Shown here: piece by piece, positions 1-64,000 of the stretch
Numbering within the stretch: the stretch's first letter is position 1
How the letters are laid out: each line of letters starts with the position of its first letter
NCBI GenBank assembly: GCA_964554805.1
Contig: CAZKPX010000003.1
Location: 76,366-140,365 of the forward strand
DNA length: 64,000 nt
Direction of reading: 5' to 3'
Origin: an uncultured Candidatus Saccharibacteria bacterium
GTDB taxonomy: Bacteria > Patescibacteriota > CAZHWT01
Notes under the pieces: generated by a model
What the model saw: only the letters and a program-made list of their open reading frames with translations
The model's database searches: none
What the model was told of the DNA's origin: nothing
Made by a program: the position numbers and the translations under genes

Positions 1-385
1 TCAGGGTACTCCAGTGTGTACTTTTGGTTTGGCTACTAATCGTAGCTGGATGCCAACAGACGGCAAAGAGCGCCAAGAAGAAGTAGAATTCCACAATATT
101 GTGGCTTGGAGCAAGTTGGCTGAGCTGTGTGGTGAATTGCTGGCCAAAGGTCGCAAGGTTTACATCGAAGGTCGCCTGCAAACTCGTTCTTGGGAAAGCC
201 CTGAGGGTGAGAAGAAGTACAAAACTGAAGTTGTGGCCGAAGATATGATTATTTTGGACAACAAGGGCTTGCGTGATGATGACGGTGGACATGCGGAAGA
301 ATCAGCTTCTAGTGCCTCTAGCGCTACTAAGCCATCGGCCGAGCCAGCTAGTCAGGATATCAATCCTGACGAGATTCCTTTCTGA
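1..385 (+). CDS. ssb: Single-stranded DNA-binding protein, 5'-truncated by the window edge
   Basis: OB-fold core (FGLATNRSW...KGRKVYIEGRLQTRSWE), acidic Ser-rich tail ending DEIPF (SSB C-terminal tip). The frame is open to position 1. rpsR lies immediately downstream, the classic ssb-rpsR linkage. Confidence 0.85.
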   Translation, partial: QGTPVCTFGLATNRSWMPTDGKERQEEVEFHNIVAWSKLAELCGELLAKGRKVYIEGRLQTRSWESPEGEKKYKTEVVAEDMIILDNKGLRDDDGGHAEESASSASSATKPSAEPASQDINPDEIPF

Positions 386-478
386 TTCGGAAGTGAGCAG
401 GAACAGTGAGCAGGAACAGGGAACAGGAACAGTGAATAGGAACAGTGAACAGGAACAGTGAGAAGTGAGTAGAAATAA
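386..478. repeat. Purine-rich tandem repeat (GAACAGTGA / GTGAGCAGGAACAG units) immediately after the ssb stop
   Basis: Direct reading: gaagtgagcaggaacagtgagcaggaacagggaacaggaacagtgaataggaacagtgaacaggaacagtgagaagtgagtag. Related tracts occur at 8349-8396, 16793-16855, 41758-41855 and 63440-63503. Confidence 0.8.
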
Positions 479-504
479 GTAAGTAGTTATAAGGAAAATT
501 AATT

Positions 505-759
505 ATGCCAGTTGGATCATCATCTACAACAGCCAGAAAAACTCCATTGCGTCGCCCTAAGAGCGCCGCATCCAATCGTAAGCGCGCCAAGATCACTCCT
601 GATTTTGAGCCAGATTACAAAGACACCGCTAAGTTGCGTCGATATTTGAATGAGCGCAATCGGATTGTGCCTCAGTCTAAGACTCGTACTTCGGCTAAGT
701 TTCAGCGCCAAGTGGCGCTTGCTATCAAGCGAGCCCGAACTATGGCTCTGATTCCTTAA
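505..759 (+). CDS. rpsR: 30S ribosomal protein S18
   Basis: 84 aa with [42 protein letters not shown], the S18 signature. It lies downstream of ssb. Confidence 0.9.
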
Positions 760-763
760 TAAA

Positions 764-792
764 AAGGCCTCCCTTCGGGGAGGCTTTTTTAT
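764..792 (+). terminator. Rho-independent terminator after rpsR
   Basis: GC stem ggcctccc-ttcg-gggaggc followed by a T6 run. Confidence 0.65.
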
Positions 793-892
793 TGGTCGAG
801 GTTATTCTAACTGGGTGACGAGGACGAATGGGGTAGGGAAATACAAGTTGGTGGTGTTTGTTTGCTGACATGGCTATGATACTATACTGTTA

Positions 893-1885
893 ATGAACAA
901 TCCTTTGGACAGTCGTAATTTTGAGGCTGGTGGATACGAGGCTTTGCCGCCCGTCGAGGAATATATCCCCGGGCCTGAATTTTATGTGCCAGCTCGAGAT
1001 GACGAACCCACTTTGTTGATGAGTCTTGGTTTGTCGGAGACACTGAAGACGGTCCAAAGTGAGGTTGATTTGATAGTCGAACAAGGTTGTGGTGTAGCAG
1101 TGGCGCATCATCCGAGATGGGGAGAGCGACCTCAGTTGCCGGTAGGAATTGAGGATTATTTGGCTAACATAGATGTTAATCTAGGTGGAGCAGCTGCTCA
1201 AAGACCGCTCAATATTCTGATGAATTTGATGGCCATTGACCGTCATAATCAGGAAAGTAGTGGTATTGCCTATACCGATCCAGCTGATCGAATTACAGTC
1301 AGTGGAGTCGGCCACTCTTTGGGCTGTATGGATCTTGTGGTGGCAGCTTTGCTGGATCCGGCCAGATTCCAAAGTTTAACCTTAGAGAACCCAGGTATTA
1401 TTGGGCAAGATAGTGAGGTCGCTTTGTACGCACGCTTTCTGTCTCAGTTGCATAAAAACTCGCCTTCACAGAATATGTGGGGCAGTCTCGATATAATGAA
1501 GAATCTTCCGAAATCCGTTGATGAAACATTTAGTGTGGCGAATTCTGATTTATTAGGGTTAATTTATAAGGTGCGTGAGGCGGGTGTGCCGATTTCGATA
1601 ATTATGGGGCAAAATGATCCGCTGTTTCCAGCGGATAGGATGTGGCAGAGAATAGCAGATCAGCATTACTGGATGAATGTGCTGGCCTATGATCAGGAAA
1701 GAAAATCTGTCGAGTTGCCGATAGATCGAGTAAGTGTTTATAGAGGAGCACATCACAATACTGGCCATCAGCGGCCGGAAGAGGCGGTGGAGTTGAGGCT
1801 GGATCATGTTAAGAGCTTGGCGGGCATACAGGGGCAGCGTGAGCCGGGAACATTCTTGCCTCAGAGGACCTATGTGAAGTCGTAG
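893..1885 (+). CDS. Hypothetical alpha/beta-hydrolase-like protein
   Basis: 330 aa. Contains GVGHSLGCMD, resembling the GxSxG nucleophile elbow of serine hydrolases and lipases. No other family signature recognised. Confidence 0.4.
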   Translation: MNNPLDSRNFEAGGYEALPPVEEYIPGPEFYVPARDDEPTLLMSLGLSETLKTVQSEVDLIVEQGCGVAVAHHPRWGERPQLPVGIEDYLANIDVNLGGAAAQRPLNILMNLMAIDRHNQESSGIAYTDPADRITVSGVGHSLGCMDLVVAALLDPARFQSLTLENPGIIGQDSEVALYARFLSQLHKNSPSQNMWGSLDIMKNLPKSVDETFSVANSDLLGLIYKVREAGVPISIIMGQNDPLFPADRMWQRIADQHYWMNVLAYDQERKSVELPIDRVSVYRGAHHNTGHQRPEEAVELRLDHVKSLAGIQGQREPGTFLPQRTYVKS

Positions 1886-1906
1886 AGCAAGCAGGGGTGT
1901 CGGAGG

Positions 1907-3256
1907 TTGTGCTACTATAGATGTATGGCTGATTCGATGTATCTGATTGCTGTTGACGTTGGGACGTCTTTGATGAAGGCGGCAGTTTTGGAAAAAGATG
2001 CTATTGGGCGACAATGGGTGGCGACTGAACGGGTGGTGCAGACGGCTGTGGCTGAGCAATCTCTGGCTAGTTTGATCGAAGAATTGATGGAAGTAGTACG
2101 GCAGTTGGCTATCGCTAATAAGACTGGTAGCACTGACTTTGATCTGGTCTTGGTGGGGCATCCGCCTGATTTGGATATTTATACTGAAGCTGCTCGGGTG
2201 ATGAGGTTTAGTCATGAAGAAGCTCTGACGGCGGTGGCTAGGCGACAATCGGCTAATGGCTCGGTCTTGATGGTTGATATTGGTTGTCATCGAACCATGG
2301 TGGCGCTGGCTAAGTACGGTAAGGTGAGTGCGGAGAGCTTTGATTATGGGGTGGGAGAACAGAGCTGGTCGTTTTTGCGCCACGGTGATACAGCCGAACA
2401 GCTGCGAGCCTGGCTGCCCTTTGAAGTGGCTGACGGGATTGTCAGTAATTATATTGCCACCAAGAGTTTGTATCCGAGTAGTATTCCAACTTCAACGGTT
2501 GAACTGGCCATTGAGCAGTCGCTAGCCAAGTTGATATTGCGACAAATCGAATCAAAATTGCCTATTCCTTGGCTGGATATCGATCAGGTGATGGTTAGTG
2601 GGGGAGTTTTGAGCCAGCCAGCTCATGATCCGCAGACTGTGGCATGTGTTCTGGACGGATTTCAGCCTCTGGGGTCTTTCCAATTATTATCAGACTCGTC
2701 GTTACTGCTGTTTGCCTTGGGTGGAGCTTTTGAAGCTTGGTCAAGCAAAGATTATAGTGTAGGGCGGACCTTGCTGCGGGCTACTATGCAGCCGGTGGCT
2801 AGAGTGGTTTGTTTGGCTGAGCGAACTGAAGCGGGCAAGGCTCCGGCTAAGGGCAAGGCTACTCGGATAACCCTTGATGTGGGACTGTCCAGCCAACAAG
2901 CTTTGGAAGTTAAGGCTGATGAGGTGGCCGTGGTGCCGTGGAGCGCCGAGGAAGTGGGAGAAATGATAGTTAAAGGTGGTGCAGAGCATTTGACCAAGGA
3001 GGTGCAGACGGTGGTGGGCGGTAGCGTGGGGTTGGTAATTGATGGTCGCGCGAGGCCTATTTTGTTGTCACGTCAGGATCGTGAGCGTCGCACTCAGTTG
3101 CTAAACTGGGATAAACAGCTCAATGTTCATCAGCAAGTGGGAATGTTGGAAGAGATAATTGCGACGGCTGATGAACAGAAGGCGGGTGGGGGGAGGCAAG
3201 GGGTGGGCATGAATCCTGGTCGTCAAGTAGAGAACAGTGAGGTGAAGCGTGGCTAA
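1907..3256 (+). CDS. Actin-like (ASKHA superfamily, FtsA/PilM/MreB-like) ATPase, hypothetical
   Basis: N-terminal MYLIAVDVGTSLMKAAVL (phosphate-1 motif of the sugar-kinase/actin fold) and a later LMVDIGCHRTMVAL (phosphate-2-like). Start uncertain: TTG at 1907, or ATG at 1925 or 1937. The Ala/Gly/Lys-rich C-terminal tail is low complexity. Confidence 0.35.
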   Translation: MCYYRCMADSMYLIAVDVGTSLMKAAVLEKDAIGRQWVATERVVQTAVAEQSLASLIEELMEVVRQLAIANKTGSTDFDLVLVGHPPDLDIYTEAARVMRFSHEEALTAVARRQSANGSVLMVDIGCHRTMVALAKYGKVSAESFDYGVGEQSWSFLRHGDTAEQLRAWLPFEVADGIVSNYIATKSLYPSSIPTSTVELAIEQSLAKLILRQIESKLPIPWLDIDQVMVSGGVLSQPAHDPQTVACVLDGFQPLGSFQLLSDSSLLLFALGGAFEAWSSKDYSVGRTLLRATMQPVARVVCLAERTEAGKAPAKGKATRITLDVGLSSQQALEVKADEVAVVPWSAEEVGEMIVKGGAEHLTKEVQTVVGGSVGLVIDGRARPILLSRQDRERRTQLLNWDKQLNVHQQVGMLEEIIATADEQKAGGGRQGVGMNPGRQVENSEVKRG

Positions 3257-4346
3257 ATCTGAATTGTTGGTTCGAAGTGGACGAAGTTTGTTGGAGGGGG
3301 TGGAGTATTCGCTAGAGCGGTCGCTGCCGGTGAAGGGGACAATTTATGCCAAGCTTGGCGATGTGGTGAAGCCGGAGACGATTGTGGGCGAAGCTAAGGT
3401 GTCGGCTGGCTTTCGCGTGTTTAGCTTGGCCGATTATTTGAAGGTTCCGCCTAATCAGGTTAAGAAGTACCTGCACCGAACTATTGGTTCGCGAGTTTAT
3501 CAAGGGGACGTAGTGGCTGAAGCCTCTAAATTGTTTGGTAAAAAGCAATTTATTTCACCTATTGATGGTATGTTGCAGTCGTTTGATGTGGTGACCGGCC
3601 AGCTAACAATGCGATTTGCGCCGACCACCTATCGGTTGCCGGCTGGCGTTCGAGGTGAAGTCAGCCAGATTGTGCCTGAGCAGGCAGTCTACGTGAAGAC
3701 ACATGCCAGCTTATTGTTTGGGGCGTTTGGTAGTGGTCATATGCGAGAGGGAGCTTTGAAGCTGGTGGCACCGCCGGATCAACCAATTTCTGCTCAGTCT
3801 ATTGATGCCAAGCAGGCCGGTTATATTATTGGTGGTGGGTCGGGTATTACTCGAGACGCCCTCAATAGAGCATTGGCGGTGGGGGTAAAAGGGATTATTA
3901 CCGGGGGAATTGGTGCAGATGATTTGCTGGCAGTTAGTGGTGATTTGCATGGTAGTGAGGATGTTGGGTTGAGTTTGTTGATCACTTCGGGATTAGGTAA
4001 TCGGCCAATGGACGGGCAGGTGTATGCCTTTTTGGAAAAGTATAAAGAGCAGCAAGTCTATTTATTGCCGAAGCAGATGATAGTGCTGGCTCCATTGCCG
4101 TTGTCGAGCGATATGACGGTTAATAAGATGGGTAGTTTGCCGGATGCTTATGGTCAGCTGGAGGTGGGTCAGCGGGTGCGGATTTTGACTGGGGCTTTGT
4201 TGGGTGAATCAGCTTTGGTTAAAGGCGTGGTTGAAGAAATGACCATTGTGGGCAGCAAACTCAAGATGGCTCATTGTTTGTTGGAGCGTCAGAATGGTGA
4301 TACAATACATATTCCGATAACTAATATTGAGCTATTGTCCGAGTAA
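3249..4346 (+). CDS. Hypothetical protein with a KOW-like C-terminal segment
   Basis: 365 aa. Overlaps the upstream gene by 8 nt, so probably an operon. The C-terminus (GQRVRILTGALLGESALVKGVVEEMTIVGSKLKMAHCLLERQNGDTIHIPITNIELL) resembles a NusG-type KOW motif. Confidence 0.3.
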   Translation: MAKSELLVRSGRSLLEGVEYSLERSLPVKGTIYAKLGDVVKPETIVGEAKVSAGFRVFSLADYLKVPPNQVKKYLHRTIGSRVYQGDVVAEASKLFGKKQFISPIDGMLQSFDVVTGQLTMRFAPTTYRLPAGVRGEVSQIVPEQAVYVKTHASLLFGAFGSGHMREGALKLVAPPDQPISAQSIDAKQAGYIIGGGSGITRDALNRALAVGVKGIITGGIGADDLLAVSGDLHGSEDVGLSLLITSGLGNRPMDGQVYAFLEKYKEQQVYLLPKQMIVLAPLPLSSDMTVNKMGSLPDAYGQLEVGQRVRILTGALLGESALVKGVVEEMTIVGSKLKMAHCLLERQNGDTIHIPITNIELLSE

Positions 4347-4352
4347 CTTTTT

Positions 4353-5657
4353 ATGAATTCAAATCTGCCTGCAGCGTCTGAGAATGAGTATGTGTCCGAA
4401 GAAGAGCAAGTAATAGAAGCACCGACCTACCAGAATAATCAAATAGAATCCGGTACATCTGGTTGGTGGAAATTTTTGGGAACAGTGGTGGTAGTGGGTG
4501 GCTTGGTGGCGGGTGGTTTTTATCTGGGTAATAACTATCAAATTATCTGGAATTCGAGCTGGCCATTTATCCCAACAGTGGTGGCTAATACTGCGGTAGG
4601 TAATGCTGCAGGGGATCCGCTGTATGCTCAAGTCGAGCAGTTGATGCGCACTAAATACTTGCGAGCTGATGAGCTGAACAATGATTCGATGTTGTTTGGG
4701 GCTATTGGCGGGATGGTGGCATCTGCCGGTGACCCATATACGGCTTTTTTTGATCCAGAACAGAACCAAGCTTCCGAAGAACAATTGTCCGGTAAGTATA
4801 GTGGGATTGGTGCTGAGCTTGGCTACAATGAAGATAAGCAGATAGTGGTGGTTGCACCTATTAAAGGCACTCCAGCTGAAGCGGCTGGCTTGATGGCTGG
4901 CGATTTGATTGTTGCAATTGATAATGAATCGATTAAAGGGCTGACCTTGAATGAAGTGGTGCTGAAGATTCGTGGTGAGGCAGGTACTGATGTGGTATTA
5001 ACGGTTTTGCCTAAAGGTGCTACTGAAACCAAAGATATTACGATTACTCGTAAGCAAATCACTATCAAGACGGTTGAGCTTGAGTTTAAAGATGGTATTG
5101 CCTATGTTTCGTTGAGTCGGTTTGGTGAAACGACAGATGCGGAGTGGGCCACGGCTGTGTCAGAGATAGTAGCCAAGGGCTCGACGTCGATGATCTTGGA
5201 TATGCGCAATAATCCGGGCGGATATTTGGATACCGCTATTACCATTGGATCGGAATTCTTCAAGGACGGTATCATTGTTGGTCAGGAAGATGCTAGCGGC
5301 AGTGTTGATAATTTTGAGGCTACTGGACGTGGTCGACTGACTGATATCAAGGTGACTGTGTTGGTGAATGGTGGATCGGCTTCGGCTTCGGAGATTGTGG
5401 CTGGGGCGCTTAAGTCTCGCGATCGGGCTGATATTGTGGGCATGAAGTCGTTTGGTAAGGGAACTGTTCAGCAGGTGATTGATTTAGCTCGAGATACTAG
5501 CCTGCATGTAACCATCGCCAAGTGGATTTTGCCAAATGGCGACAACATTGATAAGCAAGGTATCAGTCCTGATATTGAAGTTGACATGACCAGTGAGGAT
5601 GTGCAGGCTGACCGAGACCCGCAGTTGGATCGAGCTATGCAAGAAGCAAAGAAATAG
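4353..5657 (+). CDS. ctpA: Carboxy-terminal processing protease (S41 family) with PDZ domain
   Basis: PDZ segment (GIGAELGYNED...GDLIVAIDNESIKG) and S41 catalytic region (LVNGGSASASEIVAGALKSRDRADIVGMKSFGKGTVQ). N-terminal TM anchor. Confidence 0.85.
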   Translation: MNSNLPAASENEYVSEEEQVIEAPTYQNNQIESGTSGWWKFLGTVVVVGGLVAGGFYLGNNYQIIWNSSWPFIPTVVANTAVGNAAGDPLYAQVEQLMRTKYLRADELNNDSMLFGAIGGMVASAGDPYTAFFDPEQNQASEEQLSGKYSGIGAELGYNEDKQIVVVAPIKGTPAEAAGLMAGDLIVAIDNESIKGLTLNEVVLKIRGEAGTDVVLTVLPKGATETKDITITRKQITIKTVELEFKDGIAYVSLSRFGETTDAEWATAVSEIVAKGSTSMILDMRNNPGGYLDTAITIGSEFFKDGIIVGQEDASGSVDNFEATGRGRLTDIKVTVLVNGGSASASEIVAGALKSRDRADIVGMKSFGKGTVQQVIDLARDTSLHVTIAKWILPNGDNIDKQGISPDIEVDMTSEDVQADRDPQLDRAMQEAKK

Positions 5658-5695
5658 CTCCTGCTGTCGAAGCAAGTACGAGGTGATATTCCTTG

Positions 5696-5737
5696 ATAAC
5701 CTCCGAGGTTCGCTAGCTAGCGAACCTCGGAGGTTAT
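5696..5737. terminator. Perfect 42-nt palindrome (ataacctccgaggttcgctagc|tagcgaacctcggaggttat), likely a bidirectional terminator
   Basis: Perfect inverted repeat followed by a T-rich stretch. The core AACCTCCGAGGTT recurs at 41564-41577. Confidence 0.5.
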
Positions 5738-5815
5738 TTGGTTCTTAGTCTTTTCTTACGGTTCGCTCCTATACTAAGGCTACATTGAACAATATAGTTT
5801 TTAAAGGAGTGCTGT

Positions 5816-7114
5816 ATGTCTGAAGAGTTGGATAGAGGGGCGATGGAGCCTAAGCGGGAGTTATCTATGATGGGAGCTGATGAAGCAGGTGGAGAGCACG
5901 CTCAGGGTGCTGCGACAAGTGAAGCGCCTGCGAGTCGCGGAGGATCATCTGTCGAATCAGGCAAGTATGTAGCAGCTGGGGATGGTGGGTCTGGGCGGCG
6001 GTTGGTGGGGGTGGTGGCCATTATCGTGGTGGCAATATTGGTGGTTAGTTCGGGTTTCTTGACCAACATTTCGTTGGCTGGTTGGAGTGATATGTGGAAT
6101 AACTTGGGGCTAAATAAAGTTATTACCACCACCAATGTTGACCAGAGAATCCTCAAAGAAGAGTCATTGGTGATTGACGTATCTAAGAATACTAAGCCGT
6201 CGGTGGTGTCTATTGGGGCAAGTCGCAGTTTGTCGCAGTGGTTTGGGGGCGGTGAAGAATCTCAGGAGCAGGGGATTGGGACAGGATTTATTATTAGTGA
6301 AGATGGCCTGATTTTGACTAATAAGCATGTGGTGGCTGATACTTCTATCACTTATACGGTAGTGACAAATGATGAGAAGCGCTATGAAGTAAAGAATATT
6401 TACCGCGATCCGGTCAATGATCTGGCTATTATAAAGATTGAAGCGAGCGGACTGGAGCCGATTGAGTTGGGGGATTCGGGTAGTCTGGAGGTGGGGCAGT
6501 TCGTCATTGCTATCGGTAATGCTCTGGGCGAGTTTAGTAATACTGTGACCACCGGCGTAGTGTCTGGGTTGGGTCGAAGTATAACTGCTGGTAGCTCGAG
6601 TGGGCAATTCCAAGAGCAGCTGGACAATGTGATTCAGACTGACGCAGCTATTAACTCGGGTAACTCTGGTGGGCCATTATTGAACTCAGCCGGTCAGGTT
6701 ATTGGTATTAATACGGCCGTGTCGACAAGTGGTCAGAACCTTGGATTTGCTATTCCAATTAATGATGCTAAGCCGATTCTGGATGAGTTTAAGCGAACTG
6801 GCAAGATAGCTGGTCCTGCCTACCTGGGAGTCAGCTATCAGGTCGTAACTCAGCGAACAGCCTTGCTCAACGAGGTTCCTCAGGGTATGTATATCCAGCA
6901 GGTAGTGGCTGGTAGCCCGGCTGCTGAGGCTGGCATACAGACTGGCGATATTGTTACCAAGATTGATGATAAGGATATGCGCGAAAGTAATGATCTGAGT
7001 ACCCATATTCGATCTAAGAAGATTGGGGATACAGTGAAGTTGACTTACTGGCGTGAAGGACAGGATGGAACTAAGACCGTTGAGGCAAAGTTGATTGAAT
7101 CGCCGGCTCAGTAG
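5816..7114 (+). CDS. htrA: HtrA/DegP-family periplasmic serine endoprotease (trypsin-like domain plus PDZ)
   Basis: GTGFIISEDGLILTNKHVV (catalytic His region), DLAIIKIE (Asp), GNSGGPLLN (Ser), C-terminal PDZ (GDIVTKIDDKDM). AAGGAG SD precedes the ATG. Confidence 0.9.
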   Translation: MSEELDRGAMEPKRELSMMGADEAGGEHAQGAATSEAPASRGGSSVESGKYVAAGDGGSGRRLVGVVAIIVVAILVVSSGFLTNISLAGWSDMWNNLGLNKVITTTNVDQRILKEESLVIDVSKNTKPSVVSIGASRSLSQWFGGGEESQEQGIGTGFIISEDGLILTNKHVVADTSITYTVVTNDEKRYEVKNIYRDPVNDLAIIKIEASGLEPIELGDSGSLEVGQFVIAIGNALGEFSNTVTTGVVSGLGRSITAGSSSGQFQEQLDNVIQTDAAINSGNSGGPLLNSAGQVIGINTAVSTSGQNLGFAIPINDAKPILDEFKRTGKIAGPAYLGVSYQVVTQRTALLNEVPQGMYIQQVVAGSPAAEAGIQTGDIVTKIDDKDMRESNDLSTHIRSKKIGDTVKLTYWREGQDGTKTVEAKLIESPAQ

Positions 7115-7142
7115 GCTGAATACACTCGACTCTCGGTCGAGT

Positions 7143-7178
7143 GACGGGCGACGGGCGACGGGCGACAAGCGACGAGCG
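7143..7178 (+). repeat. (GCGACR)n hexanucleotide microsatellite, intergenic copy
   Basis: acgggcgacgggcgacgggcgacaagcgacgagcg. Preceded by the hairpin cactcgac-tctcg-gtcgagtg. Confidence 0.85.
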
Positions 7179-7194
7179 CTAGTAATATGAAGGA

Positions 7195-7228
7195 AGACCC
7201 GAGTCTGTGGATGGCTCGGGTCTTTTGG
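7195..7228 (+). terminator. Rho-independent terminator after htrA
   Basis: agacccgag...ctcgggtct stem followed by TTTTGG. Confidence 0.6.
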
Positions 7229-7549
7229 TGTAATTAGTGCTACTATAAATTTATGAAAAAGGGTAAAGGCGGTGACGAATAAGTTTGTTACTCAATTTAG
7301 TCGGTTTGACTCAAAGCACTGGGTATAGATGTTACTCTTTAAACTTGAAGAATGAGTAATTTATTGCACTATGGTCAGATGTGGACCAATGGATTGATTT
7401 ATGCTGGATGATGAGAGCTGCAGTTTAGCCTCAAAATGTAATATTTTTGAACTATTACTAAGCTTATGTCTGATTATTTTGTCTATATTAAAGTTGTACG
7501 ATAATCTATTATCGACTTCTGTTACAGCGAAACCTATTCTAACCTAAGA

Positions 7550-8329
7550 CTATTCTACAACCACTATTTGACCATTGGTTGTTTCATAGGCTAGCAAACT
7601 TTTCGGTTTGCGATGGTCTTTGGCTTGGATGACTAATTGCTGATTGAAGGTGTCGGGGTGAGCGCCACTGACAAGGGCCTGTTTTGGCTCATACTTTCTA
7701 ACATTGAGCGGCAAGTCTTGATACTCTTGATTGGAGATATAGGGCAAATTGGCGACAATAACGTCGCATGAATGGGGCTGGAGCATGTAGGACAGTGGGC
7801 CCAGGAGAGAGCCTTGGACAAAGGTGACATTGGTAGTTTTGAGTGCCTGAGCATTTCTTCTGGCTACGGTCAAGGCGGCTTTGGAGGTGTCTATGGCAAT
7901 AACTGAGGCTTGGGGTAGCTCTAGAGCGATGGTGATGGCTAGGCAGCCGCTACCTGTGCCGACATCGATTATTGTAGGAGGTAGGATGTTGGAGGTAGGG
8001 TGTAGTTGGTTTAGGTGGTTGAGGGTCAGGTGGATGAGTTGTTCTGATTCGGGGCGGGGGATGAGGGTGTCGGGAGTAACGATAAACTTGCGGCCGAAGA
8101 ATTCTTTATAGCCTAAAAGGTAAGCAAGCGGAGCGTGCTCGGCTGCTCGGCTGACTAGTTGTTCAAATTGGCGTAATTGCTGTGGAGTAATCTCTTTATT
8201 CAGATTTGTCCATAATTGCTCTTGTGACAACTTGCAGGTATTCGCAAGTAGCTGACGAACAATGGTGGTGTGGTCTTGTAGATGAGCAAGATTGGTGTCG
8301 GCTTGAGTGAGGGCTTGGGTGATGGTCAT
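7550..8329 (-). CDS. prmC: Release-factor glutamine N5-methyltransferase (PrmC/HemK)
   Basis: SAM motif IIDVGTGSGCLAITIA and the NLPY variant of the NPPY substrate motif (VIVANLPYIS). Immediately downstream of prfA. Confidence 0.85.
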   Translation of the reverse strand: MTITQALTQADTNLAHLQDHTTIVRQLLANTCKLSQEQLWTNLNKEITPQQLRQFEQLVSRAAEHAPLAYLLGYKEFFGRKFIVTPDTLIPRPESEQLIHLTLNHLNQLHPTSNILPPTIIDVGTGSGCLAITIALELPQASVIAIDTSKAALTVARRNAQALKTTNVTFVQGSLLGPLSYMLQPHSCDVIVANLPYISNQEYQDLPLNVRKYEPKQALVSGAHPDTFNQQLVIQAKDHRKPKSLLAYETTNGQIVVVE

Positions 8330-8348
8330 GGATTAGGTAGGTAGATAG

Positions 8349-8396
8349 TGAGGAGGAACAGGGAGGAGGAACAGGGGGGAGGAGCAGGGGGAAGAG
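8349..8396. repeat. Purine-rich (GAGGAGGAACAGG)n tract between prfA and prmC
   Basis: gaggaggaacagggaggaggaacaggggggaggagcagggggaagag. Same family as 386-478. Confidence 0.7.
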
Positions 8397-8397
8397 T

Positions 8398-9498
<1,101 letters not shown>

Positions 9499-9507
9499 GG
9501 TTTACAT

Positions 9508-9861
9508 TTAGCCCTTGTTGGCGGCGTCTTGAAGCATTTCGCGCAGTGATTTTGGACGATCGCTGGTCTTTTTGTCAGCTACGATTGGCTCAACAGCTTT
9601 GGCGTTGGTGGTCGTGAACACTGGCTGAGGCTTGGCTTTCTTAGGCTCAACTTTGATAGTACCCTGAGAAGCACGACGCTCGAATCGCTCAACGCGACCT
9701 TCGGTGTCAATCAGCTTTTTCTGACCAGTAAAGAATGGGTGACAGTTGGAGCAGATATCAATGCGAATAGACTGAACAGTAGATCCTGCTTCAAAACTGG
9801 CGTTACAACCAGAGCAGTTGATGGTAGCTTGGTAAAATTTTGGGTGAATGTTTGCTTTCAT
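9508..9861 (-). CDS. rpmE: 50S ribosomal protein L31 with a roughly 45 aa Lys/Pro-rich C-terminal extension
   Basis: MKANIHPKFYQATINCSGCN...CSNCHPFFTG is the L31 core with its C-x-x-C zinc ribbon. The tail is unusually long, giving 117 aa. Confidence 0.85.
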   Translation of the reverse strand: MKANIHPKFYQATINCSGCNASFEAGSTVQSIRIDICSNCHPFFTGQKKLIDTEGRVERFERRASQGTIKVEPKKAKPQPVFTTTNAKAVEPIVADKKTSDRPKSLREMLQDAANKG

Positions 9862-9936
9862 AGTTTTAAAAAATCCCAGATTTGAATTGTTCGGAGAGGA
9901 TTATATCACAGCTTTACTGTTGCTGGCAATATCTTG

Positions 9937-10027
9937 GAGCGACGAGAACGAGCGACGAGCGACGGCTGGGATTCAATTCTCCCAGTTTCCTGCCAGCCAG
10001 GCCCGTCGCCCGTCGCCCGTCGCTCGA
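9937..10027. repeat. Inverted pair of (GCGACR)n arrays forming a long imperfect hairpin
   Basis: Forward gagcgacgagaacgagcgacgagcgacggctggg at 9937-9970 and reverse cccgtcgcccgtcgcccgtcgctcg at 10002-10027, with a central ctggga...tcccag hairpin. Confidence 0.75.
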
Positions 10028-10051
10028 ATCTGCACGAGAGGGCAGATTCGT

Positions 10052-10744
10052 CTATTTGCCGAAGCGGCGGTGGCGGGTGGCGTAGTCTTGGAGGGCTATG
10101 TCTAGTTGGGTAGCGTCAAAATCGGGTAGATGGAGGTCAGTGAAATAGAATTCGGCGTAGATAGCTTGCCACGGTAAAAATCCGCTGGTCCGTTTTTCGC
10201 CTGAAGTTCTGATAATAAGGTCAATATCGGGTTGGCCTGCCGTATCAAGGTGGCTGGACAATGTTTGTTCGTCTAGCTGGCTACTATCTAAGCCCTGGGC
10301 AGATAATTTTTGGATGGCACGAATAATTTCGTCGCGTCCACCGTAGTCCAAGGCGATATTAAGGTGCTTGTCGGTGAAATGAGCGGTGGTTTGTTCGAGT
10401 TGGTGGAGTTTTTTGAGTAAGGGAGCCGGTAGCCTATCTTGTCTGCCTAGGTGGTGGAAGGCTGTTTGATTGGCAATAATTTGATCATTTAGCTGATCGA
10501 GGGCAGTGGAAAATAATTTGAACAGATAGCCCTTTTCTTCCTCTTGCCGTTGCCAATTTTCAGTGGAGAATCCCCACAGAGTAAGGACCGGAATGCCAAG
10601 CTGGTTGGTGTGATTGACGAGCTGCTTGATTCGCTCAAAGCCGCGACGATGGCCTTCTAGGCTGGGTAGATTGTGCTGCTTGGCCCAACGACGATTGCCG
10701 TCAGGGATAATAGCGATATGTTGTGGGAGATGTTCTGTTGACAT
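10052..10744 (-). CDS. uppS: Undecaprenyl-diphosphate synthase (cis-isoprenyl transferase)
   Basis: IIPDGNRRWA, GHRRG and FSTENWQR motifs. Confidence 0.9.
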   Translation of the reverse strand: MSTEHLPQHIAIIPDGNRRWAKQHNLPSLEGHRRGFERIKQLVNHTNQLGIPVLTLWGFSTENWQRQEEEKGYLFKLFSTALDQLNDQIIANQTAFHHLGRQDRLPAPLLKKLHQLEQTTAHFTDKHLNIALDYGGRDEIIRAIQKLSAQGLDSSQLDEQTLSSHLDTAGQPDIDLIIRTSGEKRTSGFLPWQAIYAEFYFTDLHLPDFDATQLDIALQDYATRHRRFGK

Positions 10745-10984
10745 ATAAAAAGTAGGAGTTAGGACTGCTATTATACCATAATTTATCGAGAAACGATAAA
10801 CGCCAATTTTATTGTCCTGGGAATAGCATCAAAATTGTAAATGATTTGTGATTCGAAGTATAGCGTATGTTGGCAAGATAAGGGGAAGGTAAACGTTGAG
10901 GAGGTTGGAGGTAGGAGGTTGAAGGTGGTCAAAACCTTAAACCCTAAACCCTAAATCCCTCTACCTCCAACCTTCTAGCTCGGT

Positions 10985-11974
10985 TTACTTGTGTGGGTGG
11001 CGGGCGTGGAGGGCTTGTTTGGCGGGCATGCTTTGGGCGGCTGATCTGCCTCCGGGCTGCTTGAGGGCTAGCCAGATGCCGATGACGGCTAGTCCGGCAC
11101 CAAGACTGTAGGCCCAATGAATTGATTCGTTGAGGAAGATGACAGCTAGAATTATGCCGGCTAGTGGTTGAACGAATGTTAGGACCCCGACTTTGTGGGC
11201 GGTGGCGAACTCGAGCGCCCATTCGTAGAGCCAGTAGGCGATAACTGATGAAGCTAGACTAAGATAGATAATCCCCCAGGCTACTTGGGCGTTGAAGTGG
11301 CTGAACAAGTTGGGATCTTGGAGGTATTCCCAAGCTGCCAAGGGCAGAAAACTGATCATGCCGACGATGAAGGAGACGGTGGTGATGGCGATGGGCGAGA
11401 AATTGTGGTTGAGCTTTTTGGAACCGATGGCATAGACGGCTACCGCAATGGTGGAAATGAGAATACCAATGTTGCCCCAGAATGAGTGATGCGTAGCGGT
11501 GCCGTGGGTGGTGAGCGCAATCATGACGCCGAAGGTGGCCAAGCTTAAGCCGAGAATGTTGGTGGTAGTTTTGAACTCTTTGAGGAATATCCAACCGGCG
11601 GCACAAATCATCAGGGGAGCTAAGGCAATAATGATGCTGGCATCAAGCACTGAGGCGCTGGCAATGCCGACGAAGAAGAAGCCTATTTGAATGGTGATGC
11701 CGACGAAGCCGAGGGCAATCAACTGCCATATTTTGACCTCAGAAATCTTTTTGAGAGATCGACGCTGACTATCTTTGATAAAAAAGGGAATCAGGAATAA
11801 ACTGGCCAGGCAGAATCGAAGCAGGAGGGTGGTAAAAACTGGAAATTGTTCTATGGTGACCTTTGAAACGACACTGGTGCCTCCCCAGATAGATAGGCAG
11901 AGGATAAGGCAGGCGTAGACGATGAAGGAGGGTGGGCGGCGTTTGGGCATAGCATTGGATATTGTATCAGACAA
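10985..11974 (-). CDS. EamA/DMT-family transporter (10 TM)
   Basis: Two EamA-like five-TM halves, highly hydrophobic. Start may be the internal MPKRRPP at 11950. Confidence 0.65.
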   Translation of the reverse strand: MSDTISNAMPKRRPPSFIVYACLILCLSIWGGTSVVSKVTIEQFPVFTTLLLRFCLASLFLIPFFIKDSQRRSLKKISEVKIWQLIALGFVGITIQIGFFFVGIASASVLDASIIIALAPLMICAAGWIFLKEFKTTTNILGLSLATFGVMIALTTHGTATHHSFWGNIGILISTIAVAVYAIGSKKLNHNFSPIAITTVSFIVGMISFLPLAAWEYLQDPNLFSHFNAQVAWGIIYLSLASSVIAYWLYEWALEFATAHKVGVLTFVQPLAGIILAVIFLNESIHWAYSLGAGLAVIGIWLALKQPGGRSAAQSMPAKQALHARHPHK

Positions 11975-12362
11975 GCATTGGATAGCTCAAAGGGGGGGAT
12001 AGAGGTGGGAAAATCCTAAATCCTACATTCCTCGACCCATCTTTTTGTGTGTCATTTTTTCAAATCAAATAAACATGACTTGGTGGCTTTGATTGGGTAT
12101 GGGTGAGATGTGTTGTGATTGCATACCTCTTTTTGGTCAGGCTGGGAGACCAGTATTTGATATGAAAGAAATGAATACAGGGGTTTATTCTTCAAACACA
12201 GAAGGCAGAAGGCGGGAGACTGTCTACATCCTTCCTCCAGCTGGCGGATCCTATATCCTCATGATCGTCCCTACATGCTTGTTGCTTGACGGTGGGGGCG
12301 GGATGAGGCATGCTAAGTTGGTTAGACTAGTGCAAATCATTTGAGAAAGGTATACTGGTGCT

Positions 12363-13010
12363 ATGGAAATTACATGGTTTGGCCAATCGGCTTTTAAAAT
12401 AAAAACAAAAACTGCCACGATCATCATTGATCCCTTTAAGTCAGATAAAATCGGCTTGCCGTGGAAGAGCCAGTCGGCAGATATTGTGCTGATTAGCCAT
12501 GATCACGATGACCATAATAATGTGGCTGGAGTAGATGGCGGTTTTGTGGCAACCGGCCCTGGTGAATATGAAGTTAAAGAGATATTGATGAGTGGCGTAC
12601 CTTTGTTCCATGACGCTGTTAAAGGGGCTGAGCGAGGCAAGAATACTGCCTACACCATGGAAGCCGAAGGTATTACTATTTGCCATTTAGGTGATGTAGG
12701 GCACAAGCTGACCGGAGAACAAGCAGAGGAGCTATCTTCTGCAGATGTGGTGATGGTGCCGGTTGGTGGAACCTATACGGTTGATGGTGCGACGGCGGCT
12801 GAAATCGTCAGTCAGCTGGAGCCAAAAATTGTTATTCCCATGCATTATGCAATTCCGGGAGTTATTGATAATCCTAACTTGAGCGGTCTAGAAGATTTCT
12901 TTAAAGCTTTGGGCAAGGAAGTTTCAGAGTCAGTGCCAAGCCTGAAGGTGGGCGAGAAGATAGGATTGCCTGAAGAAATGCAAATTGTGGTACTACAGCC
13001 TCAAAAATAG
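12363..13010 (+). CDS. Metallo-beta-lactamase-fold metal-dependent hydrolase (UPF0173-like)
   Basis: SHDHDDHNN His-x-His-x-Asp-His zinc motif and the conserved small-MBL N-terminus MEITWFGQSAFKIKT. Confidence 0.75.
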   Translation: MEITWFGQSAFKIKTKTATIIIDPFKSDKIGLPWKSQSADIVLISHDHDDHNNVAGVDGGFVATGPGEYEVKEILMSGVPLFHDAVKGAERGKNTAYTMEAEGITICHLGDVGHKLTGEQAEELSSADVVMVPVGGTYTVDGATAAEIVSQLEPKIVIPMHYAIPGVIDNPNLSGLEDFFKALGKEVSESVPSLKVGEKIGLPEEMQIVVLQPQK

Positions 13011-13169
13011 CCGTGGACTATTCCACGAGAATATGGAATATTGGGTATAGAATATAGAAGGAGCTAGTTAGCTAATAGCTGGCGAGACGCGAGACATGGA
13101 TATTGGCAGAATAATGGCTATGGCCTATATTCGATATCCGATATTCGCGACTGTAAGGAGCTAGTATTT

Positions 13170-14594
13170 ATGGCCACCAGGGCAAATGAAGCCAAAACTA
13201 GACGAAGCGAGTCCAGCTACAACCTGCAGGAATTGCTGGAGGGGACAAATCGGATTCCGCCCCATAACCTAGATGCTGAAAAGGCGTTGCTGGGTTCGTT
13301 ATTATTGGATCGCGATGCTTTGATCAAAATCGGGGATGTGCTGACACCCGAACATTTTTATGCGGCCAAGCACGGCATTATTTACAAAGCTATCATGCAA
13401 TTGTTTGATAACAATACGCCGGCTGATTTGATAACGGTATCGACTCAATTGACTGAGTTTGGTGAATTGGAGTCTATTGGCGGATCTGGTTATGTGGCTG
13501 ATTTGGTTAATGGGGTGCCCAATGCGGCCAACGTTGAGCATTATGCTGAAATAATTCGGCAGGGTTCGGTGCGTCGACGTTTGATTGAAATGTCGGCCAC
13601 CATGAGCGATAAATCGTTTGATATAAAGACTGAGCTGCCCGAAGTGCTTAACTTCTCTGAGCAATCGTTATTTGAAATCACTCAGGGCACGATGAAGCGT
13701 AAGTTTGAGTCGATTCAGTTGACGTTGACGGAGAGTTTTGATCGTCTGGAAGAGCTGCATCAGAATAAGGGTAAGTTGCGAGGCTTGGCGACTGGTTTTC
13801 GGGATATTGATAAGAAGTTGGCGGGACTGCAGGATAGCAACTTGATTATTTTGGCGGCTCGTCCGTCAGTGGGTAAGACATCGTTGGCTTTGAACATTTG
13901 TCAGTATGTGGCGGTGGAGGAGAAACTGCCGGTAGGATTTTTGTCTCTAGAATCGTCAAAAGAGGAGTTGGTTGATAGGTTGCTGTCTAGTCAGAGCAAT
14001 ATCGATGCCTGGAAGATTACGACCGGCAATTTGACTGATCGTGATTGGGAAGCGTTGACTGACGCCATGGGCAAATTGGCAGAGGCGCCGCTGTATATTG
14101 ATGATACGCCGGCCATGAGTTTGACTGAAATGAAGACCAAGGCTCGACGGTTGCAGATGGAGCATGGCTGTCGATTGTTGGTGGTGGACTATTTGCAGTT
14201 GGCTAAGGGGTCAGGCAAATATGGCGATAATCGTGTTCAAGAAGTGTCTGAAATATCTCAGGGCTTGAAAGCTATTGCCCGTGAATTGCGTTGTCCGGTG
14301 ATCGCCTTGTCTCAGTTATCTCGTAACGTTGAGCAGCGCGGTACGGCTGATAAACCGAGCCCTCCCCAGCTATCTGACTTGCGTGATTCAGGATCTATTG
14401 AGCAGGATGCTGACGTGGTAATGTTCTTGTGGCGCGAAGATAACACCATGGCGACACGGGGATCGAGTGATACATTGCCAGTCAAGTTGTCTATTGCTAA
14501 GCATCGAAATGGGGCAATTGGAGAAATCGACCTGATCTTCAAGGGTGCGCGGACCAGGTATTATGGGGTGGAGAAGAAGCGTGGGGATGAATAA
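13170..14594 (+). CDS. dnaB: Replicative DNA helicase DnaB
   Basis: N-terminal DnaB domain (PHNLDAEKALLGSLL), Walker A ARPSVGKTSLALN, LVVDYLQL, RecA-like C-terminus. No intein. AAGGAG SD. Confidence 0.9.
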   Translation: MATRANEAKTRRSESSYNLQELLEGTNRIPPHNLDAEKALLGSLLLDRDALIKIGDVLTPEHFYAAKHGIIYKAIMQLFDNNTPADLITVSTQLTEFGELESIGGSGYVADLVNGVPNAANVEHYAEIIRQGSVRRRLIEMSATMSDKSFDIKTELPEVLNFSEQSLFEITQGTMKRKFESIQLTLTESFDRLEELHQNKGKLRGLATGFRDIDKKLAGLQDSNLIILAARPSVGKTSLALNICQYVAVEEKLPVGFLSLESSKEELVDRLLSSQSNIDAWKITTGNLTDRDWEALTDAMGKLAEAPLYIDDTPAMSLTEMKTKARRLQMEHGCRLLVVDYLQLAKGSGKYGDNRVQEVSEISQGLKAIARELRCPVIALSQLSRNVEQRGTADKPSPPQLSDLRDSGSIEQDADVVMFLWREDNTMATRGSSDTLPVKLSIAKHRNGAIGEIDLIFKGARTRYYGVEKKRGDE

Positions 14595-14622
14595 AAACAG
14601 CCGAGCAATCGGCTGTTTTTAG
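14595..14622 (+). terminator. Rho-independent terminator after dnaB
   Basis: aaaaacagccgagcaatcggctgtttttag. Confidence 0.7.
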
Positions 14623-14775
14623 TGAGACGCGGGGTGCAGCATCGCTTTGATTCCAGGTCTATATCCGAGTTTCCTGTCTGGTGTCTCGCCACCGTAGGTG
14701 GCTTGGCCTGTGGCTTATAAGTTTGAAAATTGACTAGATTTGTAGTATAAGCAGGGTGTCTAGGCAAAGGCTTAG

Positions 14776-15645
14776 ATGCGGTTTTATAGGAAAGGTGTGA
14801 CGGTGGGCACGCAGCTGAATCAGATCCCTGTTTTGAACCGGGCGATGCTGGAGAAAACTCGCGAGGAGGTGGTCAAGCTTGTCGTGCTGGGCCAGGTGGT
14901 TGCTGCTGAACGCGGTTCTATTGACTTTGGCCCGTCAGTCGGCATAGCTTCACGCCAGTATCAGGCTATTGGGCGGCTGATTTTGACTATTCCTTGGTAT
15001 GTGCCTCAAGTTGAGGTGCTGCCGAGCGAACATCCTCTGTTCGATGCCGGGCTAGGCATTGAGTGTATTGGTGAGTGTCTTGTTCGTCCCGGATCATTCT
15101 CTCGCCAACTAATTGATGGCTTGTCATTACAGAGACCTGATTTGGTCGGACCAGGAGTTGTTCCGATCAAGGCTATATACACGCAGGTGTACAAGATGGC
15201 ACGACGTGCTATGGCCTTGATGGCTGCTGAATCCAGACTCTCGCCATTCATTGATGAGGGAAGGGGTGAGTGGTCCGACGTATCTGGTATGTTTCATAAG
15301 GCGTTGGTCAACCTTATGGAACTGTACGACGAAGACTATAACAGCGCCCAAAAGCGCATCAAGGAGATTCTTCGACAACAACTGTGGTCTCTCCATGAAC
15401 CACAGAACAATGTTTTGAATTACGGCGGGGGATTTGAGCACGCATTGCGTTGGGTGCAAGCAGTTTATGCTCAGAGTTTGGAGCTGCTGTATAACCCAAT
15501 GCTTGACCAAGCTGCATTGGACAGCCATCACGAAAGACTGGTTCAAGCAGGAGTTGCTTTTTGTTTGGGCTACATCCCGCTGAGGTGGACTCTCACTGAT
15601 CGACCAACGATGCAGGTAGCCAAGCCGGTTGTATGGAGGGAGTAG
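14776..15645 (+). CDS. Hypothetical protein
   Basis: 289 aa ORF. No recognisable motif. Followed by a terminator. Confidence 0.4.
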   Translation: MRFYRKGVTVGTQLNQIPVLNRAMLEKTREEVVKLVVLGQVVAAERGSIDFGPSVGIASRQYQAIGRLILTIPWYVPQVEVLPSEHPLFDAGLGIECIGECLVRPGSFSRQLIDGLSLQRPDLVGPGVVPIKAIYTQVYKMARRAMALMAAESRLSPFIDEGRGEWSDVSGMFHKALVNLMELYDEDYNSAQKRIKEILRQQLWSLHEPQNNVLNYGGGFEHALRWVQAVYAQSLELLYNPMLDQAALDSHHERLVQAGVAFCLGYIPLRWTLTDRPTMQVAKPVVWRE

Positions 15646-15672
15646 AGCGAAAATAACTACAGTATTGTCTGT

Positions 15673-15700
15673 AAGGGGTGCCTATTCGGCACCCCTTTTG
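15673..15700 (+). terminator. Rho-independent terminator
   Basis: aaggggtgcc-tattc-ggcacccctt followed by ttg. Confidence 0.65.
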
Positions 15701-16015
15701 ATAGGTTGTTCTCCGGTGCGTTATGACGCTCGAAATTGAATTAATAATATTTGTGTGGTACATACAAGGAGGGTGCTTGGACAGTACCGGTGGATTTGAT
15801 ACTGCTCATCGCTAGCTCATTGCTGTCTATGGCCTGGGCATGGAATTTATCAGGGCGTCTGCTTGTCAGGCCGAGCGGATGAAGCGGTGTCAGGATGATT
15901 TGGTTATGGCTGGGATCGGATTCCACCTTGGCCACATCCCCCTGTATTGCAATGGCGGACCATATACTGGTCAGGTATTGGAGGCGGCCAGGCTGTTTGT
16001 GAAAGTTTGAGAGAT

Positions 16016-16044
16016 TTGACAGAGGCCTATAGTTGTGGTATAAT
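16016..16044 (+). promoter_or_regulatory. Near-perfect sigma70-type promoter: TTGACA, 17 nt spacer, TG-extended TATAAT
   Basis: ttgaca at 16016-16021, spacer gaggcctatagttgtgg, tataat at 16039-16044 with tg immediately upstream. About 180 nt upstream of the 16225 ORF. Confidence 0.6.
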
Positions 16045-16224
16045 GACTATTGGTATTGAACTGGCCATGTTTGGAATTTAACTAGGGAGTTTTGGCTTTC
16101 TGTGAGTTTTTGCAGCCACGTTGGAAGTGATAGGAGAGAGCTCGGTTGGTGGACTGGGCTCTTTGTTCTTTTTTGAAAAGGCCAGACTTTTTAGTAGCTG
16201 GCTTCGTGAGTTTTAGCGAGAGGG

Positions 16225-16791
16225 ATGAAGATGATCAGCCTGGAGCAGCAGCAGAACGAACGATTTGCTGAATGGGAAGCAAGCCATGGTTTTTTCTTTG
16301 CTTCGTCGTTGCTTCGGTTGTTGAGTTGGGAAGGTCTGCAAGCGTTCTTCGGCCAAACCTTCAGCAGGCTTGACGATCCAACCGTGATGGATGCTATGGA
16401 TGACAGCTATGAGGCGATAATGGCTAGCCTGGCTGTTAATCAAATCGGTCAGCACAACCAAAGCCTCATTCTTAGAAGTCAGATAGCTGCTGAAATGAAG
16501 CAGATTTTGGCCGATGATGATGAGGCAGACGCTCGCGCTGGTACTGCCACGAAATGGGCAGCTACCATGGTGTTGGAGCACTTGAATGCGTACCACCCGA
16601 CAGTGATGGCTGAGTGGGTCATCCGCAGTGCCCTGGATGACATGACACTAATCGCGGCGATAGGCTGTACGTATCCGGAAGCAGGTCTGGCAAAGCCACA
16701 ATGGGCCGCCTTTGTCGTGCAGCGCTGCCATCTATGGAGTATGGGGGTGCCGGTTGAAGTGCAGAACAAGGACGTTGTGACATTTGTCTAG
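16225..16791 (+). CDS. Hypothetical protein
   Basis: 188 aa ORF downstream of the consensus promoter. No family recognised. Confidence 0.4.
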   Translation: MKMISLEQQQNERFAEWEASHGFFFASSLLRLLSWEGLQAFFGQTFSRLDDPTVMDAMDDSYEAIMASLAVNQIGQHNQSLILRSQIAAEMKQILADDDEADARAGTATKWAATMVLEHLNAYHPTVMAEWVIRSALDDMTLIAAIGCTYPEAGLAKPQWAAFVVQRCHLWSMGVPVEVQNKDVVTFV

Positions 16792-16792
16792 G

Positions 16793-16855
16793 AAAAGGAG
16801 GAGTGAGGAGGACAAGTGAGGAGGAGAAGTGAGAAGGAGAAGTGGGGAGGGGGAG
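16793..16855. repeat. Purine-rich (AAGTGAGGAGGAG)n tract after the stop codon
   Basis: gaaaaggaggagtgaggaggacaagtgaggaggagaagtgagaaggagaagtggggagggggag. Confidence 0.7.
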
Positions 16856-16905
16856 TATACTTGCAAGTTAGAGATTGGACGTTGGTTATAGGAAGGTGGA
16901 GATAG

Positions 16906-17262
16906 GTGACTGACAATATGGAGCCTATGGGCGAGGAGTGGCGTGAGGAGATCAAGGCACTGATTCGTCAGTTGGAAAATCTCGACAACCTGGACATCCA
17001 GGATGTTCAAGATGGCACTGACGCGGGATTGATTGAGATTCACGAAAGACCTGTCGTAATGGAAACTCCAGAAGGGTTTGTTTATGACGCTCTTTTTCGT
17101 CGAGTAGAACCTGTGCCGGTTGCTGAGAGCGAAGAGGATCTTTTGGCAGCAGCAAGTGATCTGGAGCTTCTGGAAAACGTAATGCTGTCTTTGGGGGCAG
17201 CTGGGGTAGATGATCCGATAGGCTTTCTTCAAGAGAACGGCCTGTGGATTGGAGAAGATTGA
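16906..17262 (+). CDS. Hypothetical small acidic protein
   Basis: 118 aa, highly acidic (many D/E). No motif recognised. Confidence 0.35.
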   Translation: MTDNMEPMGEEWREEIKALIRQLENLDNLDIQDVQDGTDAGLIEIHERPVVMETPEGFVYDALFRRVEPVPVAESEEDLLAAASDLELLENVMLSLGAAGVDDPIGFLQENGLWIGED

Positions 17263-17370
17263 GGTAAGGCCTCGGTTGCGCATCTGCAATCGGGGCCTTT
17301 TATTTTGCTGCTTTGGGTTATCTTGAAAAAAACTGAAGTGGAGGATATAATGCGACAGCGTATCGCTCCG

Positions 17371-17457
17371 GGCCGGAGTGGTGGAATGGTAGACACGGCG
17401 GACTCAAAATCCGCTGCCGTAAAACAGCGTGGAGGTTCGAGTCCTCTCTCCGGCACC
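17371..17457 (+). tRNA. tRNA-Leu (anticodon CAA), class II with long variable arm, CCA encoded
   Basis: gccggagtggtggaatggtagacacggcggaCTCAAAAtccgctgccgtaaaacagcgtggaggttcgagtcctctctccggcacca. The 7-bp acceptor stem pairs, anticodon loop is ctCAAaa, T-loop is ggttcgagtcc, 3' end is CCA. Confidence 0.85.
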
Positions 17458-17675
17458 AGATATATATTCCCATCTTTGGATGGGAATATATATCTGGTCT
17501 CCTGCGAGAGGCGAAACCTCCAGGGTTCGTTTATAGTCAGGAGCTATGTAGCCGCCAGAGCTGCATGGTGGAAGGCTATAATCCATGAGCGTAAGCGAGT
17601 GTTACTCTCTCCGGCAAATATACAGATCCCTCGACTTGGCTCGAGATGACGAATGGGTTAAAGAAAGGTTTTTAT

Positions 17676-18239
17676 ATGGCACAAGTAACTGACTTGCGAA
17701 ATGGCAGTGTTTTTTATTATCAGAATGAGCTGTATTCGGCACTGTCTTATGAGCATATTAAGATGGGCCGCGGTGGGGCGGTTATTAAAATTAAGGCACG
17801 CAATTTGAAAACGGGTGCTTCGCGTGAAATCTCATTTAATAATGGGGCAACTGTTGATGATGTGGCTTTGTATCGTGAGAATGCAGAGTTTATTTATGTT
17901 GATGCCAAGCAAGCCTTTTTTAAGATGGGATCTAATCCTCGTTTGAGTGTGCCGCTTGAAGTGGTGGGCGATAATAAGCCTTTTTTGAAGGCTGGTCAGG
18001 TGGTACCGATGGTGTTGACTGAAGAGGATGATGAGCCGATTGATATCGAGATTCCGGCGACGGTGGAATTGGAAGTTAAAGAAGCCCCGCCTAATGAAAA
18101 GGGTAATAGTGCTGGATCGGTAACGAAGCCGGTGACCTTGGAAACCGGTTTGGTGGTGCAGGCTCCGATGTTTATTGCTGTCGGTGATAGAATAAAAGTT
18201 AATACCTCTAGTCGAAGTTATGTTGAGAGGGTAAAATAG
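17676..18239 (+). CDS. efp: Elongation factor P
   Basis: KMGRGGAVIKIKARNLKTG (the loop carrying the modified Lys/Arg) and a C-terminus (VTKPVTLETGLVVQAPMFIAVGDRIKVNTSSRSYVERVK) that matches EF-P domain III. Start taken at ATG 17676 (MAQVTDL). Confidence 0.85.
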   Translation: MAQVTDLRNGSVFYYQNELYSALSYEHIKMGRGGAVIKIKARNLKTGASREISFNNGATVDDVALYRENAEFIYVDAKQAFFKMGSNPRLSVPLEVVGDNKPFLKAGQVVPMVLTEEDDEPIDIEIPATVELEVKEAPPNEKGNSAGSVTKPVTLETGLVVQAPMFIAVGDRIKVNTSSRSYVERVK

Positions 18240-18364
18240 GGGAGTGGTGGGAGCAGGGGTATCTACGCTCGTGTACTCCTCGTCACTGTTCGTGACTGCG
18301 GGGTAGCCTGCGCGCAGACACCCCTGCGACCAGGGTGGGGCGGTAGCTAATAATTTTAGATTGG

Positions 18365-19183
18365 ATGTTTATGGAACCTGAATTGGTTTTGACTTTACTT
18401 AAAATTGCTGGAGTGTTTGTTGGATTGAGTTTTATAGTGTTTTGGGTGGGGTTGGTGTGGTGGGTTAGTCAGGATGTGACGAGTCGGACAAATGACAAGA
18501 TTATATTGGCGGCGGCCGTGGCTTTTGCGACTATCTTTGGACCGGTGGGGGTGCTGCTGTATTTGATTGTTCGGCCTAGACAGACTATCAAAGAGAGCTA
18601 TCGGGAGATGCTTGAAACAGAGATAAATCGTAAGCTGGCCTCGATGGATATGGCTTATTGCCCATTTTGTGGGGCTAATTTGGAGCGTGACGCACATGTG
18701 GCGCATCCGGATCAACTAGTGATGACTGAAATAGAAGAGCAGGTTGTGTATGATCCTCAGATTGCTGAACAGGCTATGGTTGGACGCAGCAAAACGAAGT
18801 TGCCTCAGACGCGCAAAGTCGTTGATGGGGGCAAGCTGTTGAGTGTTCGTGTTAGTCGGAGTGTGGTGTCGATGACGAAAGCTACGGCTAAGGGATTGAC
18901 CTTTTTGCTAACTCCGTTGCCGGCTCAGGAGAGGACTGATGCTAGCGACGAGCGGCTAAGTACTGGCGACGGGCGACGGGCGACGGGCGACGAGGTGAAA
19001 ACAAAAACTACTGGCGACGAGGTGAAAACGAAAAATACTGGTGACGGGGTGGATGTTGTTGTTGAGGAGAATGGGGGTGGGGGGAAGCAGGTTGAGTTTG
19101 CGCAAAAGTCTCGTCCGGTGACTAAGAAGAAGGCTGCTAGTAAGTCAGCTAGTCGAAGTGGAGCGCGTCGTGGTAAGAAATAG
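18365..19183 (+). CDS. Hypothetical membrane protein with zinc-ribbon-like motif and a repeat-encoded C-terminal tail
   Basis: Two N-terminal TM helices and a CPFCGAN Cys pair. The C-terminal 80 aa are low complexity, encoded by (GCGACG)n (ATGDGRRATGDE) plus a 27-nt tandem repeat (TGDEVKTKT x2.5). Confidence 0.45.
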   Translation: MFMEPELVLTLLKIAGVFVGLSFIVFWVGLVWWVSQDVTSRTNDKIILAAAVAFATIFGPVGVLLYLIVRPRQTIKESYREMLETEINRKLASMDMAYCPFCGANLERDAHVAHPDQLVMTEIEEQVVYDPQIAEQAMVGRSKTKLPQTRKVVDGGKLLSVRVSRSVVSMTKATAKGLTFLLTPLPAQERTDASDERLSTGDGRRATGDEVKTKTTGDEVKTKNTGDGVDVVVEENGGGGKQVEFAQKSRPVTKKKAASKSASRSGARRGKK

Positions 19184-20507
19184 CGCTGGGCGAGCGACGG
19201 GCGACGGGCGACAGGCGACGAGTGTTGATGAGCTTGATTCTCGGGTGGTGGCTGAAAAGCTTGATAATGGTTTGCCGGTGCTGTTGCAGCCAATGGAGGC
19301 TGTGCCGTCGACGGCGGTATTGGTGTTGGCGAAGGTTGGGTCTCGGAATGAGCAGCAAGCTGAGGCCGGGGTGGCTCATTTTGAAGAGCACATGGTATTT
19401 AAAGGCACCAAAACTAGGCCGACTACTTTGGATATTTCGGCAATTGTTGATGGGTTGGGTGGGGAATTTAATGCTTTTACTAGCAAGGATTACACCGGAT
19501 TCTATATTAAGACTGCCGCCAAAGACTCGTCAGTGGCGGTTGAGTTGTTGGCTGATATTTTGTTTGACTCCAAATTTGACCAGGCCGAAGTGGATAATGA
19601 GCGTCAGGTGATCATCGAAGAGATGAATATGTACCAGGACACACCACGCGATCGAGTGGGTGAGTTGTATGACAATTTATTGTATGGCGACCAGCCCTTG
19701 GGCCGAGATATTATCGGCACCAAAGATAGCCTGATGTCGATCCAGTCGGAACAGTTAAAAGCTTTTAATAAGAAATGGTATGGTAGCGATAATCTGTTGG
19801 TCAGCGTGGCCGGATCGATGGATTCGTCGGCTATGCTGTCATTGGTTGATACGCATTTTGGTGGACGGACAGCGGGTTGCGTTGATGCGTTAACTCCGAC
19901 GACCTTTAGTCAGGATGCGCCGGCTATGCAGGTTGTGCAAAAGGAAACCGATCAGACTCATGTGGTGGTGGGGGTGCGGAGTTTTGCGGCTATGGATGAT
20001 CGACGACAGGCTTTGTCATTGCTCAACATTATTTTGGGTGGCAATATGTCGTCTCGGTTATTTATTGAGGTCAGAGAAAAGCGCGGTCTGGCGTACGCGG
20101 TGCATTCGTCTATTGATTCATATACAGATGTGGGGGCTTGGTCATGCCAGCTGGGTTTGGATCATAGTCGACTAGGCGAAGCTTTGTCGGTGGTTTTGGA
20201 GCAAATGGCTTCGATTCGCGATAAGGGCATTGATCAAAAAGAGTTGGACCGAGCCAAGAGTTTTGTGCGTGGTCGGATGGCATTGTCGCTTGAAGATCCG
20301 TTGAGCTTGAATATTTTTGCGGCTAAGCAGCAGTTGCTGTATGACAAGCTGGAAACTGTTGATGAGTTGTTGGCTAAAATGGAAGCTGTGACAGCGGAGC
20401 AAATTCAGGCGGTGGCTGATGATATATTTGTTGGTCAGGGGTTGAATATGACTGTGATTGGACCAAAAGCGGATGAAGAAGATTTGCGTCGTCGGTTAGT
20501 GCTCTGA
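19158..20507 (+). CDS. M16-family zinc peptidase (pitrilysin/insulinase-like, inverted HxxEH)
   Basis: GVAHFEEHMVFKGT is the HxxEH zinc motif, with a second E further on and the typical two-domain length. The extreme N-terminus overlaps the previous gene and is encoded by a (GCGACR)n copy, so the true start is probably later. Confidence 0.8.
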   Translation: MERVVVRNSAGRATGDGRQATSVDELDSRVVAEKLDNGLPVLLQPMEAVPSTAVLVLAKVGSRNEQQAEAGVAHFEEHMVFKGTKTRPTTLDISAIVDGLGGEFNAFTSKDYTGFYIKTAAKDSSVAVELLADILFDSKFDQAEVDNERQVIIEEMNMYQDTPRDRVGELYDNLLYGDQPLGRDIIGTKDSLMSIQSEQLKAFNKKWYGSDNLLVSVAGSMDSSAMLSLVDTHFGGRTAGCVDALTPTTFSQDAPAMQVVQKETDQTHVVVGVRSFAAMDDRRQALSLLNIILGGNMSSRLFIEVREKRGLAYAVHSSIDSYTDVGAWSCQLGLDHSRLGEALSVVLEQMASIRDKGIDQKELDRAKSFVRGRMALSLEDPLSLNIFAAKQQLLYDKLETVDELLAKMEAVTAEQIQAVADDIFVGQGLNMTVIGPKADEEDLRRRLVL

Positions 20508-20596
20508 GACTTTTGATAGTTAGTTTTGAGTGTTAAGATTGATAGTGGTTAGTTGGTAGAAATGAGGAGTGTCGAGAAGGGGTGGGATGAAGTTTT

Positions 20597-21601
20597 ATGA
20601 ATCAAGGTATTGGATCGTTTTTTATAACTATTGTGACTAGCCCGTTATTGTATTGCGGTTTGGTGGGTGGGGTGGTGGCGATGTATGTGGTGTGGAGATT
20701 GTGCCGTCAGAGCTATTTGTTGCCGGAGAAGCAGTTTACTTTGCTGTGGTTGGGTTGGTTGGCTGGCTATGCAGCGGCCGTGGTGGTGGGGTGGATTTGG
20801 CAAATGATTGGTCAAGGTGGTTGGCTGACACTGGAGCAATGGTTGTGGGGATTGTTGCCGCTGAACGGACGGGAGTTATGGCAAAGTAGTGGTTTGATAC
20901 TGGCGGCTTATGTTGCTGCTGGAGCGGCTGTGGTGGCCTATATTCGGTCGATACGCTACCCATTGTGGAAGATGTTGGATATGTGGGCTGTAGGGCTGAT
21001 GGTGTGGCAGCTATTTATTGTTATTGGCTGGGTGGCGCAATGGTCGAGCTGGCCATCGATTGAGGATTGGTTGATGTTGGGGTGGACAATAGTCTGGTTG
21101 GTGGTTGTGAGTTGGCTGTACGGATATGGGGCTCGCCGCGATAAGGATGGGTTGGTGTTGGGAGTGCAGATTATGGGCGTGTTTGGATTTTTGATAGCGG
21201 CTCAGCTCGGCCAGCTATCTTGGCAGGGCCAAGTCAATATTGTAGAATTGAGTATAGCAATTGTCGGCTGTTTGGCTGGTGCCGGATTGCTGGCTTATCG
21301 AATATGGCAGCCAAGCACTGCTATTCGTTTACAAGACACGCCAAAGGGTGTTTCGCAAAGCTTTAAAGAAACTTTTGCTCGCCTCAGCTTGGCTAAAACA
21401 GAGTCTGTCAATCAATCCTCAAATCAATCTTCGTCTTTGACTAGCGAGATAGCATCCCCAGTAGAATCGACAACTTTGAAGCCGGCAGGCACAGGTGGCG
21501 TGGCAGTTCTGAATCAGGAAGCCTTTGCCCCACCGGTCAAAAAGCCAGTTAAGAAATTGCTCAAGAAAAAGGGTCGACCTAAAAAGGAAAAATCAGCTTA
21601 A
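20597..21601 (+). CDS. Hypothetical Trp-rich polytopic membrane protein with a Lys-rich C-terminal tail
   Basis: About 7 predicted TM helices, many Trp, C-terminal KKPVKKLLKKKGRPKKEKSA. Confidence 0.45.
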   Translation: MNQGIGSFFITIVTSPLLYCGLVGGVVAMYVVWRLCRQSYLLPEKQFTLLWLGWLAGYAAAVVVGWIWQMIGQGGWLTLEQWLWGLLPLNGRELWQSSGLILAAYVAAGAAVVAYIRSIRYPLWKMLDMWAVGLMVWQLFIVIGWVAQWSSWPSIEDWLMLGWTIVWLVVVSWLYGYGARRDKDGLVLGVQIMGVFGFLIAAQLGQLSWQGQVNIVELSIAIVGCLAGAGLLAYRIWQPSTAIRLQDTPKGVSQSFKETFARLSLAKTESVNQSSNQSSSLTSEIASPVESTTLKPAGTGGVAVLNQEAFAPPVKKPVKKLLKKKGRPKKEKSA

Positions 21602-21677
21602 TTGGTGTATAGTAAGTATCAATTGACAGAGTTAGGATAAAAGTTCTCATAAAAGTTATCGTACAAGGAACAAAATT

Positions 21678-22022
21678 ATGAACGACCAAGATGTATTAGT
21701 TGCATTGGAAAAAGAAAAGCAACGACTAATGGATGAAATCCAGGATTTGGAAAGCAGCGATCCAACCAAGGACGGTTTTCGCGATCGTAGCAATACTGAG
21801 GATGATGATGCCGGAGAATCGGAGGATTTTTCTCGATTCTTGGCTTTGACCAATGCTGCAACCGATCAATTGAAACTGGTCGAACGGGCCATTGCTAAAG
21901 TTCATGAAGGAACATATGGTAAGGATGACCTAAACGGACAGCCTATTCCAGCTGAACGCCTAGAAGCAATTCCATGGGCTATTTATACAGTTGAGAGTGA
22001 AGAGAAGATGGAGCGAGCTTAG
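21678..22022 (+). CDS. DksA/TraR-family regulator lacking the C4 zinc-finger cysteines
   Basis: Coiled-coil N-terminus, acidic tip region (DDDAGESEDF), C-terminal AIAKVHEGTYGKDDLNGQPIPAERLEAIPWAIYTVE. This aligns to the DksA C4 finger region but has no Cys. Confidence 0.6.
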   Translation: MNDQDVLVALEKEKQRLMDEIQDLESSDPTKDGFRDRSNTEDDDAGESEDFSRFLALTNAATDQLKLVERAIAKVHEGTYGKDDLNGQPIPAERLEAIPWAIYTVESEEKMERA

Positions 22023-22052
22023 GGATATTTGATATTGTCCTTCATTGTCCTT

Positions 22053-22093
22053 CAAAAATGCACCGGTCTACTCGATGGGTGCATTTTTGTTTG
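22053..22093 (+). terminator. Rho-independent terminator
   Basis: aaaaatgcacc-ggtctactcgat-gggtgcatttttgtttg. Confidence 0.65.
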
Positions 22094-22118
22094 CATCAGC
22101 CTCAACCAGTGTTATACT
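22091..22118 (+). promoter_or_regulatory. Candidate sigma70 promoter (TTGCAT, 16 nt, TATACT) for the 22150-29292 gene string
   Basis: ttgcat at 22091-22096 and tatact at 22113-22118, about 30 nt upstream of the ATG at 22150. Confidence 0.45.
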
Positions 22119-22149
22119 AGCTTAGTCTAGCTGTAGGCTGGTTGATTTT

Positions 22150-23625
22150 ATGAAAAAACTTGAAGATCGCTTAAAAGAATATCGCCAAGCTAGACCTACT
22201 GTTTTTGAGGAAGAAGGCTTTGTCCGAACTCTGGTTTTATTTCAAGAGATGGCTGAACGCGTGCCGGCATATAAAGACTTTTTGGCCAAGCATTCGATTG
22301 AGCCTGCAAAAATAAAAACTAAGTCGGATTTTGAGCAAGTGCCGATTATGGGCAAGGAGTCTTACTTGACAGCCTATCCGCTTCAAGATATGTGTTGGGA
22401 CGGCAAGATGGATGGCTTGTCGGTTATTTCATCCAGCTCCGGTTCAACAGGTAAATCGTTCATGTGGCCTCGTGGTCAGGAGCAAGAAGTAGAGGGTGAG
22501 CAGTATATAGAGCAGTTGTTTGCAGATTTTTTTGATATCGGTCAGCGTCGAACCTTGTATATTAATTGTTTCTCTATGGGAACATGGGTGGCGGGAACAT
22601 ATTTGTTGTCTAGTGTGGAGAGGTTGAGTTGGAAGGGATATCCGATCATTACGGTATGTCCGGGTATAGAGAAAAAGCTATCCCTGCAGTTATTTCAAGA
22701 TTTAGCTGGACAATTTGATCAAGTAATTTTTGGTGGATATCCGCCTTTAGTTAAAGATATTTTGGACGAAGGTCGGCAACAGGGGATTGATTGGGAAAAG
22801 CATACTATTCGATTTTTATTTGCGGCTGAAGGTTTTAGCGAGCAGTGGCGATCACATATTCATTCATTGGTGGGTTCGACTGATGCGTATGCGACCTCAA
22901 TTAATATCTTTGGTTCAGCGGATGCTACTATTCTCGGTCATGAAACACCTCTCACCAACGCTATTCGACAGAAACTTGGTAGGTTGCCGGAAAATCTAGA
23001 CAAGCTGGTTGGATCTGAGAGGATGCCAACTTTGGTTCAATATGATCCACGGCTACGATATTTTGAAGGACATGACGGTCAATTGCTGTTTAGTGCCCGT
23101 GCTGGTTTGCCTTTGGTGCGATATGCTATCGGTGATAATGGAGGTTGTCGGAGTTTTGATGATATGCGACAGTTGAATATGGAGCTAGGATTTGATTGGT
23201 CTAAGGATCTAGCCTTGAAGAACAAAACCTGGAATTTGCCATTTGTATGGGTTTTTGGTCGCAAGAACTTGGCTACTAATTTGTATGGTGCGTTGATCTT
23301 CCCTGAGTACATTAAGGCAGGTCTTGAAGAGAAGGCTGTGGTTAATCGAGTTACGGGCAAGTTTGTCATGTCTACTGAGACTGACGAAGGCAACGACCAA
23401 TTCCTGGGCGTTATGGTTGAGATGGCTGCTGGACAGGACCATAATCTAGAATTGCAAGAGCTGGTGACAACGAAGATAGTAGAGGCATTGGCCCGTCAGA
23501 GTAGTGAATATTCGGCTTTGAGCAAGTCCATTCAAGACAGAGCTGTGCCTAGGATTGAGCTGGTGCCTTATGGTTCGAATTTGTTTCAGGTAGGTTCAAA
23601 GCACCGGTGGGTTGTCAAAAAATAG
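22150..23625 (+). CDS. PaaK/coenzyme-F390-synthetase-like adenylate-forming enzyme (ANL superfamily)
   Basis: N-terminal helical region typical of phenylacetate-CoA ligase (VPAYKDFLAKHSIEPAKIKTKSDFEQVPIMGKESYL). The P-loop-like SSSGSTGKSFMWP corresponds to the SSGTTGKP adenylation motif. Confidence 0.6.
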   Translation: MKKLEDRLKEYRQARPTVFEEEGFVRTLVLFQEMAERVPAYKDFLAKHSIEPAKIKTKSDFEQVPIMGKESYLTAYPLQDMCWDGKMDGLSVISSSSGSTGKSFMWPRGQEQEVEGEQYIEQLFADFFDIGQRRTLYINCFSMGTWVAGTYLLSSVERLSWKGYPIITVCPGIEKKLSLQLFQDLAGQFDQVIFGGYPPLVKDILDEGRQQGIDWEKHTIRFLFAAEGFSEQWRSHIHSLVGSTDAYATSINIFGSADATILGHETPLTNAIRQKLGRLPENLDKLVGSERMPTLVQYDPRLRYFEGHDGQLLFSARAGLPLVRYAIGDNGGCRSFDDMRQLNMELGFDWSKDLALKNKTWNLPFVWVFGRKNLATNLYGALIFPEYIKAGLEEKAVVNRVTGKFVMSTETDEGNDQFLGVMVEMAAGQDHNLELQELVTTKIVEALARQSSEYSALSKSIQDRAVPRIELVPYGSNLFQVGSKHRWVVKK

Positions 23626-23644
23626 AAAATTAAAGGATTACAGC

Positions 23645-24787
23645 ATGGATAAGCCGGTAATTTTTCATCAAGGTTCGTACACAATAGCCGATCTGGAGCG
23701 TTTTCAAGCGGAACACAGGATATGGCGAGTGGTTGATATTTATGCTGAACAGTTGGCTGAGTTATTTGAGATTGAGCATCCGCACCAGGTTGGTCAGACT
23801 GATTTTGAGGGGCAAAGGGATGAATTTGTGGCTGCGACTACTGCCTCCGGTATTAAAGATAAGGGGGACTGGATTTACTATCCATGGAGCGGGATCTTAT
23901 TGCATACCATGATGCAAATGGAAGTTTGGCAATTGCGGACTAACAGAAATCAGTTGTTAATCGATGAGGAGGGACAGAATCATTTAACTAGCCAAGCGGT
24001 GGGGTTTGCAGGATTGTCTATTGGGGCTTCGTATGCTGCAAGCTTGGCCTACAGCGGTATTGCTAATCGGATGAAGTTGGCTGATATGGATAGGTTGTCG
24101 ACGAGTAATCTGAACCGGGTTCAGGCAGGTTTGGCTGCGGTTGGTCAGAAAAAAGTTGAGATAGTCGCTGAAAGAATTTATGAGATTAATCCTTATCAGA
24201 CATTCGAGTTGTTCGAAGATGGCTTGGATCGGAACAATCTGAATCAATTCTTTGGCGGAGATGGTGATCGAACCCGGCTCAATTTGGTTTTTGAAGCGGT
24301 TGATGATTTTGAGCTAAAAGTACGATTGCGCTTGAAGGCTAAGGAGCATAAAGTCCCCCTGATTATGCTGACTAATCTTGGCGATCGTATTTTAATTGAT
24401 GTTGAGCGCTATGATTATGATATTGATTTGATGCCATTTAATGGCTTATTGTCTCAAGAGGTGATCGATCAAATCTTAAGTGGGCAATCTGGGGCTATTA
24501 CGAAGCACATTATTTCATTGCTAGGTATAGACAATCTATCGCTGCCGATTGTCGAGTCTCTCAATCAAATAGGGTCTAGTTTGGTGGGGAGACCACAGCT
24601 GTTTGGCTCGGTAACTATAGGCGGCGGCTTGGCTAGTTATTTGTCTCGGCAGGTATTTTTGGGGCATACGCTGTTGTCTGGCCGGTATGCGCTTTCTTTG
24701 GATGCCTTGGTTGGTATTGATAGCCAAGAAGACCCTGAGCAGCGGCAGCAGGCTGTGGATGTATTAATGAAACGAGCTGGCCTATGA
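23645..24787 (+). CDS. ThiF/MoeB/E1-like adenylyltransferase-fold protein, cysteine-free, with a roughly 120 aa N-terminal extension
   Basis: Rossmann dinucleotide/ATP motif VGFAGLSIGASYAASLAYSGI, then ADMDRLSTSNLNRVQ (E1 Arg-finger/Asp region). No Cys anywhere, so no zinc tetrad and no catalytic Cys. Start set at ATG 23645, which has an AAAGGA SD. Confidence 0.55.
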   Translation: MDKPVIFHQGSYTIADLERFQAEHRIWRVVDIYAEQLAELFEIEHPHQVGQTDFEGQRDEFVAATTASGIKDKGDWIYYPWSGILLHTMMQMEVWQLRTNRNQLLIDEEGQNHLTSQAVGFAGLSIGASYAASLAYSGIANRMKLADMDRLSTSNLNRVQAGLAAVGQKKVEIVAERIYEINPYQTFELFEDGLDRNNLNQFFGGDGDRTRLNLVFEAVDDFELKVRLRLKAKEHKVPLIMLTNLGDRILIDVERYDYDIDLMPFNGLLSQEVIDQILSGQSGAITKHIISLLGIDNLSLPIVESLNQIGSSLVGRPQLFGSVTIGGGLASYLSRQVFLGHTLLSGRYALSLDALVGIDSQEDPEQRQQAVDVLMKRAGL

Positions 24788-25827
24788 AGTGGTTTGAATC
24801 GCCAGCCTATAAAGTTTGGCATATTAAGGCCAGTGACTATCCTTGGCAGGGAAGTCGGGACGATCAGATACGGCATTTGTTGGCCTATGCAGTTTTGGCG
24901 CCATCTACCTTTAATAGCCAGCCATGGTTATTTGATATAAAAGATGATCGGATTGTCGTGCGACTTGATATAGCCAGGATGCCTAAAGTGTCTGATAAGG
25001 ATATGAGATTTGGGGTGGCTTCAGTAGGGTGTTTTATAGAGAATTTGATGGTAGCTGCTGAGTATTTTGGCTGGAAGGTGCGGGTAGAACTGAATCATGA
25101 ACTGATTCTAGCCAATGATACTGTGGCTATACTTTGGCTTGAGTCTGCCGGTGAGGCTGGTAATCAGCAGTTAGATGGTCGGCTGATGGAGGCAATGGTG
25201 AATCGAGCTACAAACCGCAGTTTGAGTAGTCAGTTTCAGTTGGACGACGAAACATTGTCTGAGTTGAAATCATTAGCGATGGCAGGTCAAGAAATAATTA
25301 TTATAGATAACTCTAAAACTGATAATTTGATTGCTATATCACAGCAAGCTGATATGAGAATTTGGTCTCATATTGATTTTCGCAAAGAGCATGTGGCTTG
25401 GGTGCGCAATAATCTATCCCGGCAGCCTGATGGCATGCCAGCCTTTGGCGTAGGTGTTAGCTTACTACCATCATTGTTGGCTAAGCCGGTGATTCTTAGC
25501 TCAAAGTTTGCCTCAATTCAGGCAGCCAAGAACGTACAATCGCTAAAAAGTACTTGCTACTTTGTAGTTATATGTTCGGCTGAGGGCAAGGCTGCATGGA
25601 CAGAAGTAGGAAGAACTTTTGAGAGACTAGGTCTGGAGCTGACAGTCAGAGGCTTGGGGTTGGCGCCGATGGGACAGTTTGTGGCCGATGAGCATGCCAG
25701 ACAAGAGCTTCAGGATTTGCTTAAGTCAGCTAATCCACCGCAAATTTTTGCTCGGATCAATAAGCCTTCAATTCCGGTTAAGCATAGCCCCCGCTTGGCT
25801 GTTAATGATATTATGTCTACAGTATAA
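24784..25827 (+). CDS. Nitroreductase-superfamily (SagB/McbC-type) FMN dehydrogenase, double-domain
   Basis: PSTFNSQPWLF is the canonical nitroreductase FMN-binding motif. The 347 aa length fits the two-lobed SagB-type dehydrogenases. Overlaps the upstream gene by 4 nt (ATGA). Confidence 0.6.
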   Translation: MKWFESPAYKVWHIKASDYPWQGSRDDQIRHLLAYAVLAPSTFNSQPWLFDIKDDRIVVRLDIARMPKVSDKDMRFGVASVGCFIENLMVAAEYFGWKVRVELNHELILANDTVAILWLESAGEAGNQQLDGRLMEAMVNRATNRSLSSQFQLDDETLSELKSLAMAGQEIIIIDNSKTDNLIAISQQADMRIWSHIDFRKEHVAWVRNNLSRQPDGMPAFGVGVSLLPSLLAKPVILSSKFASIQAAKNVQSLKSTCYFVVICSAEGKAAWTEVGRTFERLGLELTVRGLGLAPMGQFVADEHARQELQDLLKSANPPQIFARINKPSIPVKHSPRLAVNDIMSTV

Positions 25828-25872
25828 AATAATGGATATAGATCAGCAGATAGCGCTGTATTTATGACGTAA

Positions 25873-28101
25873 TTGCGATTTGATTTTTTTATGATTCTGC
25901 CCATTGTAACCTTAGTTGCGGTTTTTATTAACCTAATTTTGGGTTTGTTTGTTTTACAGAAAAATAGTAAAAGCGCCACCAATCGGTTATTCTTTTTGTT
26001 GTGTGCGGCGATTTTGCTATGGACAGTCTTTAACTATTTCTCTCTTCGTCCGATAGGGGACAGTGAGATTATTTACTGGTTGCGAGCTCATATGGTGTCT
26101 GCCGTTTTGGTTGCCGCAAGCTTTGTGTTATTTATCTATAATTTCCCTCATGCAGGGTTTACATTCCGTAAACGTGTTTTTAGTTTATACATGATATTGG
26201 TGGTATTGGCAGCGGTGGTGACAGCTACTTCGTGGGTATTCCAATCCGCAACAGAGCTATCTGATGGACAGGTAAAAACTGAAGTTGGGCCCCTGATCCC
26301 ATTGTTTGGCATTGTAGCTTTTGGATCGGTGCTAGCTGGCATTATTATTGTGGTTCAGCGATTTAGACATAGTCGAGGCAAATTGCGCGATCAGCTGCGC
26401 TATATGCTGCTCGGCACATCGTTGATGTTTGGATTGGTGTTTTTGCTGATTTTTATTCCTATTGTGGTGTTCAATAATACAACTTTCGCCCCATATCTAC
26501 CTATCATCACCTTTCCGTTTGTGGCATGCGTGACATATGCTATTGTTCGCCATAGTCTGCTAGATATTCGTCTGGTGGTGGCTAGGTCAGTTGCGTATAC
26601 GTTAACGGTTTCGATTTTATTGGTTTCTTACGTGGCGGCTGCTCTGTATGTCGGCAGGCTGTTTTATCAGGGAGAAATGCTGTCTGGGCAGATTGCGGTA
26701 TATGGAATCTTGGCCGTGTTTGTGGCTGCGACTTTCCAGCCATTGAGAAGTCGATTGGACCAAGTTACCGAGAATATGTTCTTTAAGGGCGGGTACAATA
26801 CCAGTGAGCTGGTCCGTCAAGTGACAGAGATTATGGCAAAGACTCTGCACCTGGGGGATTTGTCGCGGCAGTCGTTGGAAATAATTATATCGACCATCCA
26901 GGTCAGCAAGGGTAGTTTTTGGGTATTAGAAGACGGAGAGTTCTATTGTTTTGCCTCTCAGGGGATGATCAATAAAGATATTCAGTACTACACTCATAAT
27001 CAAGCATACCTACAGTCATTGTGTGATGATAAAAGTTGCCCAGTTTTATTAAAAGCGGATGGATCAAAAGAACTGAAGAAGATGAAGATGGAGGTGGCGG
27101 TGCCGCTATTTGCTGGAGACGAGTTGCAAGGATTCTTGCTACTAGGGGAAAAACAATCGGGAGAGGTTTATTCGCAACAAGATATTCACGCTCTGTCAAT
27201 TCTGGGGCCTAGTTTGGCGATTAGTTTGGAAAATGCCAGGAGTTATAAGCAGATTAGTGAGTTTAATCAGACCTTGGAGCAAGAGGTTGATAAGGCAACG
27301 CGTGATTTGACGGTGGCTAATGACAAATTATCTCGCAGTAACGCTAAGTTGCGACAACTGGATAGTTTGAAGGATGAATTTATTTCGATTACGTCGCATG
27401 AATTACGAACGCCGTTGACGGCTATCCGTGGCTATTTGTGGATGGCGATGCATGGTAAGGCTCAGGATCAAAAGACCCAGGATGAGTATATGGATCGAGC
27501 ATATACCTCGACTGAACGGTTGATTGCTTTGGTTAATGATAGTCTGGATATTTCTCGAATTGATTCTGGGCGGGTTCAGCTTAGCCCACTGCCAACTGAT
27601 ATTTATGCTTTGGCTAAAGAGGTGGCTACCGACCTGATGCCTCGAGCAACCCAGCAGGGCCAGGTGTTAGAAGTCCGGAGACCAGTCAAGGCCTTGCCGG
27701 CGGTAATGGTAGATCCAGAGAAGCTATATCAGGTTTTGACTAATCTGGTGGGAAATGCCTTAAAATTTACACCATCGAATGGTGAAATCAGTGTTAGTTT
27801 TGCGGTGGAAGGGGAGAAGGTGGTGGCAAGTGTCAAGGATAGTGGGCCGGGTATTGATGATGATGATAAGAAGCGGTTATTTCAGAAGTTTTCACGATTG
27901 GATGCTTCGGCAACCGTGCCTGGAACCGGTTTGGGGCTTTTCTTGTGCAAGGAGATCATTCATTTATCTAAGGGGCGGATTTGGGTAGAAAGTAAGCCGG
28001 GTGGTGGGTCTAATTTTCGGTTTACCTTGCCAATGACAAAGTCCCAGGCAGTGAAGGCTGAGGATAGAACACAGCATCCGCAGCGCTTAATGGTAGCGTA
28101 A
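25873..28101 (+). CDS. Membrane sensor histidine kinase
   Basis: 6-7 N-terminal TM helices, HisKA H-box (ITSHELRTPLTAIRGY), N/G1/G2 boxes (LVGNALKFT, DSGPGIDDD, GTGLGLFLCKEI). Confidence 0.85.
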   Translation: MRFDFFMILPIVTLVAVFINLILGLFVLQKNSKSATNRLFFLLCAAILLWTVFNYFSLRPIGDSEIIYWLRAHMVSAVLVAASFVLFIYNFPHAGFTFRKRVFSLYMILVVLAAVVTATSWVFQSATELSDGQVKTEVGPLIPLFGIVAFGSVLAGIIIVVQRFRHSRGKLRDQLRYMLLGTSLMFGLVFLLIFIPIVVFNNTTFAPYLPIITFPFVACVTYAIVRHSLLDIRLVVARSVAYTLTVSILLVSYVAAALYVGRLFYQGEMLSGQIAVYGILAVFVAATFQPLRSRLDQVTENMFFKGGYNTSELVRQVTEIMAKTLHLGDLSRQSLEIIISTIQVSKGSFWVLEDGEFYCFASQGMINKDIQYYTHNQAYLQSLCDDKSCPVLLKADGSKELKKMKMEVAVPLFAGDELQGFLLLGEKQSGEVYSQQDIHALSILGPSLAISLENARSYKQISEFNQTLEQEVDKATRDLTVANDKLSRSNAKLRQLDSLKDEFISITSHELRTPLTAIRGYLWMAMHGKAQDQKTQDEYMDRAYTSTERLIALVNDSLDISRIDSGRVQLSPLPTDIYALAKEVATDLMPRATQQGQVLEVRRPVKALPAVMVDPEKLYQVLTNLVGNALKFTPSNGEISVSFAVEGEKVVASVKDSGPGIDDDDKKRLFQKFSRLDASATVPGTGLGLFLCKEIIHLSKGRIWVESKPGGGSNFRFTLPMTKSQAVKAEDRTQHPQRLMVA

Positions 28102-28172
28102 CGGGGGGCTGGAGGCGGCGAGGTGTGGCTTATGAGGATTATGTTACAATACAGCAATGAGGAGAAATTTTT

Positions 28173-28550
28173 ATGGCAAAACTATTAGTAGTTGAAGACG
28201 ATCAGTTTTTATTGGATTTATATTGTGACCTATTGAGTGGTGAGGGGTATGAGGTTGACCGAGCTGTTAATGGCACAGAAGCTTTTGAAAAGATGTCGAA
28301 AGAGCAGTACGATTTGGTGTTGCTGGATATCATGTTGCCCGAGAAAGATGGTATTACTGTTCTGAAAGAATTAACTGAAAATCAGCGCAAGAAGGTGGGT
28401 CAGGTAGTGTTGTTGACCAATTTGAATCAAGAAGCATTGATCAACGAAGGTTTTTCGTTGGGCGTGGTTGGGTATCTGATTAAATCGGCTCTGGCTCCAG
28501 ATCAGGTGTTGTCTGAGGTGAGGAGCTTTTTAGATGCCGGCAAGAAATAA
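28173..28550 (+). CDS. Single-domain response regulator (CheY-like receiver only)
   Basis: LLVVEDDQ...LVLLDIMLPEKDG (phospho-acceptor Asp region) and a K in the LIKSAL region. No output domain. Confidence 0.8.
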   Translation: MAKLLVVEDDQFLLDLYCDLLSGEGYEVDRAVNGTEAFEKMSKEQYDLVLLDIMLPEKDGITVLKELTENQRKKVGQVVLLTNLNQEALINEGFSLGVVGYLIKSALAPDQVLSEVRSFLDAGKK

Positions 28551-29292
28551 GAAGGCTAAGGGTGCGACGAGCGACGAGCGACGAGCGACGGGAATAGATG
28601 GTGAGGTTATAGCTCTGGTTTTGCCGCCGGTGCTGTATGAGGATGATGCGATAATGGTGCTCAATAAGCCGGCTGGGTTGGTGGTTGAGAAGAGCCATAC
28701 TCATTCGCAGGTAACCTTGCAGGATTTATTGCCGTTTGCTGATGAGGTGGATAGGGCTGGTTTGGTGCACCGGCTTGATCGAGATACGTCCGGAGTAATG
28801 GTAGTGGCAAAGACTAATGACAGTCAGGCTGCGCTGCAAAAGCAATTTTTGGAACGAACTACTGATAAAGAGTATATGGCTTTGGTGTGGGGTAAATTGG
28901 CAGATGATCATGCTGTCATTAATGCGCCGATTGCCCGTCATCCCAAGATTGGCTATAAATATGTGGTAATGGACGGTGGGCGGGATGCTAAGACTGAATT
29001 TTGGCGGCTTGGCGAGTATAAACTAGCCGATGATGTAGCAAGCTTGATTAAAGTAGATCTTCATACTGGTCGGACACATCAGATTCGGGTTCATATGATG
29101 GCCATGGGCCATGCTTTGGTTGGTGATACAGTCTATGGTCGTCGAAAGGATAAATCTGCAATTCGACAATTTCTGCATGCCTCGAAGCTCAGCCTGCAAC
29201 ATCCAGCCACCGGGAAGACCATGACCTTTGAGGCACCGCTGGCTGATGATTTGCAACGATTTTTGGATGGCTTGAAGCAGACGAATGAGTAG
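28534..29292 (+). CDS. RluA-family pseudouridine synthase
   Basis: HRLDRDTSGVMVVAKT catalytic Asp motif, LYEDDAIMVLNKPAG. The N-terminal 25 aa are encoded by a (GCGACG)n copy (ATSDERRATG). Confidence 0.8.
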   Translation: MPARNKKAKGATSDERRATGIDGEVIALVLPPVLYEDDAIMVLNKPAGLVVEKSHTHSQVTLQDLLPFADEVDRAGLVHRLDRDTSGVMVVAKTNDSQAALQKQFLERTTDKEYMALVWGKLADDHAVINAPIARHPKIGYKYVVMDGGRDAKTEFWRLGEYKLADDVASLIKVDLHTGRTHQIRVHMMAMGHALVGDTVYGRRKDKSAIRQFLHASKLSLQHPATGKTMTFEAPLADDLQRFLDGLKQTNE

Positions 29293-29307
29293 AGTAGCTT
29301 AACGAGA

Positions 29308-30165
29308 GGTTGTGGTGGCAACTTCGGGTTGTGGCAACTCCGGGAGTTGCCATCTGGAGAAACACCGGTATAAGGCGGTGTTTTATTCGAGCAAAAGGTG
29401 CTTTATTGTTTCTAAGCTCTGTTGATATTTCGATCTGTTTTTAAGATAGCTGCGATAGCTTGTTGGATGATTGGGGTTGGAGTTGAATTGATTGAGAATA
29501 ATTTGTGGTTCGACGCTTACTGTGGGAGATGAGGTAGTCGACAGGTATCTGCCAACTGACGACCAGGGATAGTAATTGTTATCCTCTATATTTTTGACGA
29601 TATGAGATGATAGTGGGTTGAGGTGGATATATCGAGATAGATGAAATAGCTGTAATTCAGTTTCAACTAAAACCCCTTTAAACCTTCCTTGAAAGAGGCT
29701 GCCTGATCTGGAGTGTTTTTTATTTATATACTTAGCATAGCTATCTTGCCACATTGCTTGGAATCTCTCGATGCCGTTTGGACTCTCCTGCCGCAGCAAT
29801 AAATGATAATGATTAGGCATTAGAGCAAAAGCAATAATACTTATTTGGGGATGATTGTTGCTTTGTATTTGAGTATCAGCAGGTAGGCGAATATACTTAG
29901 AGTAGGGTAGCGGCTGATTCTGTAGTCGATAGTAGTCTAAGAGTCTAAGGCATCGCTGATAATCGGTGGAGTGAAAAAATATTGGTTGATGATCAACGCC
30001 TCTGTTGAAAATGTGATATATCTGGCTTTGGATGAGTGGTAGACGTCTTTTTGGCATTATGTTGTTTCTATACAGGGGGATAATTTGAAAGTCAACAGGC
30101 AGGCGTGTAAAAATGTGTGTTATGTGGTACCGGGGTTGTCTGAGTTGGCAACTCCCGGAGTTGCC
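29308..30165. mobile_element. REP-associated tyrosine transposase unit: IS200/IS605-like TnpA flanked by inverted 19-nt REP-like palindromes
   Basis: Left palindrome ggcaactccgggagttgcc at 29333-29351, preceded by the partial copy ggcaacttcgggttgtg. Right palindrome ggcaactcccggagttgcc at 30147-30165 is the exact reverse complement of the left one. Confidence 0.7.
29383..30057 (-). CDS. IS200/IS605-family Y1 (HUH) transposase, REP-associated tyrosine transposase-like
   Basis: HUH motif PNHYHLLL and a catalytic Tyr in RYIHLNPL. About 225 aa from the internal ATG at 30057. The 373 aa six-frame ORF is an upstream read-through. Confidence 0.75.
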   Translation of the reverse strand: MPKRRLPLIQSQIYHIFNRGVDHQPIFFHSTDYQRCLRLLDYYRLQNQPLPYSKYIRLPADTQIQSNNHPQISIIAFALMPNHYHLLLRQESPNGIERFQAMWQDSYAKYINKKHSRSGSLFQGRFKGVLVETELQLFHLSRYIHLNPLSSHIVKNIEDNNYYPWSSVGRYLSTTSSPTVSVEPQIILNQFNSNPNHPTSYRSYLKNRSKYQQSLETIKHLLLE

Positions 30166-30246
30166 TGGATGTTGGATTGGTTGCCTGTTGGGGTGGTATA
30201 CGGTACTATGAATAGTACAACCAGATGAGTAATCTGGGACTGTCCT

Positions 30247-31977
30247 ATGTTTTTGAATATTGATATAAGCTCTCCATTTTTTCAGTTTGGTGGGATGCTG
30301 GTGTTGGCATCGATAATTGGTTTGGTTTGTTATCGTCTGAAGAAGCCGTTGTTTTTTGCGTACCTGGCGACGGGGGTGTTGGTTGGTGTGGCCATGGGTG
30401 GCGACTTTGCTCATTCTGAAACAATTCACTTGTTCTCTGAATTGGGGATTGCTTTCCTGCTGTTCTTGATTGGGATGGAATTTAACCTGAAAGATATTCG
30501 GCATATCGGCAAAATCGGTTTGGTGGCTGGGTTAGGGCAGATCGCTATTGTCGGGACAATTAGCTTTAGCGTGGCGGTGTGGTTTGGTTTGGCTGTTTTG
30601 CCGTCTATTTATGTGGCTCTGGCCATGACTTTTGCCTCGATGGTTATTTCAGTTAAATATCTCAATGACCATCAAGCTACTGAAACGCTCTATGGCAAGG
30701 TGGATTTGATGATGCACTTGGTGCAGTCAGTGGTGGCTGTGTTGGCTTTGATGGTGTTGTCGACGGTGGCTGCTATTAATTGGCAGAGTCGGGGTGATAT
30801 AGCAGTCTGGGTGATAGATTTTGCGTTGTTGTTGACCAAGGGGGCGTTGCTGCTGGTGTTGTATATTTACCTTAGTCAGGCGGTTTTGCCAAAGATATTT
30901 AAGATGATGGCCGGATCGACAGAGCTATTGGTGTTGGGAAGTGTTGCCTGGTGTGTTTTTGGGGCCGGCTTGGCCTATGTGTTTGGGTTCTCGGTAGAAG
31001 TCGGCGCATTTTTGGCGGGATTAGCTTTGTCGAGTTCGGGGTATCAGTTTCAGGTGACAGCTCGAATTAAGCCAATTCGAGATTTTTTTGTGGTGGTGTT
31101 CTTTATTGGTCTGGGTATTCAAGTGACCAACTTTTCATTGTGGGAGGTGTTGTTGTCGGCCTTGGTGTTGAGCGCGGTGGTATTGGTATTGAATCCGTTG
31201 GTGTCGACGATTTTATTGAGCAGATTGGGCTACAAGCGACATACGGCTTTTTTTGCTTCGATTTTGATGAATCAGATTGGGGAATTTTCAGTTATTCTGG
31301 CGGCTTTGGGAGTTAGTTTGCATCATTTATCAGCCCAAGAGGGGTCTTTGATCACGACGACGGTGCTGTTGACGATGTTGGCTTCCAGTTATGTGATTGA
31401 TCATCAACAATGGGTTTATAAAAAGCTGCGTCCGTTGTTGGCTTGGTTGGAGCGGTCGGACGGTAAAGAGCTGAGGCTGCGCAAAAAGATCTGGAGTGAT
31501 CATGTGGTAGTGCTGGGCGCACATCGGCTGGGTAGTGATGTGTTGGATACATTGCGCAAGGGACGAGCTAAGATGTTGGTGGTGGATTATGATCCGGATC
31601 GGGTGGCCTTGCTTGAAGAAGATGGCTATGCGGTGATTTATGGCGATGCAGTGGATGAGAGTGTTTTGGAGGAGGCAGGTGTTTCCGCTGCTCGGCTGAT
31701 TATTTCAACTATTGATGATGATCCCTCTACGAGACAACTATTGAGAGAGCTGCGTCAGCAAAAAGTTGATGCGCCGGTGGTGGTGACGGCTACAACTATT
31801 AATGAAGCCTTGGATTACTACCGCTTGGGAGCAGCCTATGTTATCATTCCGATGCTTTTGGGTGGCAAGGCTATCACTCAAGTGGTTAAGGATCATTTGA
31901 GTGAAATTCATCCGTTGGAGCCGGCTAAGTTGCTTCATTTGCAGCATTTGGCGGCGGAGGGGTATTTGATGCGCTAG
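30247..31977 (+). CDS. Kef-type CPA2 monovalent cation/proton antiporter with C-terminal RCK/TrkA-N domain
   Basis: 12-13 TM helices, then the Rossmann RCK motif HVVVLGAHRLGSDV...DAVDESVLEEAGV. Confidence 0.8.
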   Translation: MFLNIDISSPFFQFGGMLVLASIIGLVCYRLKKPLFFAYLATGVLVGVAMGGDFAHSETIHLFSELGIAFLLFLIGMEFNLKDIRHIGKIGLVAGLGQIAIVGTISFSVAVWFGLAVLPSIYVALAMTFASMVISVKYLNDHQATETLYGKVDLMMHLVQSVVAVLALMVLSTVAAINWQSRGDIAVWVIDFALLLTKGALLLVLYIYLSQAVLPKIFKMMAGSTELLVLGSVAWCVFGAGLAYVFGFSVEVGAFLAGLALSSSGYQFQVTARIKPIRDFFVVVFFIGLGIQVTNFSLWEVLLSALVLSAVVLVLNPLVSTILLSRLGYKRHTAFFASILMNQIGEFSVILAALGVSLHHLSAQEGSLITTTVLLTMLASSYVIDHQQWVYKKLRPLLAWLERSDGKELRLRKKIWSDHVVVLGAHRLGSDVLDTLRKGRAKMLVVDYDPDRVALLEEDGYAVIYGDAVDESVLEEAGVSAARLIISTIDDDPSTRQLLRELRQQKVDAPVVVTATTINEALDYYRLGAAYVIIPMLLGGKAITQVVKDHLSEIHPLEPAKLLHLQHLAAEGYLMR

Positions 31978-32018
31978 GGCTGTCAAAGCGACAGGCGACA
32001 AGCGACAAGAACAAGCTA

Positions 32019-33245
32019 ATGGCATTTTTTACTATTTTGAAAACTGACACTAAAACCAAGGCTCGACGGGGAGTTATTTCGACGGAGCATGGCGATATTC
32101 AGACGCCGGCATTTTTTCCGGTGGGTACGCAGGGGACTGTTAAGTCATTGTCTCAGCAAGAGTTGTGGGATATGGGGGCGCGGTTGATTTTGGGTAATAC
32201 CTATCATTTATATTTGCGTCCGGGAGCTGATATTGTGGCAGAAGCGGGCGGTTTGCATGAGTTTCAGCAGTGGAAGGGGGCTTTGTTTACTGATAGTGGA
32301 GGGTTTCAGGTGTTTAGTTTGGGGTTGGGACTGGAGAATAAGCGACAGGCGACGAGCGACAGGCGACGAGAGGGGAGTCAGAAGGTGGATGCGATACGTC
32401 ATTTGCCTCAGGGGATGTTGGCTAAGGTGGATGAGGAGGGAGTAACTTTTAGGTCTCATTTAGATGGGTCGATTCATCGGTTTACGCCGGAGATTTCGTT
32501 GGCTACTCAGCATAAGATTGGCGCAGATATTATTTTGTCTTTTGATGAGTGTGCGCCGCATCCTGCCAGCTATGACTATACTCGTCAGGCAATGGAGCGA
32601 ACTCATCGATGGGCTAAGCGAGGACTTGATTATCATCAGGAGCATAAGCAGAGCCATCAGCATCTGTTTGGCATAGTGCAGGGTGGGGTGTATGAAGATT
32701 TGCGAGTGGCATCGGCCAAGTATATTGATAGCTTGGACTTTGATGGGTATTGTGTCGGCGGAGTATCAGTAGGGGAGTCTAAGGAGGAAATGGACAGGGC
32801 AGTTCGCTGGACCACGCCTTTGCTCGACCCGAGCAAGCCTCGACACTTGTTGGGAGTGGGGGATATTGATGATATGTTCAGAGGGGTGGAGCAGGGCATT
32901 GATACCTTTGATTGTGTGACACCGACTCGGTGGGGGCGCAATGGGACATTGATTGTTCACCCTGAAACAGCCAAAGAAGAAGGTTCGGCCAATCCGTATC
33001 GACTGATTATTACTAATAATAAATATCGAAATGACTTCCGACCGCTTGATCCACGCTCCGACAACTGGGCCAGTCGCACCTATAGCCGAGCTTACCTGCA
33101 CCATTTGTTTAGGGCTAGTGAAATCTTGGGTGTGCGGATTGCTTCTTATCATAATGTGGCGACGATGTTGCAGTTGGCTGAAAAGATGAGAGCCAGCCTA
33201 GAGGATGATAGTTGGGATGCTTTGAAGAAGGAATATTTGGTATGA
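32019..33245 (+). CDS. tgt: Queuine tRNA-ribosyltransferase with a repeat-encoded insertion and a degenerate zinc site
   Basis: Conserved motifs [27 protein letters not shown] and [9 protein letters not shown]. A 28 aa insert ([18 protein letters not shown]) is encoded by (GCGACR)n at 32335-32372. The CxCxxC zinc ligands are replaced ([11 protein letters not shown]). Confidence 0.85.
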   Translation: [408 protein letters not shown]

Positions 33246-33330
33246 GTTGGGCTGAATGGTTGATCCATTTTGAATATAGTGCGGTCATGGTCTTGGCAAA
33301 TCGTGCTACCTGGTGGGATAGATTGGAAGG

Positions 33331-34359
33331 TTGGGGATTATGACCAGTCGACGACGAACCCAGCGGGCTGCCTCTCGCCGCCGCAGTCCGTTGATGAAAT
33401 GGCTACCATGGATACTCCTGGTGGTGGTTATTGTGCTGGTTGGGTGGTGGATTGTAGCCAGTTATGTGGGATTGAAGGATAGGGTGCAGCCGGTGGAGGA
33501 TAGCGCTAATAGCCATGGATTTATCAGGAGTCAGGCCGGACAACGGTCGACTATGCTCCTGATTCAGTCGAGTGACTCAGGGGAGACTATTGAGAAGTTG
33601 GCTATTGTTCAAGCTGATTTTGAAACATCAAAGGTTACGGTATTGTTGTTGCCGACCAACTTGTCAGATGGGCAGACTGCCGCCAATGCTTTTTGGCGAG
33701 CGGGGTATTACAAAGAGTTGCAGCAGATGGTGGAAGGACAGCTAGGATTGCCCATAGATGGTTACTTGATAGAAGAGAATGCCAATCAAACATCAAGTTG
33801 GAGCGATGTATTGACGATGGATGTGCCAATGAGCTGGATTGGGACTGGGGTGGGCTTGCCGGTTTGGCTTGCGTCATTTGGGGAGATTAAAACGACGTTG
33901 GTGTGGAATGATTATTTGCAGTTGTTGTGGATGATTCGGTCGGCTACTGTTAGAGAAGAGTTAGCCGTGACTTTGCCTGAGCAGGGTATGGTGGAGACGG
34001 ATGGCTTGGTGGTGCTGAAACCTGAGTTGGTCGATGCTCGTATTGAGGAATTGCTTGGTGATCCGCGGATTATAGAAAGCAAGACAACAGTGGTGGTGGA
34101 GAATGCTACTACAGCCAGTGGCTTGGCTTCGCAAATGGGTCGGTTTGTAGCAAATATGGGAGGCGAGGTGGTAGCGACGGTGCCGGCGGATGGACCTGAA
34201 ACGAGGTCGCAGCTGATTGCCGACAAGGAGAGTGTTTTGACTCAGCAATTGAGTAGATTTTTGGGGATTCCGTTGACGATTAAGGAGAGGTCTGGGCGTG
34301 AACGGTCGGAAGTTGAATTGGTGTTGGGGTCGGATGCACTAGGGCGGTTGGGGAGGTAG
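33331..34359 (+). CDS. LytR-CpsA-Psr (LCP) family cell-envelope polymer transferase
   Basis: N-terminal TM anchor, MLLIQSSDSGE (LCP core DSR-like), C-terminal LytR_C-like domain (KTTVVVENATTASGLASQMGRFV). Confidence 0.55.
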   Translation: MGIMTSRRRTQRAASRRRSPLMKWLPWILLVVVIVLVGWWIVASYVGLKDRVQPVEDSANSHGFIRSQAGQRSTMLLIQSSDSGETIEKLAIVQADFETSKVTVLLLPTNLSDGQTAANAFWRAGYYKELQQMVEGQLGLPIDGYLIEENANQTSSWSDVLTMDVPMSWIGTGVGLPVWLASFGEIKTTLVWNDYLQLLWMIRSATVREELAVTLPEQGMVETDGLVVLKPELVDARIEELLGDPRIIESKTTVVVENATTASGLASQMGRFVANMGGEVVATVPADGPETRSQLIADKESVLTQQLSRFLGIPLTIKERSGRERSEVELVLGSDALGRLGR

Positions 34360-34460
34360 GAGCTATAAAATTCTAAATTCCTAAATCCTCATCCGTCAGC
34401 TGGGGGAGGCGGTCTAAATCCCTGAATACGCGGGGAATGTGCGGGAAATATTTGGCTACA

Positions 34461-34493
34461 AAAAAACCACCGATTTTGGGTGGTTTTTTTGCC
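34461..34493 (+). terminator. Rho-independent terminator
   Basis: aaaaaaccacc-gattttg-ggtggtttttttgcc. Confidence 0.65.
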
Positions 34494-34878
34494 GCATTAT
34501 AGTTAACGAAAAAAGGTTAAAAATAATACGAAGAAAGGAGAGAGACAAAAGCAGTGTATCATAGATATGGTTATCTGTCAACACCTGTGATTGAAATTGG
34601 TGGAATTAGGCAAATCATTCACAATTATCCTTCGTGTCATGTTGATGCTTGGCTGTATTTTTTGCCTATTTAGCAGGACAATAGCCGCTTTTGTATCAAA
34701 AGACTTTCTTTGATGTGGTACAATAAGCAGGTTATGAGACTAGCTAGTTTGCCTAGACGGGCTGTCTTGTGAGTTATATGTAGGCCCGATAGTGTACTTA
34801 TAACAAAAGATTATTTGAGATTATTTGAACATTTAGGCTGCGAAAGAGATGAGTAGAGAAAATAAGTCGTAATACATT

Positions 34879-37575
34879 ATGTTGTTATTAATTTTGGCAC
34901 TGTTTATTACCGGCACCATTTGTGTGGCATGGACTGTGGCTGGTAGACGAGTAGATGAGGATAAGGAGCCGCAAGAAGTGGTGGAAGGTACCTTGCTGTC
35001 TATTTTGGTGCCAAAAGAGAATGATAAGTCGCCAATGTCAGCTGAAATGATGTTTGCCTCACTGCATGGCTTGTTAAAGAGAACTCCTGGTTTGGAAGAA
35101 CATTTAAGTTTTGAAATTGTGGCCAACAACGACGGTATTCGGTTTTTTGTTTATTTGCCGTCGTATTTCCGAACTTTTGTCGAGGGCCAAATTTATGCTC
35201 AGTATCCCAACGCCAATATAGTTGAGGTAGAGCAAGATTATGCCAAGCACTTTTCGTCTGAGAAGGCTGTGGTGACTGCGGCTGAAATCTCTTTGAGTAA
35301 GGAGTATTTTTATCCTATTAAGACCTTTGTTGATTTTCAGGTTGATCCCTTGGCGGCCGTTACCGGAGCGGTGGAGAGATTGGAAGAAGGCGAGCAGGTT
35401 TGGATTCAGCTACTGCTTCGACCGCTGGACGATGTCTGGCAAGAAGCAGGTTACGCTTATGTAGAAAAAGTTAAAGCCGGTAAAAAAGAGTCACAAGATG
35501 GTTTTTTGATGGCTATTGTGAAGGGCGTGATGGGGGAGCTGGGTATGAATTTGCCGGGAACCGCTTTTGGGATGACGCCAGCTGAAGGGGCTGCTGCAGA
35601 TAAAAAGCCCGAAGGGCCAAAGTTGACGGCTGGTCAAGAGCTGGAGTTGAAGGCTATAGAAAATAAGATGACTAAGCTGGGCTTTGAAACTGCTTTGCGA
35701 ATTGTGGCAGTGGGCGAGACCGCTCAAGCTTCTCAACAATCACTTAATTCAGTTATTGCCTCGCTACGTCAATTTTCGATGACTCATCTTAATAGTTTTA
35801 AGTTATCCGAATTGGATCGAAGTGCCGAAGAGATTTTTTATGAATATCAAGCTCGATCTTTCCCGATTGATGAAGAGAGCTTCTTTGTCTTGAATGCTGA
35901 AGAAGTAGCTTCTATTTTCCATTTGCCAAATAGCTCAGTTGAAACGCCGACTATTGCCTGGAGCAAGTCTAAGCAGCTCGAGCCACCATTAAATCTGCCT
36001 CAAGATGTAAATACTGTCTTTGCTAAAACTGCTTTCCGGAATCGATCGGTACCGTTTGGTATACAGCGCGAGGATCGTCGTCGTCACATGTATATGATCG
36101 GAAAGACCGGTACTGGTAAGTCGACCTTGATGGAAAATATGATTATGCAGGATATTTTGGCTGGTGAAGGTTTGGCCATTATGGATCCGCATGGCGATAC
36201 TATTGATCGATTGCTGGACAATATTCCAGAGCACCGAATCAAAGATGTGGTGTTGTTTGACCCATCAGACACAGCGCATCCGGTCAGCATGAACATGTTA
36301 GAGATGATTAATGAGGAGCAGAAGAGCGTTATGGCTTCGGCCTTGGTGGATGTGTTTAAGCGGCGTTTTGACTCTTGGGGGCCTCGACTTGAATATTTGC
36401 TGCGTAATTCTATTTTGACATTGCTGGAAGTGCCAAATACGACTCTATTGGGCATTAATCGATTGTTGATTGATAAAGAGTATCGCAAATATATTGTGAG
36501 CTTGATCGAAGATGAGCAGTTGCGGAATTTTTGGAATAAAGAGTATGCGACCATGGCCTCTAATGATCGATTGATCACCGAAGCTGTAGCTCCGATTCAA
36601 AACAAGGTAGGTCAGTTCTTGCAGACGCCGATTATCCGCAATATTGTCGGTCAGGCCAAGTCGACTATTCGGGTTGAGGATATTATTAATGAGAATAAGA
36701 TTTTCTTGATTAACTTGTCCAAGGGTAAAATCGGTGAAGATAACTCGTCGATGTTGGGTGGAATGATTATTTCTCGCCTGCAGAATGCGGCCATGGCTCG
36801 AGTGAATATTCCCGAAGATCAACGTAAAGACTTTTATGTGTATGCTGATGAGTTCCAGAACTTTGCTACGTCCAGCTTTGCCACGATTTTGTCTGAGGCT
36901 CGTAAGTATCGTCTTAATCTGATTATCACTCACCAATATATTAGCCAGATGCCAGATGAGGTGCGGGAGGCTGTGTTTGGTAACGTTGGGACAACCGTTT
37001 CCTTTACGGTCGGACCAAGTGATGCGACGGTGCTGGCTAGTCAGTTTGCACCAGTATTGCAACCTGAGGATATGGTGCGGCTGGAGAAGCATCATATCTA
37101 TGTTAAATTGATGATTGATGGTATGGAGTCTCGTCCATTTAGTGCCTCGACTTTGCCGCCGATTGCTCGCCACGAAGGCCATAAAGCGGCTATCATTGAA
37201 GCTTCTAGGCTTCAGTATGCACCTAAAACAGCGGCTGAAGTGGAGGAGCGAATTGCCAAGTGGAATATGAAGAAGTTCCAGATTGGGGTAGACGATGTAT
37301 CGGTTAAGCGGATGCGAGATGGTTCGCGCGCAAATGCAGAAGAGGTCAAGGCATCTTCATTGCCAGCTAGTACAGATTCTATCATGCCTCCTCGTCACGA
37401 GCGAGTTATTGGGGCAGGTGGAGCAGAAGCACCTACGGTAGTCACCCCAACTATCATTCGGGGAGTTCCAGGTGGCGTTGGTCATACAACCGTTGTTCGG
37501 CATGTGGCCACTTCCGGATCTAGCGGCGAAATCATCTTGAATAATTCAATTAATCACACAGATACACCACAGTAG
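34879..37575 (+). CDS. VirD4/TraD/TraG-like (type IV coupling protein family) P-loop ATPase with N-terminal TM anchor and a roughly 400 aa unknown N-terminal domain
   Basis: Walker A MIGKTGTGKSTLMEN followed by IMDPHGD. Walker B FYVYADEFQNF, then ARKYRLNLIITHQYISQM (T4CP-type C-motif). One N-terminal TM. Confidence 0.55.
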   Translation: MLLLILALFITGTICVAWTVAGRRVDEDKEPQEVVEGTLLSILVPKENDKSPMSAEMMFASLHGLLKRTPGLEEHLSFEIVANNDGIRFFVYLPSYFRTFVEGQIYAQYPNANIVEVEQDYAKHFSSEKAVVTAAEISLSKEYFYPIKTFVDFQVDPLAAVTGAVERLEEGEQVWIQLLLRPLDDVWQEAGYAYVEKVKAGKKESQDGFLMAIVKGVMGELGMNLPGTAFGMTPAEGAAADKKPEGPKLTAGQELELKAIENKMTKLGFETALRIVAVGETAQASQQSLNSVIASLRQFSMTHLNSFKLSELDRSAEEIFYEYQARSFPIDEESFFVLNAEEVASIFHLPNSSVETPTIAWSKSKQLEPPLNLPQDVNTVFAKTAFRNRSVPFGIQREDRRRHMYMIGKTGTGKSTLMENMIMQDILAGEGLAIMDPHGDTIDRLLDNIPEHRIKDVVLFDPSDTAHPVSMNMLEMINEEQKSVMASALVDVFKRRFDSWGPRLEYLLRNSILTLLEVPNTTLLGINRLLIDKEYRKYIVSLIEDEQLRNFWNKEYATMASNDRLITEAVAPIQNKVGQFLQTPIIRNIVGQAKSTIRVEDIINENKIFLINLSKGKIGEDNSSMLGGMIISRLQNAAMARVNIPEDQRKDFYVYADEFQNFATSSFATILSEARKYRLNLIITHQYISQMPDEVREAVFGNVGTTVSFTVGPSDATVLASQFAPVLQPEDMVRLEKHHIYVKLMIDGMESRPFSASTLPPIARHEGHKAAIIEASRLQYAPKTAAEVEERIAKWNMKKFQIGVDDVSVKRMRDGSRANAEEVKASSLPASTDSIMPPRHERVIGAGGAEAPTVVTPTIIRGVPGGVGHTTVVRHVATSGSSGEIILNNSINHTDTPQ

Positions 37576-37594
37576 TATTAACGAGGAGGTTGTT

Positions 37595-38743
37595 ATGTCC
37601 GAAATAGTATCTCAACAAATTTCTCAACAAGCCTGGGATAATCTTCAGCAACAGGTTAAAACATTGCATGATCAGGTTCAAAGCCTGCAGGCCCTCATGA
37701 CCAAAGCTGGTTTGATAGCGGCCGAAGAAGGCGTGGTTGGAGTATATGAGGGTGAAACAATGGTGGCTGCTGATGGCAGTCGTTATCCGGTGCCACCGAA
37801 TTATGCTTCAAAAACAATGTTGGTATCTGGCGATAGTCTGAGAATGATAGAGCCTGTCGATGGCGGTCAAGCAAAGTATAAGCAAATCGGCAAGGCAGAG
37901 CGGTTGAAGGCTGAGGGATTGCTGGCCAAGAAGGATGGCAAGTTTGAAGTGCTGACCGATCAGGGGTCATTTAAAGTGCTACAGGCAGCGGTTAAGCATT
38001 ATGAAGGCGAAGTTGGTGACACGGTGTTGGTTCAATATGCAAAACAGCATGTCAAGGGTAGTTGGGCAGCTATTGAGAAAATTATTCCGGCAGCCAGTCG
38101 AGCTAGCGCTGCGCCAGCTGCTAATTCGGTGTCGGCCGGGGTTATTAATCCAGCCATGCCGATGCCTACATCAAATATTGTTCAGATAAAACATGCACAT
38201 GCGGCACAAGATATAGCTAAAAGTGAATCAACCGCAACGGCTCCGCAGGCTGTATCTGACCTAGCAGCACCAGTCGCCGCTACTCCTGCTCCTGCTGAGC
38301 CTAAAGCGCCACCTGCTAAGTCAGTTAAGCAAGTGGAGAAGTCGGCTACAGCTGATCAGGCTTCTCGTGCTCCTCGCCAGCAACCTGAGCGAAAACCTCG
38401 GTCGGAGGCTAAACCTAATTCTAGTGGACGCGCTTCGGGCAATCAGCGGAGTGGAGGTGGACGTTCTGATACGGGCGGTCGTTCTGATGCAGGCGGCCGT
38501 CAGCCGTCCGGTTCTGGCCCCAAGAAACCTGGGTTGGGCTCAGCAGCTCGCCCTGCAGCCAAGAAGCCTGGAAGTAGTGGCAGTAGTGGCAGTAGTAGTA
38601 GCGGATCAGCTGCGCCGCGCAATCAAGCGCCTAGGCCAGTAGCAGCAGTGGCACCTAAGCGCGGAGAAGAAGATCGCCCTCTGCCGGTAGATCGAGGCGA
38701 GATCTTGCCAATGGCTGAGTTTGATGATGATGAGTTGATGTAA
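37595..38743 (+). CDS. Hypothetical protein: a roughly 180 aa folded N-terminal domain, then a roughly 190 aa Ser/Gly/Pro/Arg-rich disordered tail, ending in the acidic EFDDDELM
   Basis: GAGGAGG SD. The tail contains RSGGGRSDTGGRSDAGGR and SSGSSGSSSSGS. A 20 nt gap after the ATPase gene suggests an operon. Confidence 0.45.
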   Translation: MSEIVSQQISQQAWDNLQQQVKTLHDQVQSLQALMTKAGLIAAEEGVVGVYEGETMVAADGSRYPVPPNYASKTMLVSGDSLRMIEPVDGGQAKYKQIGKAERLKAEGLLAKKDGKFEVLTDQGSFKVLQAAVKHYEGEVGDTVLVQYAKQHVKGSWAAIEKIIPAASRASAAPAANSVSAGVINPAMPMPTSNIVQIKHAHAAQDIAKSESTATAPQAVSDLAAPVAATPAPAEPKAPPAKSVKQVEKSATADQASRAPRQQPERKPRSEAKPNSSGRASGNQRSGGGRSDTGGRSDAGGRQPSGSGPKKPGLGSAARPAAKKPGSSGSSGSSSSGSAAPRNQAPRPVAAVAPKRGEEDRPLPVDRGEILPMAEFDDDELM

Positions 38744-38886
38744 ATTTCCCTGCGGTTGTATGGGTGAGGTAAGGGTGGTTGGCCTCGGGGCATCTGTGCT
38801 CGGGCACTTCCCGATACGAGTACGAGTGACGAGGACGAGTTATTGAAAGAGGTTGGTCGAAGTTTATGGGTAGGAGTAATAAAATA

Positions 38887-38913
38887 GAGACCCGGGAGGG
38901 TCTCTATTTTTTA
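38887..38913. terminator. Bidirectional rho-independent terminator between convergent genes
   Basis: agagaccc-ggga-gggtctct followed by tttttt. Confidence 0.65.
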
Positions 38914-39732
38914 GTATTCGTTGGCGGAGTAGTTGCCGTCTTCGTCTTCTCTCATTTGCTCGAGAGAGACAGAGTCGAAGTCGTCATCGGGGTGGTTGCT
39001 GCTATCAGCACTTTCGCTATCCCAGTTGTCTACTTCTTCATCGACTAAATTGCCATCAGCTAATGGATCGTCGCTGGCGAGATGACGATCTCGGGCAGAT
39101 AGGTTGGCGTGACTAGTGGAGGAGTGACTCTTGGTGAAGGATATAAACTTGCTGGCTGCAGCTGATTGGTGGAGTTCTCGTAAAAAAACTTGAGGTTGAT
39201 CAGAGGTGCTCATCAGGTGGGCTGAATAGGTGTTGCCGAGACCGATAAGATTTTTGAGATGGCTGCTGAGGTCTTCTTCGAGGAAGCCGAGAACCTGGTC
39301 TTTGGGAGAGAGTAGGGCTAGCTGACCGTTTTTATCAGCAATTTCTAGTTGTTGACCAGAGGCGAATTTGGCAATCTTTTTTAATTCAGGTTTGAAAATA
39401 TTAGCGATCCGGGTGCGACCTGGCTCGTCTAAGAAAAGCTCAGTATGAGAATGGCTAAGGCTGAGAGATGTGCCATGAATCAGCTTTTCAAGGTTTTTTT
39501 GAGCGATAGAATTGTAGGGGTCGATGTCAAGGACTTGTTGATAGGTTTGTTTGGCCTGGTCCTTTTGGCCAGTTTCTTGGAGCGCTCTGGCTAAACGGTT
39601 GAGAGTCTCAATGCTTTTGGGGTTATCCTCGAGATATTCTTTGTTGAGAGCAATCGCTTCTTGCCATTGTTGACCAAGGGCGGCTTTGACAGCTCTGCTG
39701 GCTAAATCTTCTAGTTCTAAAACGGTTTTCAT
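38911..39732 (-). CDS. TPR-repeat protein with an acidic C-terminal tail
   Basis: Three to four TPR-like helical repeats (AIALNKEYLEDNPKSIETLNRLARALQETGQKDQAKQTYQQVLDIDPYN). The C-terminal 80 aa are D/E/S-rich. Confidence 0.5.
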   Translation of the reverse strand: MKTVLELEDLASRAVKAALGQQWQEAIALNKEYLEDNPKSIETLNRLARALQETGQKDQAKQTYQQVLDIDPYNSIAQKNLEKLIHGTSLSLSHSHTELFLDEPGRTRIANIFKPELKKIAKFASGQQLEIADKNGQLALLSPKDQVLGFLEEDLSSHLKNLIGLGNTYSAHLMSTSDQPQVFLRELHQSAAASKFISFTKSHSSTSHANLSARDRHLASDDPLADGNLVDEEVDNWDSESADSSNHPDDDFDSVSLEQMREDEDGNYSANEY

Positions 39733-39998
39733 GAGGTCTCCTTATCCAAGTGGCTGCATATAGACGAGCTGTATTATACCGAAAGTTTTTAAAATTACAA
39801 TATTAACGGAAATGACTTGTCTGGGATGCGATCAAAGAGGCAGCCGTCTCAGATAACTAGCTGGCTTTGGGTATTGATCTTTGCTATAATAAGGGTCGTT
39901 TTACGGCTTGTCAATAATAAGTATGTGGATTTGATCAAGCAGAATATCAATTAAAAGGGCTAGTTTGATTGTTATAGACGAGTGAAAGGATTTTTGTT

Positions 39999-40706
39999 AT
40001 GTCAGGACATAGTAAATGGTCAACTATTAAGCGAGCCAAGGGCGCGGCTGATGCCAAGCGTGGTTTGCAATTTTCAAAATTATCTCGGGCTATTACTGTA
40101 GCTGCTAAGCAAGGTGGGCCGGATCCTGCAGCTAACTTGCGCTTAAAAATGGCAGTTGAAGCGGCCCGTGCGGCAAGTATGCCTAAGGATACAATTAATA
40201 GAGCCATCGAAAAAGCCAGTGCTACGGGTGGTGATTCTATTGAGGAATTAGTGTATGAAGGGTATGGCCCTGGTGGAGCAGCCTTGTTGATTGAAGTGCT
40301 GACTGATAATCGCAACAGATCAATTGCTGAGGTGAGGACTATCTTGAATAAGAATGGCGGAAGTATGGGTGACTCCGGATCGGTGGCCTGGCTGTTTAAG
40401 AATCAAGCTATTATTGAGCTGGCGATAGCGGGGCATGATGTTGATGAGTTGTCTATGGCGGCCATTGAGGCCGGTGCTAATGATTTGAATGCTGAGGATG
40501 ATCGATTAGTGGTTTTGAGTGATGTGGAGGCAGCTGGAGCCGTTGTCGAGGCGTTGTCGGTCTATGGCGATGTGGCGACTACCAGTCAGTTGATGCCAAA
40601 TACTCCACTAGAGCTATCTAAAGAAGATGAGGAGAAATTGGTGCATTTGGTGGAGCTTCTGGATGATAATGATGATGTGTCCAATGTGGCGACAAATGCG
40701 CTTTAG
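39999..40706 (+). CDS. yebC: YebC/PmpR-family transcriptional regulatory protein
   Basis: MSGHSKWSTIKRAKGAADAKRG is the invariant YebC N-terminus. 235 aa. Confidence 0.9.
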   Translation: MSGHSKWSTIKRAKGAADAKRGLQFSKLSRAITVAAKQGGPDPAANLRLKMAVEAARAASMPKDTINRAIEKASATGGDSIEELVYEGYGPGGAALLIEVLTDNRNRSIAEVRTILNKNGGSMGDSGSVAWLFKNQAIIELAIAGHDVDELSMAAIEAGANDLNAEDDRLVVLSDVEAAGAVVEALSVYGDVATTSQLMPNTPLELSKEDEEKLVHLVELLDDNDDVSNVATNAL

Positions 40707-40761
40707 AACGAGGGTGCATATAGAGTAAGATTTAGACGAGCTGATAGAAAGTTGGCTGATT

Positions 40762-41559
40762 ATGGTAACAATTACATGGCCGAGGGTACGTATTGCTAAG
40801 CGCCAGAAGCTGGTTTTGTTGTCGATTGGCTTGACAGTATTGATGGCTGGTAGCCTGATTTTTAGTTGGCCATTATGGAGCGGCTTATTGTTGGTAGGTT
40901 TGGCTTGGGTAGGTTTGGCTTACTGTTTTGAGTGGGACTTGAAGGCGGAGGAGTGGCTATTAATTCCATTGCCGTTGTTAATGGCAGTTAGCGGAGCCTT
41001 TGGTTGGCTCCGATTGTACTCGGTGACGCCTTGGCTGGTGACTGTTGGCTGCTTGGCGTTTGGCATAGCAGTCTATGGACTGTTGCTGACGCTAAATATT
41101 ATTAATTTATCTCGAGTTAAAACGTTGCCATTGGCCAGAACTGCAACAAGCGTGTTGTCGATGGCCAGTCTGACAGTTGGCTTCTTATGGTATTATTTGT
41201 GGCTCTATTATCAGCCGGCTTATATAGTATGGGTGACTGGAGCGATTTTGATTAGTCTGGCTGTTGCTTGGCCGATTATATGGATTGCATTGACAGGGAA
41301 GATGGTAGTGTGGCGTAGTTTGGCCTGGCTGGGTTTGTTGGGACTGATTATGGGTCAATTGGCGGCTTTGGTGGGCTTGTGGCCGCGGTCATTTATGACT
41401 AGTTTATTTTTGGCTGGAAGTTTGTACCTGGTCTTGGGCGTCATCCATTATCAGGAGAAGCGGCAGGTTAATAAAATAATGAACCGTCAGTATACGGTGG
41501 TATTTGGCATCATGTTGGTAGCGTTGTATGTATTTACTAGTTGGTATGGTGGGATATAG
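40762..41559 (+). CDS. Hypothetical polytopic membrane protein
   Basis: 7-8 hydrophobic helices, Trp/Leu-rich, no motif recognised. Confidence 0.45.
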   Translation: MVTITWPRVRIAKRQKLVLLSIGLTVLMAGSLIFSWPLWSGLLLVGLAWVGLAYCFEWDLKAEEWLLIPLPLLMAVSGAFGWLRLYSVTPWLVTVGCLAFGIAVYGLLLTLNIINLSRVKTLPLARTATSVLSMASLTVGFLWYYLWLYYQPAYIVWVTGAILISLAVAWPIIWIALTGKMVVWRSLAWLGLLGLIMGQLAALVGLWPRSFMTSLFLAGSLYLVLGVIHYQEKRQVNKIMNRQYTVVFGIMLVALYVFTSWYGGI

Positions 41560-41939
41560 CAGCTAACCTCCGAGGTTCGGCGGTTAGGGCGACGAGCGAC
41601 GAGTACGCTTTGGGTATTTATCTGGGATAAGGGTGGGGAATAGAGGAGTTAATTGGCAGGGGGTGGGGAAGAGCGATAACTCATAGTTTTGTACTATAGG
41701 ACATATTTTCCATAAAAGTGAGCGTGGAAAGTTAATTTTGTGGATATCTTGGTTGAATGGAAGAAGTGAGCAGGAGGAGAAAACAGGGAAAAATGATACA
41801 GTATGATGCAGTTGGGTGAAGGATATTGAGGCGGAGTGGAGTGAGAGGGGTGATTGATAACGATTATTGATAATTGCTATAGGTCTTCTTTTAACAAGGA
41901 TTGAGCTCAAGGGCGCAATCTAGGCAAGTTATGAATATA

Positions 41940-43080
41940 CTATAGGGTATTTGTTTACTCAAAAAAAGAGTGGTGACTGGAGAGAGTGGAAGTGGTGGAT
42001 AGGGGTAAAAAAATTGGCAAAAATTTGGATGAATTTGGCTTTGACTGGGCAGATAAGGCGAAAATAAACGAAATTTTTGGGAAAATTTTACGAATTTTGA
42101 GGCTAAAACCTAAAATTTGTCAGGACGATAGGTGGACTGCTAATGATAAGCGTATGGATGAGGATATATGGAGCTGATCGACTGGCTGATTAGATAGTTT
42201 AGTTGAGGCTAAAACTCGATTTAGGGGCTCAGGTGTAGGAAGAGTTGGGCCGCATTAGGAATGAATTTTATGGTGGATTGGTATATGGTGGACCTCTCTC
42301 GCTCTGCTGGCGGCCGAGAGAGGTGGTCTTGTAGCCTACTACACGTCTCTAAAGATACATTTAAAGACGTCTTATTTAATTTCACAAATCAGCTCTCCCC
42401 TATGGATTTTGTTACATACAAGACTGCAAATATTTACTAAAATTTTCGATACTATTTGGCCTTTCTGCGGCTGGTCCACTAGCCTCAAAATGCTGTATCT
42501 GAAAAATTATCGAAATTTTGCCAATCTGTTCCCTATTTGAGGCTAAGCTTCGGTAATTTGGGTGATCGTTGTGCGAATTTGTGGCTAATTTAGGCCGTTT
42601 TGCCCGACCTCTCTCCCCTGCTCGGCAGCTTTTAGCAGGTAATACTGCCCTGGTGCTGGCAATTTTAGGCACAACTGGCAGGCTGGTCGTCTTGCCTGCC
42701 AAGGGGTTGCGCAGGGGGATGGTTACCAAAGCTTGTTAAGAGCTTTGGTGAGTGACGGGCGACGGGCGACGAGAGGGTGTGTGGATAGTAGGATTTGGGC
42801 TGTTTTTTATTCGGGATGCGTATCAACACGTCGCTTGTCGCACGTCTCTGGATTTTTTAGCCTTGTGACAGCTAAATTAGGTAGCGAGGCGCTAGAAGGG
42901 GTCTAGATGGCGTTTTGGTAATTTAGACCTTTCAATATACCTATTTGGTTTTAATTTGAGTGGCATATTCTCCTGCATGTATGAATTATGATGATTTTGA
43001 GACATGAGACATGCCTAGCTGACCTCCGGAAGTGTCTGAGATCGCTTGCATCTTGACGGCTGACGCTTTACCCTAGATAC
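41940..43080. other. 1.1 kb non-coding stretch upstream of the recombinase, carrying at least 6 copies of a TTTGAGGCTAA(AAC) motif in both orientations plus short hairpins
   Basis: ttgaggctaaaac at about 42105 and 42203, tagcctcaaaatg at about 42481, ttgaggctaagc at about 42537, related ggctaatttagg and ggcaattttagg, hairpin cctctctcg...cgagagagg at 42292-42322. Only weak small ORFs. Confidence 0.5.
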
Positions 43081-44073
43081 ATGTCTGCTGTTAAGCCATT
43101 GGTTACTGACTTTATTGAATACTGTGAATTAGAAAAGAACTTGTCGCAGGGGACGGTTCAGATATACGACTTTTATCTAGGGCACTTTGATGAGTGGTTA
43201 GATAAGACTCAGGGGGCGTCGACAACGGTTGAGGATATAACCTACGACATGGTTAAGGATTATCGATTATTCCTGACTAGGCAGGTTAGCGAAGTGACTA
43301 GGCACGGGTTGAAGCGGTCGTATCAGAACTATTTCTTGGTAGCTATCAGAGCTTTTTTAAAGTTTCTAGCTAAGCGTGGCTATACGGTGCTGTCGTCTGA
43401 CCAGGTGGAGCTGGGGAAACAGGGAGATAGAGTGGTTAAGTTTTTGGATGATAGTCAGCTACAGAGGCTCCTAGAGGCTCCAGATACCACGACCATAGAG
43501 GGGTTGAGGGATAGGGCAATTCTTGAAACTTTATTCTCGACGGGTTTGCGTATTGCGGAGTTGGTTGGGTTGAATAGAGACTCAATTAACCTTGATAAAC
43601 GTGAGTTTGGCATAATAGGCAAGGGGAGAAAGGCTAGAGTAGTGTTCCTGACGGAGACATCTTGTTATTGGCTGGAGCGTTATCTGAGGCTGCGTAAGGA
43701 TGATTACTCTCCCCTTTTTATTCGCTATAAGGGCAAGAAGCACCAATTGGATGATAAAAAGGGTGAAGATCAGCGATTAACGACTCGGTCGATGGCTCGG
43801 ATGGTTGAAAAATATGTCAAACAGCTGGGTCTGCCGGTTAAGGCCACGCCGCATACTTTGAGGCATAGTTTTGCGACTGATTTATTAATTAACGGAGCTG
43901 ATTTGCGGAGTGTTCAGGAGTTGCTAGGGCACTCTAACATTTCGACAACTCAGATATATACTCACGTTACAAATAGTCAATTGCGAAATGTTCACAGTAA
44001 GTTCCATAGTGGGAATGCCTCTCCGTCAGATGGCGGGTCGGAGCGACCGACGACCAGCGACGAGGACGAGTAG
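43081..44073 (+). CDS. Tyrosine site-specific recombinase (XerC/XerD/integrase family) with a repeat-encoded acidic C-terminal tail
   Basis: Catalytic R (GLRIAEL), HTLRHSFAT (H-x-x-R), LGHSNISTTQIYTHV (nucleophile Tyr). The tail ...SERPTTSDEDE is encoded by cgaccagcgacgaggacgag. Confidence 0.8.
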   Translation: MSAVKPLVTDFIEYCELEKNLSQGTVQIYDFYLGHFDEWLDKTQGASTTVEDITYDMVKDYRLFLTRQVSEVTRHGLKRSYQNYFLVAIRAFLKFLAKRGYTVLSSDQVELGKQGDRVVKFLDDSQLQRLLEAPDTTTIEGLRDRAILETLFSTGLRIAELVGLNRDSINLDKREFGIIGKGRKARVVFLTETSCYWLERYLRLRKDDYSPLFIRYKGKKHQLDDKKGEDQRLTTRSMARMVEKYVKQLGLPVKATPHTLRHSFATDLLINGADLRSVQELLGHSNISTTQIYTHVTNSQLRNVHSKFHSGNASPSDGGSERPTTSDEDE

Positions 44074-44152
44074 GGGTCTTCTCTACTCTCAGCGATAGAG
44101 ATCTCACTGAAGTGACTTGCTTGCTTGATGAGTATTAGGTTAGGATAGAGGC

Positions 44153-45772
44153 ATGAAGCGATCTCGAATTGGCTTAGTTGTGGTTGGTAGTTTGATTTTG
44201 AATATGGTGTTTATGCTGCAGCCAGTTGGAGTTGAAGAGGTTGCGGCTGTGTGGCCAGGTTACCCAAGCCAGCTTGTGTTTAATTCTAATAGGGATGGCG
44301 ATCAGGAGATTTATACATCAAAGATTGATGGTCAAGGGCTGCTTCAGCTGACTAATAATAGTGCGAGCGATACTAGCGCCGAGTTTTCACCAGATGGACA
44401 AAAAATCGTATTTGTCTCCAATCGCTCTGGGCCTAGTGAGATTTATATTATGGACAGTGATGGGGGTAACCAACAGGCCATAACTAGCAATGGAGTGGAA
44501 GCAGAGCACCCTTCCTGGTCTCCTGACGGATTAAAAATAATTTTTTACGCTGCCATTGGGGGTAATAATGATATTTACAGTATTGACCTTAATGGTTCAA
44601 ACCAAACTCGATTAACTACTGAATCGAGCCAAGAGCGCTATCCTGCTTATTCTCCAGACGGGACTAAAATTGTGTATAGGTCGCGTCAGGGCGTGAATAC
44701 TCATTTAGTTGTCATGGAGGCAAATGGATCAAGCAAGGTGACTCTTTATAGCGTCAGTAATGCCTATCTGGAGGCACCTCAATGGTCTCCTGATGGACAA
44801 GCTATTTACTTTCATAGTAATTCATCGGGTAGCTACGACATATACAGATTTCAATTAAGTAATAGTGAGGTAACTCAGCTGACGGATGATGGTTTTTTGA
44901 ATGAACGGCCATTCCCTTCGGCGGATGGTAAATCAATCTACTTTAGTTCTGATAAGATTGGTAGTTTGCGGCAGATTTTTGTGATGAATACTGATGGCTC
45001 CGATCAGGCTAGAGTGATTGCAAGTTCTTACAATGATGCTAGGCCCAAAGTATTCTCGCGGCCTAATGTGCCTCCGGTGCTAGGGAGTAAATTGTTGTCA
45101 GTATCCTCTAGCTCTAGCCAGCTAGTTGATGTTCTGGTAGGTGCTACCGACGAAGAACTATTGCCTGGCTCCAATCTGACTATCATTACTCTGCCTTCTC
45201 ATGGCTCGGCGATTATTGAGTCGGGCAAGATTAGATACACTGCTGGAGATACTTATGTTGGCGCAGATAGTTTGGAGTATCGAGCGTGCGACTCATTTAT
45301 GCTGGATCAAAAATGCAGCATAAAAACGCTTGGCATTACTGTAACGCCTAGACTTAGCGTGAGTAAGATTGGCGGTGCGGAGACTGACGGTAGTTCTAGG
45401 GTTGTCAGCGCGACCAATAAGCCAACCTTCTCTGGTTACACCACTCCCTTGGCCGAAGTCAAAGTTGAAATTCATTCTGACCCAATTATCCTAACTACTA
45501 CTGCAGATAGTGAAGGCTACTGGTCTGTTACTCCCACCTCTCCTATACCCCCTGGGAATCATACCGTTTATATTTCCTCTACTTTGAATGGTCAAACCAC
45601 TCAGTTGGATTCGTTTGTGCTTGGTATTTCGAGCACTATCCCAAACACTGGCGCAGATTATGATTGGTGGCGATATGGTGGAGTGGGTTTGACCATAGCT
45701 GGTTTGGGTAGTTTGTATGTGATTCGCCGACGCAGAAAGTTTGTTTCGCAGATTCCCCAATTATTCCCGTAA
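44153..45772 (+). CDS. Secreted surface protein: signal peptide, PD40/TolB-like beta-propeller repeats, Ig-like C-terminal region, (I)PNTG-type C-terminal sorting signal
   Basis: Repeated DxxPxWSPDGxxIxF blades. C-terminus TIPNTGADYDWWRYGGVGLTIAGLGSLYVIRRRRKFVSQIPQLFP, read as motif, TM, basic tail. Confidence 0.6.
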   Translation: MKRSRIGLVVVGSLILNMVFMLQPVGVEEVAAVWPGYPSQLVFNSNRDGDQEIYTSKIDGQGLLQLTNNSASDTSAEFSPDGQKIVFVSNRSGPSEIYIMDSDGGNQQAITSNGVEAEHPSWSPDGLKIIFYAAIGGNNDIYSIDLNGSNQTRLTTESSQERYPAYSPDGTKIVYRSRQGVNTHLVVMEANGSSKVTLYSVSNAYLEAPQWSPDGQAIYFHSNSSGSYDIYRFQLSNSEVTQLTDDGFLNERPFPSADGKSIYFSSDKIGSLRQIFVMNTDGSDQARVIASSYNDARPKVFSRPNVPPVLGSKLLSVSSSSSQLVDVLVGATDEELLPGSNLTIITLPSHGSAIIESGKIRYTAGDTYVGADSLEYRACDSFMLDQKCSIKTLGITVTPRLSVSKIGGAETDGSSRVVSATNKPTFSGYTTPLAEVKVEIHSDPIILTTTADSEGYWSVTPTSPIPPGNHTVYISSTLNGQTTQLDSFVLGISSTIPNTGADYDWWRYGGVGLTIAGLGSLYVIRRRRKFVSQIPQLFP

Positions 45773-45809
45773 GCTTGCCCGCTAGATAGGTATGCTTTAT
45801 CATAGATAC

Positions 45810-47429
45810 ATGAAGCGATCCCGGATTGGCTTGGTTGTGGTTGGTAGTTTGATTTTGAATACTATGCTTATGCTCCAACCTGCTGGAATACAGGAGGTTG
45901 AGGCGGCGTTTTCTGGGTATAACGGGAGAATAGCTTTTGAGACTAATCGTGACGGCAATAGTGAAATATATATGATGAATGAGGATGGCTCAGATCCTAG
46001 GAGGCTAACGAATAACTCATCGATGGATACTGCTCCAACATGGTCTCCGGATGGGAGCAAGATAGCGTTTGTCTCTAACCGAGATGGTAGTAACGAAATT
46101 TATGTAATGGATTCTGATGGGAGTAATCAGCAGAGGCTGACCAGTGATGCATATAGCAATAGTTCTCCTTCTTGGTCTCCAAGCGGGGATAGGGTAGCTT
46201 TTACTTCAAATGCCGAAGGCGGTAGTCAGATTTTTACTATTGATACTAATGGGAATGGGCGCAGTCAGATTACAAGTGGTCCTGCAAGTAAATACAATAT
46301 CTCGTGGCATCCAGGCGGGCAGTCATTAATTTATCAAGGATCTCTCGCAGGTAATAATGACGTATGGACTGTGAGTATAGGCGATAGTCTTGAAGAGAAT
46401 ATTACCAATACTCCCAGCTCAGGTGAGCAGATTCCTAGATGGAGTCCTGATGGACAAAGAATTGTATTTACTTCCAACAGGGATGGGAATAATGAAATAT
46501 ACACAATGAACGCAGATGGAGGTGATTGGGTTCGTATTACGAATGATCCAGCAAATGATAACGGTGCTTACTGGTCCCCTGATGGAAATAAGATTGTATA
46601 TCACACTGATATCCCAAACCTTAATCTTGATAAGAACATCGTAGTCAGCAATTCTAGTGGTACTACAAAGGAAATTACAACAACTAATCCCACCAACGAC
46701 TTAAATCCTCAATGGCAACCCATCCCCAATACCTCACCAGTCCTAGCTGCTGCGGCCCTATCTGTTCAATCTGGCTCTGCTCAGAGTGTTGATGTTTTAA
46801 CGGGTGCGACTGATGAGGAGGCCCTGGAGGCTGCCAATGTAAGCCTTGTCAGTCAACCTGCCTATGGCACGGCTGGTGTTGAGTTGGGCAAGGTTGTGTA
46901 CACTGCTAGCACCGCCTATGTCGGTTCGGATAGTCTGCAATACCAGGTCTGCGATTCGTTTATGCTGGATCAGAAATGTTCGACTCAAACACTTGGCATT
47001 ACAGTGACTCCTTGGTTGAGTTTGAAGGAAGTCGGTACTGTCGCGACTGATGGTTCGGGTAAAGTCATCTCCCCTTCTAGCAAGCCAACCTTTTCTGGCT
47101 ATACGACTCCCCTGGCTGAAGTGAAAGTTGAAATTCATTCAGATCCAATCATTCTGACTACTCAGGCTAATGGCGATGGCTACTGGTCTGTTACCCCTAC
47201 CTCTCCTCTACCCTCAGGCGATCATACTGTTTATATCTCCTCAACACTCAATGGTCAGACAACCCAGCTAGATTCGTTTGTCTTGAGTGTTCAGACAACG
47301 ACCCCTAATACTGGTGCCGATTACACTCTTGTGCGAGGGGTGGGGGCGGGTCTGGTTGGTCTAGGGGCTCTCATCTTAGCCGCAGCATTAAGACGCCGAG
47401 GGCCTAAGGTGTCCCCTCTATCTCTATAA
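45810..47429 (+). CDS. Paralogous secreted PD40/TolB-like beta-propeller surface protein with TPNTG C-terminal sorting signal
   Basis: Same architecture as 44153-45772. The C-terminal 150 aa are near-identical (FSGYTTPLAEVKVEIHSDPIILTT...LNGQTTQLDSFVL). Start set at MKRSRIG. Confidence 0.6.
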   Translation: MKRSRIGLVVVGSLILNTMLMLQPAGIQEVEAAFSGYNGRIAFETNRDGNSEIYMMNEDGSDPRRLTNNSSMDTAPTWSPDGSKIAFVSNRDGSNEIYVMDSDGSNQQRLTSDAYSNSSPSWSPSGDRVAFTSNAEGGSQIFTIDTNGNGRSQITSGPASKYNISWHPGGQSLIYQGSLAGNNDVWTVSIGDSLEENITNTPSSGEQIPRWSPDGQRIVFTSNRDGNNEIYTMNADGGDWVRITNDPANDNGAYWSPDGNKIVYHTDIPNLNLDKNIVVSNSSGTTKEITTTNPTNDLNPQWQPIPNTSPVLAAAALSVQSGSAQSVDVLTGATDEEALEAANVSLVSQPAYGTAGVELGKVVYTASTAYVGSDSLQYQVCDSFMLDQKCSTQTLGITVTPWLSLKEVGTVATDGSGKVISPSSKPTFSGYTTPLAEVKVEIHSDPIILTTQANGDGYWSVTPTSPLPSGDHTVYISSTLNGQTTQLDSFVLSVQTTTPNTGADYTLVRGVGAGLVGLGALILAAALRRRGPKVSPLSL

Positions 47430-47584
47430 TACTCAGCCTATAATATCGCTATTATGATAGTAATAATTCAGGGTTGAACCCTGAGGTTAGCTTTTGTGTC
47501 GTTTTAGGTAATGGCAAATTCAGCCTATGATGAGTTCAGGCTGGCTTGACTCATGCCTGCCTGTTTGGGTAGAATGAGGCATAG

Positions 47585-50053
47585 ATGCGGTTATTTTTGA
47601 ATTCATTTGATATTGGCCATTTTGGTACCAGGCAGTTTCTGGTGGCTGTTTTGCTTAGCCTTATGATGGTGAGTGGTTTGCTGGCTTTGCCGGTTGCTCA
47701 AGCGGACTACTCTACTCCGGACGCGACTTTGAAATGGAGCACTTTGGATGTCCCGGGGGGAGATGTGTCTCGAGCCTGGTCAACAGCTGCCTCTTCGGCA
47801 GATGGTTCGGTTTTGCTCGTTGGTTATAATGGCGCTTACTCCATGCATCGCTCGATTGATAGTGGTCTAACCTGGACGGAGGTTGGACCGGCTGTCACTT
47901 ATGGCACCTTTCCTTGGCGCAGCTTTGCCATGTCGGCTGATGGTCAGGTAATGCTGGCGGGTGATGCGTATCGCCTGTACCTCTCTTCTGATATGGGCGA
48001 TAATTGGACTGAGGCAAGACCGGTTGGAGATGTCAATCTTCATTGGGGGAATGTAGCCATGTCGGCTGATGGCCAGGTAATGTTGGCAAGCGTTAATGAT
48101 GTCGGTGGCCGGTTGTATTATTCGACTAACCAAGGCCAGGACTGGCAAGAAGTTCAGCCGGCTGGTGATGTTGATCGATACTGGCGAGGTTTGGCTGTGT
48201 CAGCTGATGGCCAGGTGATGCTGGCTGGCGCCTCGGGCGGTCGGTTGTATCGGTCGGTTGACGGCGGGGACAGTTGGGTTGAGATGCAGCCAGCGGGTAA
48301 CGTTAATAGATTTTGGTTGACTACCTCTATGTCGGCTGATGGTCAGGTAATGTTGGCTGGGTCTGTAGCCGCCACAGGTCGGTTGTATCGGTCGGTTAAC
48401 GGCGGGGATAGTTGGGTTGAGATGCAGCCAGCAGGTGACGTTAATGTTAGCTGGTGTCGCAGTCGGGTATCTGCCAATGGTCAATCTATGCATATAAGCT
48501 ATGGTTGTGACAGTGGTGGGGGTCGGTTGTATCGGTCGGTTGATAGTGGAGGTAGTTGGCTCGAGATGACTCCGATCGATGGTGGCGCTTATATGTGGAT
48601 GGCTATAGCCGCTAGCGATGATCAGCAGACAATAATAGCTGGTGTGTCTTTTGGTCATGTATATCTTTCGCATAATAGTGGCCAAACCTGGTTGAAGATC
48701 AGGCCATATGGCCAGCATGGTAATGACTGGAGATCCTTGGCAGTATCTGACAATGCCCGGGTGCTATTTGCCGGCTCAACTGGTGGCGGTGGCAGTGGGC
48801 GACTCTATCGTTCTATTGATAGAGGCGTTGCGTGGGCTGAGGTTCGGCCGGCTGGTGACGTTGGTGCAAATTGGAGTGATGTAGCATTGTCGGCTGATGG
48901 TCAAACTGTACTGGCTGTTGCATCGGGCAAAAGACTATATCGATCACAGGATGGCGGCAATAGCTGGGCGGAAGTGCGTCCAATAGGTAATGTTGACGCT
49001 GCTTGGTGGCGTGCAGCTATGTCAGCTGACGGGCAGATTTTGTTTGCCAGTGTTTCTGGTGGTCGACTATATCGCTCGCTGGATGGAGGTGATTCGTGGA
49101 CTGAAATTCAGCCGGCCGGTAATGCTAACTATGCGTGGCAGCAACTGGCGACTTCGACAGATGGCCAGGTTGTTTTTGCAGGTGTCTTTGCCGGACGCAT
49201 TTATAAAAGTGGTAATACGGGAGATAGCTGGACTGAAGTTCAGCCGGCCGGTGATGTTAATATTTACTGGGTAGATCAAGGAGTGAGTTTGTCGGCTGAT
49301 GGTCAGCGTGTTTTTGCTGTAGGTGGCGGTCACGTGTATCGCTCTGTGGATGGTGGCAATGTATGGGCTGAAGTGCAGCTGTCGGGTACCTGGTGGTCGA
49401 CTGTATCGCAATCCAGGGATGGGCTGCGGGTACTCTTGGGGTCGTTTCCGGGGCGATTGTATGGCTCGACAGATGGAGGTGACAATTGGTCTGAAGTAAC
49501 GCCAATAGGTGATAAATTGGGGCTCTGGCAGCTAGTCCGACTGGCCTCGGATGGTAAGAAGATAGTTGCGGCGGCCAGCATGGGGCGGGTTTATTTGGGC
49601 ACTTTGACGCCGACGGCCCCTGGCTTGACTATAGCGGCCAATACGGTATTTGATCCCACTCAGTCTGCCTCAAGTACCGCTTTGACCGGCACAGCGCCGG
49701 TTGGAGCGACCGTGGAGGTTGAAGTGCACTCGACGCCACAATCCGGGGTGGTGACGGCTGACGGGAGTGGCCATTGGTCATGGTCTCCGCCGCTGCCGCT
49801 GGAGCCGGGAAGCCATCAGTACAGAGCTCGGATTTTGGATGACGATATTGAGGGCGATTGGAGCGATTGGGTGAGTTTTCAGGTTCTAGGAGTGACGGAT
49901 TCCGGTGATGAGTCATCTATCCCCAATACCGGAGTAGACTATTGGTGGTGGAGAGTTGGCGGTTTACTTGTGTTTGCGGCTGGCTTGAGCTTGCTTGGGT
50001 ATGTTCGCAAGTATAGGCGCTTTCCTTTGGTGCCGGACCTGTTCCCACGGTAG
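47585..50053 (+). CDS. Secreted BNR/Asp-box-repeat (Ycf48/sialidase-like beta-propeller) surface protein with IPNTG C-terminal sorting signal
   Basis: About 14 repeats of (R)LY(R)SxDGGxSW(T/A)E spaced roughly 45 aa apart. Signal peptide with AQA. C-terminus SSIPNTGVDYWWWRVGGLLVFAAGLSLLGYVRKYRRFPLVPDLFPR. Confidence 0.65.
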   Translation: MRLFLNSFDIGHFGTRQFLVAVLLSLMMVSGLLALPVAQADYSTPDATLKWSTLDVPGGDVSRAWSTAASSADGSVLLVGYNGAYSMHRSIDSGLTWTEVGPAVTYGTFPWRSFAMSADGQVMLAGDAYRLYLSSDMGDNWTEARPVGDVNLHWGNVAMSADGQVMLASVNDVGGRLYYSTNQGQDWQEVQPAGDVDRYWRGLAVSADGQVMLAGASGGRLYRSVDGGDSWVEMQPAGNVNRFWLTTSMSADGQVMLAGSVAATGRLYRSVNGGDSWVEMQPAGDVNVSWCRSRVSANGQSMHISYGCDSGGGRLYRSVDSGGSWLEMTPIDGGAYMWMAIAASDDQQTIIAGVSFGHVYLSHNSGQTWLKIRPYGQHGNDWRSLAVSDNARVLFAGSTGGGGSGRLYRSIDRGVAWAEVRPAGDVGANWSDVALSADGQTVLAVASGKRLYRSQDGGNSWAEVRPIGNVDAAWWRAAMSADGQILFASVSGGRLYRSLDGGDSWTEIQPAGNANYAWQQLATSTDGQVVFAGVFAGRIYKSGNTGDSWTEVQPAGDVNIYWVDQGVSLSADGQRVFAVGGGHVYRSVDGGNVWAEVQLSGTWWSTVSQSRDGLRVLLGSFPGRLYGSTDGGDNWSEVTPIGDKLGLWQLVRLASDGKKIVAAASMGRVYLGTLTPTAPGLTIAANTVFDPTQSASSTALTGTAPVGATVEVEVHSTPQSGVVTADGSGHWSWSPPLPLEPGSHQYRARILDDDIEGDWSDWVSFQVLGVTDSGDESSIPNTGVDYWWWRVGGLLVFAAGLSLLGYVRKYRRFPLVPDLFPR

Positions 50054-50267
50054 GTTTAGGATTTAGTCTGAAGCTGAATACCCTGTGCTCTAAGCCATAA
50101 GTCCTCATCCCTCTGCCGGTTTAAAATTGCTCCAGCTTGGTTTGACCGCAGGTCTGAACATTAGGTATAAATCTTCGCGATTAATGCAAGCTCCGAGAGC
50201 ATTAGTCTTGGAGCTTGTTATGGTTGGTTGTTGTTTACCAATACTGCACTACTCTGCTACAATAACT

Positions 50268-50507
50268 TGTATGTCTGAAAATACTGAAAAAAACTCAAAC
50301 CACTGGCAGGAATTGGCTGATACCCCAGTGCTTCGCTCAACAGAAAAAGCTCAGCCGGTCGAGATGAAAGTCAAACTGACTCATGGAGTGTGGTTTGGGA
50401 CGGCTATGGGGATTGGTTTTGCCATCGGTTTTCTGGTGTCCTTCCTGATTCTGGTGGGTATTGTCGGTTTCTTTGTTTACTCACGCTTCCCTGGTTTATT
50501 TAGCTAG
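50268..50507 (+). CDS. Small tail-anchored membrane protein (hypothetical)
   Basis: 79 aa from the internal ATG. Single C-terminal TM (FGTAMGIGFAIGFLVSFLILVGIVGFFVY). No SD, so weak. Confidence 0.3.
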   Translation, partial: CMSENTEKNSNHWQELADTPVLRSTEKAQPVEMKVKLTHGVWFGTAMGIGFAIGFLVSFLILVGIVGFFVYSRFPGLFS

Positions 50508-50536
50508 AACTATACTGACCTGAAACCTGTTATGGT

Positions 50537-52513
50537 TTGGCGGTTGGTCCTGCCAATTTTTTTATGTCTCTTCGATTTATTATCTCAAGCTTGGTGGCCG
50601 TTGCAGCTGTTGGTTGTGCGGCTTTTGGTTTAGTTACTATTTCTAAAGCAGTTGAAGTGGCAGGTGAACATACCTTTGCTTCCTCTACTCTGCCTGATTT
50701 GGATAGCTCGCCGACTCAGACAACCAAGATTTATGATAAATCCGGGGATTTATTGTACGAAGTAGGAAGTGTCTATCGTCGAATTATTGAGATTGATCAG
50801 GTGCCGGACCGGGTTAGGGACGCCTTTTTGGCGGCTGAGGATAGAACTTTTTATACAAATCCAGGCTTTTCTATTCGCAGTTTGATTCGGGCAGCCAGTA
50901 CTGATTTGCGACATGATGAATTGCGCCAAGGCGGATCGACTATTACTCAGCAGTTAGCTCAGATGTTGGTAGTGTCAAAAGATAATACTGTTGAACGAAA
51001 AATCCGAGAGATTGTGGTGTCGGTTATGTTGACCAAGCAATACTCTAAAGAGGATATTCTGGAGCGCTATTTGAATGAGGTGCCGGTGGGTGGAGAGTTG
51101 GTAGGAATTGGGACGGCGGCTGAATTATATTTTGGGACATCAGTCGATGAATTGAGTATCGCTCAGGGTGCTTATTTGGCGGCCATGATCAATGCGCCTG
51201 GTATTCTTGACCCGTACCTCAATCCGGAAGGGCTGCAGTCTCGCCAGCAATTGGTTATTGATCGAATGGCCGGTTTTGGTTTTATTGATGAAGCTACTCG
51301 AGATCAGGCTAAGGCTGAAGAGGTGGTCTTTTCTCCTCGAAAGACTGTCCTCAAATACCCTTTCTATTCATTGTATGTCAGGCGGGTTTTGGAGGAGCAG
51401 TATGGTCGGGATGTGCTTGATCAAGGCTTAACGGTCCATACCAGTCTGGATGCTAATTTGCAGGCTCAGGCTGAACAGATTATCGCTGAAAAAGTGGAAG
51501 CCAATGCTAAAACTTGGCAGGCAGACAATGTCTCTCTGATTGCGGTTGAGCCGACATCAGGGCAGATTGTGGCCTATGTCGGCGGGGCGGACTTTAACAC
51601 CTCGCAGGTTGATGTCAACTCCTCTTTGCGGCAACCAGGTAGTACTATTAAGCCGCTCATTTATTATTCGGCTTTTGAGCAGGGCTATAATCAGGACACT
51701 ATGGTTTTGGATATGGTTGAAGACTTTGGCGGCGGTTGGAGACCAACTAATTATGGGGGCGGATCGAGCGGTCGATATGTCAGCTTGAGAGCGGCTTTGT
51801 CGTCATCTCTTAATATTCCGGCAGTCAGAGTGTTGCGCGGGGTGGGGATTCCGGTCGCTATTAATAATTTGATGCAGATGGGGTATCCGATTAAGTCTAA
51901 TTATAACTATACTTTGCCTTTGGCTTTGGGTTCTGAAGAAGCTCGGCCGCTCGATATGGCTCAGGCTTTTTCAGTGCTGGCTAATGGTGGTCGGCAGGTT
52001 AAGGTTTCGCCGCTGCTCAAGGTGGTTGACCGGCATGGTGAAGTATTGCTTGATCGCAGCGGGACTAGTTCGGGACGGCAAATCTTGGATGCCAATGCGG
52101 TGGCTATGACTACCAGTATTATCTCTGACTATACCTTAAAACGCCAAACCTACGCCGGTGATTATTATAAACACTACACTTTGGCTGATCGCCCGGCTGC
52201 TGCCAAAACTGGTACGTCTTCAGGGCCCAAAGATGCTTGGACAATTGGCTATACACCGCAGTTGTTGGCGGCTGTCTGGACTGGTAATACTTCCGGCAAA
52301 GATTTGGCTAGTCGAGCTGATGGTATCAATGTAGCGGCTCCTATTTGGCATGATTTTATGACCTATGCCCACCTTGCCCTGCCAGTTGAAAAGTTTGTGG
52401 AGGTCAAGCGAGTACCGCCTGATCCGCTGTATAAATATATAGATAAAAAACCTCGCGGCTATGTTGAGCCAACACCGACGGTCATTGAATCGTCGGGTAG
52501 TGCGGTGCGGTGA
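50537..52513 (+). CDS. Class A penicillin-binding protein (bifunctional glycosyltransferase GT51 plus transpeptidase)
   Basis: GT51 motifs EDRTFYTNPG and GGSTITQQLAQ. TPase motifs PGSTIKP (SxxK), SSLN (SxN) and KTGTS. N-terminal TM. Confidence 0.9.
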   Translation: MAVGPANFFMSLRFIISSLVAVAAVGCAAFGLVTISKAVEVAGEHTFASSTLPDLDSSPTQTTKIYDKSGDLLYEVGSVYRRIIEIDQVPDRVRDAFLAAEDRTFYTNPGFSIRSLIRAASTDLRHDELRQGGSTITQQLAQMLVVSKDNTVERKIREIVVSVMLTKQYSKEDILERYLNEVPVGGELVGIGTAAELYFGTSVDELSIAQGAYLAAMINAPGILDPYLNPEGLQSRQQLVIDRMAGFGFIDEATRDQAKAEEVVFSPRKTVLKYPFYSLYVRRVLEEQYGRDVLDQGLTVHTSLDANLQAQAEQIIAEKVEANAKTWQADNVSLIAVEPTSGQIVAYVGGADFNTSQVDVNSSLRQPGSTIKPLIYYSAFEQGYNQDTMVLDMVEDFGGGWRPTNYGGGSSGRYVSLRAALSSSLNIPAVRVLRGVGIPVAINNLMQMGYPIKSNYNYTLPLALGSEEARPLDMAQAFSVLANGGRQVKVSPLLKVVDRHGEVLLDRSGTSSGRQILDANAVAMTTSIISDYTLKRQTYAGDYYKHYTLADRPAAAKTGTSSGPKDAWTIGYTPQLLAAVWTGNTSGKDLASRADGINVAAPIWHDFMTYAHLALPVEKFVEVKRVPPDPLYKYIDKKPRGYVEPTPTVIESSGSAVR

Positions 52514-52586
52514 GGGAAGGTAGATTTTTTATGTTCAATATTCTATATTCAATCTCCCATATCCGCGCCTTGGCGCTGGGGTTAAT

Positions 52587-53225
52587 GTGATTTGGCCGAC
52601 TTTAGACTACGAAAAACAAATAGCTAGGCAGGGTTTTGAGGTGGTAGCTGGTATAGATGAAGTAGGGCGCGGGGCTTGGGCGGGGCCGGTGGTGGCTGGG
52701 GCTATGGTTTTGCCGGCTGGATTGGGGTTGTATCAGGCTGACCTGGTTGAATCTGAGTGTTTACCACGGTGGTTGCGGGATTCTAAATCTTTGACTCATC
52801 AGCAACGGCTGGAGACGGCTGGTCAGTTGAAGAAATTGACTGACGATTGGGCTATTGGTCAGGCGGAGGTGGAAGAAATTGACGGGCTGGGGATTGGTCG
52901 GGCCACTTTTTTGGCTATGGAGCGGGCGGTAGCCGGGTTAAAAATTGAAGTCGAATACTTGTTGGTTGACGGTTCGGCTCATCCTGCCTGGGCGGCAGAT
53001 AAACAGCTGGCTATGGCTAAGGGTGACGCTAAATCAGCCACCATTGCGGCGGCTTCGATTCTGGCCAAGGTCTATCGAGACCAGTTGATGGACGAATTGG
53101 CGATTCAGTGTCCGGAATATGGCTTTGAGACGCACAAGGGTTATGGCACAGCTCAACATCGGCAGGCTATTGCTGAACATGGTCTATTGCCTGTCCACCG
53201 GACGAGCTTTAAGATTTTAAAGTAG
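52587..53225 (+). CDS. rnhB: Ribonuclease HII
   Basis: GIDEVGRGAWAGPVV (catalytic Asp/Glu), DSKSLTHQQR, 212 aa. Confidence 0.85.
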   Translation: MIWPTLDYEKQIARQGFEVVAGIDEVGRGAWAGPVVAGAMVLPAGLGLYQADLVESECLPRWLRDSKSLTHQQRLETAGQLKKLTDDWAIGQAEVEEIDGLGIGRATFLAMERAVAGLKIEVEYLLVDGSAHPAWAADKQLAMAKGDAKSATIAAASILAKVYRDQLMDELAIQCPEYGFETHKGYGTAQHRQAIAEHGLLPVHRTSFKILK

Positions 53226-53257
53226 CCTCCGCCTCGGCTTGCTGGACTGCTATCAGA

Positions 53258-54757
53258 TTAGAGCATGGGTAATGGTTTGGTCGAAGCGTTTCTGGCCATT
53301 TGATGATAAGCTTGATTGTCTATTTGTGGTGGCGACCAGTCTACCAGCTCCTGAGGAGAAATCGGTCTGCCAAGCCAAGCAGTAGCCTGTTCTTGGTCAT
53401 GCAGCAGTTCGTAGGCTTGACCATTTTTGAATACAATCATAGGTAGGCCAAAGAACTGGGCTGTTTCGGCTATGTTTTGCATGGTTATGGACCTCAGATT
53501 ATCCCGTTCGGCTAATCCGCGTTGCCAGAGGATATCGGTCATGGCGATAGACTGGTCTTGATTTAGGTTAACCATAGGAGCTTGGTCGAGATTGACAAAA
53601 GTCGCTGCAACCCGTGTTTGGCTGACTATGACTTCGTTGTATCTCTGTTTTGATCCCTGGGCTAGAGCTGCTGATAGTCTCTGCTGATATTCTTCAACTG
53701 ACCCAACACTGGTCGTCCTTCGATTCTCTTGGGTGGCTTGACTGCCTTTGTCGAAAGCGGCTGCATCCTCGATTGTTCCGCTGTTGAGAACCAGGCCGAA
53801 ATTATCCCACAGCTGAATCCGACTGTCGCCCGAACCTGGTCGGAAGGTTGAGGCGCAGATAGAAGGGTTTTGGGTCAAGAGGTAGGCTATTCTTTCCTGG
53901 TAGCTACTTTGATTATTGATATTCTGGTTGTTGCCGAAACCAATATCGAATTCTGGTTTGACTGCATGGACTATATAGTGACCGTTGGCTAGAACAAGAG
54001 ACTCCAGGCTGCCGTGAGCCTGTTTGTACTCTTCAAGCTGATGGCGGTTGTATTGTTTTTTCTGATCGACTTTCCAACCAAGCGCAATCTGTTGATAGTA
54101 TTGGTCGAGATAGGCTTGGCTATCAGCGTAAAATGATTGCTGGTTAGCTTTAATTCTCTGTAATTCTTCATGATAGTAGGCGGTTCTATACAATTCTTGC
54201 TTGATGCCCGCTTGATGTTCTAGGGTGCTGGCTTGTTTTTGTGATTCGGCCAGGGCTTGCCGGTGTTCTTCGATAGGAAAATTACGGAACTTGTCCATTA
54301 TCCGCTTGACCAGGCTGGTTTCATGGTCTTGAATGAGATTGCTGATCTCGGCGGCTTGCTGCTCATATGCCAGCTTTTCGTTTCGGATAGTCTCCAGAGT
54401 ATCTCTATCCTGTTGTGACTGGCTCTGTATGCTCTGCTCGCGCCTGCGATCTTGAGCTCTGTCTCTGCGCATCGTTTGCAGCCTTTGGGCTACGTCATTA
54501 CGAGAAACTGGGCCAGCATAGACGCCTTGGTACAGGCTATCCTGCTCTTTAGAGAACTGGCGCAGCTGGTTTTTGGAAGGTTTAGGGATAGAATGTTGCG
54601 ATTCGCGATTCATGATGAAGTAAGTGCGTTTTAAGTTTAGCATGCCAACCGAGTCGGAGTCAGTTGTTGCTGTGCTTTTTGACAGACTGATATAAATTTG
54701 GGTAGTTATGACCTGCTTCTTTGTTGCCAAGTAGGGGCAACAGAAGTACAATGACAC
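53258..54757 (-). CDS. Hypothetical Gln-rich protein
   Basis: Long ORF with coiled-coil-like Q/E/R-rich middle section. No motif recognised. Start probably at an internal Met (MLNLKRTYF or MNRESQH). Confidence 0.35.
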   Translation of the reverse strand: MSLYFCCPYLATKKQVITTQIYISLSKSTATTDSDSVGMLNLKRTYFIMNRESQHSIPKPSKNQLRQFSKEQDSLYQGVYAGPVSRNDVAQRLQTMRRDRAQDRRREQSIQSQSQQDRDTLETIRNEKLAYEQQAAEISNLIQDHETSLVKRIMDKFRNFPIEEHRQALAESQKQASTLEHQAGIKQELYRTAYYHEELQRIKANQQSFYADSQAYLDQYYQQIALGWKVDQKKQYNRHQLEEYKQAHGSLESLVLANGHYIVHAVKPEFDIGFGNNQNINNQSSYQERIAYLLTQNPSICASTFRPGSGDSRIQLWDNFGLVLNSGTIEDAAAFDKGSQATQENRRTTSVGSVEEYQQRLSAALAQGSKQRYNEVIVSQTRVAATFVNLDQAPMVNLNQDQSIAMTDILWQRGLAERDNLRSITMQNIAETAQFFGLPMIVFKNGQAYELLHDQEQATAWLGRPISPQELVDWSPPQIDNQAYHQMARNASTKPLPML

Positions 54758-54848
54758 TGGTACGTTGTCGGTCGTCTGTTGTCAGTGGTCTGCTGATTTT
54801 TTGGCTGATCACCGATAACCGTCAACGAACAACCGTTAACTATCTCAT

Positions 54849-57491
54849 ATGTCTGCCCTTTCTTATTTAATCCATCTTCCGCAGTGGTGGTATATCGATC
54901 GTACAAAATGGTGGTCTCGATTTGCCAGCCGTAGCTTGCTGCTGCTATCAGATAGGCTGGCTGTTGCTCCGCAATTTCAAGCCCTATTTGCCCCCTATCA
55001 CAATGACACAACTATCGTCGGCCGATCCATTGGTTTTGCCATGAGATTGTTATGGTTGGTGTTGGGAGTAGTTGTTTTGTTGGCTGCAGTGTTGGTTTTA
55101 GTGGTTGGTTTTAGTGGTTGGTTGTTGATGCCAATTGGACTGATTTGGGGTGTGATTTGGGGCCAGTGGTGGTTGCTATTGGGGCTGCTTGCTACTTCGG
55201 CTAGCTTGGCTGTCTATTGGTTTGGCTATGCCTTGCAACCAAAGTACATCTTAGCGGATCTGATTAATCCTGAGACTAATCAGTTTGATTTGCCGGTGGC
55301 TCAGGATTTGCGTGAGTATGCTTCAGGGGCAGCGCGGTCTATTTTGAAAGATTTGCCGCCACAGTTCTCGACAGGAATTATAATGCGAGCCTTGGCTAAT
55401 GATGCTGATGTTTTGCGGTTGTGTAAGCGCATGGAACTGTCTGACCAGCCATTGCTTGCTCGAATTAGCCAGCAGTCATCGCGCCAAAGCCAGGTGGTGT
55501 CGGAACAAGTCTTTATTGGGCAGGCTATTCAGCGCGGCCTAGATCATCACCACCGTCATTTAACCACTTCTGATCTATTTTTGGCCTTGATCGCCAGCAG
55601 TGATTTGATGCAAAAGATCTTGTCTGAGCTGGGCGTTCAGTTGGATGAGTTGGATAAGGCGGTAGCTTGGGTGGAGGCTGAGCAGCGTCAGCGGGGACGT
55701 TGGAAGTGGTGGACAGATGAGCATTTCCGTCGCTTGGGCGGTGTTGATCGAGGTTGGGTTAGTGGCTGGACGCCCACGGCTCGCCGTTTTTCTCTTGATA
55801 TCACCAATGAAGTATCGTCGGGGCGTGTGCCGTATATTATTGGTCGAGACAAAGAGATTGGTCAGGTGATGCGGATACTGGAACGCTCAACCAAGAGTAA
55901 TGTGCTGTTATTGGGAGAGCCCGGTGTGGGCAAGAGCTCGATAGTGGATGGTATTGCGCAGGCTATTTTGCAAGCTCAGGTATCCCCTGCTCTGGCTGAG
56001 TCGAGGGTTATTGAATTGGATGTGACTGGCATGTTGTCGAGCATTGGTGCGGGTCAAGATTTTCAAACGGTTTTTAGTAAGGTTTTACAAGAATTGACTG
56101 CTGCCAGAACAATTTTGTTTATCGATGCTATCGAGCACCTAGTGGATCAAAGCGGTTTGGGAACGGTTAATGCCAGCGCGGTTTTGGAGCCATTTTTGGA
56201 ATCCGGTCAGTTAAAGGTAGTGGGCTCAACGACCTTGGCTGCCTATCATCGCATCTTGCAGCCCCAGGCTGCTTTGGCCCAACATTTTCAACCCGTGGCA
56301 ATCGAAGAGCCGTCAGTTGAGGCTGCTACGGCCATTGTTCAGGAATTTGCCGCTACTATTGAGCAGGACCAGAAGGTTCAGATTAGCCTGCCCGCTATCT
56401 CGGCCACAGTTGAATTGGCTCAGCGCTATATTCATGATCGAGTTCTGCCTGAAAAAGCTATTGATTTGTTGGATGAGGTGGCTGCGGAGGTAAGTCGAAA
56501 CAAAAAAGATCAGGTGACAGCTGAAGATGTGGCGCGGGTGGTGTCGGACAAGACAGGTATTCCAGTCGATACCGTGACCGAGTCTGAGGCAGCCAAACTG
56601 AATAATTTGGAGGAGTTGTTGCAAAAGCGGGTGGTTGGTCAGGAAGAGGCGGTGGAGGCAGTGGCCAATGCTTTGCGTCGTTCTCGGGCTGGTCTCGCTG
56701 ATGAGTCAAAGCCGATTGCGGTATTGATGTTTGTCGGTCCAACCGGGACTGGTAAAACAGAATTGGCCAAAACGGTAGCTGAGAGTTATTTTGGATCGGA
56801 ATCGGCTATGATTCGACTGGACATGAGCGAATATCAGACGGCTGACAGTTTGCATAAGCTAATCGGTCCTCCACCCGGCCAAGCGGATTTTGAGCTAGGC
56901 GGGCAATTGACTACAGCTATTCAGGATAATCCATACACTGTTCTGCTGCTGGACGAGCTAGAGAAGGCCAATCCACGTATTTTGGACGTTTTTTTGCAGG
57001 TATTTGATGATGGTCATTTGACTGACAGCGCCGGTAGGCGGACTTTGTTTAACCACACAGTTATTATTTGTACCTCTAATGCCGGATCCCGGTCGATTCA
57101 ATCGGCTCTGCAGCAAGGGTATACTTTGCAACAAATGGCGCCGGCTATTAAAGAGATGTTGGCTCAAAAATATTTCCGTCCCGAGTTCTTGAATCGGTTT
57201 GATGATGTTGTTGTCTTTAAGCCGTTGGCCGAGAGTCAGATATTGCAGATAACACGCAAGATGATCCAAGAGGTAATATCTGGGCTGGCTGCGAAAAATA
57301 TTACGGTTACCATTAGCGATGACTTGGTGGCCGCTATTGCCAAGGCTGGCTATGATCCGCTGTATGGAGCTCGGCCATTGCGACATGTTATTCAGGATAA
57401 GCTGGAAAATGCGCTGGCCAAACAGCTGCTGTCCGGTGAAGTCAAGGCGGGCTCGGTGGTGGAACTAAATACTTCGAATGTGTCTGTTTGA
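54849..57491 (+). CDS. Clp/Hsp100-family double-ring AAA+ ATPase with an N-terminal transmembrane segment and no long M-domain
   Basis: Two Clp_N-like repeats. NBD1 Walker A LLGEPGVGKSSIV. NBD2 Walker A FVGPTGTGKTELAK. Sensor-2 GARPLRHVIQ. Residues 60-130 are strongly hydrophobic (2-3 TM). No IGF/LGF tripeptide seen. Confidence 0.7.
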   Translation: MSALSYLIHLPQWWYIDRTKWWSRFASRSLLLLSDRLAVAPQFQALFAPYHNDTTIVGRSIGFAMRLLWLVLGVVVLLAAVLVLVVGFSGWLLMPIGLIWGVIWGQWWLLLGLLATSASLAVYWFGYALQPKYILADLINPETNQFDLPVAQDLREYASGAARSILKDLPPQFSTGIIMRALANDADVLRLCKRMELSDQPLLARISQQSSRQSQVVSEQVFIGQAIQRGLDHHHRHLTTSDLFLALIASSDLMQKILSELGVQLDELDKAVAWVEAEQRQRGRWKWWTDEHFRRLGGVDRGWVSGWTPTARRFSLDITNEVSSGRVPYIIGRDKEIGQVMRILERSTKSNVLLLGEPGVGKSSIVDGIAQAILQAQVSPALAESRVIELDVTGMLSSIGAGQDFQTVFSKVLQELTAARTILFIDAIEHLVDQSGLGTVNASAVLEPFLESGQLKVVGSTTLAAYHRILQPQAALAQHFQPVAIEEPSVEAATAIVQEFAATIEQDQKVQISLPAISATVELAQRYIHDRVLPEKAIDLLDEVAAEVSRNKKDQVTAEDVARVVSDKTGIPVDTVTESEAAKLNNLEELLQKRVVGQEEAVEAVANALRRSRAGLADESKPIAVLMFVGPTGTGKTELAKTVAESYFGSESAMIRLDMSEYQTADSLHKLIGPPPGQADFELGGQLTTAIQDNPYTVLLLDELEKANPRILDVFLQVFDDGHLTDSAGRRTLFNHTVIICTSNAGSRSIQSALQQGYTLQQMAPAIKEMLAQKYFRPEFLNRFDDVVVFKPLAESQILQITRKMIQEVISGLAAKNITVTISDDLVAAIAKAGYDPLYGARPLRHVIQDKLENALAKQLLSGEVKAGSVVELNTSNVSV

Positions 57492-57497
57492 GGCTGA

Positions 57498-58391
57498 TTG
57501 GATATGGTAAGGTCATCTAGTTTTGATATTCACCAAGAGCTAGGCTCATATGGCTTGGAAGACCAGGCTTGGGCCAACGAGTTGCCGGAGGCGATACGGG
57601 AGTTGTATGACCCAACCTGGGCTGGATTGCAAGCTGAGGAGGATAGTTATAACTACGATGATTTGCGAGTAATCCTGGATAATATACGGCGAGGCTTGGG
57701 TTATGGCATCTATAGCCAAGCCAAGCCAGATCAATCAGATGAGATTTACCAGAAAATAGATAGGTTGGAGCAGGCTTTGCTTGAGGCTGAGCAGGAGTCG
57801 CTAGGTGGTTTGGATGAGCTGGGGATACATATGAGCTATCAGCATAGCAATTGTCAGGAATTTGGGATTGATAGTCGTTTTCTAGGTTCACCGCAAAGAG
57901 CTGAATTGGCCTGGTTGAGGTATTTTGTTGGCCAGACAAGTGCTAATTATCAGCTGACTATGCAGCTTTTGATGGATATTTATCAGCTGGACAATCCGAC
58001 CTTTACTGATGATATAAAGCAAAAAATGATAGATCGGGGCTATGATAAACCGCAATTTAGCTTATATGGCCGACAGGCAGCCGTGGATTTTTTGGATGAG
58101 CAGGGCTTTGGTAGCGGGGATATTCAGGGTAACTTTTTGATTAATTTTAATCTGCCCAAGCCATTGGGTAGAATGTGGTATCGGGGTGGTAGTGAAGATC
58201 CTTCGTATGAGATACCGGAAGATTCTATTGCTTGGGGATATTTTTATAGAAATTGTATGTCGGCTATGTATAGTGCCCAGTATTCGGCTGAGAGGCAAGG
58301 GTATTTCTTTGATAGAATTAATGCCATGGGTCAGCATGACTGGAGGCAGTATTATTATTTGTACGTATTGATTGGCAGGGCTCAATCTTGA
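57498..58391 (+). CDS. Hypothetical protein, 7 nt downstream of the Clp-like gene
   Basis: 297 aa, Tyr/Gln/Asp-rich, no motif recognised. Confidence 0.35.
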   Translation: MDMVRSSSFDIHQELGSYGLEDQAWANELPEAIRELYDPTWAGLQAEEDSYNYDDLRVILDNIRRGLGYGIYSQAKPDQSDEIYQKIDRLEQALLEAEQESLGGLDELGIHMSYQHSNCQEFGIDSRFLGSPQRAELAWLRYFVGQTSANYQLTMQLLMDIYQLDNPTFTDDIKQKMIDRGYDKPQFSLYGRQAAVDFLDEQGFGSGDIQGNFLINFNLPKPLGRMWYRGGSEDPSYEIPEDSIAWGYFYRNCMSAMYSAQYSAERQGYFFDRINAMGQHDWRQYYYLYVLIGRAQS

Positions 58392-58559
58392 TCGCTGGTC
58401 GGGAGGGGTTGTTTTTCCCAGTAGCGGTTGCTGGCTTCTCTCTAGTGTTGTATGCTGTAGTTATCATTAGATAGTTCCTGTTCTTGGTGTATGCTGCCTT
58501 CCTTCTCCCGACTACCTTTTAGTTTAATTTCCCTGCCCGATTCAAAGCATATGCGCTAC

Positions 58560-58570
58560 GGGGGGGGGGG
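58560..58570 (+). repeat. G11 homopolymeric tract in the translation-initiation region of the giant Cys-repeat protein
   Basis: atgcgctac followed by 11 G, then tgcttctcggcc. The ATG at 58551 is in frame 0, the long ORF in frame 1. One additional G, or a loss of two G, would fuse the ATG to the ORF. Confidence 0.8.
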
Positions 58571-61500
58571 TGCTTCTCGGCCTGGTTTTTCTTGGACTGC
58601 TTGGTTTTGTCTGGTTGTCTAGTGTGTCTCCGACTATTTCTCTGACTAAAACTGTTTTTCTGGCTTCGGAGTCTGTAACGGCTGTGATGGCCCATGCCTC
58701 TGCTGATAGACTGAAGGCTGAGGTGGTGACCAGTGATGGGGATAAGACGGGCCTGGCGGTTGAGGTGACGGCCTCTGGCTCGGATGCTCTGTTGACGATT
58801 CCGGCTTTGCGGGCGTTGACCCCGGGTGGGTATGTGCTAAAGGTGACGGATGCTGCTGGCCGCCAGTATAGTCAGGATTTCTCTTGGGGTGTTTTGGCGC
58901 TCAATATGACCAAGTCGGTGTATGCTTCCGGAGAGACGGTTGAGGTGCAGATGGCGGTTTTGAATCAGCGCGGGGCGATGGTGTGTGATGCTGAGGTCAG
59001 GCTGGTTATTACCTCGCCGACCGGCAAGAGTCAAACGCTTTCGACAACCGAGGATCGCATAAAGGTTAATCCATCCTGCACAGTTAAAGATTTTACTGAG
59101 GAGCCTGATTATGAGGCTTCGTTTGAGGTGGCGGAGCCGGGGCGCTATGATTTGAAGTTGACGGCGGTGACGGCTGATGATTCATTTACCATTACTGATA
59201 CTTTGACGGTTCAGCAGCCAGTTGCCGATCCGCTGATTATTACCCGACAGTCGGCCACCCGCATTTATCCGGTTAATACCTATCCGGTTCATATGACGGT
59301 GACAACCACTGAGGATTTTAACGGAACTATTACCGAGACAGTCCCCTACTCTTTTGAGATTTCACCATTGGAGGAGACTGTCTCTTATTCGTACGAACAG
59401 TTTAACCGTAAGGGCGCAGTTAACGAACAATACAAGCAGCTGCACTGGCAGGATGTGTCACTAAAAAAAGGTCAGTCTATAACCCTAGGCTACCAGTATG
59501 ACGCGCCCAATGAGTCGCCTAATTTCTTTCTAGCCGGACCACTGAGTGCTACCACCTCCGACCTCCAATCTCCTGCCTCCTATTTCACCGAACCCCGCTC
59601 CTGGCAAATAGCCGTCGACGCTGTGCTGACGGCTATTGAGCAGCAGATTACTATTACGAATCAAGCCTACCAAACCAACTCCCAATCCCCTGCGCCGACG
59701 GATAATTCATTGGGGTTGGTGCAGTGGGATGAAGCTGCTTATTCTAATGCGGAGGTGTATTTGGAGGCTAGGCTTGGACAGCAGCAGTCCGCTCCTTATA
59801 TGGGGGATATAACCAGTCATGCGACCATGGATTGTCCAGCGGCTGATGATTGTAAGATTGCTTATTATGATGCTGTGGGAGGAGATCTGCGATTTAGGGA
59901 TTGTGACGATGCTGTCTGCTCGACTGGAACGATAGTACTGCTTGATGGTAATGTGGGGTGCGTCATGGCCAATTGTTCCACCATAGCCAATGTGGGGCAG
60001 TTTGCTTCTATAGATTGTCCAGCGGCTGATGATTGTAAGATTGCTTATTATGATACAACCAATCAGGATTTGCGCTTTATTGATTGCAATGATGGGACTT
60101 GCTCGACGGGGACTAATGCATTGCTGGACGGTCGGGCAGGGTGTGTGTTGACTGGGTGTGCCGCTTCGGGGGATAGGGGGGCTGGCGTTTCTATCGACTG
60201 CGTTGCCTCTAGTGACTGCAAGATAGCTTACCAGGATACAACCTCAACGGCGCTGCGTTTTGCTGACTGTAATACAGCTGGCTGTAGTTCGGGTGTGGTG
60301 TCGTTGTTGGATGGTGTTGCTGGGTGTGTGTTGACTGGGTGTGCCACACTTGGTTCAAGTGGCCAGTATCAGTCGATTCGTTGTCTGGCCACAGATGACT
60401 GTAAGATTGCTTACTATAGCGCAACCCTTCAGCATCTCCGCTTTGCCGATTGTGATACCGCCAACTGTAGTGCTGGTACGGTGGTAGAAATAGATGGATC
60501 TGCAGGATGTGTGTTGGAAGGATGTTTGACTAACAATATTGGAATGTATGTTTCGATGGATTGTTTGGCTACCGATGACTGTAAGATTGCTTATTATGAT
60601 ACTACTGGATCTGATCTGAGATTTGCTGATTGTGATACTGCAACCTGTTCTTCCGGCTTTTCGACATTGATTGATGGAGGGGCTGGATGTGTTCTTTCGG
60701 GATGCGTAAACACAAATACCCTGGGTCGGTATCCAGATATCAGCTGTGTTGCTAGTGACGATTGCAAGATCAGCTATGGTCATTATAGTAGCTTCTTGTT
60801 TACTTATAGCACGCTACTATTTGCTGACTGCGATACTTCCAGTTGCTCGTCTGGCTCTGTCTCAATTTTGGATAATCGAGGATCGTGCGTTTTGACCGGG
60901 TGCAATCCCAGCACCACAGGCTCGCAGGCAACTAATAGTTCGATCATCTGTATGGCTAGCGATGATTGCAAAGTGAGTTACACTAACCCCCACTTCGACA
61001 GTCTCCATTTTGCTGACTGTAGCGCGGCTAATTGCTCATCCGGACAGACGACTTTGGTGGATGGAGCATATAAGCCATTCATGCTCGGGCGACCAAGTAT
61101 GAGCTGCCCCCAGTCGGATAACTGCAAGATTATTTACCTTACGAATTCAAAAAGGGACGGCTCAGAGCGCTTGCTGAAATTTAAGGATTGTGATGATGTT
61201 CAATGTGATACTGGAACAATCGTGGTTCTGGACGGTGCAATGAGTTGCATGTTAGATAATTGTTCTGATAGCCGGAGAGTTGGTCAGAATATGTCTTTAG
61301 ACTGTCCTAGCTCTGCTAATTGCAAAATTACTTACTATGATGAGACTAACATGGAATTACGATTTGTCAATTGTAACGGTGAGGTTTGTGGGGCAGGAGC
61401 GACAATCTTGATTGACGGTGGCCCTGACTGCGCCTTGGCTAATTGTGTGTCTGGTCAAGATATTGGTGATTTCCCTGCGCTTGATTGCCCGACTGCAGAT

Positions 61501-63447
61501 AACTGCAAGGTTGCTTATTATCAGCGAACACCTAACGGCGGTCTACGTTTTGCCGATTGTGACAATGCTGACTGTTCGGCTGGCACAGTTAGTGTGTTGG
61601 ATGGGCAAGCTGCTTGTGCATTAACCGGCTGCCTTGCTGTAAGATCTCCTGGTGCTTTCAAATCTATATCTTGTCCTGCTGCAGACGATTGCAAGATTGC
61701 ATACCATAGCAATAATGATTCTGCTCTCTATTTTGCCGACTGCGACGATGAGGCTTGCTCGAGCGGTACAGTGGCTCTGCTGGATGGTGCTGCATCCTGT
61801 TCTCTCAGTGACTGCACTGAGTCTTTGGATGTAAGAGAGGCTATTTCTATGGATTGCCTGGTGAGTGACGATTGTAAGATTGCCTACCATGATTATGGCA
61901 ATAGTGATTTGCGTTTTATTGATTGCAACAACGCAACTTGCTCTATTGGATCATCTACCTTATTGGATGGTAGGTCGGGCTGTGTTTTAACAGGCTGTAA
62001 TCCTAGTGGATCAAACGGTCTTTCACACTCTATTAGTTGCTTGTCTACAGATGATTGTAAAATTAGCTACTACAGCACAACGAGCCAACATCTGCGTTTT
62101 GCTGATTGTAATAATGCTGATTGTTCTACAGGTACGGTTAGTTTGTTAGATGGGTTCGCAAACTGTACGCTTTCAGGCTGCTCATCATCAAATGATGGCC
62201 AATTTTCTTCGGCCTTAGATTGTTCGCTAGCGACTGATTGTAAGATTGCCTATACTTCAAGTACTGTGTTGCGCTTTGCTGACTGCGACAGTGCGGGTTG
62301 CACTTCCGGGTCGATGGCAACTGCAGATCGGGGCTACCCACTTTCTTGGCTCCAGCTTTATTCTACAGCTGGAGTGGCGATTCCGGATGCTATCGTCAGC
62401 AAGGAAATTACTATAAGTGGCTTGACTGCTAGCGAGCCCCCGATGCGCTTAAAGAGTCATAGCTTAAGCTTGACTGACGCGACTGCTTATACTGTTAGAG
62501 CCTGGACATCGACTCCGGGCTTAACAACCGCTATTCACTCCGCCAAACTAATCGTCAAGCAAAATAACGGTGGTGGGATTACGGCTACGCAGACTATGGT
62601 GGAGGTGGGGGCGCATCAGGTGCAGACGGGGACGAATGGGTGGGGAATGTTGGATTCGCCTAAGATGTATTATTATAATCCGGCTAATTTTTCGGGAACG
62701 GTAGCGGTTTATTTTGAGGCTACTTTGGGGGCGGCAGTCTCTAATTCTTACGCGGCTTTGTCCAGTGATCCAACCTGCGCCAGCCGAGTGGCTGGGTCGG
62801 AGGTCAGTTATTCGACTATGGACTTTGCCTGGGTGTTACGGCGGTCATCGGCTTTAACCTTGCCAGCAGGACAATATCATGTCTGCATGAGCGGAGCAGG
62901 AGTGGCCAATGGAGTGGCCAATGCTAAGCTGATTATTGCTACGACTGGATCTTTGGACAAAACGCAAACGGTTCAACAATTGGTTGTTGCAGCGACTGAA
63001 GATAATGATGCTGCTTACACCCCGCACTCTAATTTGGTCTATCTGGATAAATCTAATTATGCCGGAGATGATTCGTACTATTATCTGGAATCGGTTATGA
63101 AAACATCTTCTGGCACCGGATCGGTTCAGCTCTATAATGAATCCGATTCCGCTATTGTTGATGATTCAGAGTTGACGACTACCTCAAGTGTTTTTGAAAG
63201 AGTCTTCAGTCAGGACCTGGAGGCTGATTTAGCAACCGCCAAGAATTATCAGCTACGACTCAAGGGTGGGTCTAGCAACACAGTCTCCGTGTCCTCAGCC
63301 TGGCTGGTAGTGCAGGTCAGTCTTAATGGAGCTTACCAGGAAGGCTCTTTGCCGCCGCCAGTGACTGGGCCCTCAATGAGTCAGCTGATGAAGAATGGTT
63401 TGTGGTGGAAGGACGGGGTTAAGCAGCCGTATTGGTTGGGGGAGTGA
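58570..63447 (+). CDS. Giant secreted/anchored protein: N-terminal signal/TM, Ig-like region, 14 tandem ~60 aa six-cysteine repeats, C-terminal roughly 350 aa domain
   Basis: Repeat consensus DCxxxDDCKIAYYDxxxxDLRFADCDxAxCSxGTxxLLDGxAGCVLTGC. Start drawn at GTG 58570, which depends on the G-tract state. Confidence 0.6.
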   Translation: MLLGLVFLGLLGFVWLSSVSPTISLTKTVFLASESVTAVMAHASADRLKAEVVTSDGDKTGLAVEVTASGSDALLTIPALRALTPGGYVLKVTDAAGRQYSQDFSWGVLALNMTKSVYASGETVEVQMAVLNQRGAMVCDAEVRLVITSPTGKSQTLSTTEDRIKVNPSCTVKDFTEEPDYEASFEVAEPGRYDLKLTAVTADDSFTITDTLTVQQPVADPLIITRQSATRIYPVNTYPVHMTVTTTEDFNGTITETVPYSFEISPLEETVSYSYEQFNRKGAVNEQYKQLHWQDVSLKKGQSITLGYQYDAPNESPNFFLAGPLSATTSDLQSPASYFTEPRSWQIAVDAVLTAIEQQITITNQAYQTNSQSPAPTDNSLGLVQWDEAAYSNAEVYLEARLGQQQSAPYMGDITSHATMDCPAADDCKIAYYDAVGGDLRFRDCDDAVCSTGTIVLLDGNVGCVMANCSTIANVGQFASIDCPAADDCKIAYYDTTNQDLRFIDCNDGTCSTGTNALLDGRAGCVLTGCAASGDRGAGVSIDCVASSDCKIAYQDTTSTALRFADCNTAGCSSGVVSLLDGVAGCVLTGCATLGSSGQYQSIRCLATDDCKIAYYSATLQHLRFADCDTANCSAGTVVEIDGSAGCVLEGCLTNNIGMYVSMDCLATDDCKIAYYDTTGSDLRFADCDTATCSSGFSTLIDGGAGCVLSGCVNTNTLGRYPDISCVASDDCKISYGHYSSFLFTYSTLLFADCDTSSCSSGSVSILDNRGSCVLTGCNPSTTGSQATNSSIICMASDDCKVSYTNPHFDSLHFADCSAANCSSGQTTLVDGAYKPFMLGRPSMSCPQSDNCKIIYLTNSKRDGSERLLKFKDCDDVQCDTGTIVVLDGAMSCMLDNCSDSRRVGQNMSLDCPSSANCKITYYDETNMELRFVNCNGEVCGAGATILIDGGPDCALANCVSGQDIGDFPALDCPTADNCKVAYYQRTPNGGLRFADCDNADCSAGTVSVLDGQAACALTGCLAVRSPGAFKSISCPAADDCKIAYHSNNDSALYFADCDDEACSSGTVALLDGAASCSLSDCTESLDVREAISMDCLVSDDCKIAYHDYGNSDLRFIDCNNATCSIGSSTLLDGRSGCVLTGCNPSGSNGLSHSISCLSTDDCKISYYSTTSQHLRFADCNNADCSTGTVSLLDGFANCTLSGCSSSNDGQFSSALDCSLATDCKIAYTSSTVLRFADCDSAGCTSGSMATADRGYPLSWLQLYSTAGVAIPDAIVSKEITISGLTASEPPMRLKSHSLSLTDATAYTVRAWTSTPGLTTAIHSAKLIVKQNNGGGITATQTMVEVGAHQVQTGTNGWGMLDSPKMYYYNPANFSGTVAVYFEATLGAAVSNSYAALSSDPTCASRVAGSEVSYSTMDFAWVLRRSSALTLPAGQYHVCMSGAGVANGVANAKLIIATTGSLDKTQTVQQLVVAATEDNDAAYTPHSNLVYLDKSNYAGDDSYYYLESVMKTSSGTGSVQLYNESDSAIVDDSELTTTSSVFERVFSQDLEADLATAKNYQLRLKGGSSNTVSVSSAWLVVQVSLNGAYQEGSLPPPVTGPSMSQLMKNGLWWKDGVKQPYWLGE

Positions 63448-63503
63448 GGGGGAGTGAGGGGAGTGAGTGAACAGTGAACAGTGAACAGTGAGGAGTGAGT
63501 GGC
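63440..63503. repeat. Purine-rich (GTGAGGGGA / GTGAACAG)n tract after the stop codon
   Basis: gggggagtgagggggagtgaggggagtgagtgaacagtgaacagtgaacagtgaggagtgagtgg. Confidence 0.75.
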
Positions 63504-63581
63504 AATGTTCAGCTATAAGCTGGCGTCTTGGTCCCTAAACGCTGAACCCTGAATTTTAAAGCCAGCTGCGCTGGCTTGCAT

Positions 63582-64000
63582 TCAAGTCAGTAGATCTTCC
63601 GGTAGGTCTTGGCCGGTGTGGTGGGTGTTGGACCAAGGGTTGTGCTCGATGTCGCCCAAGGCGCTGTAGGATGACTGGAGTTGACTGGTGAGGTAGTTGG
63701 GTAAATTGAGGTGTTGCGGGTCTTTGAGGCCTTCCAGCTCCTTCCAAGTCAGCGGTAATGATATGGTCGCAAGGTCGGTAGCGCGCAGGCTATAAGGAGC
63801 GGCAAAGGCTTTGTTGCGGGAGTTTTGGTAAAAGTCGATCGATACGCGGACTTGCTGGTCAATTTGCCAGCCCATACTGAATAGCTGAGGGTAATGCTCA
63901 GTTAGTTGTTGGCCAACTCGGTGAGCGGCTTGCCGAGTTTGCTCGTACGAATAGAGTCTCTTGATGGGGGTCTGAATATGCAGGCCGTTCTTGCCACTGG
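63582..64000 (-). CDS. LigD-type primase-polymerase (NHEJ polymerase domain), 5'-truncated by the window edge
   Basis: Minus-strand reading frame open to position 64000: SGKNGLHIQTP (matches the SGxKGLHxxxP AEP motif) and VRVSIDFYQNSRNKAFAAPYSLRA...ISLPLTWKEL (PolDom motif 3). Confidence 0.7.
   Translation of the reverse strand, partial: SGKNGLHIQTPIKRLYSYEQTRQAAHRVGQQLTEHYPQLFSMGWQIDQQVRVSIDFYQNSRNKAFAAPYSLRATDLATISLPLTWKELEGLKDPQHLNLPNYLTSQLQSSYSALGDIEHNPWSNTHHTGQDLPEDLLT

What the first reader, a model, noticed from the sequence alone, without database searches (positions are those of the whole stretch)
34879..38743. VirD4/TraD-like coupling ATPase with a novel 400 aa N-terminal domain, co-transcribed with a protein carrying a long RGG/SG-rich disordered tail ending in DDDELM
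The 898 aa protein has a single N-terminal TM and the T4CP-type motif set (GKTGTGKST...IMDPHGD, ADEFQNF, ARKYRLNLIITHQ). It is preceded by about 400 residues with no recognisable motif.

Twenty nucleotides downstream, with a strong GAGGAGG SD, is a 382 aa protein. Its first half is ordered. Its second half is about 190 aa of Ser/Gly/Pro/Arg/Ala low complexity (RSGGGRSDTGGRSDAGGR, SSGSSGSSSS), ending in an acidic tip (EFDDDELM) reminiscent of the SSB-type acidic docking tail.

No relaxase, VirB4 or pilin genes are adjacent. A lone coupling-type ATPase with a disordered nucleic-acid-binding-like partner could be a DNA-uptake, DNA-transfer or secretion module different from canonical T4SS, for example one linked to an epibiotic or DNA-scavenging lifestyle.
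Basis: partly seen in the sequence, partly recalled or inferred. Interest (0 to 1): 0.6.

Follow-up and report, generated by a model that had tools for sequence, protein, structure and literature searches.

The report
Orphan secretion-type ATPase with tethered partner
This is a membrane-anchored motor ATPase of the conjugation "coupling protein" type that nearly all ultra-small Patescibacteria carry away from any secretion genes; here it sits in an undescribed three-gene unit with a small barrel-fold protein whose long floppy tail ends in a conserved acidic tip, and with a TPR protein that may read that tip.

Summary
Both genes are real, and every quoted motif is at the stated coordinates.

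**The ATPase.**
- The "novel" N-terminal domain is already Pfam DUF8128. Its predicted fold matches the N-terminal domain of VirB4/TrwK.
- The motor domain is TrwB/VirD4-like by profile search.
- The family is catalogued in the literature as an enigmatic orphan coupling protein. One Saccharibacteria copy is non-essential.
- Distant full-length homologues occur in Bacillus phages. In phage G the homologue lies next to VirB6-like and VirB4-like genes.

**The partner.**
- It belongs to an unannotated family of about 1,100 clusters at 50% identity.
- Its parts are a long helix, two OB/cold-shock-like barrels, a variable disordered linker and a conserved [D/E]3-L-x C-terminus.
- It follows a DUF8128 ATPase in 22 of 49 informative loci.
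- The acidic E-L tail motif co-occurs with an adjacent TPR gene in 23 of 24 loci that have it, against 1 of 38 that lack it.

**Best reading.** A coupling-protein-like translocase with an accessory adaptor that docks on a TPR protein. The substrate is unknown. The family is known; the module is a new variant. Interest is moderate.

The parts
34460..34490 (+). A-run / CCACC-loop-GGTGG / T-run hairpin. It is terminator-like and closes the upstream LytR_C gene, so it marks the start of a separate transcription unit.
   Evidence: Read from the sequence. The block is conserved in relative L003 while the flanks have diverged.
34879..37575 (+). 898 aa DUF8128 / coupling-protein-like ATPase gene.
34882..34953 (+). 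Single N-terminal membrane helix (residues 2-25), followed by RR. This implies an N-out, C-in topology.
   Evidence: Sequence. AlphaFold predicts a helix at residues 2-25. The topology is inferred from the positive-inside rule.
34987..36003 (+). DUF8128 domain (about residues 37-375). It is alpha/beta with a VirB4 N-terminal-domain-like fold and ends at the conserved EPPLNLP motif.
   Evidence: Homologues carry PF26449. The model has pLDDT 81.8. The top 14 Foldseek PDB hits are all TrwK/VirB4, E 1e-6 to 1e-4. BFVD hits include phage G gp155 (VirB4-like) and gp156. The gene is split exactly after this motif in 13 loci.
36049..37278 (+). TrwB/VirD4-type P-loop motor domain (about residues 391-800). 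Walker A GKTGTGKS is at 36100-36123 and Walker B FYVYADEF at 36832-36855.
   Evidence: Pfam TrwB_AAD_bind 8e-11 and DUF87 4e-8. TrwB (1e9r) is the best PDB sequence hit. The motif residues are invariant in 53 homologues.
37291..37572 (+). Variable, low-complexity C-terminal tail of the ATPase (about residues 805-898).
   Evidence: there is no conserved column after about residue 803.
37583..37589 (+). Shine-Dalgarno GAGGAGG, 5 nt before the partner's ATG. The intergenic gap is 19 nt.
37595..38743 (+). 382 aa partner gene.
37598..37705 (+). Partner N-terminal long helix (residues 2-37), a likely coiled-coil oligomerisation element.
   Evidence: AlphaFold predicts a helix at residues 2-37; overall pLDDT is 91.4. 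The oligomerisation role is inferred.
37730..38089 (+). Partner folded core (residues 46-165): two small beta-barrels of OB/cold-shock-like fold, with invariant NYASK, KQ, R.K and KKDGK motifs.
   Evidence: Foldseek PDB hits: RNase R/RNase II CSD1-CSD2 at E 2e-4, then IF1, the Rho RNA-binding domain and eIF5A.
38090..38716 (+). Partner disordered linker (residues 166-374). It is S/G/P/R/A-rich here and K/E/P-rich in relatives.
38717..38740 (+). Conserved acidic C-terminal tip EFDDDELM. The family pattern is [D/E]3-L-x-COOH.
   Evidence: Leu at the penultimate position in 111 of 123 homologues, and at least 3 acidic residues before it in 111 of 123. See also the alignment.
38881..38910 (.). 13-bp-stem hairpin flanked by A and T runs. 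It is a bidirectional terminator between the partner gene and the convergent TPR gene.
38911..39732 (-). 273 aa TPR protein: N-terminal TPR (residues 1-85), a conserved FLEEPGKT motif, a middle domain and an acidic tail. It is the candidate receptor for the partner's tip.
   Evidence: Pfam TPR_19 and related families. It is syntenic in all relatives whose partner has an EDELx tip. Alignment.

Best explanation
The 898 aa protein is a member of the Patescibacteria-wide DUF8128 / coupling-protein (T4CP)-like ATPase family.

**Shown.**
- It has one N-terminal membrane helix.
- It has a roughly 340 aa domain with the fold of the VirB4 N-terminal domain.
- It has an intact TrwB/VirD4-type P-loop motor.
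- It is co-transcribed with a 382 aa protein made of a long helix, two OB/cold-shock-like barrels, a disordered linker and a conserved [D/E]3-L-x C-terminus.
- A TPR protein is encoded convergently, directly downstream.

**Inferred.**
- The ATPase forms a hexameric ring on the cytoplasmic face of the membrane. It works like a coupling protein, receiving a substrate and feeding it through its pore.
- Nucleic acid is a more likely substrate than protein.
- The VirB4-like N-domain lets the ATPase dock where VirB4 subunits dock, on a T4SS-like inner-membrane platform encoded elsewhere.
- The partner is an accessory or adaptor factor, comparable in role to TrwA or TraM. It oligomerises through its helix and binds the substrate through its barrels.
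- Its flexible tail ends in an acidic E-L peptide that is captured by the neighbouring TPR protein, in the manner of EEVD-TPR clamps.
For: **The motor is coupling-protein-like.**
- TrwB_AAD_bind scores above its gathering cut-off, and TrwB and DotL are the only conjugation-type PDB sequence hits.
- The Walker A/B and R/Q motifs are invariant in 53 homologues.

**The N-domain has a VirB4-like fold.**
- The top 14 PDB fold hits are all TrwK/VirB4.
- Independently, the model matches phage G gp155, a VirB4-like ATPase with P-loop_TraG/AAA_10, and a 'type IV transporter component' in BFVD.
- The domain is a separable module. Thirteen lineages encode DUF8128 and the motor as two adjacent genes, split exactly after the conserved PPxNLP motif.

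**A distant homologue sits in a T4SS-like context.**
- Phage G gp156 is a full-length homologue (25% identity over 809 columns, E 4e-52).
- It lies in the coupling-protein position of a small cluster: TrbL/VirB6-like gp153, gp154, then VirB4-like gp155.

**The gene pair forms an operon.**
- The gap is 19 nt with a strong Shine-Dalgarno sequence, and terminators lie on both sides.

**The pair and the module are conserved.**
- The partner follows the ATPase in all syntenic relatives down to 48% ATPase identity.
- It follows the ATPase in 22 of 49 partner loci with enough upstream flank, across several tail types and in the arrangement ATPase-partner-ATPase.
- At least 28 of the top-120 ATPase hits and the top-120 partner hits share an identical longest-contig length.

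**The partner's fold and tip.**
- The model is confident (pLDDT 91.4) and its fold hits are OB/cold-shock RNA-binding barrels.
- The tip is conserved in 111 of 123 homologues.

**The tail motif tracks an adjacent TPR gene.**
- Among partners whose tail has an acidic ...E-L motif, 23 of 24 have a TPR gene immediately downstream. Among those without the motif, 1 of 38 do.
- This holds in two different gene arrangements: a convergent 273 aa TPR, and a co-directional 435-472 aa TM-TPR.
Against: **No T4SS in view.**
- The 64 kb window has no T4SS gene.
- In the published census only 148 of 5,713 Patescibacteria T4CP homologues lie near virB4. The homologues are in 96% of genomes, and the authors say exaptation to another function cannot be excluded (PMC12102498).
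- The Saccharibacteria copy SEML1_0293 is non-essential, while the T4SS cluster is essential (PMC10633639 supplement).

**Limits of the fold evidence.**
- The VirB4 link rests on fold alone. TM-scores are modest (0.36-0.40), and the DUF8128 sequence profile finds nothing in the PDB.
- The partner's barrel core is near neutral (mean net charge +0.8). Its fold hits are only E 2e-4 and weaker. No nucleic-acid binding has been shown.

**The partner is not tied to the ATPase.**
- About half of partner homologues are not next to the ATPase. They sit by FtsQ-like, DnaX, rplJ-rplL or TPR genes instead.
- Some partners adjacent to an ATPase lack the linker and tip altogether (L016).

**Limits of the tip-TPR correlation.**
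- It comes from essentially two clades, so the counts are not independent events.
- No interaction was modelled or measured.
Confidence: 0.45

Rival explanations
1. The ATPase has a housekeeping role independent of any T4SS. It has been exapted as a stand-alone membrane-anchored nucleic-acid translocase or remodeller. Examples are a motor for DNA uptake during natural competence or nucleotide scavenging, or a nucleoid- or transcription-linked function. The partner would be its nucleic-acid-binding cofactor.
For: - The family is near-universal, at about two copies per genome, and more widespread than VirB4 (PMC12102498).
- It lies in core-genome synteny with RluA, Na/H exchanger, TGT, YebC, RuvC and Xer across classes.
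- A sigma-70 region 4 + HARE-HTH DNA-binding protein is immediately upstream in 45 of 80 genome loci. That protein is essential in S. epibionticum.
- The partner has an OB-like fold.
- The T4SS cluster of S. epibionticum is described as lacking a coupling protein (PMC10633639).
Against: - Nothing links the family to competence genes in this window.
- The canonical DNA translocase FtsK exists separately and is essential in S. epibionticum.
- The only informative non-Patescibacteria context, phage G, puts the homologue beside VirB6-like and VirB4-like genes.
- A VirB4-like N-domain is hard to explain without a VirB3/VirB8-type docking platform.
Confidence: 0.25
2. The adjacency is conserved gene order without a shared mechanism. 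The partner works with the TPR protein in an unrelated cytoplasmic process, such as RNA binding or translation, or cell division. The ATPase acts separately.
For: - 27 of 49 partner loci have no ATPase upstream. In those, the partner lies next to FtsQ-like, DnaX, rplJ-rplL, Dus or CysS genes.
- The tail motif tracks the TPR gene, not the ATPase. The DGELxP clade shows 0 of 3 adjacent to an ATPase but 7 of 7 adjacent to a TPR gene.
- The fold hits are RNA-binding barrels: RNase R, IF1, Rho and eIF5A.
- Patescibacteria keep long syntenic housekeeping blocks.
Against: - The coupling is tight: a 19 nt gap with a Shine-Dalgarno sequence here, 3-80 nt in relatives, and a private transcription unit bounded by terminators.
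- The adjacency recurs in different neighbourhoods and with different ATPase paralogues, including ATPase_A-partner-sigma/HARE-ATPase_B. Inherited gene order alone does not predict this.
Confidence: 0.2
3. The partner is a translocated substrate rather than an adaptor. It would be a nucleic-acid-binding 'pilot' or effector protein whose disordered tail and acidic C-terminal tip form the export signal recognised by the coupling-type ATPase.
For: - The partner has a conserved extreme C-terminal motif on a disordered tail.
- It is co-transcribed with the ATPase.
- From general knowledge, not tested here: T4SS substrates carry C-terminal signals, and Dot/Icm effectors use Glu-rich C-terminal signals bound by the DotL-DotM coupling complex.
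Against: - Partners adjacent to an ATPase in Saccharibacteria-type loci lack both tail and tip (L013, L016, L107, L167).
- The tip co-varies with the TPR gene, not with the ATPase.
- The partner family is conserved like a housekeeping gene and does not vary as effectors usually do.
Confidence: 0.1

Closest known systems
Type IV coupling proteins (VirD4 / TrwB of R388 / TraD / DotL)
   Same: - The P-loop motor matches Pfam TrwB_AAD_bind above its cut-off.
- TrwB (1e9r) is the best solved-structure sequence hit.
- The protein is membrane-anchored at its N-terminus.
- It has a long insertion between Walker A and Walker B.
- It has a variable C-terminal tail.
- It has a small accessory protein encoded next to it.
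   Different: - It has one membrane helix, not two with a periplasmic loop.
- A 340 aa VirB4-like domain lies between the anchor and the motor.
- T4SS-DNA_transf and TraG-D_C score below their cut-offs, and the NCBIfam TraD/VirD4 models score far below theirs.
- No relaxase or mating-pair genes lie nearby.
- The gene is in the chromosomal core and is present in about 96% of Patescibacteria.
VirB4 / TrwK ATPases of type IV secretion systems
   Same: - Both have a two-domain layout: an N-terminal alpha/beta domain and a C-terminal motor of the FtsK/HerA superfamily.
- The N-domain model finds only TrwK/VirB4 chains at E<1e-3 in the PDB.
- It also finds a VirB4-like phage protein in BFVD.
   Different: - There is no sequence-level match to VirB4 families: NCBIfam VirB4_CagE scores 14 bits against a cut-off of 643.
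- The DUF8128 profile has no PDB hit.
- The motor is closer to TrwB than to VirB4 by profile search.
- TM-scores are only 0.36-0.40.
Orphan T4CP homologues of Patescibacteria (e.g. SEML1_0293 of Ca. Southlakia epibionticum; Pfam DUF8128 + TrwB_AAD_bind)
   Same: - Same family and same architecture: TrwB_AAD_bind at residues 402-719 in a 921 aa protein.
- Same NCBI name.
- Also unlinked to the T4SS cluster (PMC12102498).
   Different: - The window's copy belongs to a different sub-clade. It has a LytR_C gene upstream instead of the sigma/HARE-HTH gene, and a long-tailed partner plus a TPR gene downstream. SEML1_0293 is followed by a GNAT gene.
Bacillus phage G gp156 and relatives (phrog_5156; 0305phi8-36 ORF201, Basilisk gp102)
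   Same: - Full-length homology that includes the DUF8128 domain: phrog_5156 E 8e-89, gp156 E 4e-52, BFVD fold hit E 9e-22.
   Different: - Identity is only 18-25%.
- The gp156 alignment starts at about its residue 12, which leaves no room for an N-terminal membrane helix.
- These are phage genes. In phage G the gene is clustered with VirB6-like and VirB4-like genes.
- No partner homologue was seen.
Bacterial SSB (OB fold, disordered linker, acidic tip) - architectural analogue of the partner
   Same: - Both have beta-barrel nucleic-acid-binding-type folds followed by a variable disordered linker.
- Both end in a short conserved acidic C-terminal docking peptide.
   Different: - The partner has no Pfam SSB match.
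- It has two small barrels plus an N-terminal long helix.
- Its tip is [D/E]3-L-x, not D-[D/E]-I-P-F.
- The genome's own canonical SSB is at window 2-385.
EEVD-COOH / TPR carboxylate-clamp recognition (Hsp70/Hsp90 with Hop-type TPR domains) - mechanistic analogue only
   Same: - An acidic run ending in a hydrophobic residue, at or close to the free C-terminus of a flexible tail.
- A TPR protein as the proposed reader.
- The tail motif and the adjacent TPR gene co-occur in 23 of 24 loci that have the motif against 1 of 38 that lack it.
   Different: - There is no homology claim and no binding data.
- The TPR here has only about two repeats plus an unrelated middle domain.
- The resemblance is recalled from general knowledge and was not tested.

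Membership tests
Type IV coupling protein (VirD4/TrwB/TraD/TraG) | P-loop motor domain matching the curated T4CP profiles above their cut-offs. | tested here: inconclusive
   TrwB_AAD_bind scores 41.9 bits against a cut-off of 20.5, so it is met. T4SS-DNA_transf scores 18.6 against 20.1 and TraG-D_C scores 21.4 against 22.0, so both fall just below. The NCBIfam TraD/VirD4 equivalogs score 13-38 bits against cut-offs of 250-650.
Type IV coupling protein (VirD4/TrwB/TraD/TraG) | Intact Walker A, Walker B and downstream Arg/Gln motifs. | tested here: met
   GKTGTGKS, YADEF and ARKYRL...THQ are all present, and their residues are invariant in 53 homologues.
Type IV coupling protein (VirD4/TrwB/TraD/TraG) | N-terminal membrane domain with two transmembrane helices and a periplasmic loop. 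| tested here: not met
   There is only one hydrophobic helix (residues 2-25). It is followed by a 340 aa soluble alpha/beta domain.
Type IV coupling protein (VirD4/TrwB/TraD/TraG) | Genetic linkage to a relaxase and/or to mating-pair-formation genes (VirB4, VirB6 and others). | tested here: not met
   No such Pfam family occurs in the 64 kb window. The literature reports 148 of 5,713 homologues near virB4 (PMC12102498). A distant phage G homologue is linked to such genes.
Type IV coupling protein (VirD4/TrwB/TraD/TraG) | Couples a substrate (relaxosome DNA or effector) to a T4SS channel. | not testable with these tools
   This needs genetics or biochemistry.
VirB4 family ATPase | VirB4-type N-terminal domain. 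| tested here: met
   By fold only. The top 14 Foldseek PDB hits are all TrwK/VirB4, with E 1.2e-6 to 1.5e-4, probability 1.0 and TM-score (query) 0.36-0.40. In BFVD the model hits phage G gp155 (VirB4-like) at E 1.2e-7. There is no sequence-level support.
VirB4 family ATPase | Match to the curated VirB4 sequence models (NCBIfam VirB4_CagE; Pfam AAA_10). | tested here: not met
   VirB4_CagE scores 14.3 bits against a cut-off of 643. AAA_10 scores 20.1 against 27.5.
Pfam DUF8128 (PF26449) | Match of the N-terminal region to the PF26449 model. | tested here: inconclusive
   The model is absent from the local Pfam copy, so the window protein could not be scored. All 120 listed homologues (48-81% identical, aligned over the N-domain) carry precomputed PF26449, named DUF8128. 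Membership is very likely.
FtsK/SpoIIIE DNA translocase | FtsK_SpoIIIE motor domain, gamma domain and a 4-TM N-terminus. | tested here: not met
   FtsK_SpoIIIE has E 0.069 and 13 bits against a cut-off of 24, covering the P-loop only. A canonical, essential FtsK exists separately in S. epibionticum.
HerA / DUF87 helicase-type ATPase | DUF87 central domain together with an N-terminal HAS barrel and a nuclease partner. | tested here: inconclusive
   DUF87 scores 34 bits against a cut-off of 23.2, on the same region as the stronger TrwB_AAD_bind hit. The PADLOC HerA and mad8 hits cover the motor only. The N-domain is VirB4-like, not a HAS barrel. No nuclease gene is adjacent.
Single-strand DNA-binding protein (SSB), for the partner | Pfam SSB OB domain and a C-terminal D-D-D-I-P-F-type tip. 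| tested here: not met
   The partner has no Pfam or NCBIfam hit. Its tip is DDDELM. A canonical SSB with tip DEIPF is at window 2-385.
Ribosomal protein L7/L12 (the UniProt automatic name for partner homologues) | Ribosomal_L12 domains. | tested here: not met
   There is no Pfam hit at E<=1, and the fold is beta-barrels, not the L12 alpha/beta domain. The name is probably carried over from neighbouring genes, since the partner follows rplJ-rplL in L155.

The most novel reading that the evidence does not exclude
The DUF8128 ATPase, the barrel-linker-tip partner and the TPR protein form a Patescibacteria-specific membrane machine that works without a classical T4SS. In this reading:
- a VirB4/VirD4 hybrid motor moves single-stranded nucleic acid across the membrane, for import to scavenge nucleotides or for export to the host cell;
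- an SSB-like adaptor hands the nucleic acid to the motor;
- the adaptor's acidic E-L tip is read by a TPR clamp.

This would be a previously unrecognised nucleic-acid trafficking route, central to the host-dependent lifestyle of these bacteria.
Probability: 0.12. Interest if true: 0.8.

Novelty: new variant of a known kind. Interest (0 to 1): 0.45.

Why it matters
Patescibacteria make up a large share of bacterial diversity and depend on host cells, yet how they exchange material with hosts is largely unknown. Almost every genome carries about two of these orphan coupling-type ATPases. The literature lists them only as unexplained.

Three results here turn that annotation into experiments that can be done:
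- The N-domain has a VirB4-like fold.
- The domain can be encoded as a separate gene.
- One sub-family travels with an unannotated barrel-linker-tip protein, whose tail motif tracks a TPR gene.

The experiments that follow are peptide-TPR binding, nucleic-acid binding by the barrels, ATPase stimulation, and mutant phenotypes in genetically tractable Saccharibacteria.

The results also bear on how VirB4 and VirD4 ATPases diverged. If the module turns out to be only a conserved accessory of the known T4SS, the finding is useful but ordinary.

Tried and rejected
1. **FtsK replacement.** Rejected. Only the P-loop matches FtsK_SpoIIIE, and a canonical essential FtsK exists in S. epibionticum.
2. 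**Mobile element, ICE or plasmid remnant.** Rejected. There is no relaxase or T4SS gene. Composition and GC skew are uniform, and synteny with housekeeping genes is conserved across classes.
3. **Anti-phage defence system.** Rejected. PADLOC gives only generic motor-domain hits (mad8, HerA, DndH) and nothing for the partner, TPR or LytR_C proteins.
4. **Partner is SSB or ribosomal L7/L12.** Rejected.
5. **Programmed read-through at the in-frame stop that splits the ATPase in 13 loci.** Rejected. The stops are TAA or TAG, and a new ATG follows within about 10-50 nt, so these are plain gene splits.
6. **Structured leader RNA in the 519 nt upstream gap or elsewhere in 33000-43200.** No Rfam match at E<=0.1.
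7. **Sequence-level link of DUF8128 to any solved structure.** None at E<=10. The same holds for the partner profile.
8. **SEML1_0292 as the partner's counterpart.** This is the gene after the S. epibionticum ATPase. It is a GNAT acetyltransferase, not a partner homologue.
10. **Narrow first search.** The first single-sequence search for partner homologues found only 7. A profile was needed to see the family.

Full report
**1. Observation**

The two ORFs are at the coordinates given: 34879..37575 (+) encodes 898 aa and 37595..38743 (+) encodes 382 aa. Every quoted motif is present.
- The ATPase has one N-terminal hydrophobic helix (residues 2-25, followed by RR), Walker A GKTGTGKS (408-415), IMDPHGD, Walker B YADEF (655-659) and ARKYRLNLIITHQ.
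- The stop TAG (37573-37575) is followed by GAGGAGG (37583-37589) and the ATG at 37595.
- The partner's second half is S/G/P/R/A-rich and ends in EFDDDELM.

The two genes form their own transcription unit.
- A hairpin flanked by A and T runs lies at 34460-34490, after the upstream LytR_C gene. It is conserved in a relative.
- A hairpin with a 13-bp stem lies at 38881-38910, between the partner gene and a convergent TPR gene.

Pfam scans of almost all ORFs of 100 aa or more in the window found only housekeeping functions, with no relaxase, VirB4, VirB6 or pilin family. The whole window has a strong positive GC skew of one sign. The closest relatives are all Patescibacteria (CPR) contigs.

**2. 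The ATPase**

Profile searches place the motor (residues 391-715) in TrwB_AAD_bind, at 8e-11 and 41.9 bits against a cut-off of 20.5.
- DUF87 overlaps the same region.
- TraG-D_C and T4SS-DNA_transf fall just below their thresholds, and FtsK_SpoIIIE matches only the P-loop.
- The NCBIfam TraD and VirD4 models match only the Walker A region and score far below their cut-offs.
- TrwB is the best solved-structure sequence hit and DotL is a weak second.

The family is huge. More than 7,712 clusters score E<1e-5. [quoted passage not shown] All carry precomputed PF26449 + PF10412 (+ PF01935). PF26449 is DUF8128. The N-terminal 400 residues are therefore a catalogued but uncharacterised domain, not an unknown one.

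The published census of Patescibacteria T4SS genes reports three relevant points (PMC12102498):
- There are 5,713 VirD4-type homologues in 2,918 of 3,035 genomes.
- Only 148 of them lie near virB4.
- The authors say exaptation to another function cannot be ruled out.

In Ca. Southlakia epibionticum (PMC10633639 supplement):
- The homologue SEML1_0293 (921 aa, TrwB_AAD_bind at 402-719) is non-essential.
- The T4SS cluster is essential and is described as lacking a coupling protein.
- A canonical FtsK (SEML1_0096) is essential.
- A second T4CP-like protein (SEML1_0142) is essential.

**3. The N-terminal domain**

An AlphaFold model of residues 1-400, built on 53 sequences, has mean pLDDT 81.8. 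It shows the membrane helix followed by repeated beta-alpha-beta units.
- Against the PDB, Foldseek's top 14 hits are all chains of TrwK/VirB4 from the R388 T4SS (E 1.2e-6 to 1.5e-4, probability 1.0). The next hits are unrelated and weaker than 1e-3.
- The TM-scores are modest (0.36-0.40), and a DUF8128-only sequence profile finds nothing in the PDB. The link is therefore by fold only.
- It is corroborated independently in BFVD. The model matches Bacillus phage G gp156 (E 9e-22), gp155 (E 1e-7) and a "component of type IV transporter system" (E 2e-6). gp155 is a VirB4-like ATPase by Pfam (P-loop_TraG, AAA_10, DUF87).

The domain is a separable module. In 13 Paceibacteria-type loci the protein is encoded as two adjacent genes. 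They are split exactly after the conserved PPxNLP motif by an ordinary TAA or TAG stop, with a new ATG a few codons later.

The protein thus combines a VirB4-style N-domain with a VirD4/TrwB-style motor.

**4. Relatives outside Patescibacteria**

PHROG phrog_5156 matches the protein over its full length (E 8e-89). A tblastn search finds 67 phage records, nearly all from Bacillus phages.
- Phage G gp156 aligns from residue 41 to residue 792 at 25% identity (E 4e-52).
- It lies directly after gp153 (TrbL_4, VirB6-like), gp154 and gp155 (VirB4-like). That is the position a coupling protein would occupy in a minimal T4SS-like cluster.
- In Basilisk-type phages the homologue follows small membrane proteins, in an early or lysogeny region.

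**5. The partner**

A single-sequence search found only 7 homologues. The syntenic gene downstream of the ATPase in relatives is clearly homologous. Profiles built from these sequences found much more:
- 330 clusters in the word-indexed search.
- At least 566 metagenome loci.
- 1,102 representative clusters at 50% identity with E<=1e-3, of which 965 have E<=1e-10. The 150 listed are proteins of 144-382 aa.

None of the homologues listed has a Pfam domain. UniProt's automatic name, "50S ribosomal protein L7/L12", is not supported.

The AlphaFold model of residues 1-170 has pLDDT 91.4. It shows a 36-residue helix followed by two small beta-barrels.

Foldseek's PDB hits have a consistent theme: the CSD1-CSD2 pair of RNase R and RNase II (E 2e-4 to 8e-3), then IF1, the Rho RNA-binding domain, eIF5A and S1-like domains.

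After the core comes a linker whose length and composition vary freely. It is RGG/SG-rich here and K/E/P-rich in Woykebacteria-type relatives.

The extreme C-terminus is conserved as [D/E]3-L-x. Leu is penultimate in 111 of 123 homologues, and the same number have at least three acidic residues just before it.

The core's net charge is near neutral, with a mean of +0.8. A canonical SSB with the classical DEIPF tip is encoded at window 2-385. The partner resembles SSB in architecture only.

**6. Is the pair conserved?**

Partly.
- In relatives down to about 48% ATPase identity the order is constant: RR, RluA-like, Na/H exchanger, (TGT), LytR_C, ATPase, partner, TPR on the opposite strand, YebC, (RuvC), DUF5656, (Xer).
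- At least 28 of the top-120 ATPase hits and the top-120 partner hits share an identical longest-contig length.
- Across all partner loci with at least 3 kb of upstream flank, a DUF8128 ATPase lies immediately upstream in 22 of 49.
- These cases include sub-families with different tails, and an arrangement of ATPase_A, partner, sigma/HARE-HTH, ATPase_B in which the partner has no linker or tip at all (L016).
- In the remaining loci the partner lies by FtsQ-like, DnaX, rplJ-rplL, Dus or TPR genes.
- Conversely, ATPase orthologues in Dojkabacteria-type loci run straight into yebC, with neither partner nor TPR gene (L009-L012).
- In 45 of 80 genome loci the gene upstream of the ATPase is a sigma-70 region 4 + HARE-HTH protein.

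A neighbour-joining tree puts the window's copy in a clade with L001-L008. This clade is distinct from the main Saccharibacteria clade and from a deep "A" paralogue clade.

**7. Tail motif and TPR**

Among partner loci with enough downstream flank:
- All 10 with an EDELx tip have a TPR gene immediately downstream. It is convergent and encodes about 273-283 aa.
- All 7 classed as "DGELxP" have a co-directional TM-TPR gene of 435-472 aa downstream (confirmed as TPR by Pfam).
- Six more TPR-adjacent loci were classed as "none" by my pattern. On inspection they also carry ...D-G-E-L-K-P-L, ...E-D-G-E-L-S-P... or ...A-E-L-H tails.
- One E-L-tipped partner (L093) has no TPR neighbour.
- That gives 23 of 24 with the motif against 1 of 38 without it.

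The counts come from essentially two clades and are not independent events. Even so, the association holds across two different gene arrangements.

The TPR protein has about two TPR repeats with invariant N30, N45 and R46. These are followed by a conserved FLEEPGKT motif, a middle domain and its own acidic tail.

**8. Mechanism**

Shown:
- An intact, membrane-anchored, TrwB-type motor with a VirB4-like N-domain.
- A co-transcribed barrel-linker-tip protein.
- A syntenic TPR gene.

Inferred: the ATPase acts as a coupling-protein-like hexameric translocase on the cytoplasmic face of the membrane.
- Its N-domain gives it a VirB4-type docking surface for a T4SS-like platform encoded elsewhere.
- The partner is an oligomeric accessory or adaptor, comparable in role to TrwA or TraM. 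It engages the substrate with its barrels and is tethered through its tail tip to the TPR protein.

I put this at about 0.45. The main rival, at about 0.25, is that the family has been exapted to a T4SS-independent housekeeping role in nucleic-acid handling or uptake. That rival fits four observations:
- The family is near-universal.
- The Saccharibacteria copy is non-essential while the T4SS is essential.
- The genomic context is the conserved core.
- The recurrent neighbour is a HARE-HTH protein.

Two further readings remain open. The partner-TPR pair may work in an unrelated process (about 0.2), or the partner may be a secreted substrate (about 0.1).

**9. Novelty and verdict**

The ATPase is a new member of a known, catalogued family whose function is unknown. 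As far as the searched literature shows, the following are not described ("DUF8128" returns no paper):
- The VirB4-like fold of DUF8128.
- The fact that the domain can be encoded as a separate gene.
- The homologues in Bacillus phages, including the phage G copy beside VirB6-like and VirB4-like genes.
- The partner family.
- The correlation between tail motif and TPR gene.

I class the module as a new variant of a known kind. Interest is moderate at 0.45. A specialist would recognise the orphan T4CP at once, but the partner and TPR leads make its function testable.

Noticed in passing
window 42343-42372 (within the ORF-poor gap 41560-43080): A near-perfect palindrome, ACGTCTCTAAAGATACATTTAAAGACGTCT, with a dif-like layout of two 11 nt arms around a 6-7 nt spacer.
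- It lies about 700 nt upstream of a Xer-type tyrosine recombinase gene (43081-44073).
- It is conserved in relative L001 (13429-13457) and as a variant in L003, although the surrounding non-coding DNA has diverged.
- GC skew does not change sign anywhere in the window, so it is not at a replication terminus.
   Followed up: partly
Loci L029, L050, L066, L067, L070, L072, L074, L075, L078, L079, L080, L086, L088: In these Paceibacteria-type lineages the ATPase is encoded as two adjacent genes: a DUF8128 protein and a motor protein. The split falls exactly after the conserved PPxNLP motif. The stop is TAA or TAG and a new ATG follows a few codons later.
   Followed up: yes
45 of the 80 genome loci L009-L088 (e.g. 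L016 3755-4783): A roughly 340 aa protein with sigma-70 region 4 plus a HARE-HTH domain lies immediately upstream of the DUF8128 ATPase in most Saccharibacteria and several other classes. Its S. epibionticum counterpart, SEML1_0294, is annotated RpoS and is essential. It is absent from this window.
   Followed up: partly
L171 (Bacillus phage G, NC_023719.1 87772-93336): Phage G carries a small T4SS-like gene cluster:
- gp153 is TrbL_4 / VirB6-like.
- gp154 is small.
- gp155 is a VirB4-like ATPase.
- gp156 is a full-length homologue of the window's ATPase.

What such a cluster does in a 497 kb phage is unclear.
   Followed up: partly
L013, L016, L107, L146 (and L014, L034): Two DUF8128 ATPase paralogues lie in tandem. 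In the first four loci a short partner with no linker or tip lies between them. In L016 (and L013) a sigma/HARE-HTH gene also lies between them. The first copies form a deep separate clade.
   Followed up: partly
window 29383-30504 (- strand): A 373 aa ORF with a weak IS200-like Y1 transposase match (E 2.4e-5). It sits in a roughly 950 nt segment between the RluA-like gene and the Na/H exchanger gene. That segment is absent from relative L001, so it looks like a lineage-specific insertion. The ORF overlaps the annotated start of the exchanger ORF.
   Followed up: no
P0050, P0108, P0183; L061: ATPase and partner homologues occur on MAG contigs labelled 'Candidatus Nanoarchaeia archaeon'. P0108 and P0183 have the same longest-contig length (24,434 nt) and so probably share a contig. 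A Saccharibacteria-type ATPase occurs on a contig labelled 'Bulleidia sp.'. These are probably mis-binned or mislabelled Patescibacteria contigs.
   Followed up: no
window 34530-34586: A block of about 57 nt (ACGAAGAAAGGAGAGAGACAAAAGCAGTG...TGTCAACACC) in the long 5' gap before the ATPase gene is conserved between the window and relative L003. The rest of the gap is not conserved. It has no Rfam match. It could be a promoter or operator, or a small ORF.
   Followed up: no
window 2-385: The C-terminal part of a canonical SSB (Pfam SSB, 1.7e-24) runs in from the window edge. Its tail ends in DINPDEIPF. It serves as an internal contrast to the partner's DDDELM tip.
   Followed up: yes
window 58570-63447; also 893-4346, 20597-23625 and 53258-54757 (-): A 1,625 aa protein has only faint MG2 and WxL-interacting-domain hits. 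Several further ORFs of 330-500 aa have no Pfam match at all. These are typical unannotated Patescibacteria surface or unknown proteins.
   Followed up: no

Follow-up and report, generated by a model that had tools for sequence, protein, structure and literature searches.

The LPXTG sorting signal (NCBIfam model TIGR01167, LPXTG_anchor) lies at the C-terminus of Sec-exported proteins and is tripartite, consisting of a pentapeptide with P, T and G, a hydrophobic helix and a basic cluster. Sortase signals are usually described as ending in a few basic residues, and we know of no function for anything beyond these. LAxTG is the signal of class E sortase substrates, and LPXTG-anchored adhesins travel on Gram-positive conjugative plasmids, e.g., PrgB of pCF10. 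In the signals of exosortase, archaeosortase, rhombosortase and myxosortase, too, a motif is combined with a membrane helix and a basic cluster. The mechanism of sortases has been described (PMC4617865), and IPNTG is an experimentally cleaved sortase motif in the pilins GBS80 of S. agalactiae and BcpB of B. cereus; in the latter, which is cleaved by a pilus sortase and not by sortase A, it makes the protein selective for one sortase over another (PMC3166054, PMC8225981). Both proteins are Firmicutes pilus subunits encoded beside their sortase, and the consulted passages on them mention no PxLFP-type tail.

The window analysed here, i.e., the whole stretch of 64,000 nucleotides (64 kb), contains a block in which propeller proteins carry signals of this kind (Table 1). 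An ORF check of the window found four ORFs exactly where an earlier note on this DNA had placed them, and its description of a tyrosine recombinase followed by three secreted propeller proteins was borne out by the ORFs, the domains and the signal-peptide-like N-terminal segments. The block is likely to encode three surface propeller proteins with an LPXTG-class signal of a distinct, tailed subtype, whose sortase would be encoded elsewhere, next to a resident chromosomal Xer-like recombinase that would be a bystander, adjacent by chance. The bacterium is probably a single-membrane cell with a peptidoglycan wall, and its composition resembles that of CPR/Microgenomates genomes. Genes flanking the block in the window are housekeeping genes (YebC, PBP1a and RNase HII). 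Within the block, the likely true start of PD40-B is Met7 at 45810, from which its signal peptide matches that of PD40-A; a terminator-like hairpin (47467-47485) and a promoter-like site (47546-47575) lie just upstream of the BNR gene, and a further promoter-like site (50234-50263) precedes the gene for the small membrane protein. The genes for the recombinase and PD40-B share the 16 nt that stand just ahead of their start codons.

Table 1. Features of the propeller block and its upstream region, in window coordinates; sorting signals are predictions.
Feature	Position	Strand	Basis
Xer-like tyrosine recombinase, 330 aa	43081..44073	+	Pfam, NCBIfam, catalytic residues
PD40-A, 539 aa: signal peptide, six-bladed TolB-like propeller, Big_9 + Big_13 Ig-like stalk, sorting signal	44153..45772	+	Pfam, AlphaFold, Foldseek, TIGR01167
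PD40-A sorting signal: IPNTG-ADYDWWR, membrane helix, RRRRK, C-terminal FVSQIPQLFP	45638..45769	+	translation, AlphaFold, TIGR01167
PD40-B, 545 aa, tandem paralog, architecture as PD40-A	45792..47429	+	Pfam PD40, Big_9, Big_13
PD40-B sorting signal: TPNTG-ADYTLVR, membrane helix, RRRG, then PKVSPLSL (tail motif degraded)	47301..47426	+	translation
BNR/Asp-box repeat protein, 822 aa: signal peptide, 13 Asp-box blades, Big_13-like stalk, sorting signal	47585..50053	+	Sortilin-Vps10, NF045728, motif count
BNR protein sorting signal: IPNTG-VDYWWWR, membrane helix, RKYRR, then FPLVPDLFPR	49919..50050	+	translation, TIGR01167
Small membrane protein, 78 aa from given ATG (95 aa in public gene call)	50271..50507	+	translation, tail scan
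1.5-kb stretch without convincing gene, upstream of recombinase	41560..43080	.	longest ORF 108 aa

The three C-termini read exactly as previously quoted, with IPNTG (PD40-A), TPNTG (PD40-B) and IPNTG (BNR protein) lying 44, 42 and 44 residues from the C-terminus, and a six-frame scan located PNTG near the C-terminus in these three ORFs only, each time followed by a hydrophobic stretch and a basic cluster. In the PD40-A model the motif falls in a low-confidence, probably disordered linker, followed by a helix (residues 504-530), the RRRRK cluster and a tail that is also of low confidence. The curated cutoff of TIGR01167 is 15.9 bits. Of 10 [I/V/T]PxTG signals from the window and from homologs, taken in isolation, 8 pass it; that of PD40-A is among them, with 22.7 bits, and the full-length protein reaches 17.8. 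The BNR protein signal, at 15.6, falls 0.3 bits short, and the isolated PD40-B signal gives no match to this model. TIGR01167 is the best or second-best model for these signals, and its match always stops at the basic cluster. Judged by their sequence, the C-termini of the window proteins are predicted sortase-type tripartite signals of the LPXTG class. The residues I and T at position 1, reported earlier as non-canonical, are indeed there; isoleucine is, however, not new, the identical pentapeptide IPNTG being already proven as a sortase motif in GBS80 and BcpB, and TIGR01167 recognises most of the signals. Likewise, the claim that the Gly is always followed by A or V and then DY holds for the three window genes, but fails in a fourth paralog (ATS), encoded by the same 165-kb contig, and in homologs (ADS, ADA, APT and SNT).

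Comparison with homologs places the motif more precisely. Sister proteins of the same PD40, Big_9 and Big_13 architecture, one of them from a Thermomicrobiales MAG, have LA[D/E/S]TG at the equivalent site, and more distant CPR proteins that share the stalk have LAATG or LPETG at the same place, among them five tandem genes of a Berkelbacteria locus, which have LAATG and share only the Big_13-like stalk with the window proteins. Since homologs carry LAxTG or LPxTG at this very site, the motif appears to occupy the slot of a sortase motif. Each protein would be exported by Sec through its N-terminal signal peptide and would then stay in the membrane through its C-terminal helix and basic cluster, until a sortase from elsewhere in the genome would cleave [I/T]PNTG between Thr and Gly and join the protein to a peptidoglycan precursor; the ligand-binding propeller would thereby come to stand beyond the wall on its Ig-like stalk.

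The sortase itself was not found nearby. The sortase motif [TS][LIVM]x[TS]C occurs in no window ORF of at least 100 aa, the sortase Pfam domain in none of 35 window proteins (genes from 16.2 kb on and five public gene calls at 0.9-5.7 kb, the approximately nine genes at 5.8-15.6 kb being covered by the motif scan only), and the 5.8 kb that precede the window likewise yielded no sortase. This is one of the points in favor of a signal that is not of the sortase type, in which some other, undescribed membrane enzyme would recognise IPNTG and the PxLFP tail; the tail falls outside every curated C-terminal sorting model of NCBIfam release 20, and an uncharacterised 265-aa protein, which crosses the membrane several times and matches no family, is encoded approximately 1.5 kb upstream of the recombinase. 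We nevertheless regard such a system as improbable, as the best or second-best model for the signals, over its cutoff for most of them, is the LPXTG one, the P, T and G agree with the sortase consensus, a classical LAxTG or LPxTG stands at this site in homologs, known sortases cleave IPNTG, and no exosortase or rhomboid model picks up the 265-aa protein even at E <= 1.

What distinguishes the predicted LPXTG-class signals lies beyond the pentapeptide. In contrast with the LPXTG signal of TIGR01167, position 1 is I, V or T, and the sequence runs on for 8-17 residues beyond the start of the basic cluster. An Arg is found exactly 7 residues after the Gly in 13 of 14 [I/V/T]PxTG signals, and a C-terminal P-x-L-F-[P/S/I] in 8 of these 14, with more degraded forms in another three; it is altogether missing from two IPATG homologs. 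None of the seven LAxTG sister homologs has this tail, their own being short and basic, so that class E-type signals at the equivalent site differ from those of the window in lacking the PxLF end. The association of tail with motif type gives a Fisher p = 0.018, not corrected for relatedness; the test overstates independence, and common descent explains part of the conservation, because all tail carriers except the small membrane protein have a homologous stalk. The proline-containing extension is kept in homologs that are only approximately 40% identical and come from organisms of 46-62% GC, and it persists despite divergence of the membrane helices that separate it from the motif. The conserved proline-rich extension proposed after the basic cluster is therefore real, but PxLFP itself is present in only two of the three window genes, PD40-B ending in VSPLSL. 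Among 466 ORFs of the window, three end in P.LF[PS], all within the block; one is the small membrane protein, in which a hydrophobic stretch is followed by a C-terminal YSRFPGLFS and which contains no sortase motif. Ending in this way after a hydrophobic stretch, it has the same kind of tail.

The conservation of these elements also bears on a second alternative, namely that the helix simply anchors the proteins in the membrane, that they are never cleaved, and that IPNTG and PxLFP were inherited from a common ancestor and have no current function. A homologous module of stalk and signal is common to all carriers, and PD40-B has decayed both at position 1 (T) and in the tail. It is nonetheless unlikely, given that P, T and G are retained in homologs of 35-45% overall identity whose neighboring residues and membrane helices have diverged; conservation of these three residues and of the Arg within a low-confidence, probably disordered linker implies selection.

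Cleavable LPXTG-class signals with an added element thus remain the preferred reading. The new part would be an add-on, i.e., the fixed Arg and the P-x-L-F tail, on an otherwise known LPXTG-class signal, and the [I/V/T]PxTG signals would form a distinct subtype of this class, with the order [I/V/T]-P-x-T-G, six residues, Arg, Gly-rich helix, basic cluster, a spacer of approximately 5-12 residues, and usually a hydrophobic-P-x-L-F-[P/S/I] end. The tail would face the cytoplasm and remain part of the remnant after cleavage, where it would most likely act as a second recognition or handling element, for example in the choice of partner or sortase or in remnant clearance. That the tail goes with IPxTG and not with LAxTG within one protein family points to extra substrate discrimination or remnant handling. 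A bolder version, possible but on balance doubtful, would make the tail a second cytoplasmic address label that assigns some of the sortase substrates, together with one or more small membrane proteins lacking a sortase motif, to a dedicated partner (a sortase specialised for them, a localisation factor or membrane chaperone, or a system sensing or clearing the remnant), and would define a new sorting subclass traveling with plasmid-like elements among uncultured single-membrane bacteria. The subtype also supplies a definite sequence pattern by which surface proteins, and the enzyme that sorts them, can be sought in little-known uncultured bacteria. Its practical yield is a new model of a C-terminal sorting domain; conceptually, little is gained unless a dedicated partner of the tail exists.

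Pfam PD40 (PF07676) matches PD40-A with E 3.4e-40 and PD40-B with E 3.7e-44, in both cases together with Big_9 and Big_13. The AlphaFold model of PD40-A (pLDDT 84.3) consists of a propeller and two Ig domains, with a helix at residues 3-21 in the predicted signal peptide, and superposes on the TolB propellers 4r40/1c5k (Foldseek, E ~4e-20, rmsd 2.1-2.3 Å over ~270 columns). Signal peptides with a basic N-region, a hydrophobic core and an A-x-A-like site are predicted in all three proteins. In the BNR protein, 13 Asp-boxes of the form S-x-D-x-G-x-x-W recur with a period of approximately 44 residues; Pfam Sortilin-Vps10 matches with E 2.7e-28, NF045728 (F510_1955-type glycosylhydrolase) scores 152.2 bits, below its equivalog cutoff of 175, and a sequence search retrieved no PDB relative. 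The assignment of two PD40/TolB-like proteins and one BNR protein is therefore confirmed, with 13 Asp-boxes in place of the approximately 14 given before. The two PD40 paralogs are 50% identical overall, with 39% in the propeller, 58% in Big_9, 76% from Big_13 to PNTGADY and 28% in the membrane helix and tail, and their best DNA stretch is 79% identical over 243 nt; the near-identical 3' thirds attributed to them were an overstatement. The six-bladed fold is common to TolB and PD40-A, whereas the N-terminal alpha/beta domain of TolB is absent from the PD40 proteins, which score approximately 204-205 against TIGR02800 (cutoff 343), their best-scoring stretches covering only the propeller part of the profile (~241-418). 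Instead they carry an Ig-like stalk and a predicted wall anchor, probably in a single-membrane cell, and for this reason they are unlikely to be part of a Tol-Pal system. Stalked surface propellers in such bacteria are plausible candidates for host or particle attachment.

A third possibility is that the IPNTG proteins are substrates of a pilus-type (class C-like) sortase, the propellers being tip or accessory subunits of a covalent fiber and not wall-anchored monomers. IPNTG is a pilin signal in both characterised cases, and BcpB is cut by its pilus sortase and not by sortase A; moreover, two signal types, IPxTG and LAxTG, coexist in one protein family. Unlike the loci of GBS80 and BcpB, however, this block of propellers lacks a sortase gene, none of its genes has domains suggestive of a shaft pilin, and its stalk domains are the generic Big_9 and Big_13, so that a fiber is very unlikely.

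The claimed tyrosine recombinase upstream of the propeller genes is genuine. It matches Pfam Phage_integrase (PF00589, E 7.5e-43) and a SAM-like N-terminal domain (PF02899), its catalytic R..K..HxxR..H..Y is legible in the translation, and its best NCBIfam matches are XerC (244.6 bits, cutoff 335) and XerD (241.5, cutoff 330), a subfamily model scoring 238.6 (cutoff 279); being below the equivalog cutoffs, it is called Xer-like and not assigned to XerC or XerD. With the invertase models it reaches only 42.6 and 38.2 bits (cutoffs 221 and 222), and its composition is native (third-position GC skew 0.467, z = 0.02). The window contains no dif-core-like site, which need not lie near xer and may differ in its consensus in this lineage, and no inverted or direct repeats of at least 14 nt bracketing the block; inverted-repeat pairs of 14-18 nt number only six, none of them bracketing a gene or promoter of the block. 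The junction between recombinase and PD40 genes has the same orientation in three independent assemblies spanning it, and homologs have no recombinase beside them in the fetched loci with visible upstream sequence. The suggestion of an invertible locus linked to the recombinase is thus not supported, since flanking inverted repeats are lacking and the recombinase does not adjoin homologs elsewhere.

A horizontal origin, also proposed in the earlier note, is partly supported for the PD40 pair only, which has the lowest third-position GC skew and the lowest GC3 among 40 genes and five homologs of which lie in plasmid-like contexts (Replic_Relax, Phage_rep_O, ParA and TraG/HerA-like genes). These contexts resemble those of the plasmid adhesins of the PrgB type, to which no sequence relationship is known, and in the window the block sits among housekeeping genes. 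An island or invertible cassette on which the adjacent recombinase acts, generating surface variation, is the least probable of the readings considered: the recombinase adjoins the block, the PD40 pair is atypical, homologs lie on mobile elements, paralog identity is mosaic (ends conserved, propeller diverged) and 16 nt recur before two start codons, but bracketing repeats and a dif-like site are missing, the enzyme scores as Xer and not as an invertase or phage integrase and is native in composition, no tyrosine recombinase occurs in the mobile-element contexts of the homologs, and only one orientation is seen.

Finally, the stretch upstream of the recombinase is less repetitive than the description "repeat-rich" implied: TRF detected no tandem repeats and Rfam no match even at E <= 1 in 41560..43080, which contains three short (GCGACRR)n arrays and some hairpins, and its 3' half folds with z = -3.3.

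The four open reading frames (ORFs) that the earlier note had placed at 43081-50053 (the block) are all present: a tyrosine recombinase, two tandem TolB-like propeller proteins, PD40-A and PD40-B, and a protein of Asp-box repeats, the BNR protein, each of the last three opening with a signal-peptide-like segment. PD40-B probably starts at Met7 (45810). The AlphaFold model of PD40-A (mean pLDDT 84, built on 18 homologs) predicts a six-bladed propeller, two beta-sandwich domains and a helix at 504-530; its confidence is low in the tail and in the probably disordered linker that contains IPNTG. The model of the BNR protein, made from a single sequence, has a pLDDT of just 37. The modelled propeller superposes on TolB at 2.1-2.3 Å; PD40-A as TolB itself was ruled out, TIGR02800 scoring below its cutoff with its best stretches in the propeller part only. 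The two PD40 genes had been described as near-identical in their 3' thirds, a description that does not hold, the proteins being 50% identical overall—propeller 39%, Big_9 58%, Big_13 to the motif 76%, helix plus tail 28%—and the best DNA stretch 79% over 243 nt. All three independent short-read contigs bearing PD40-A, from public assemblies of the same strain (L001-L003), end inside PD40-B: one after 140 codons and two after 445 codons, where PD40-B resembles PD40-A. A repeat that interrupted assembly would fit the latter two ends.

Features of the block and of the remaining window
Feature	Position	Strand	Remarks
(GCGACRR)n arrays	7141-7173, 9952-9963, 18966-18991, 19194-19219, 28564-28589	+	
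(GCGACRR)n arrays	31988-32006, 32342-32367, 41589-41600, 42752-42770	+	
(GCGACRR)n arrays	10005-10023, 42830-42841	-	
TrwB/TraG/DUF87-type ATPase, 898 aa	34879-37575	+	~6 kb upstream of block
Stretch without convincing gene, 1.5 kb	41560-43080	.	rest of window densely coded
Tyrosine recombinase, 330 aa	43081-44073	+	Pfam Phage_integrase E 7.5e-43, SAM-like N-terminal domain
PD40-A, 539 aa	44153-45772	+	PD40 propeller, Big_9 and Big_13 Ig-like domains (Pfam)
PD40-B, 545 aa	45792-47429	+	PD40 propeller, Big_9 and Big_13 Ig-like domains (Pfam)
BNR protein, 822 aa	47585-50053	+	13 Asp-boxes, period ~44 residues; Big_13-like stalk
Small membrane protein	50271-50507	+	just downstream of BNR gene; hydrophobic stretch, then YSRFPGLFS end
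499-aa ORF	53258-54757	-	no Pfam domain
1625-aa ORF	58570-63447	+	no Pfam domain

The C-termini of the three surface proteins match exactly the sequences first read from the DNA, and a six-frame scan of the window finds PNTG near the C-terminus in these three ORFs only, followed in each by a hydrophobic segment, then a basic cluster. The evidence favors reading these ends, from their sequence, as sortase-type signals. Whole-protein PD40-A passes TIGR01167 (LPXTG_anchor; cutoff 15.9 bits), as do 8/10 isolated signals of this type from the window and its homologs, with the BNR protein at 15.6 and no match for PD40-B. Proteins from other samples that share the PD40, Big_9, Big_13 architecture have LADTG, LAETG or LASTG at the equivalent site; one of these LAxTG sisters comes from a Thermomicrobiales MAG. 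In Berkelbacteria, one genome carries a tandem of five surface-protein genes whose products have only the Big_13-like stalk in common with the block and end LAATG-helix-basic; in a CPR3 genome, one stalk-sharing surface protein ends in LPETG. The BNR protein has a homolog, 30% identical over 761 residues, that is encoded on a metagenome contig of 468 kb and ends SAPNTG-helix-KRR. As a sortase motif IPNTG is already known and not new: it serves for sorting in the S. agalactiae pilin GBS80 (PMC3166054) and in B. cereus BcpB, where the pilus sortase, unlike sortase A, cuts at the Thr (PMC8225981). A literature search on motif variants other than IPNTG gave nothing relevant.

A fourth paralog, P0001 (145 aa; IPNTG...RRKRQSDIPVLFP), appears to lie outside the window on the window's own NCBI contig: the longest contig reported for its cluster is 165,250 bp long, as it is for the proteins of the window. 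A 45-residue signal profile, too short a query for a database of 5.8 billion proteins, produced no match at E <= 10 from its 33 word candidates. A stalk-plus-signal profile gave 3133 matches among 1.84 billion representatives, the best 150 being mostly giant multi-Ig adhesins, with three useful homologs. Scans of genome and metagenome contig collections returned distant relatives only, and the viral contigs and plasmids searched no match.

Twenty-five signals from the window and its homologs could be parsed, 14 of the [I/V/T]PxTG type and 7 LAxTG. An Arg stands exactly 7 residues past the Gly in 13/14 [I/V/T]PxTG signals, and eight of the 14 carry, at most 2 residues from the C-terminus, a tail P-x-L-F-[P/S/I] (PQLFP, PDLFPR, PVLFP, PRLFP, PSLFP, PPLFPQA, PSLFS and PSLFI). 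Three more have degraded tails (PHISP, SSILP, SRILSP), and the remaining endings are VSPLSL in PD40-B and short tails in two IPATG proteins. No LAxTG signal (0/7) has the P-x-L-F ending (Fisher p = 0.018, relatedness ignored). The tail carriers are ~35-45% identical to PD40-A, on contigs of 46-62% GC, and their membrane helices are divergent, which argues that the tail is kept by selection and is not just of recent date. Only 3 of the 466 window ORFs of at least 50 codons end in P.LF[PS], all three inside the block. In every matching signal the TIGR01167 match stops at the basic cluster, and no sorting-domain model of NCBIfam release 20 covers the tail. As far as sequence comparison can tell, the signal is of LPXTG class. 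New on top of this known class are the Arg at its fixed position and the C-terminal P-x-L-F-[P/S] extension, which is conserved and goes with the IPxTG type of motif.

In the course of events that is most likely, with fair confidence, the propeller proteins would be exported via Sec and retained by the C-terminal helix and basic cluster, a sortase would cut the Thr-Gly bond—the standard mechanism being cleavage of the T/G bond, then transfer to lipid II (PMC4617865)—and the propeller on its Ig-like stalk would be attached to the wall, the tail remaining on the cytoplasmic side with the cleaved remnant. Candidate roles for the tail are a second recognition element, choosing partner or sortase, or a handle for clearance of the remnant. 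No [TS][LIVM]x[TS]C motif occurs in window ORFs of at least 100 aa, and no sortase Pfam domain in 35 window proteins (genes from 16.2 kb onward and five public gene calls, 0.9-5.7 kb), the motif scan alone covering some nine genes at 5.8-15.6 kb. Likewise, no sortase was found in 5.8 kb of sequence upstream of the window and no sortase Pfam domain in public gene calls at homolog loci, and the fetched plasmid-like loci gave only three non-canonical [TSV][LIVM]x[TS]C matches, in short ORFs. These searches would suit a non-sortase sorting enzyme reading the signal, against which the TIGR01167 matches speak; such an enzyme is improbable, and so is plain anchoring of the proteins in the membrane. 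Incorporation into a pilus, the setting of the published IPNTG examples, also has a low probability for these stalked propellers. A 265-aa membrane protein (40762-41559), considered as an exosortase-like enzyme, was dropped for lack of a family match in Pfam and NCBIfam.

Five PD40 homologs lie amid Replic_Relax, Phage_rep_O, ParA, TraG/HerA-like, M78/ArdC and toxin-antitoxin genes, and these plasmid-like contexts show no tyrosine recombinase; one homolog lies amid metabolic genes, and one contig has three tandem PD40 paralogs. The gene set around the PD40/Big_9/Big_13 surface protein recurs (contigs L015-L017, L018, L009, L022, L024; 53-62% GC, computed for L009, L015 and L018), with Replic_Relax present twice in L015 and in L018. 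A 115-aa ORF of L015 ends LFPGTG-helix-HHRR and may be a second sortase-type substrate. Coupling-protein-like genes of these contigs are distantly related (~25% identity) to the TrwB/TraG/DUF87-type ATPase of the window, which is separated from the block by a housekeeping YebC gene.

Throughout the window G exceeds C on the + strand (GC skew about +0.1 to +0.4), and third-position skew, about +0.2 to +0.66 in most + strand genes, is mirrored in - strand genes, so the asymmetry follows the DNA strand, not transcription; a similar strand disparity is reported in the Microgenomates order UBA1400 (PMC7143001), which gives a hint of the lineage. Of 40 genes, the PD40 pair ranks lowest both in third-position skew (0.12 and 0.075, with z = -2.7 and -3.0) and in GC3 (0.39). 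The horizontal acquisition proposed for the block is partly supported, for the PD40 pair only: as a compositional outlier with homologs in plasmid-like contexts, the pair could well have come in later, out of a mobile pool. It is not borne out by the BNR gene, unremarkable in composition, or by the recombinase, which is typical (skew 0.467, z = 0.02). Housekeeping genes (YebC, PBP1a, RNase HII, ClpB) flank the block. The next-lowest strand-corrected skews belong to 58570-63447 (0.15), 16225-16791 (0.207) and 53258-54757(-) (0.22).

Nothing links the possible mobile origin of the PD40 pair to the adjacent Xer-like gene, whose best NCBIfam matches, XerC (244.6 bits) and XerD (241.5 bits), are both under equivalog cutoffs and far exceed the integron-integrase and invertase models. 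An invertible locus, as once proposed, finds no support: the block is bracketed by neither inverted nor direct repeats of 14 nt or more, there is no sign of inversion, a search of the window gave no dif-like core, and the recombinase-PD40 junction has one orientation in 3/3 independent assemblies spanning it. A recombinase-driven cassette, for which the position of the recombinase would speak, has a low probability. Near-identical 16 nt, GCTTTAYCMTAGATAC, precede the start codons of the recombinase (43065-43083) and of PD40-B at Met7 (45794-45812), 17/19 positions being identical with the ATG included; coincidence or a common leader element could explain this.

The gene-poor stretch upstream of the recombinase had been called repeat-rich, and TRF finds no tandem repeat in it; Rfam gives no match there even at E <= 1. 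Folding more stable than in shuffles is seen in its 3' half (42240-43080; z = -3.3 with 20 shuffles) and not in its 5' half (z = -1.5). Either an unannotated RNA or decayed genes could lie in this stretch. Eleven short arrays, (GCGACRR)n, are spread across the window, each made of 1-4 full copies of the 7-nt unit and a closing GCGAC; the pattern has 27 matches, where shuffles would lead one to expect 0.46. The + strand carries nine of the arrays. Seven are intergenic, and the four inside called ORFs encode stretches such as ATGDGRQAT, one of the four apparently being inserted in frame in the tRNA-guanine transglycosylase gene.

Follow-up and report, generated by a model that had tools for sequence, protein, structure and literature searches.

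Does a run of eleven guanines, lying between an ATG and the longest open reading frame (ORF) of a stretch of bacterial DNA, serve as a switch for a giant surface protein? The question arises from a stretch of 64,000 nt (the window) from an uncultured Candidatus Saccharibacteria bacterium (GCA_964554805.1, contig CAZKPX010000003.1, positions 76,366–140,365, forward strand), which together with 5.8 kb to its left makes up the ~70 kb of this genome that we examined. Bacteria of the Candidate Phyla Radiation (CPR) are believed to be attached to the cells of a host, and their giant cysteine-rich surface proteins are leading candidates for making contact with it. Our analysis of the sequence suggests that the G tract is plausibly a contingency locus in the gene of such a protein, and we place at about one half the probability that slippage at the tract switches an ATG-initiated, lectin-like surface protein ON and OFF.

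The tract, its reading frames and the encoded protein

All features described here lie on the + strand. The sequence reads ATG (58551–58553), CGC TAC, 11 G (58560–58570) and then TGCTTCTC, as a sequence-only reading of this DNA had described, and the final G of the tract is the first base of a GTG (58570–58572). A G/C run of at least 7–8 within or abutting the 5′ part of an ORF is one mark of contingency loci, and here the G11 tract begins 9 nt past the ATG. As assembled, the ATG frame encodes MRYGGGGASRPGFSWTAWFCLVV and is closed by a TAG at 58620–58622 after 23 codons (58551–58622), in keeping with the early termination, at about 25 codons, noted previously. The giant ORF of 1625 codons (58570–63447) is in a frame closed upstream by a TAA at 58525–58527. 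Between this TAA and the GTG lie 14 open codons that include no ATG, GTG or TTG, and the GTG is the sole start codon of the long frame as assembled, which had also been recognised.

Rebuilding the gene in silico with 6 to 16 G showed that the ATG enters the long ORF only at G7, G10, G13 and G16, with products of 1630–1633 aa. The G10 product reads MRYGGGVLLGL... (1631 aa) and the G13 product MRYGGGGVLLGL... (1632 aa); a second upstream ATG in the same frame (58491–58493) would add MLPSFSRLPFSLISLPDSKH before MRY at either length. The proposal that G12 or G9 would bring the ATG into frame proved incorrect, as these lengths yield peptides of 31 and 30 aa, respectively, and the remaining lengths between 6 and 15 G give products of 22–32 aa. 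In silico, the gain or loss of units thus moves the start into and out of the full-length frame, as in phase variation, and the assembled G11 is one deletion short of the “ON” arrangement (MRYGGG-VLLGLVFLGLLGFVWL...).

We infer that translation normally begins at ATG 58551, or possibly at 58491; the product would run from MRY through a variable number of tract-encoded Gly codons into the hydrophobic anchor VLLGLVFLGLLGFVWL. During replication, slipped-strand mispairing would lengthen or shorten the run of 11 G, whose length would then vary within the population. At G10, G13 or G7 the 1625-codon lectin-like surface protein would be read in frame from the ATG (ON); at G11 or G12 the frame of the ATG would extend for 23 or 31 codons, and the protein would be absent or strongly reduced (OFF). 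As assembled, G11 would then represent the OFF state, or else a count that is one base too high. Adding or removing Gly codons between the charge and the hydrophobic core of the signal should do little harm.

The intergenic region 5′ of the ATG (58392–58550) is marked by two terminator-like hairpins of the upstream gene (58386–58404 and 58418–58434). No consensus promoter was found in this region, and the RNA fold around the start is no stabler than that of shuffled sequence (z = +1.15). This fold bears on an explanation in which the tract length stays at G11 and expression itself restores the frame, by RNA polymerase slippage or by a ribosomal +1 shift on the GGG codons, with a fraction of the ATG products being full length. 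A run of identical bases re-pairs perfectly after a slip, and a single-base shift would suffice; however, we saw no stimulatory element, including in the local RNA fold, and slippage by RNA polymerase is known from runs of A/T. Among the explanations considered here, we regard correction during expression as the least probable of all.

The giant ORF is the longest in the window and encodes 84 cysteines. It comprises, in order, a hydrophobic signal-anchor segment, (V/M)LLGLVFLGLLGFVWL (58570–58617), a domain of ~400 aa shared with giant surface proteins of CPR and DPANN, 14 tandem repeats of ~61 aa with six cysteines each (59824–62319), and a C-terminal domain of ~380 aa. The repeat consensus is ..DCxxxxDCKIAYYDxxxxxLRFADCxxxxCSxGTxxLLDGxxGCxLxxC.., and AlphaFold2 predicts that repeats 1–7 fold into a seven-bladed β-propeller with four strands per repeat (pLDDT 89.6, pTM 0.90). 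The best Foldseek matches of this model are the Photorhabdus PHL/PLL lectins (E 2e-10, TM 0.60–0.76). A seven-bladed PHL/PLL-like lectin fold is therefore found in the predicted structure but not in the sequence, since Pfam and PDB sequence searches of the giant protein, repeat region included, gave nothing above threshold. While the predicted propeller resembles PHL/PLL, identity is only 7–9%, and the putative lectin described here differs in having six-cysteine blades of ~61 aa, 14 of them within an anchored protein of 1625 aa.

Three features support the assignment as a giant cysteine-repeat surface protein, already made in the sequence-only reading: the hydrophobic anchor at the N-terminus, the homologues' extracellular-type domains and the confident β-propeller model of the repeats. 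The lectin matches of this model would further point to a role in carbohydrate binding at the cell surface. With 4.9 kb of uninterrupted ORF, the gene is no old pseudogene.

ATG or GTG as the start codon

We computed Shine-Dalgarno pairing against the canonical anti-Shine-Dalgarno tail CACCUCCUUA, which may differ from the 16S rRNA tail of this organism. GTG 58570, through the 10 G that precede it, pairs at -10.9 kcal/mol, the second strongest value among the scored starts of the window (median -4.05), whereas ATG 58551 lacks such pairing (-0.1 kcal/mol), being as weak in this respect as 7 of the 28 other ATG genes in the window. The GTG had previously been considered a poor fallback start, a view that its G-run-derived pairing contradicts. 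Both the GTG and a G-rich stretch persist whatever the tract length. A true ON/OFF switch may therefore be doubtful and the “OFF” state leaky, because a strong Shine-Dalgarno mimic serves the GTG at any tract length.

Carried further, the same observations would make GTG 58570 the real start and the G run a 5′ untranslated Shine-Dalgarno mimic, with the protein made in all states and no ON/OFF switching; any effect of slippage would be limited to tuning initiation or to opening a short upstream ORF that overlaps the gene. This explanation, which we consider possible but improbable, agrees with the copy of this protein in the database (P0123; 1625 aa, 100% identical), which begins at the GTG, with the absence of the tract in homologues, and with the fact that long homopolymers are tolerated best outside coding sequence. 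Several features of the locus nevertheless argue against it. Shine-Dalgarno function requires only ~5 G, not 11, and a run that abuts the start codon provides no spacer of set length; the pairing energy itself applies to the canonical tail and perhaps not to that of the host of this gene.

The N-terminus of the product provides a further argument. Among the 49 homologues having a clear anchor, 46 carry a net positive charge before it, whereas the GTG product (MLLGLVFLG...) is uncharged there, and charge ahead of the anchor is gained from the ATG start only. Other secreted proteins of the window likewise begin with M followed by R or K. A positive N-region followed by a hydrophobic core, as in Sec-type signals, is seen in the ATG-fused MRY-GGG-VLLGLVFLGLLGFVWL and is missing from the GTG product. 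The signal peptide described earlier is thus borne out in its charged-then-hydrophobic layout for the ATG-fused product, but not at G12 or G9, where the ATG is outside the long frame. Compared in this way, the homologue N-termini favour ATG as the probable start, with the reservation that finding an ATG in one frame or another, a few codons 5′ of a gene, is hardly exceptional. The upstream peptide in the ATG frame, taken from 58491, is collinear with the N-terminal segment of the closest homologue, P0124, but the resemblance falls short of significance (577 of 5000 shuffles reach the same score).

Rarity, assembly and conservation of the tract

No homopolymer of the 64 kb window other than the G11 tract exceeds a length of 7; the runner-up among G runs is a single G7 (11992–11998), and C runs reach 5 at most. 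Dinucleotide-preserving shuffles contained on average 0.07 G11 per window, with at least one in 6 of 100 shuffled windows, an excess over composition that is only modest because the strand is very G-rich. Indeed, GC skew on the + strand is +0.07 to +0.37 throughout, and short G-rich tandem arrays are numerous. These observations fit an incidental, neutral expansion in a G-skewed, repeat-rich genome, in which slippage occurs with no evolved switch and the gene is either intact (a true G10, miscounted by the assembler) or recently frameshifted. Consistent with such an expansion, neither conservation (see below) nor another tract was found: a second G/C run of at least 8 is absent from the window and from the 5.8 kb to its left, and overlapping short-read contigs likewise yielded no second tract. 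We nonetheless judge a neutral origin unlikely. Other runs stop at 7 in the window and at 10 in 1.23 Mb of related CPR/DPANN loci (five G/C runs of at least 8, none of at least 11), and the tract falls right in the gap that separates a start codon from the anchor of the longest ORF, a target that by our estimate covers ~2% of intergenic and 5′ positions.

Two public read sets bear on the case (SRR16798008 and SRR16798009); a search of the literature for these run numbers returned nothing. Two independent k=31 Logan assemblies, from the two read sets that contain the organism, match the window at 100% identity and end 8–11 nt before the tract, and the count of 11 G is therefore insecure; such failure of short-read assemblies just 5′ of the tract makes a one-base count error credible, as the neutral explanation would have it. 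We counted these breaks in favour of a tract of variable length. Against this, the distance from the contig ends to the tract does not match the prediction for a simple length polymorphism, and read errors around the tract fit equally well. We also considered whether the contigs break at an invertible element or at a shared 5′ cassette and rejected both, as no repeats or inverted repeats were found.

In the indexes and metagenomes searched, no assembly or read set with another tract length was found. Neither the translation of the giant ORF nor entry P0123 had an exact match in the assembly index, and a query with the N-terminal 375 aa of the protein returned only two distant proteins and no near-identical fragment, so that the G tract is crossed by no catalogued assembly. 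A scan of JGI metagenome contigs for the exact flanks with 5–20 free bases between them also gave 0 matches, and a single-protein scan of GTDB genome contigs revealed no relatives. The ending of both k=31 assemblies before the tract, and the lack of any assembly found to cross it, would be expected if poly-G or low-complexity tails of reads had led to a false join of contigs, with flanks that are non-adjacent in the genome. We consider such an artefact very improbable, since 11 G are far too few for bridging contigs at usual k-mer sizes and the flanks form a coherent gene start, with ATG-Arg-Tyr on the left and the anchor on the right, directly followed by the homologous domain. Moreover, the identical 1625-aa protein is present in the database on a 165 kb contig.

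To place the tract in its family, we used as background 144 loci from profile-based scans, every one at 44% identity or less; in the searched collections no orthologue above this value was found. P0124, at 44% identity and with matching architecture, has no tract at its start, and a G/C run longer than 7 occurs in the gene 5′ region of none of 134 related loci, all of at most 44% identity, where the only run of at least 7 is one C7. Tract-length variation in related genomes, which the sequence-only reading had suggested looking for, is not seen among these loci. Contingency loci are typified by tracts conserved in orthologues and by several loci per genome, and neither was observed here, with the best relative at 44% identity and ~70 kb of genome seen. 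What stands of the contingency-locus architecture proposed earlier is the layout, one slip from the full-length frame; a conserved or second tract was not found to accompany it (~70 kb).

Comparison with known switches and implications

By analogy, the layout is that of classical translational phase variation, with a long G tract in the signal-peptide coding part of the gene for a large surface protein, and a giant extracellular lectin-like β-propeller protein of an episymbiont lineage would be of the kind that is usually phase-varied. In Neisseria gonorrhoeae pilC, a homo-guanine run in the signal-peptide coding part switches the gene on and off through frameshifts (PMC5354566), and the locus described here resembles pilC in carrying a G run in the same part of a gene for a surface or adhesion protein. 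Unlike this locus, which we know from its sequence, pilC switching is experimentally established, with many such loci per genome; the present locus belongs to an environmental CPR bacterium not in culture, encodes an unrelated protein, and has a GTG start from which translation could circumvent the switch, aided by the Shine-Dalgarno mimic of the G run.

A tract of Campylobacter jejuni became 10-fold more mutable when extended from G8 to G11, and its mutations were then mainly deletions (PMC3401435). As a deletion would here convert G11 into the ON length G10, we counted this bias in favour of a switch. The C. jejuni phasome also comprises G/C tracts (8–11) within the reading frames of surface-structure genes, and the 29 loci of strain NCTC11168 amount to about one tract per 55–60 kb (PMC4965091), a density compatible with one tract in the 64 kb analysed here. 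In contrast to C. jejuni, where the set of tracts is conserved across strains and their lengths vary, no tract-bearing orthologue was found for this gene.

Listeria monocytogenes inlA carries a homopolymer similarly near the 5′ end of a surface protein gene, where frameshifts in a poly-A tract lead to a very short peptide and revert at high frequency (PMC2831843). The inlA tract differs in being poly-A and shorter, and the enrichment of homopolymers at the 5′ ends of prokaryotic genes has been reported for A/T, not G, tracts (PMC2831843). Within the CPR, a hypervariable PTD-repeat gene of a Gracilibacterium fragmented in short-read assembly and has been discussed as slippage-prone (PMC6851277). 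Both are CPR repeat loci that break short-read assembly; however, the in-frame 9-nt repeats of the Gracilibacterium gene alter protein length, whereas the homopolymer described here would shift the frame at the start.

Full-text literature searches returned no paper linking Patescibacteria with phase-variable genes, and the results for Candidate Phyla Radiation and Saccharibacteria contained no such case. That an uncultured, non-pathogenic CPR (Patescibacteria) episymbiont switches a giant lectin-like attachment protein by a poly-G contingency tract is a proposal that we make tentatively, regarding it as doubtful on present sequence evidence. If true, the CPR radiation would gain its first described case of homopolymer phase variation; being a single locus with a textbook mechanism, it is of moderate general significance. 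“Frameshifted” or oddly started surface genes in metagenome-assembled genomes may, in that case, be switch states. If switched by slippage, the protein would provide stochastic surface variation as in mucosal pathogens, with a bearing on host range and on the evasion of phage and host defence, and this would suggest that the stochastic switching of host-contact proteins belongs to the episymbiotic lifestyle.

Reading frames around the G tract

The 1625-codon giant ORF (58570..63447, + strand), which encodes the probable cysteine-repeat surface protein, lies directly behind an ATG (58551-58553), CGC TAC, a run of 11 G's (58560-58570) and TGCTTCTC, in a frame that differs from that of the ATG. 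At the assembled length of G11, the ATG frame stops after 23 codons at TAG 58620-58622. The giant ORF frame is closed on its 5' side by TAA 58525-58527, leaving as its earliest available start a GTG at 58570, the first G of which is the final base of the tract. The sequence-only reading had described this arrangement and its coordinates correctly, and had given 12 or 9 G's as the lengths that fuse the ATG to the giant ORF. Rebuilding the gene in silico with 6 to 16 G's showed these lengths to be wrong, as G12 and G9 yield peptides of 31 and 30 aa from ATG 58551. Fusion occurs at G7, G10, G13 and G16, with products of 1631 aa at G10 (MRYGGGVLLGLVFLGLLGFVWL...) and 1632 aa at G13 (MRYGGGGVLLGL...), so that the assembled G11 needs one deletion or two insertions to reach a fused state.

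On the best-supported reading, the gene starts at the ATG and the coding sequence of its signal anchor contains the tract, which would insert differing numbers of Gly codons between the charged and hydrophobic parts; changes in number should be tolerated there. Replication slippage would shift the gene between fused (G10, G13) and truncated (G11, G12) lengths, and a deletion at the assembled G11 would switch it on. We give this reading roughly even odds (about 0.5), counting in the possibility that the assembler added one G too many and the modal length is really G10. Correction of the frame at the level of expression and an assembly mis-join as the origin of the tract are both unlikely.

Two candidate start codons

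Two lines of evidence on the start codon point in opposite directions. Of 49 non-redundant homologues whose first 120 residues include a clear hydrophobic anchor, 46 carry a net positive charge over the 12 residues preceding it, and other exported proteins in the window likewise have R or K directly after the initial M. The ATG-fused product (MRY-GGG-anchor) has this positive-then-hydrophobic layout, whereas the GTG product (MLLGLVFLG...) carries no charged residue ahead of its anchor. Shine-Dalgarno pairing, on the other hand, is absent at ATG 58551 (-0.1 kcal/mol), a weakness matched by 7 of the window's 28 other ATG genes, while the ten G's 5' of the GTG give a pairing energy of -10.9 kcal/mol with the canonical anti-Shine-Dalgarno tail, the second strongest value among the window starts scored. 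The GTG and its preceding G-rich stretch are present whatever the tract length, and the identical database copy of the protein, P0123, has its start called at GTG 58570. If the GTG were the working start and the G run its ribosome-binding site, the protein would be made at every length; this is the main rival reading, which, given the uncharged N-terminus of its product, we consider possible but doubtful. The phase-variation interpretation of the sequence-only reading is therefore plausible but unproven, weakened by a start that is independent of the tract.

P0124, which is the closest homologue (44% identity) and shares the domain order, begins with MIHSRLTASKDWISDHAQ and then its anchor, and its DNA has no G run. 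A second ATG at 58491, in frame with ATG 58551, would give a 26-residue cytoplasmic segment that is collinear with P0124 at non-significant similarity. A search for homopolymers in the 134 related loci whose 5' region is complete turned up, within that region, just one C7 and one A9 (lysine codons). Looking for tract variation at related loci, as had been suggested, thus revealed no comparable tract in P0124 or in these loci, and within these data the architecture appears not to be conserved; this is weak negative evidence, because the collections hold no true orthologue. Neither the window, the 5.8 kb on its left nor the overlapping short-read contigs contain a further G/C run of at least 8.

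The A9 run, at L091:1209-1217 in one homologous locus, falls in lysine codons of a signal peptide N-region (MKKKYFKK) and could be slippage-prone or merely reflect the codon usage of an AT-rich genome. In two unrelated Patescibacteria genomes (L012:1455-1463 and L024:79-88), a G9 or G10 run is followed by a shared motif, TA[AG]CGTCCTTC; no tRNA is present at these sites, and their flanks otherwise align poorly.

Tract length and sequence background

Apart from the tract, no homopolymer in the 64 kb window exceeds 7 nt; there is one G7, and C runs reach 5 at most. Dinucleotide-preserving shuffles produced a mean of 0.07 G11 per window (at least one in 6 of 100 shuffles), making the tract just a moderate outlier by composition, because the + strand is very G-rich. 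GC skew on this strand is strongly positive in every 2 kb bin of the window (1-64000; +0.07 to +0.37), even at 7550-11974, where genes are on the minus strand, and raises the chance expectation of G runs. Related CPR/DPANN loci (n = 144, 1.23 Mb) hold five G/C runs of at least 8, none above 10; real genomes of this kind avoid long G/C runs. A neutral origin of the tract, by incidental expansion in a repeat-rich genome with G skew, would fit this skew and the G-rich tandem arrays across the window; we rank it next after the GTG-start rival and regard it as improbable.

These short arrays, of period 7 (also 13-14), are scattered over 392-461, 7143-7178, 9937-9964, 10001-10023, 10900-10960, 18965-19051, 19194-19220, 28564-28590, 31986-32016 and 63438-63498. 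Their motifs (GACGGGC, GAGCGAC, GGCGACG, GCGACGA, AAGCGAC, AGTGAAC, GGAGGTT) are mostly G-rich, and the arrays resemble the heptamer repeat families of some cyanobacteria. Most arrays fall between genes; some occupy the 5' part of an ORF, as does GCGACGA x3.9 at 28564-28590 within ORF 28534..29292, and two straddle or follow the giant ORF's stop.

Two public read sets contain this organism, and in every overlap between their k=31 Logan assemblies and the window the sequences agree at 100% identity. Contigs SRR16798008_160931 (47216-58548) and SRR16798009_1690536 (56919-58551), our L001 and L003, both end just before the tract, 8-11 nt to its left and not within it. Both assemblies also break within a perfect 42-nt palindrome (5696-5737), and the coincident breaks therefore mark real sequence obstacles. 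A simple G10/G11 polymorphism predicts a graph branch at ~58569 and not at the actual ends, 8-11 nt before the tract. Systematic errors in reads around or after the run account for this offset no less well, and another variant may also be its cause. The safe conclusion is that the tract is difficult for short reads and that its count of 11 may be off by one base. Protein look-ups, an N-terminal search and a metagenome flank scan found no assembly on record that crosses the tract with another length; the k=31 assemblies yield no giant-protein entry because of a 42-nt exact repeat within the gene.

The palindrome, ATAACCTCCGAGGTTCGCTAGCTAGCGAACCTCGGAGGTTAT, lies 3' of a protease gene (4353..5657) and is probably a bidirectional terminator. 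At 44153-47429, tandem paralogous secreted proteins of 539 and 545 aa both carry MKRSRIGLVVVGSLILN... near their start, 3' of a phage-integrase-family gene (43081..44073) and of 1.5 kb that lack long ORFs (41559-43081). The SRR16798008 assembly has an 89-nt break (47127-47215) inside the second paralogue, where the window holds no repeat; this could reflect strain variation.

The giant protein and known switching systems

Named matches to the window's Tgt, found in Patescibacteria, Woykebacteria and Levybacteria metagenome-assembled genomes, reach no more than 54% identity, with further relatives at 68-78%, and the giant protein's homologues come from Patescibacteria and DPANN assemblies; by these comparisons, the organism is a CPR bacterium. 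The protein consists of an N-terminal hydrophobic segment, a ~400-aa domain common to many giant CPR/DPANN proteins, 14 tandem repeats of ~61 aa with six cysteines each (59824-62319) and a C-terminal domain, with 84 cysteines in total. Homologues with the ~400-aa domain often add M23 peptidase, MG2, laminin-G-like or other extracellular-type domains. Searches of Pfam and PDB sequences gave no match above threshold for the protein, and its repeat (61-aa consensus DCxxxxDCKIAYYD...LRFADCxxxxCSxGT...LDGxxGCxLxxC) is widespread among CPR giant proteins. With homologues supplying the alignment, AlphaFold2 modelled repeats 1-7 confidently (pLDDT 89.6, pTM 0.90), each repeat forming four strands; the best structural matches of the model are Photorhabdus seven-bladed beta-propeller lectins (E 2e-10, TM 0.60-0.76). 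We confidently predict that the six-cysteine repeat folds as a propeller blade, although its sequence matches neither a Pfam family nor a solved structure. Given this model and the domain make-up, the product is most likely an anchored, disulfide-rich surface or attachment protein with two lectin-like propellers, in agreement with its original assignment as a surface protein.

An exact 42-nt direct repeat (59830-59871 and 60013-60054) is offset by one 61-aa unit (183 nt), while the remaining units have diverged at the DNA level, which points to a recent duplication or to gene conversion between adjacent blades. On L150, the contig encoding P0124 (866-5911), the gene immediately 5' (3-863) stops 2 nt before the next start and ends in ...GRWFNNGVLQPFTF, a motif of the same kind as the giant-protein tails (...GLWWKDGVKQPYWLGE in the window; ...KYFDCNLVLKPFTF in P0125, a further giant protein), indicating that giant proteins occur in tandem with a conserved C-terminal tail.

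The proposed mechanism itself is textbook. In Campylobacter, a G11 tract is ~10x as mutable as G8 and mutates mainly by deletion (PMC3401435), and gonococcal pilC is switched on and off via homo-guanine tracts in its signal-peptide region (PMC5354566), the same layout as in the window gene. The locus has the tract, tract position and frame logic of a contingency locus, while conservation and multiple loci were not found, either among related loci or in the window and the 5.8 kb to its left. Full-text literature searches returned no paper connecting Patescibacteria to phase-variable genes, nor any such case among Candidate Phyla Radiation/Saccharibacteria results; the nearest published item is a Gracilibacterium locus of in-frame 9-nt repeats, which likewise broke up its assembly (PMC6851277). 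If real, the switch would represent a known kind of locus in a lineage where it has not yet been described.
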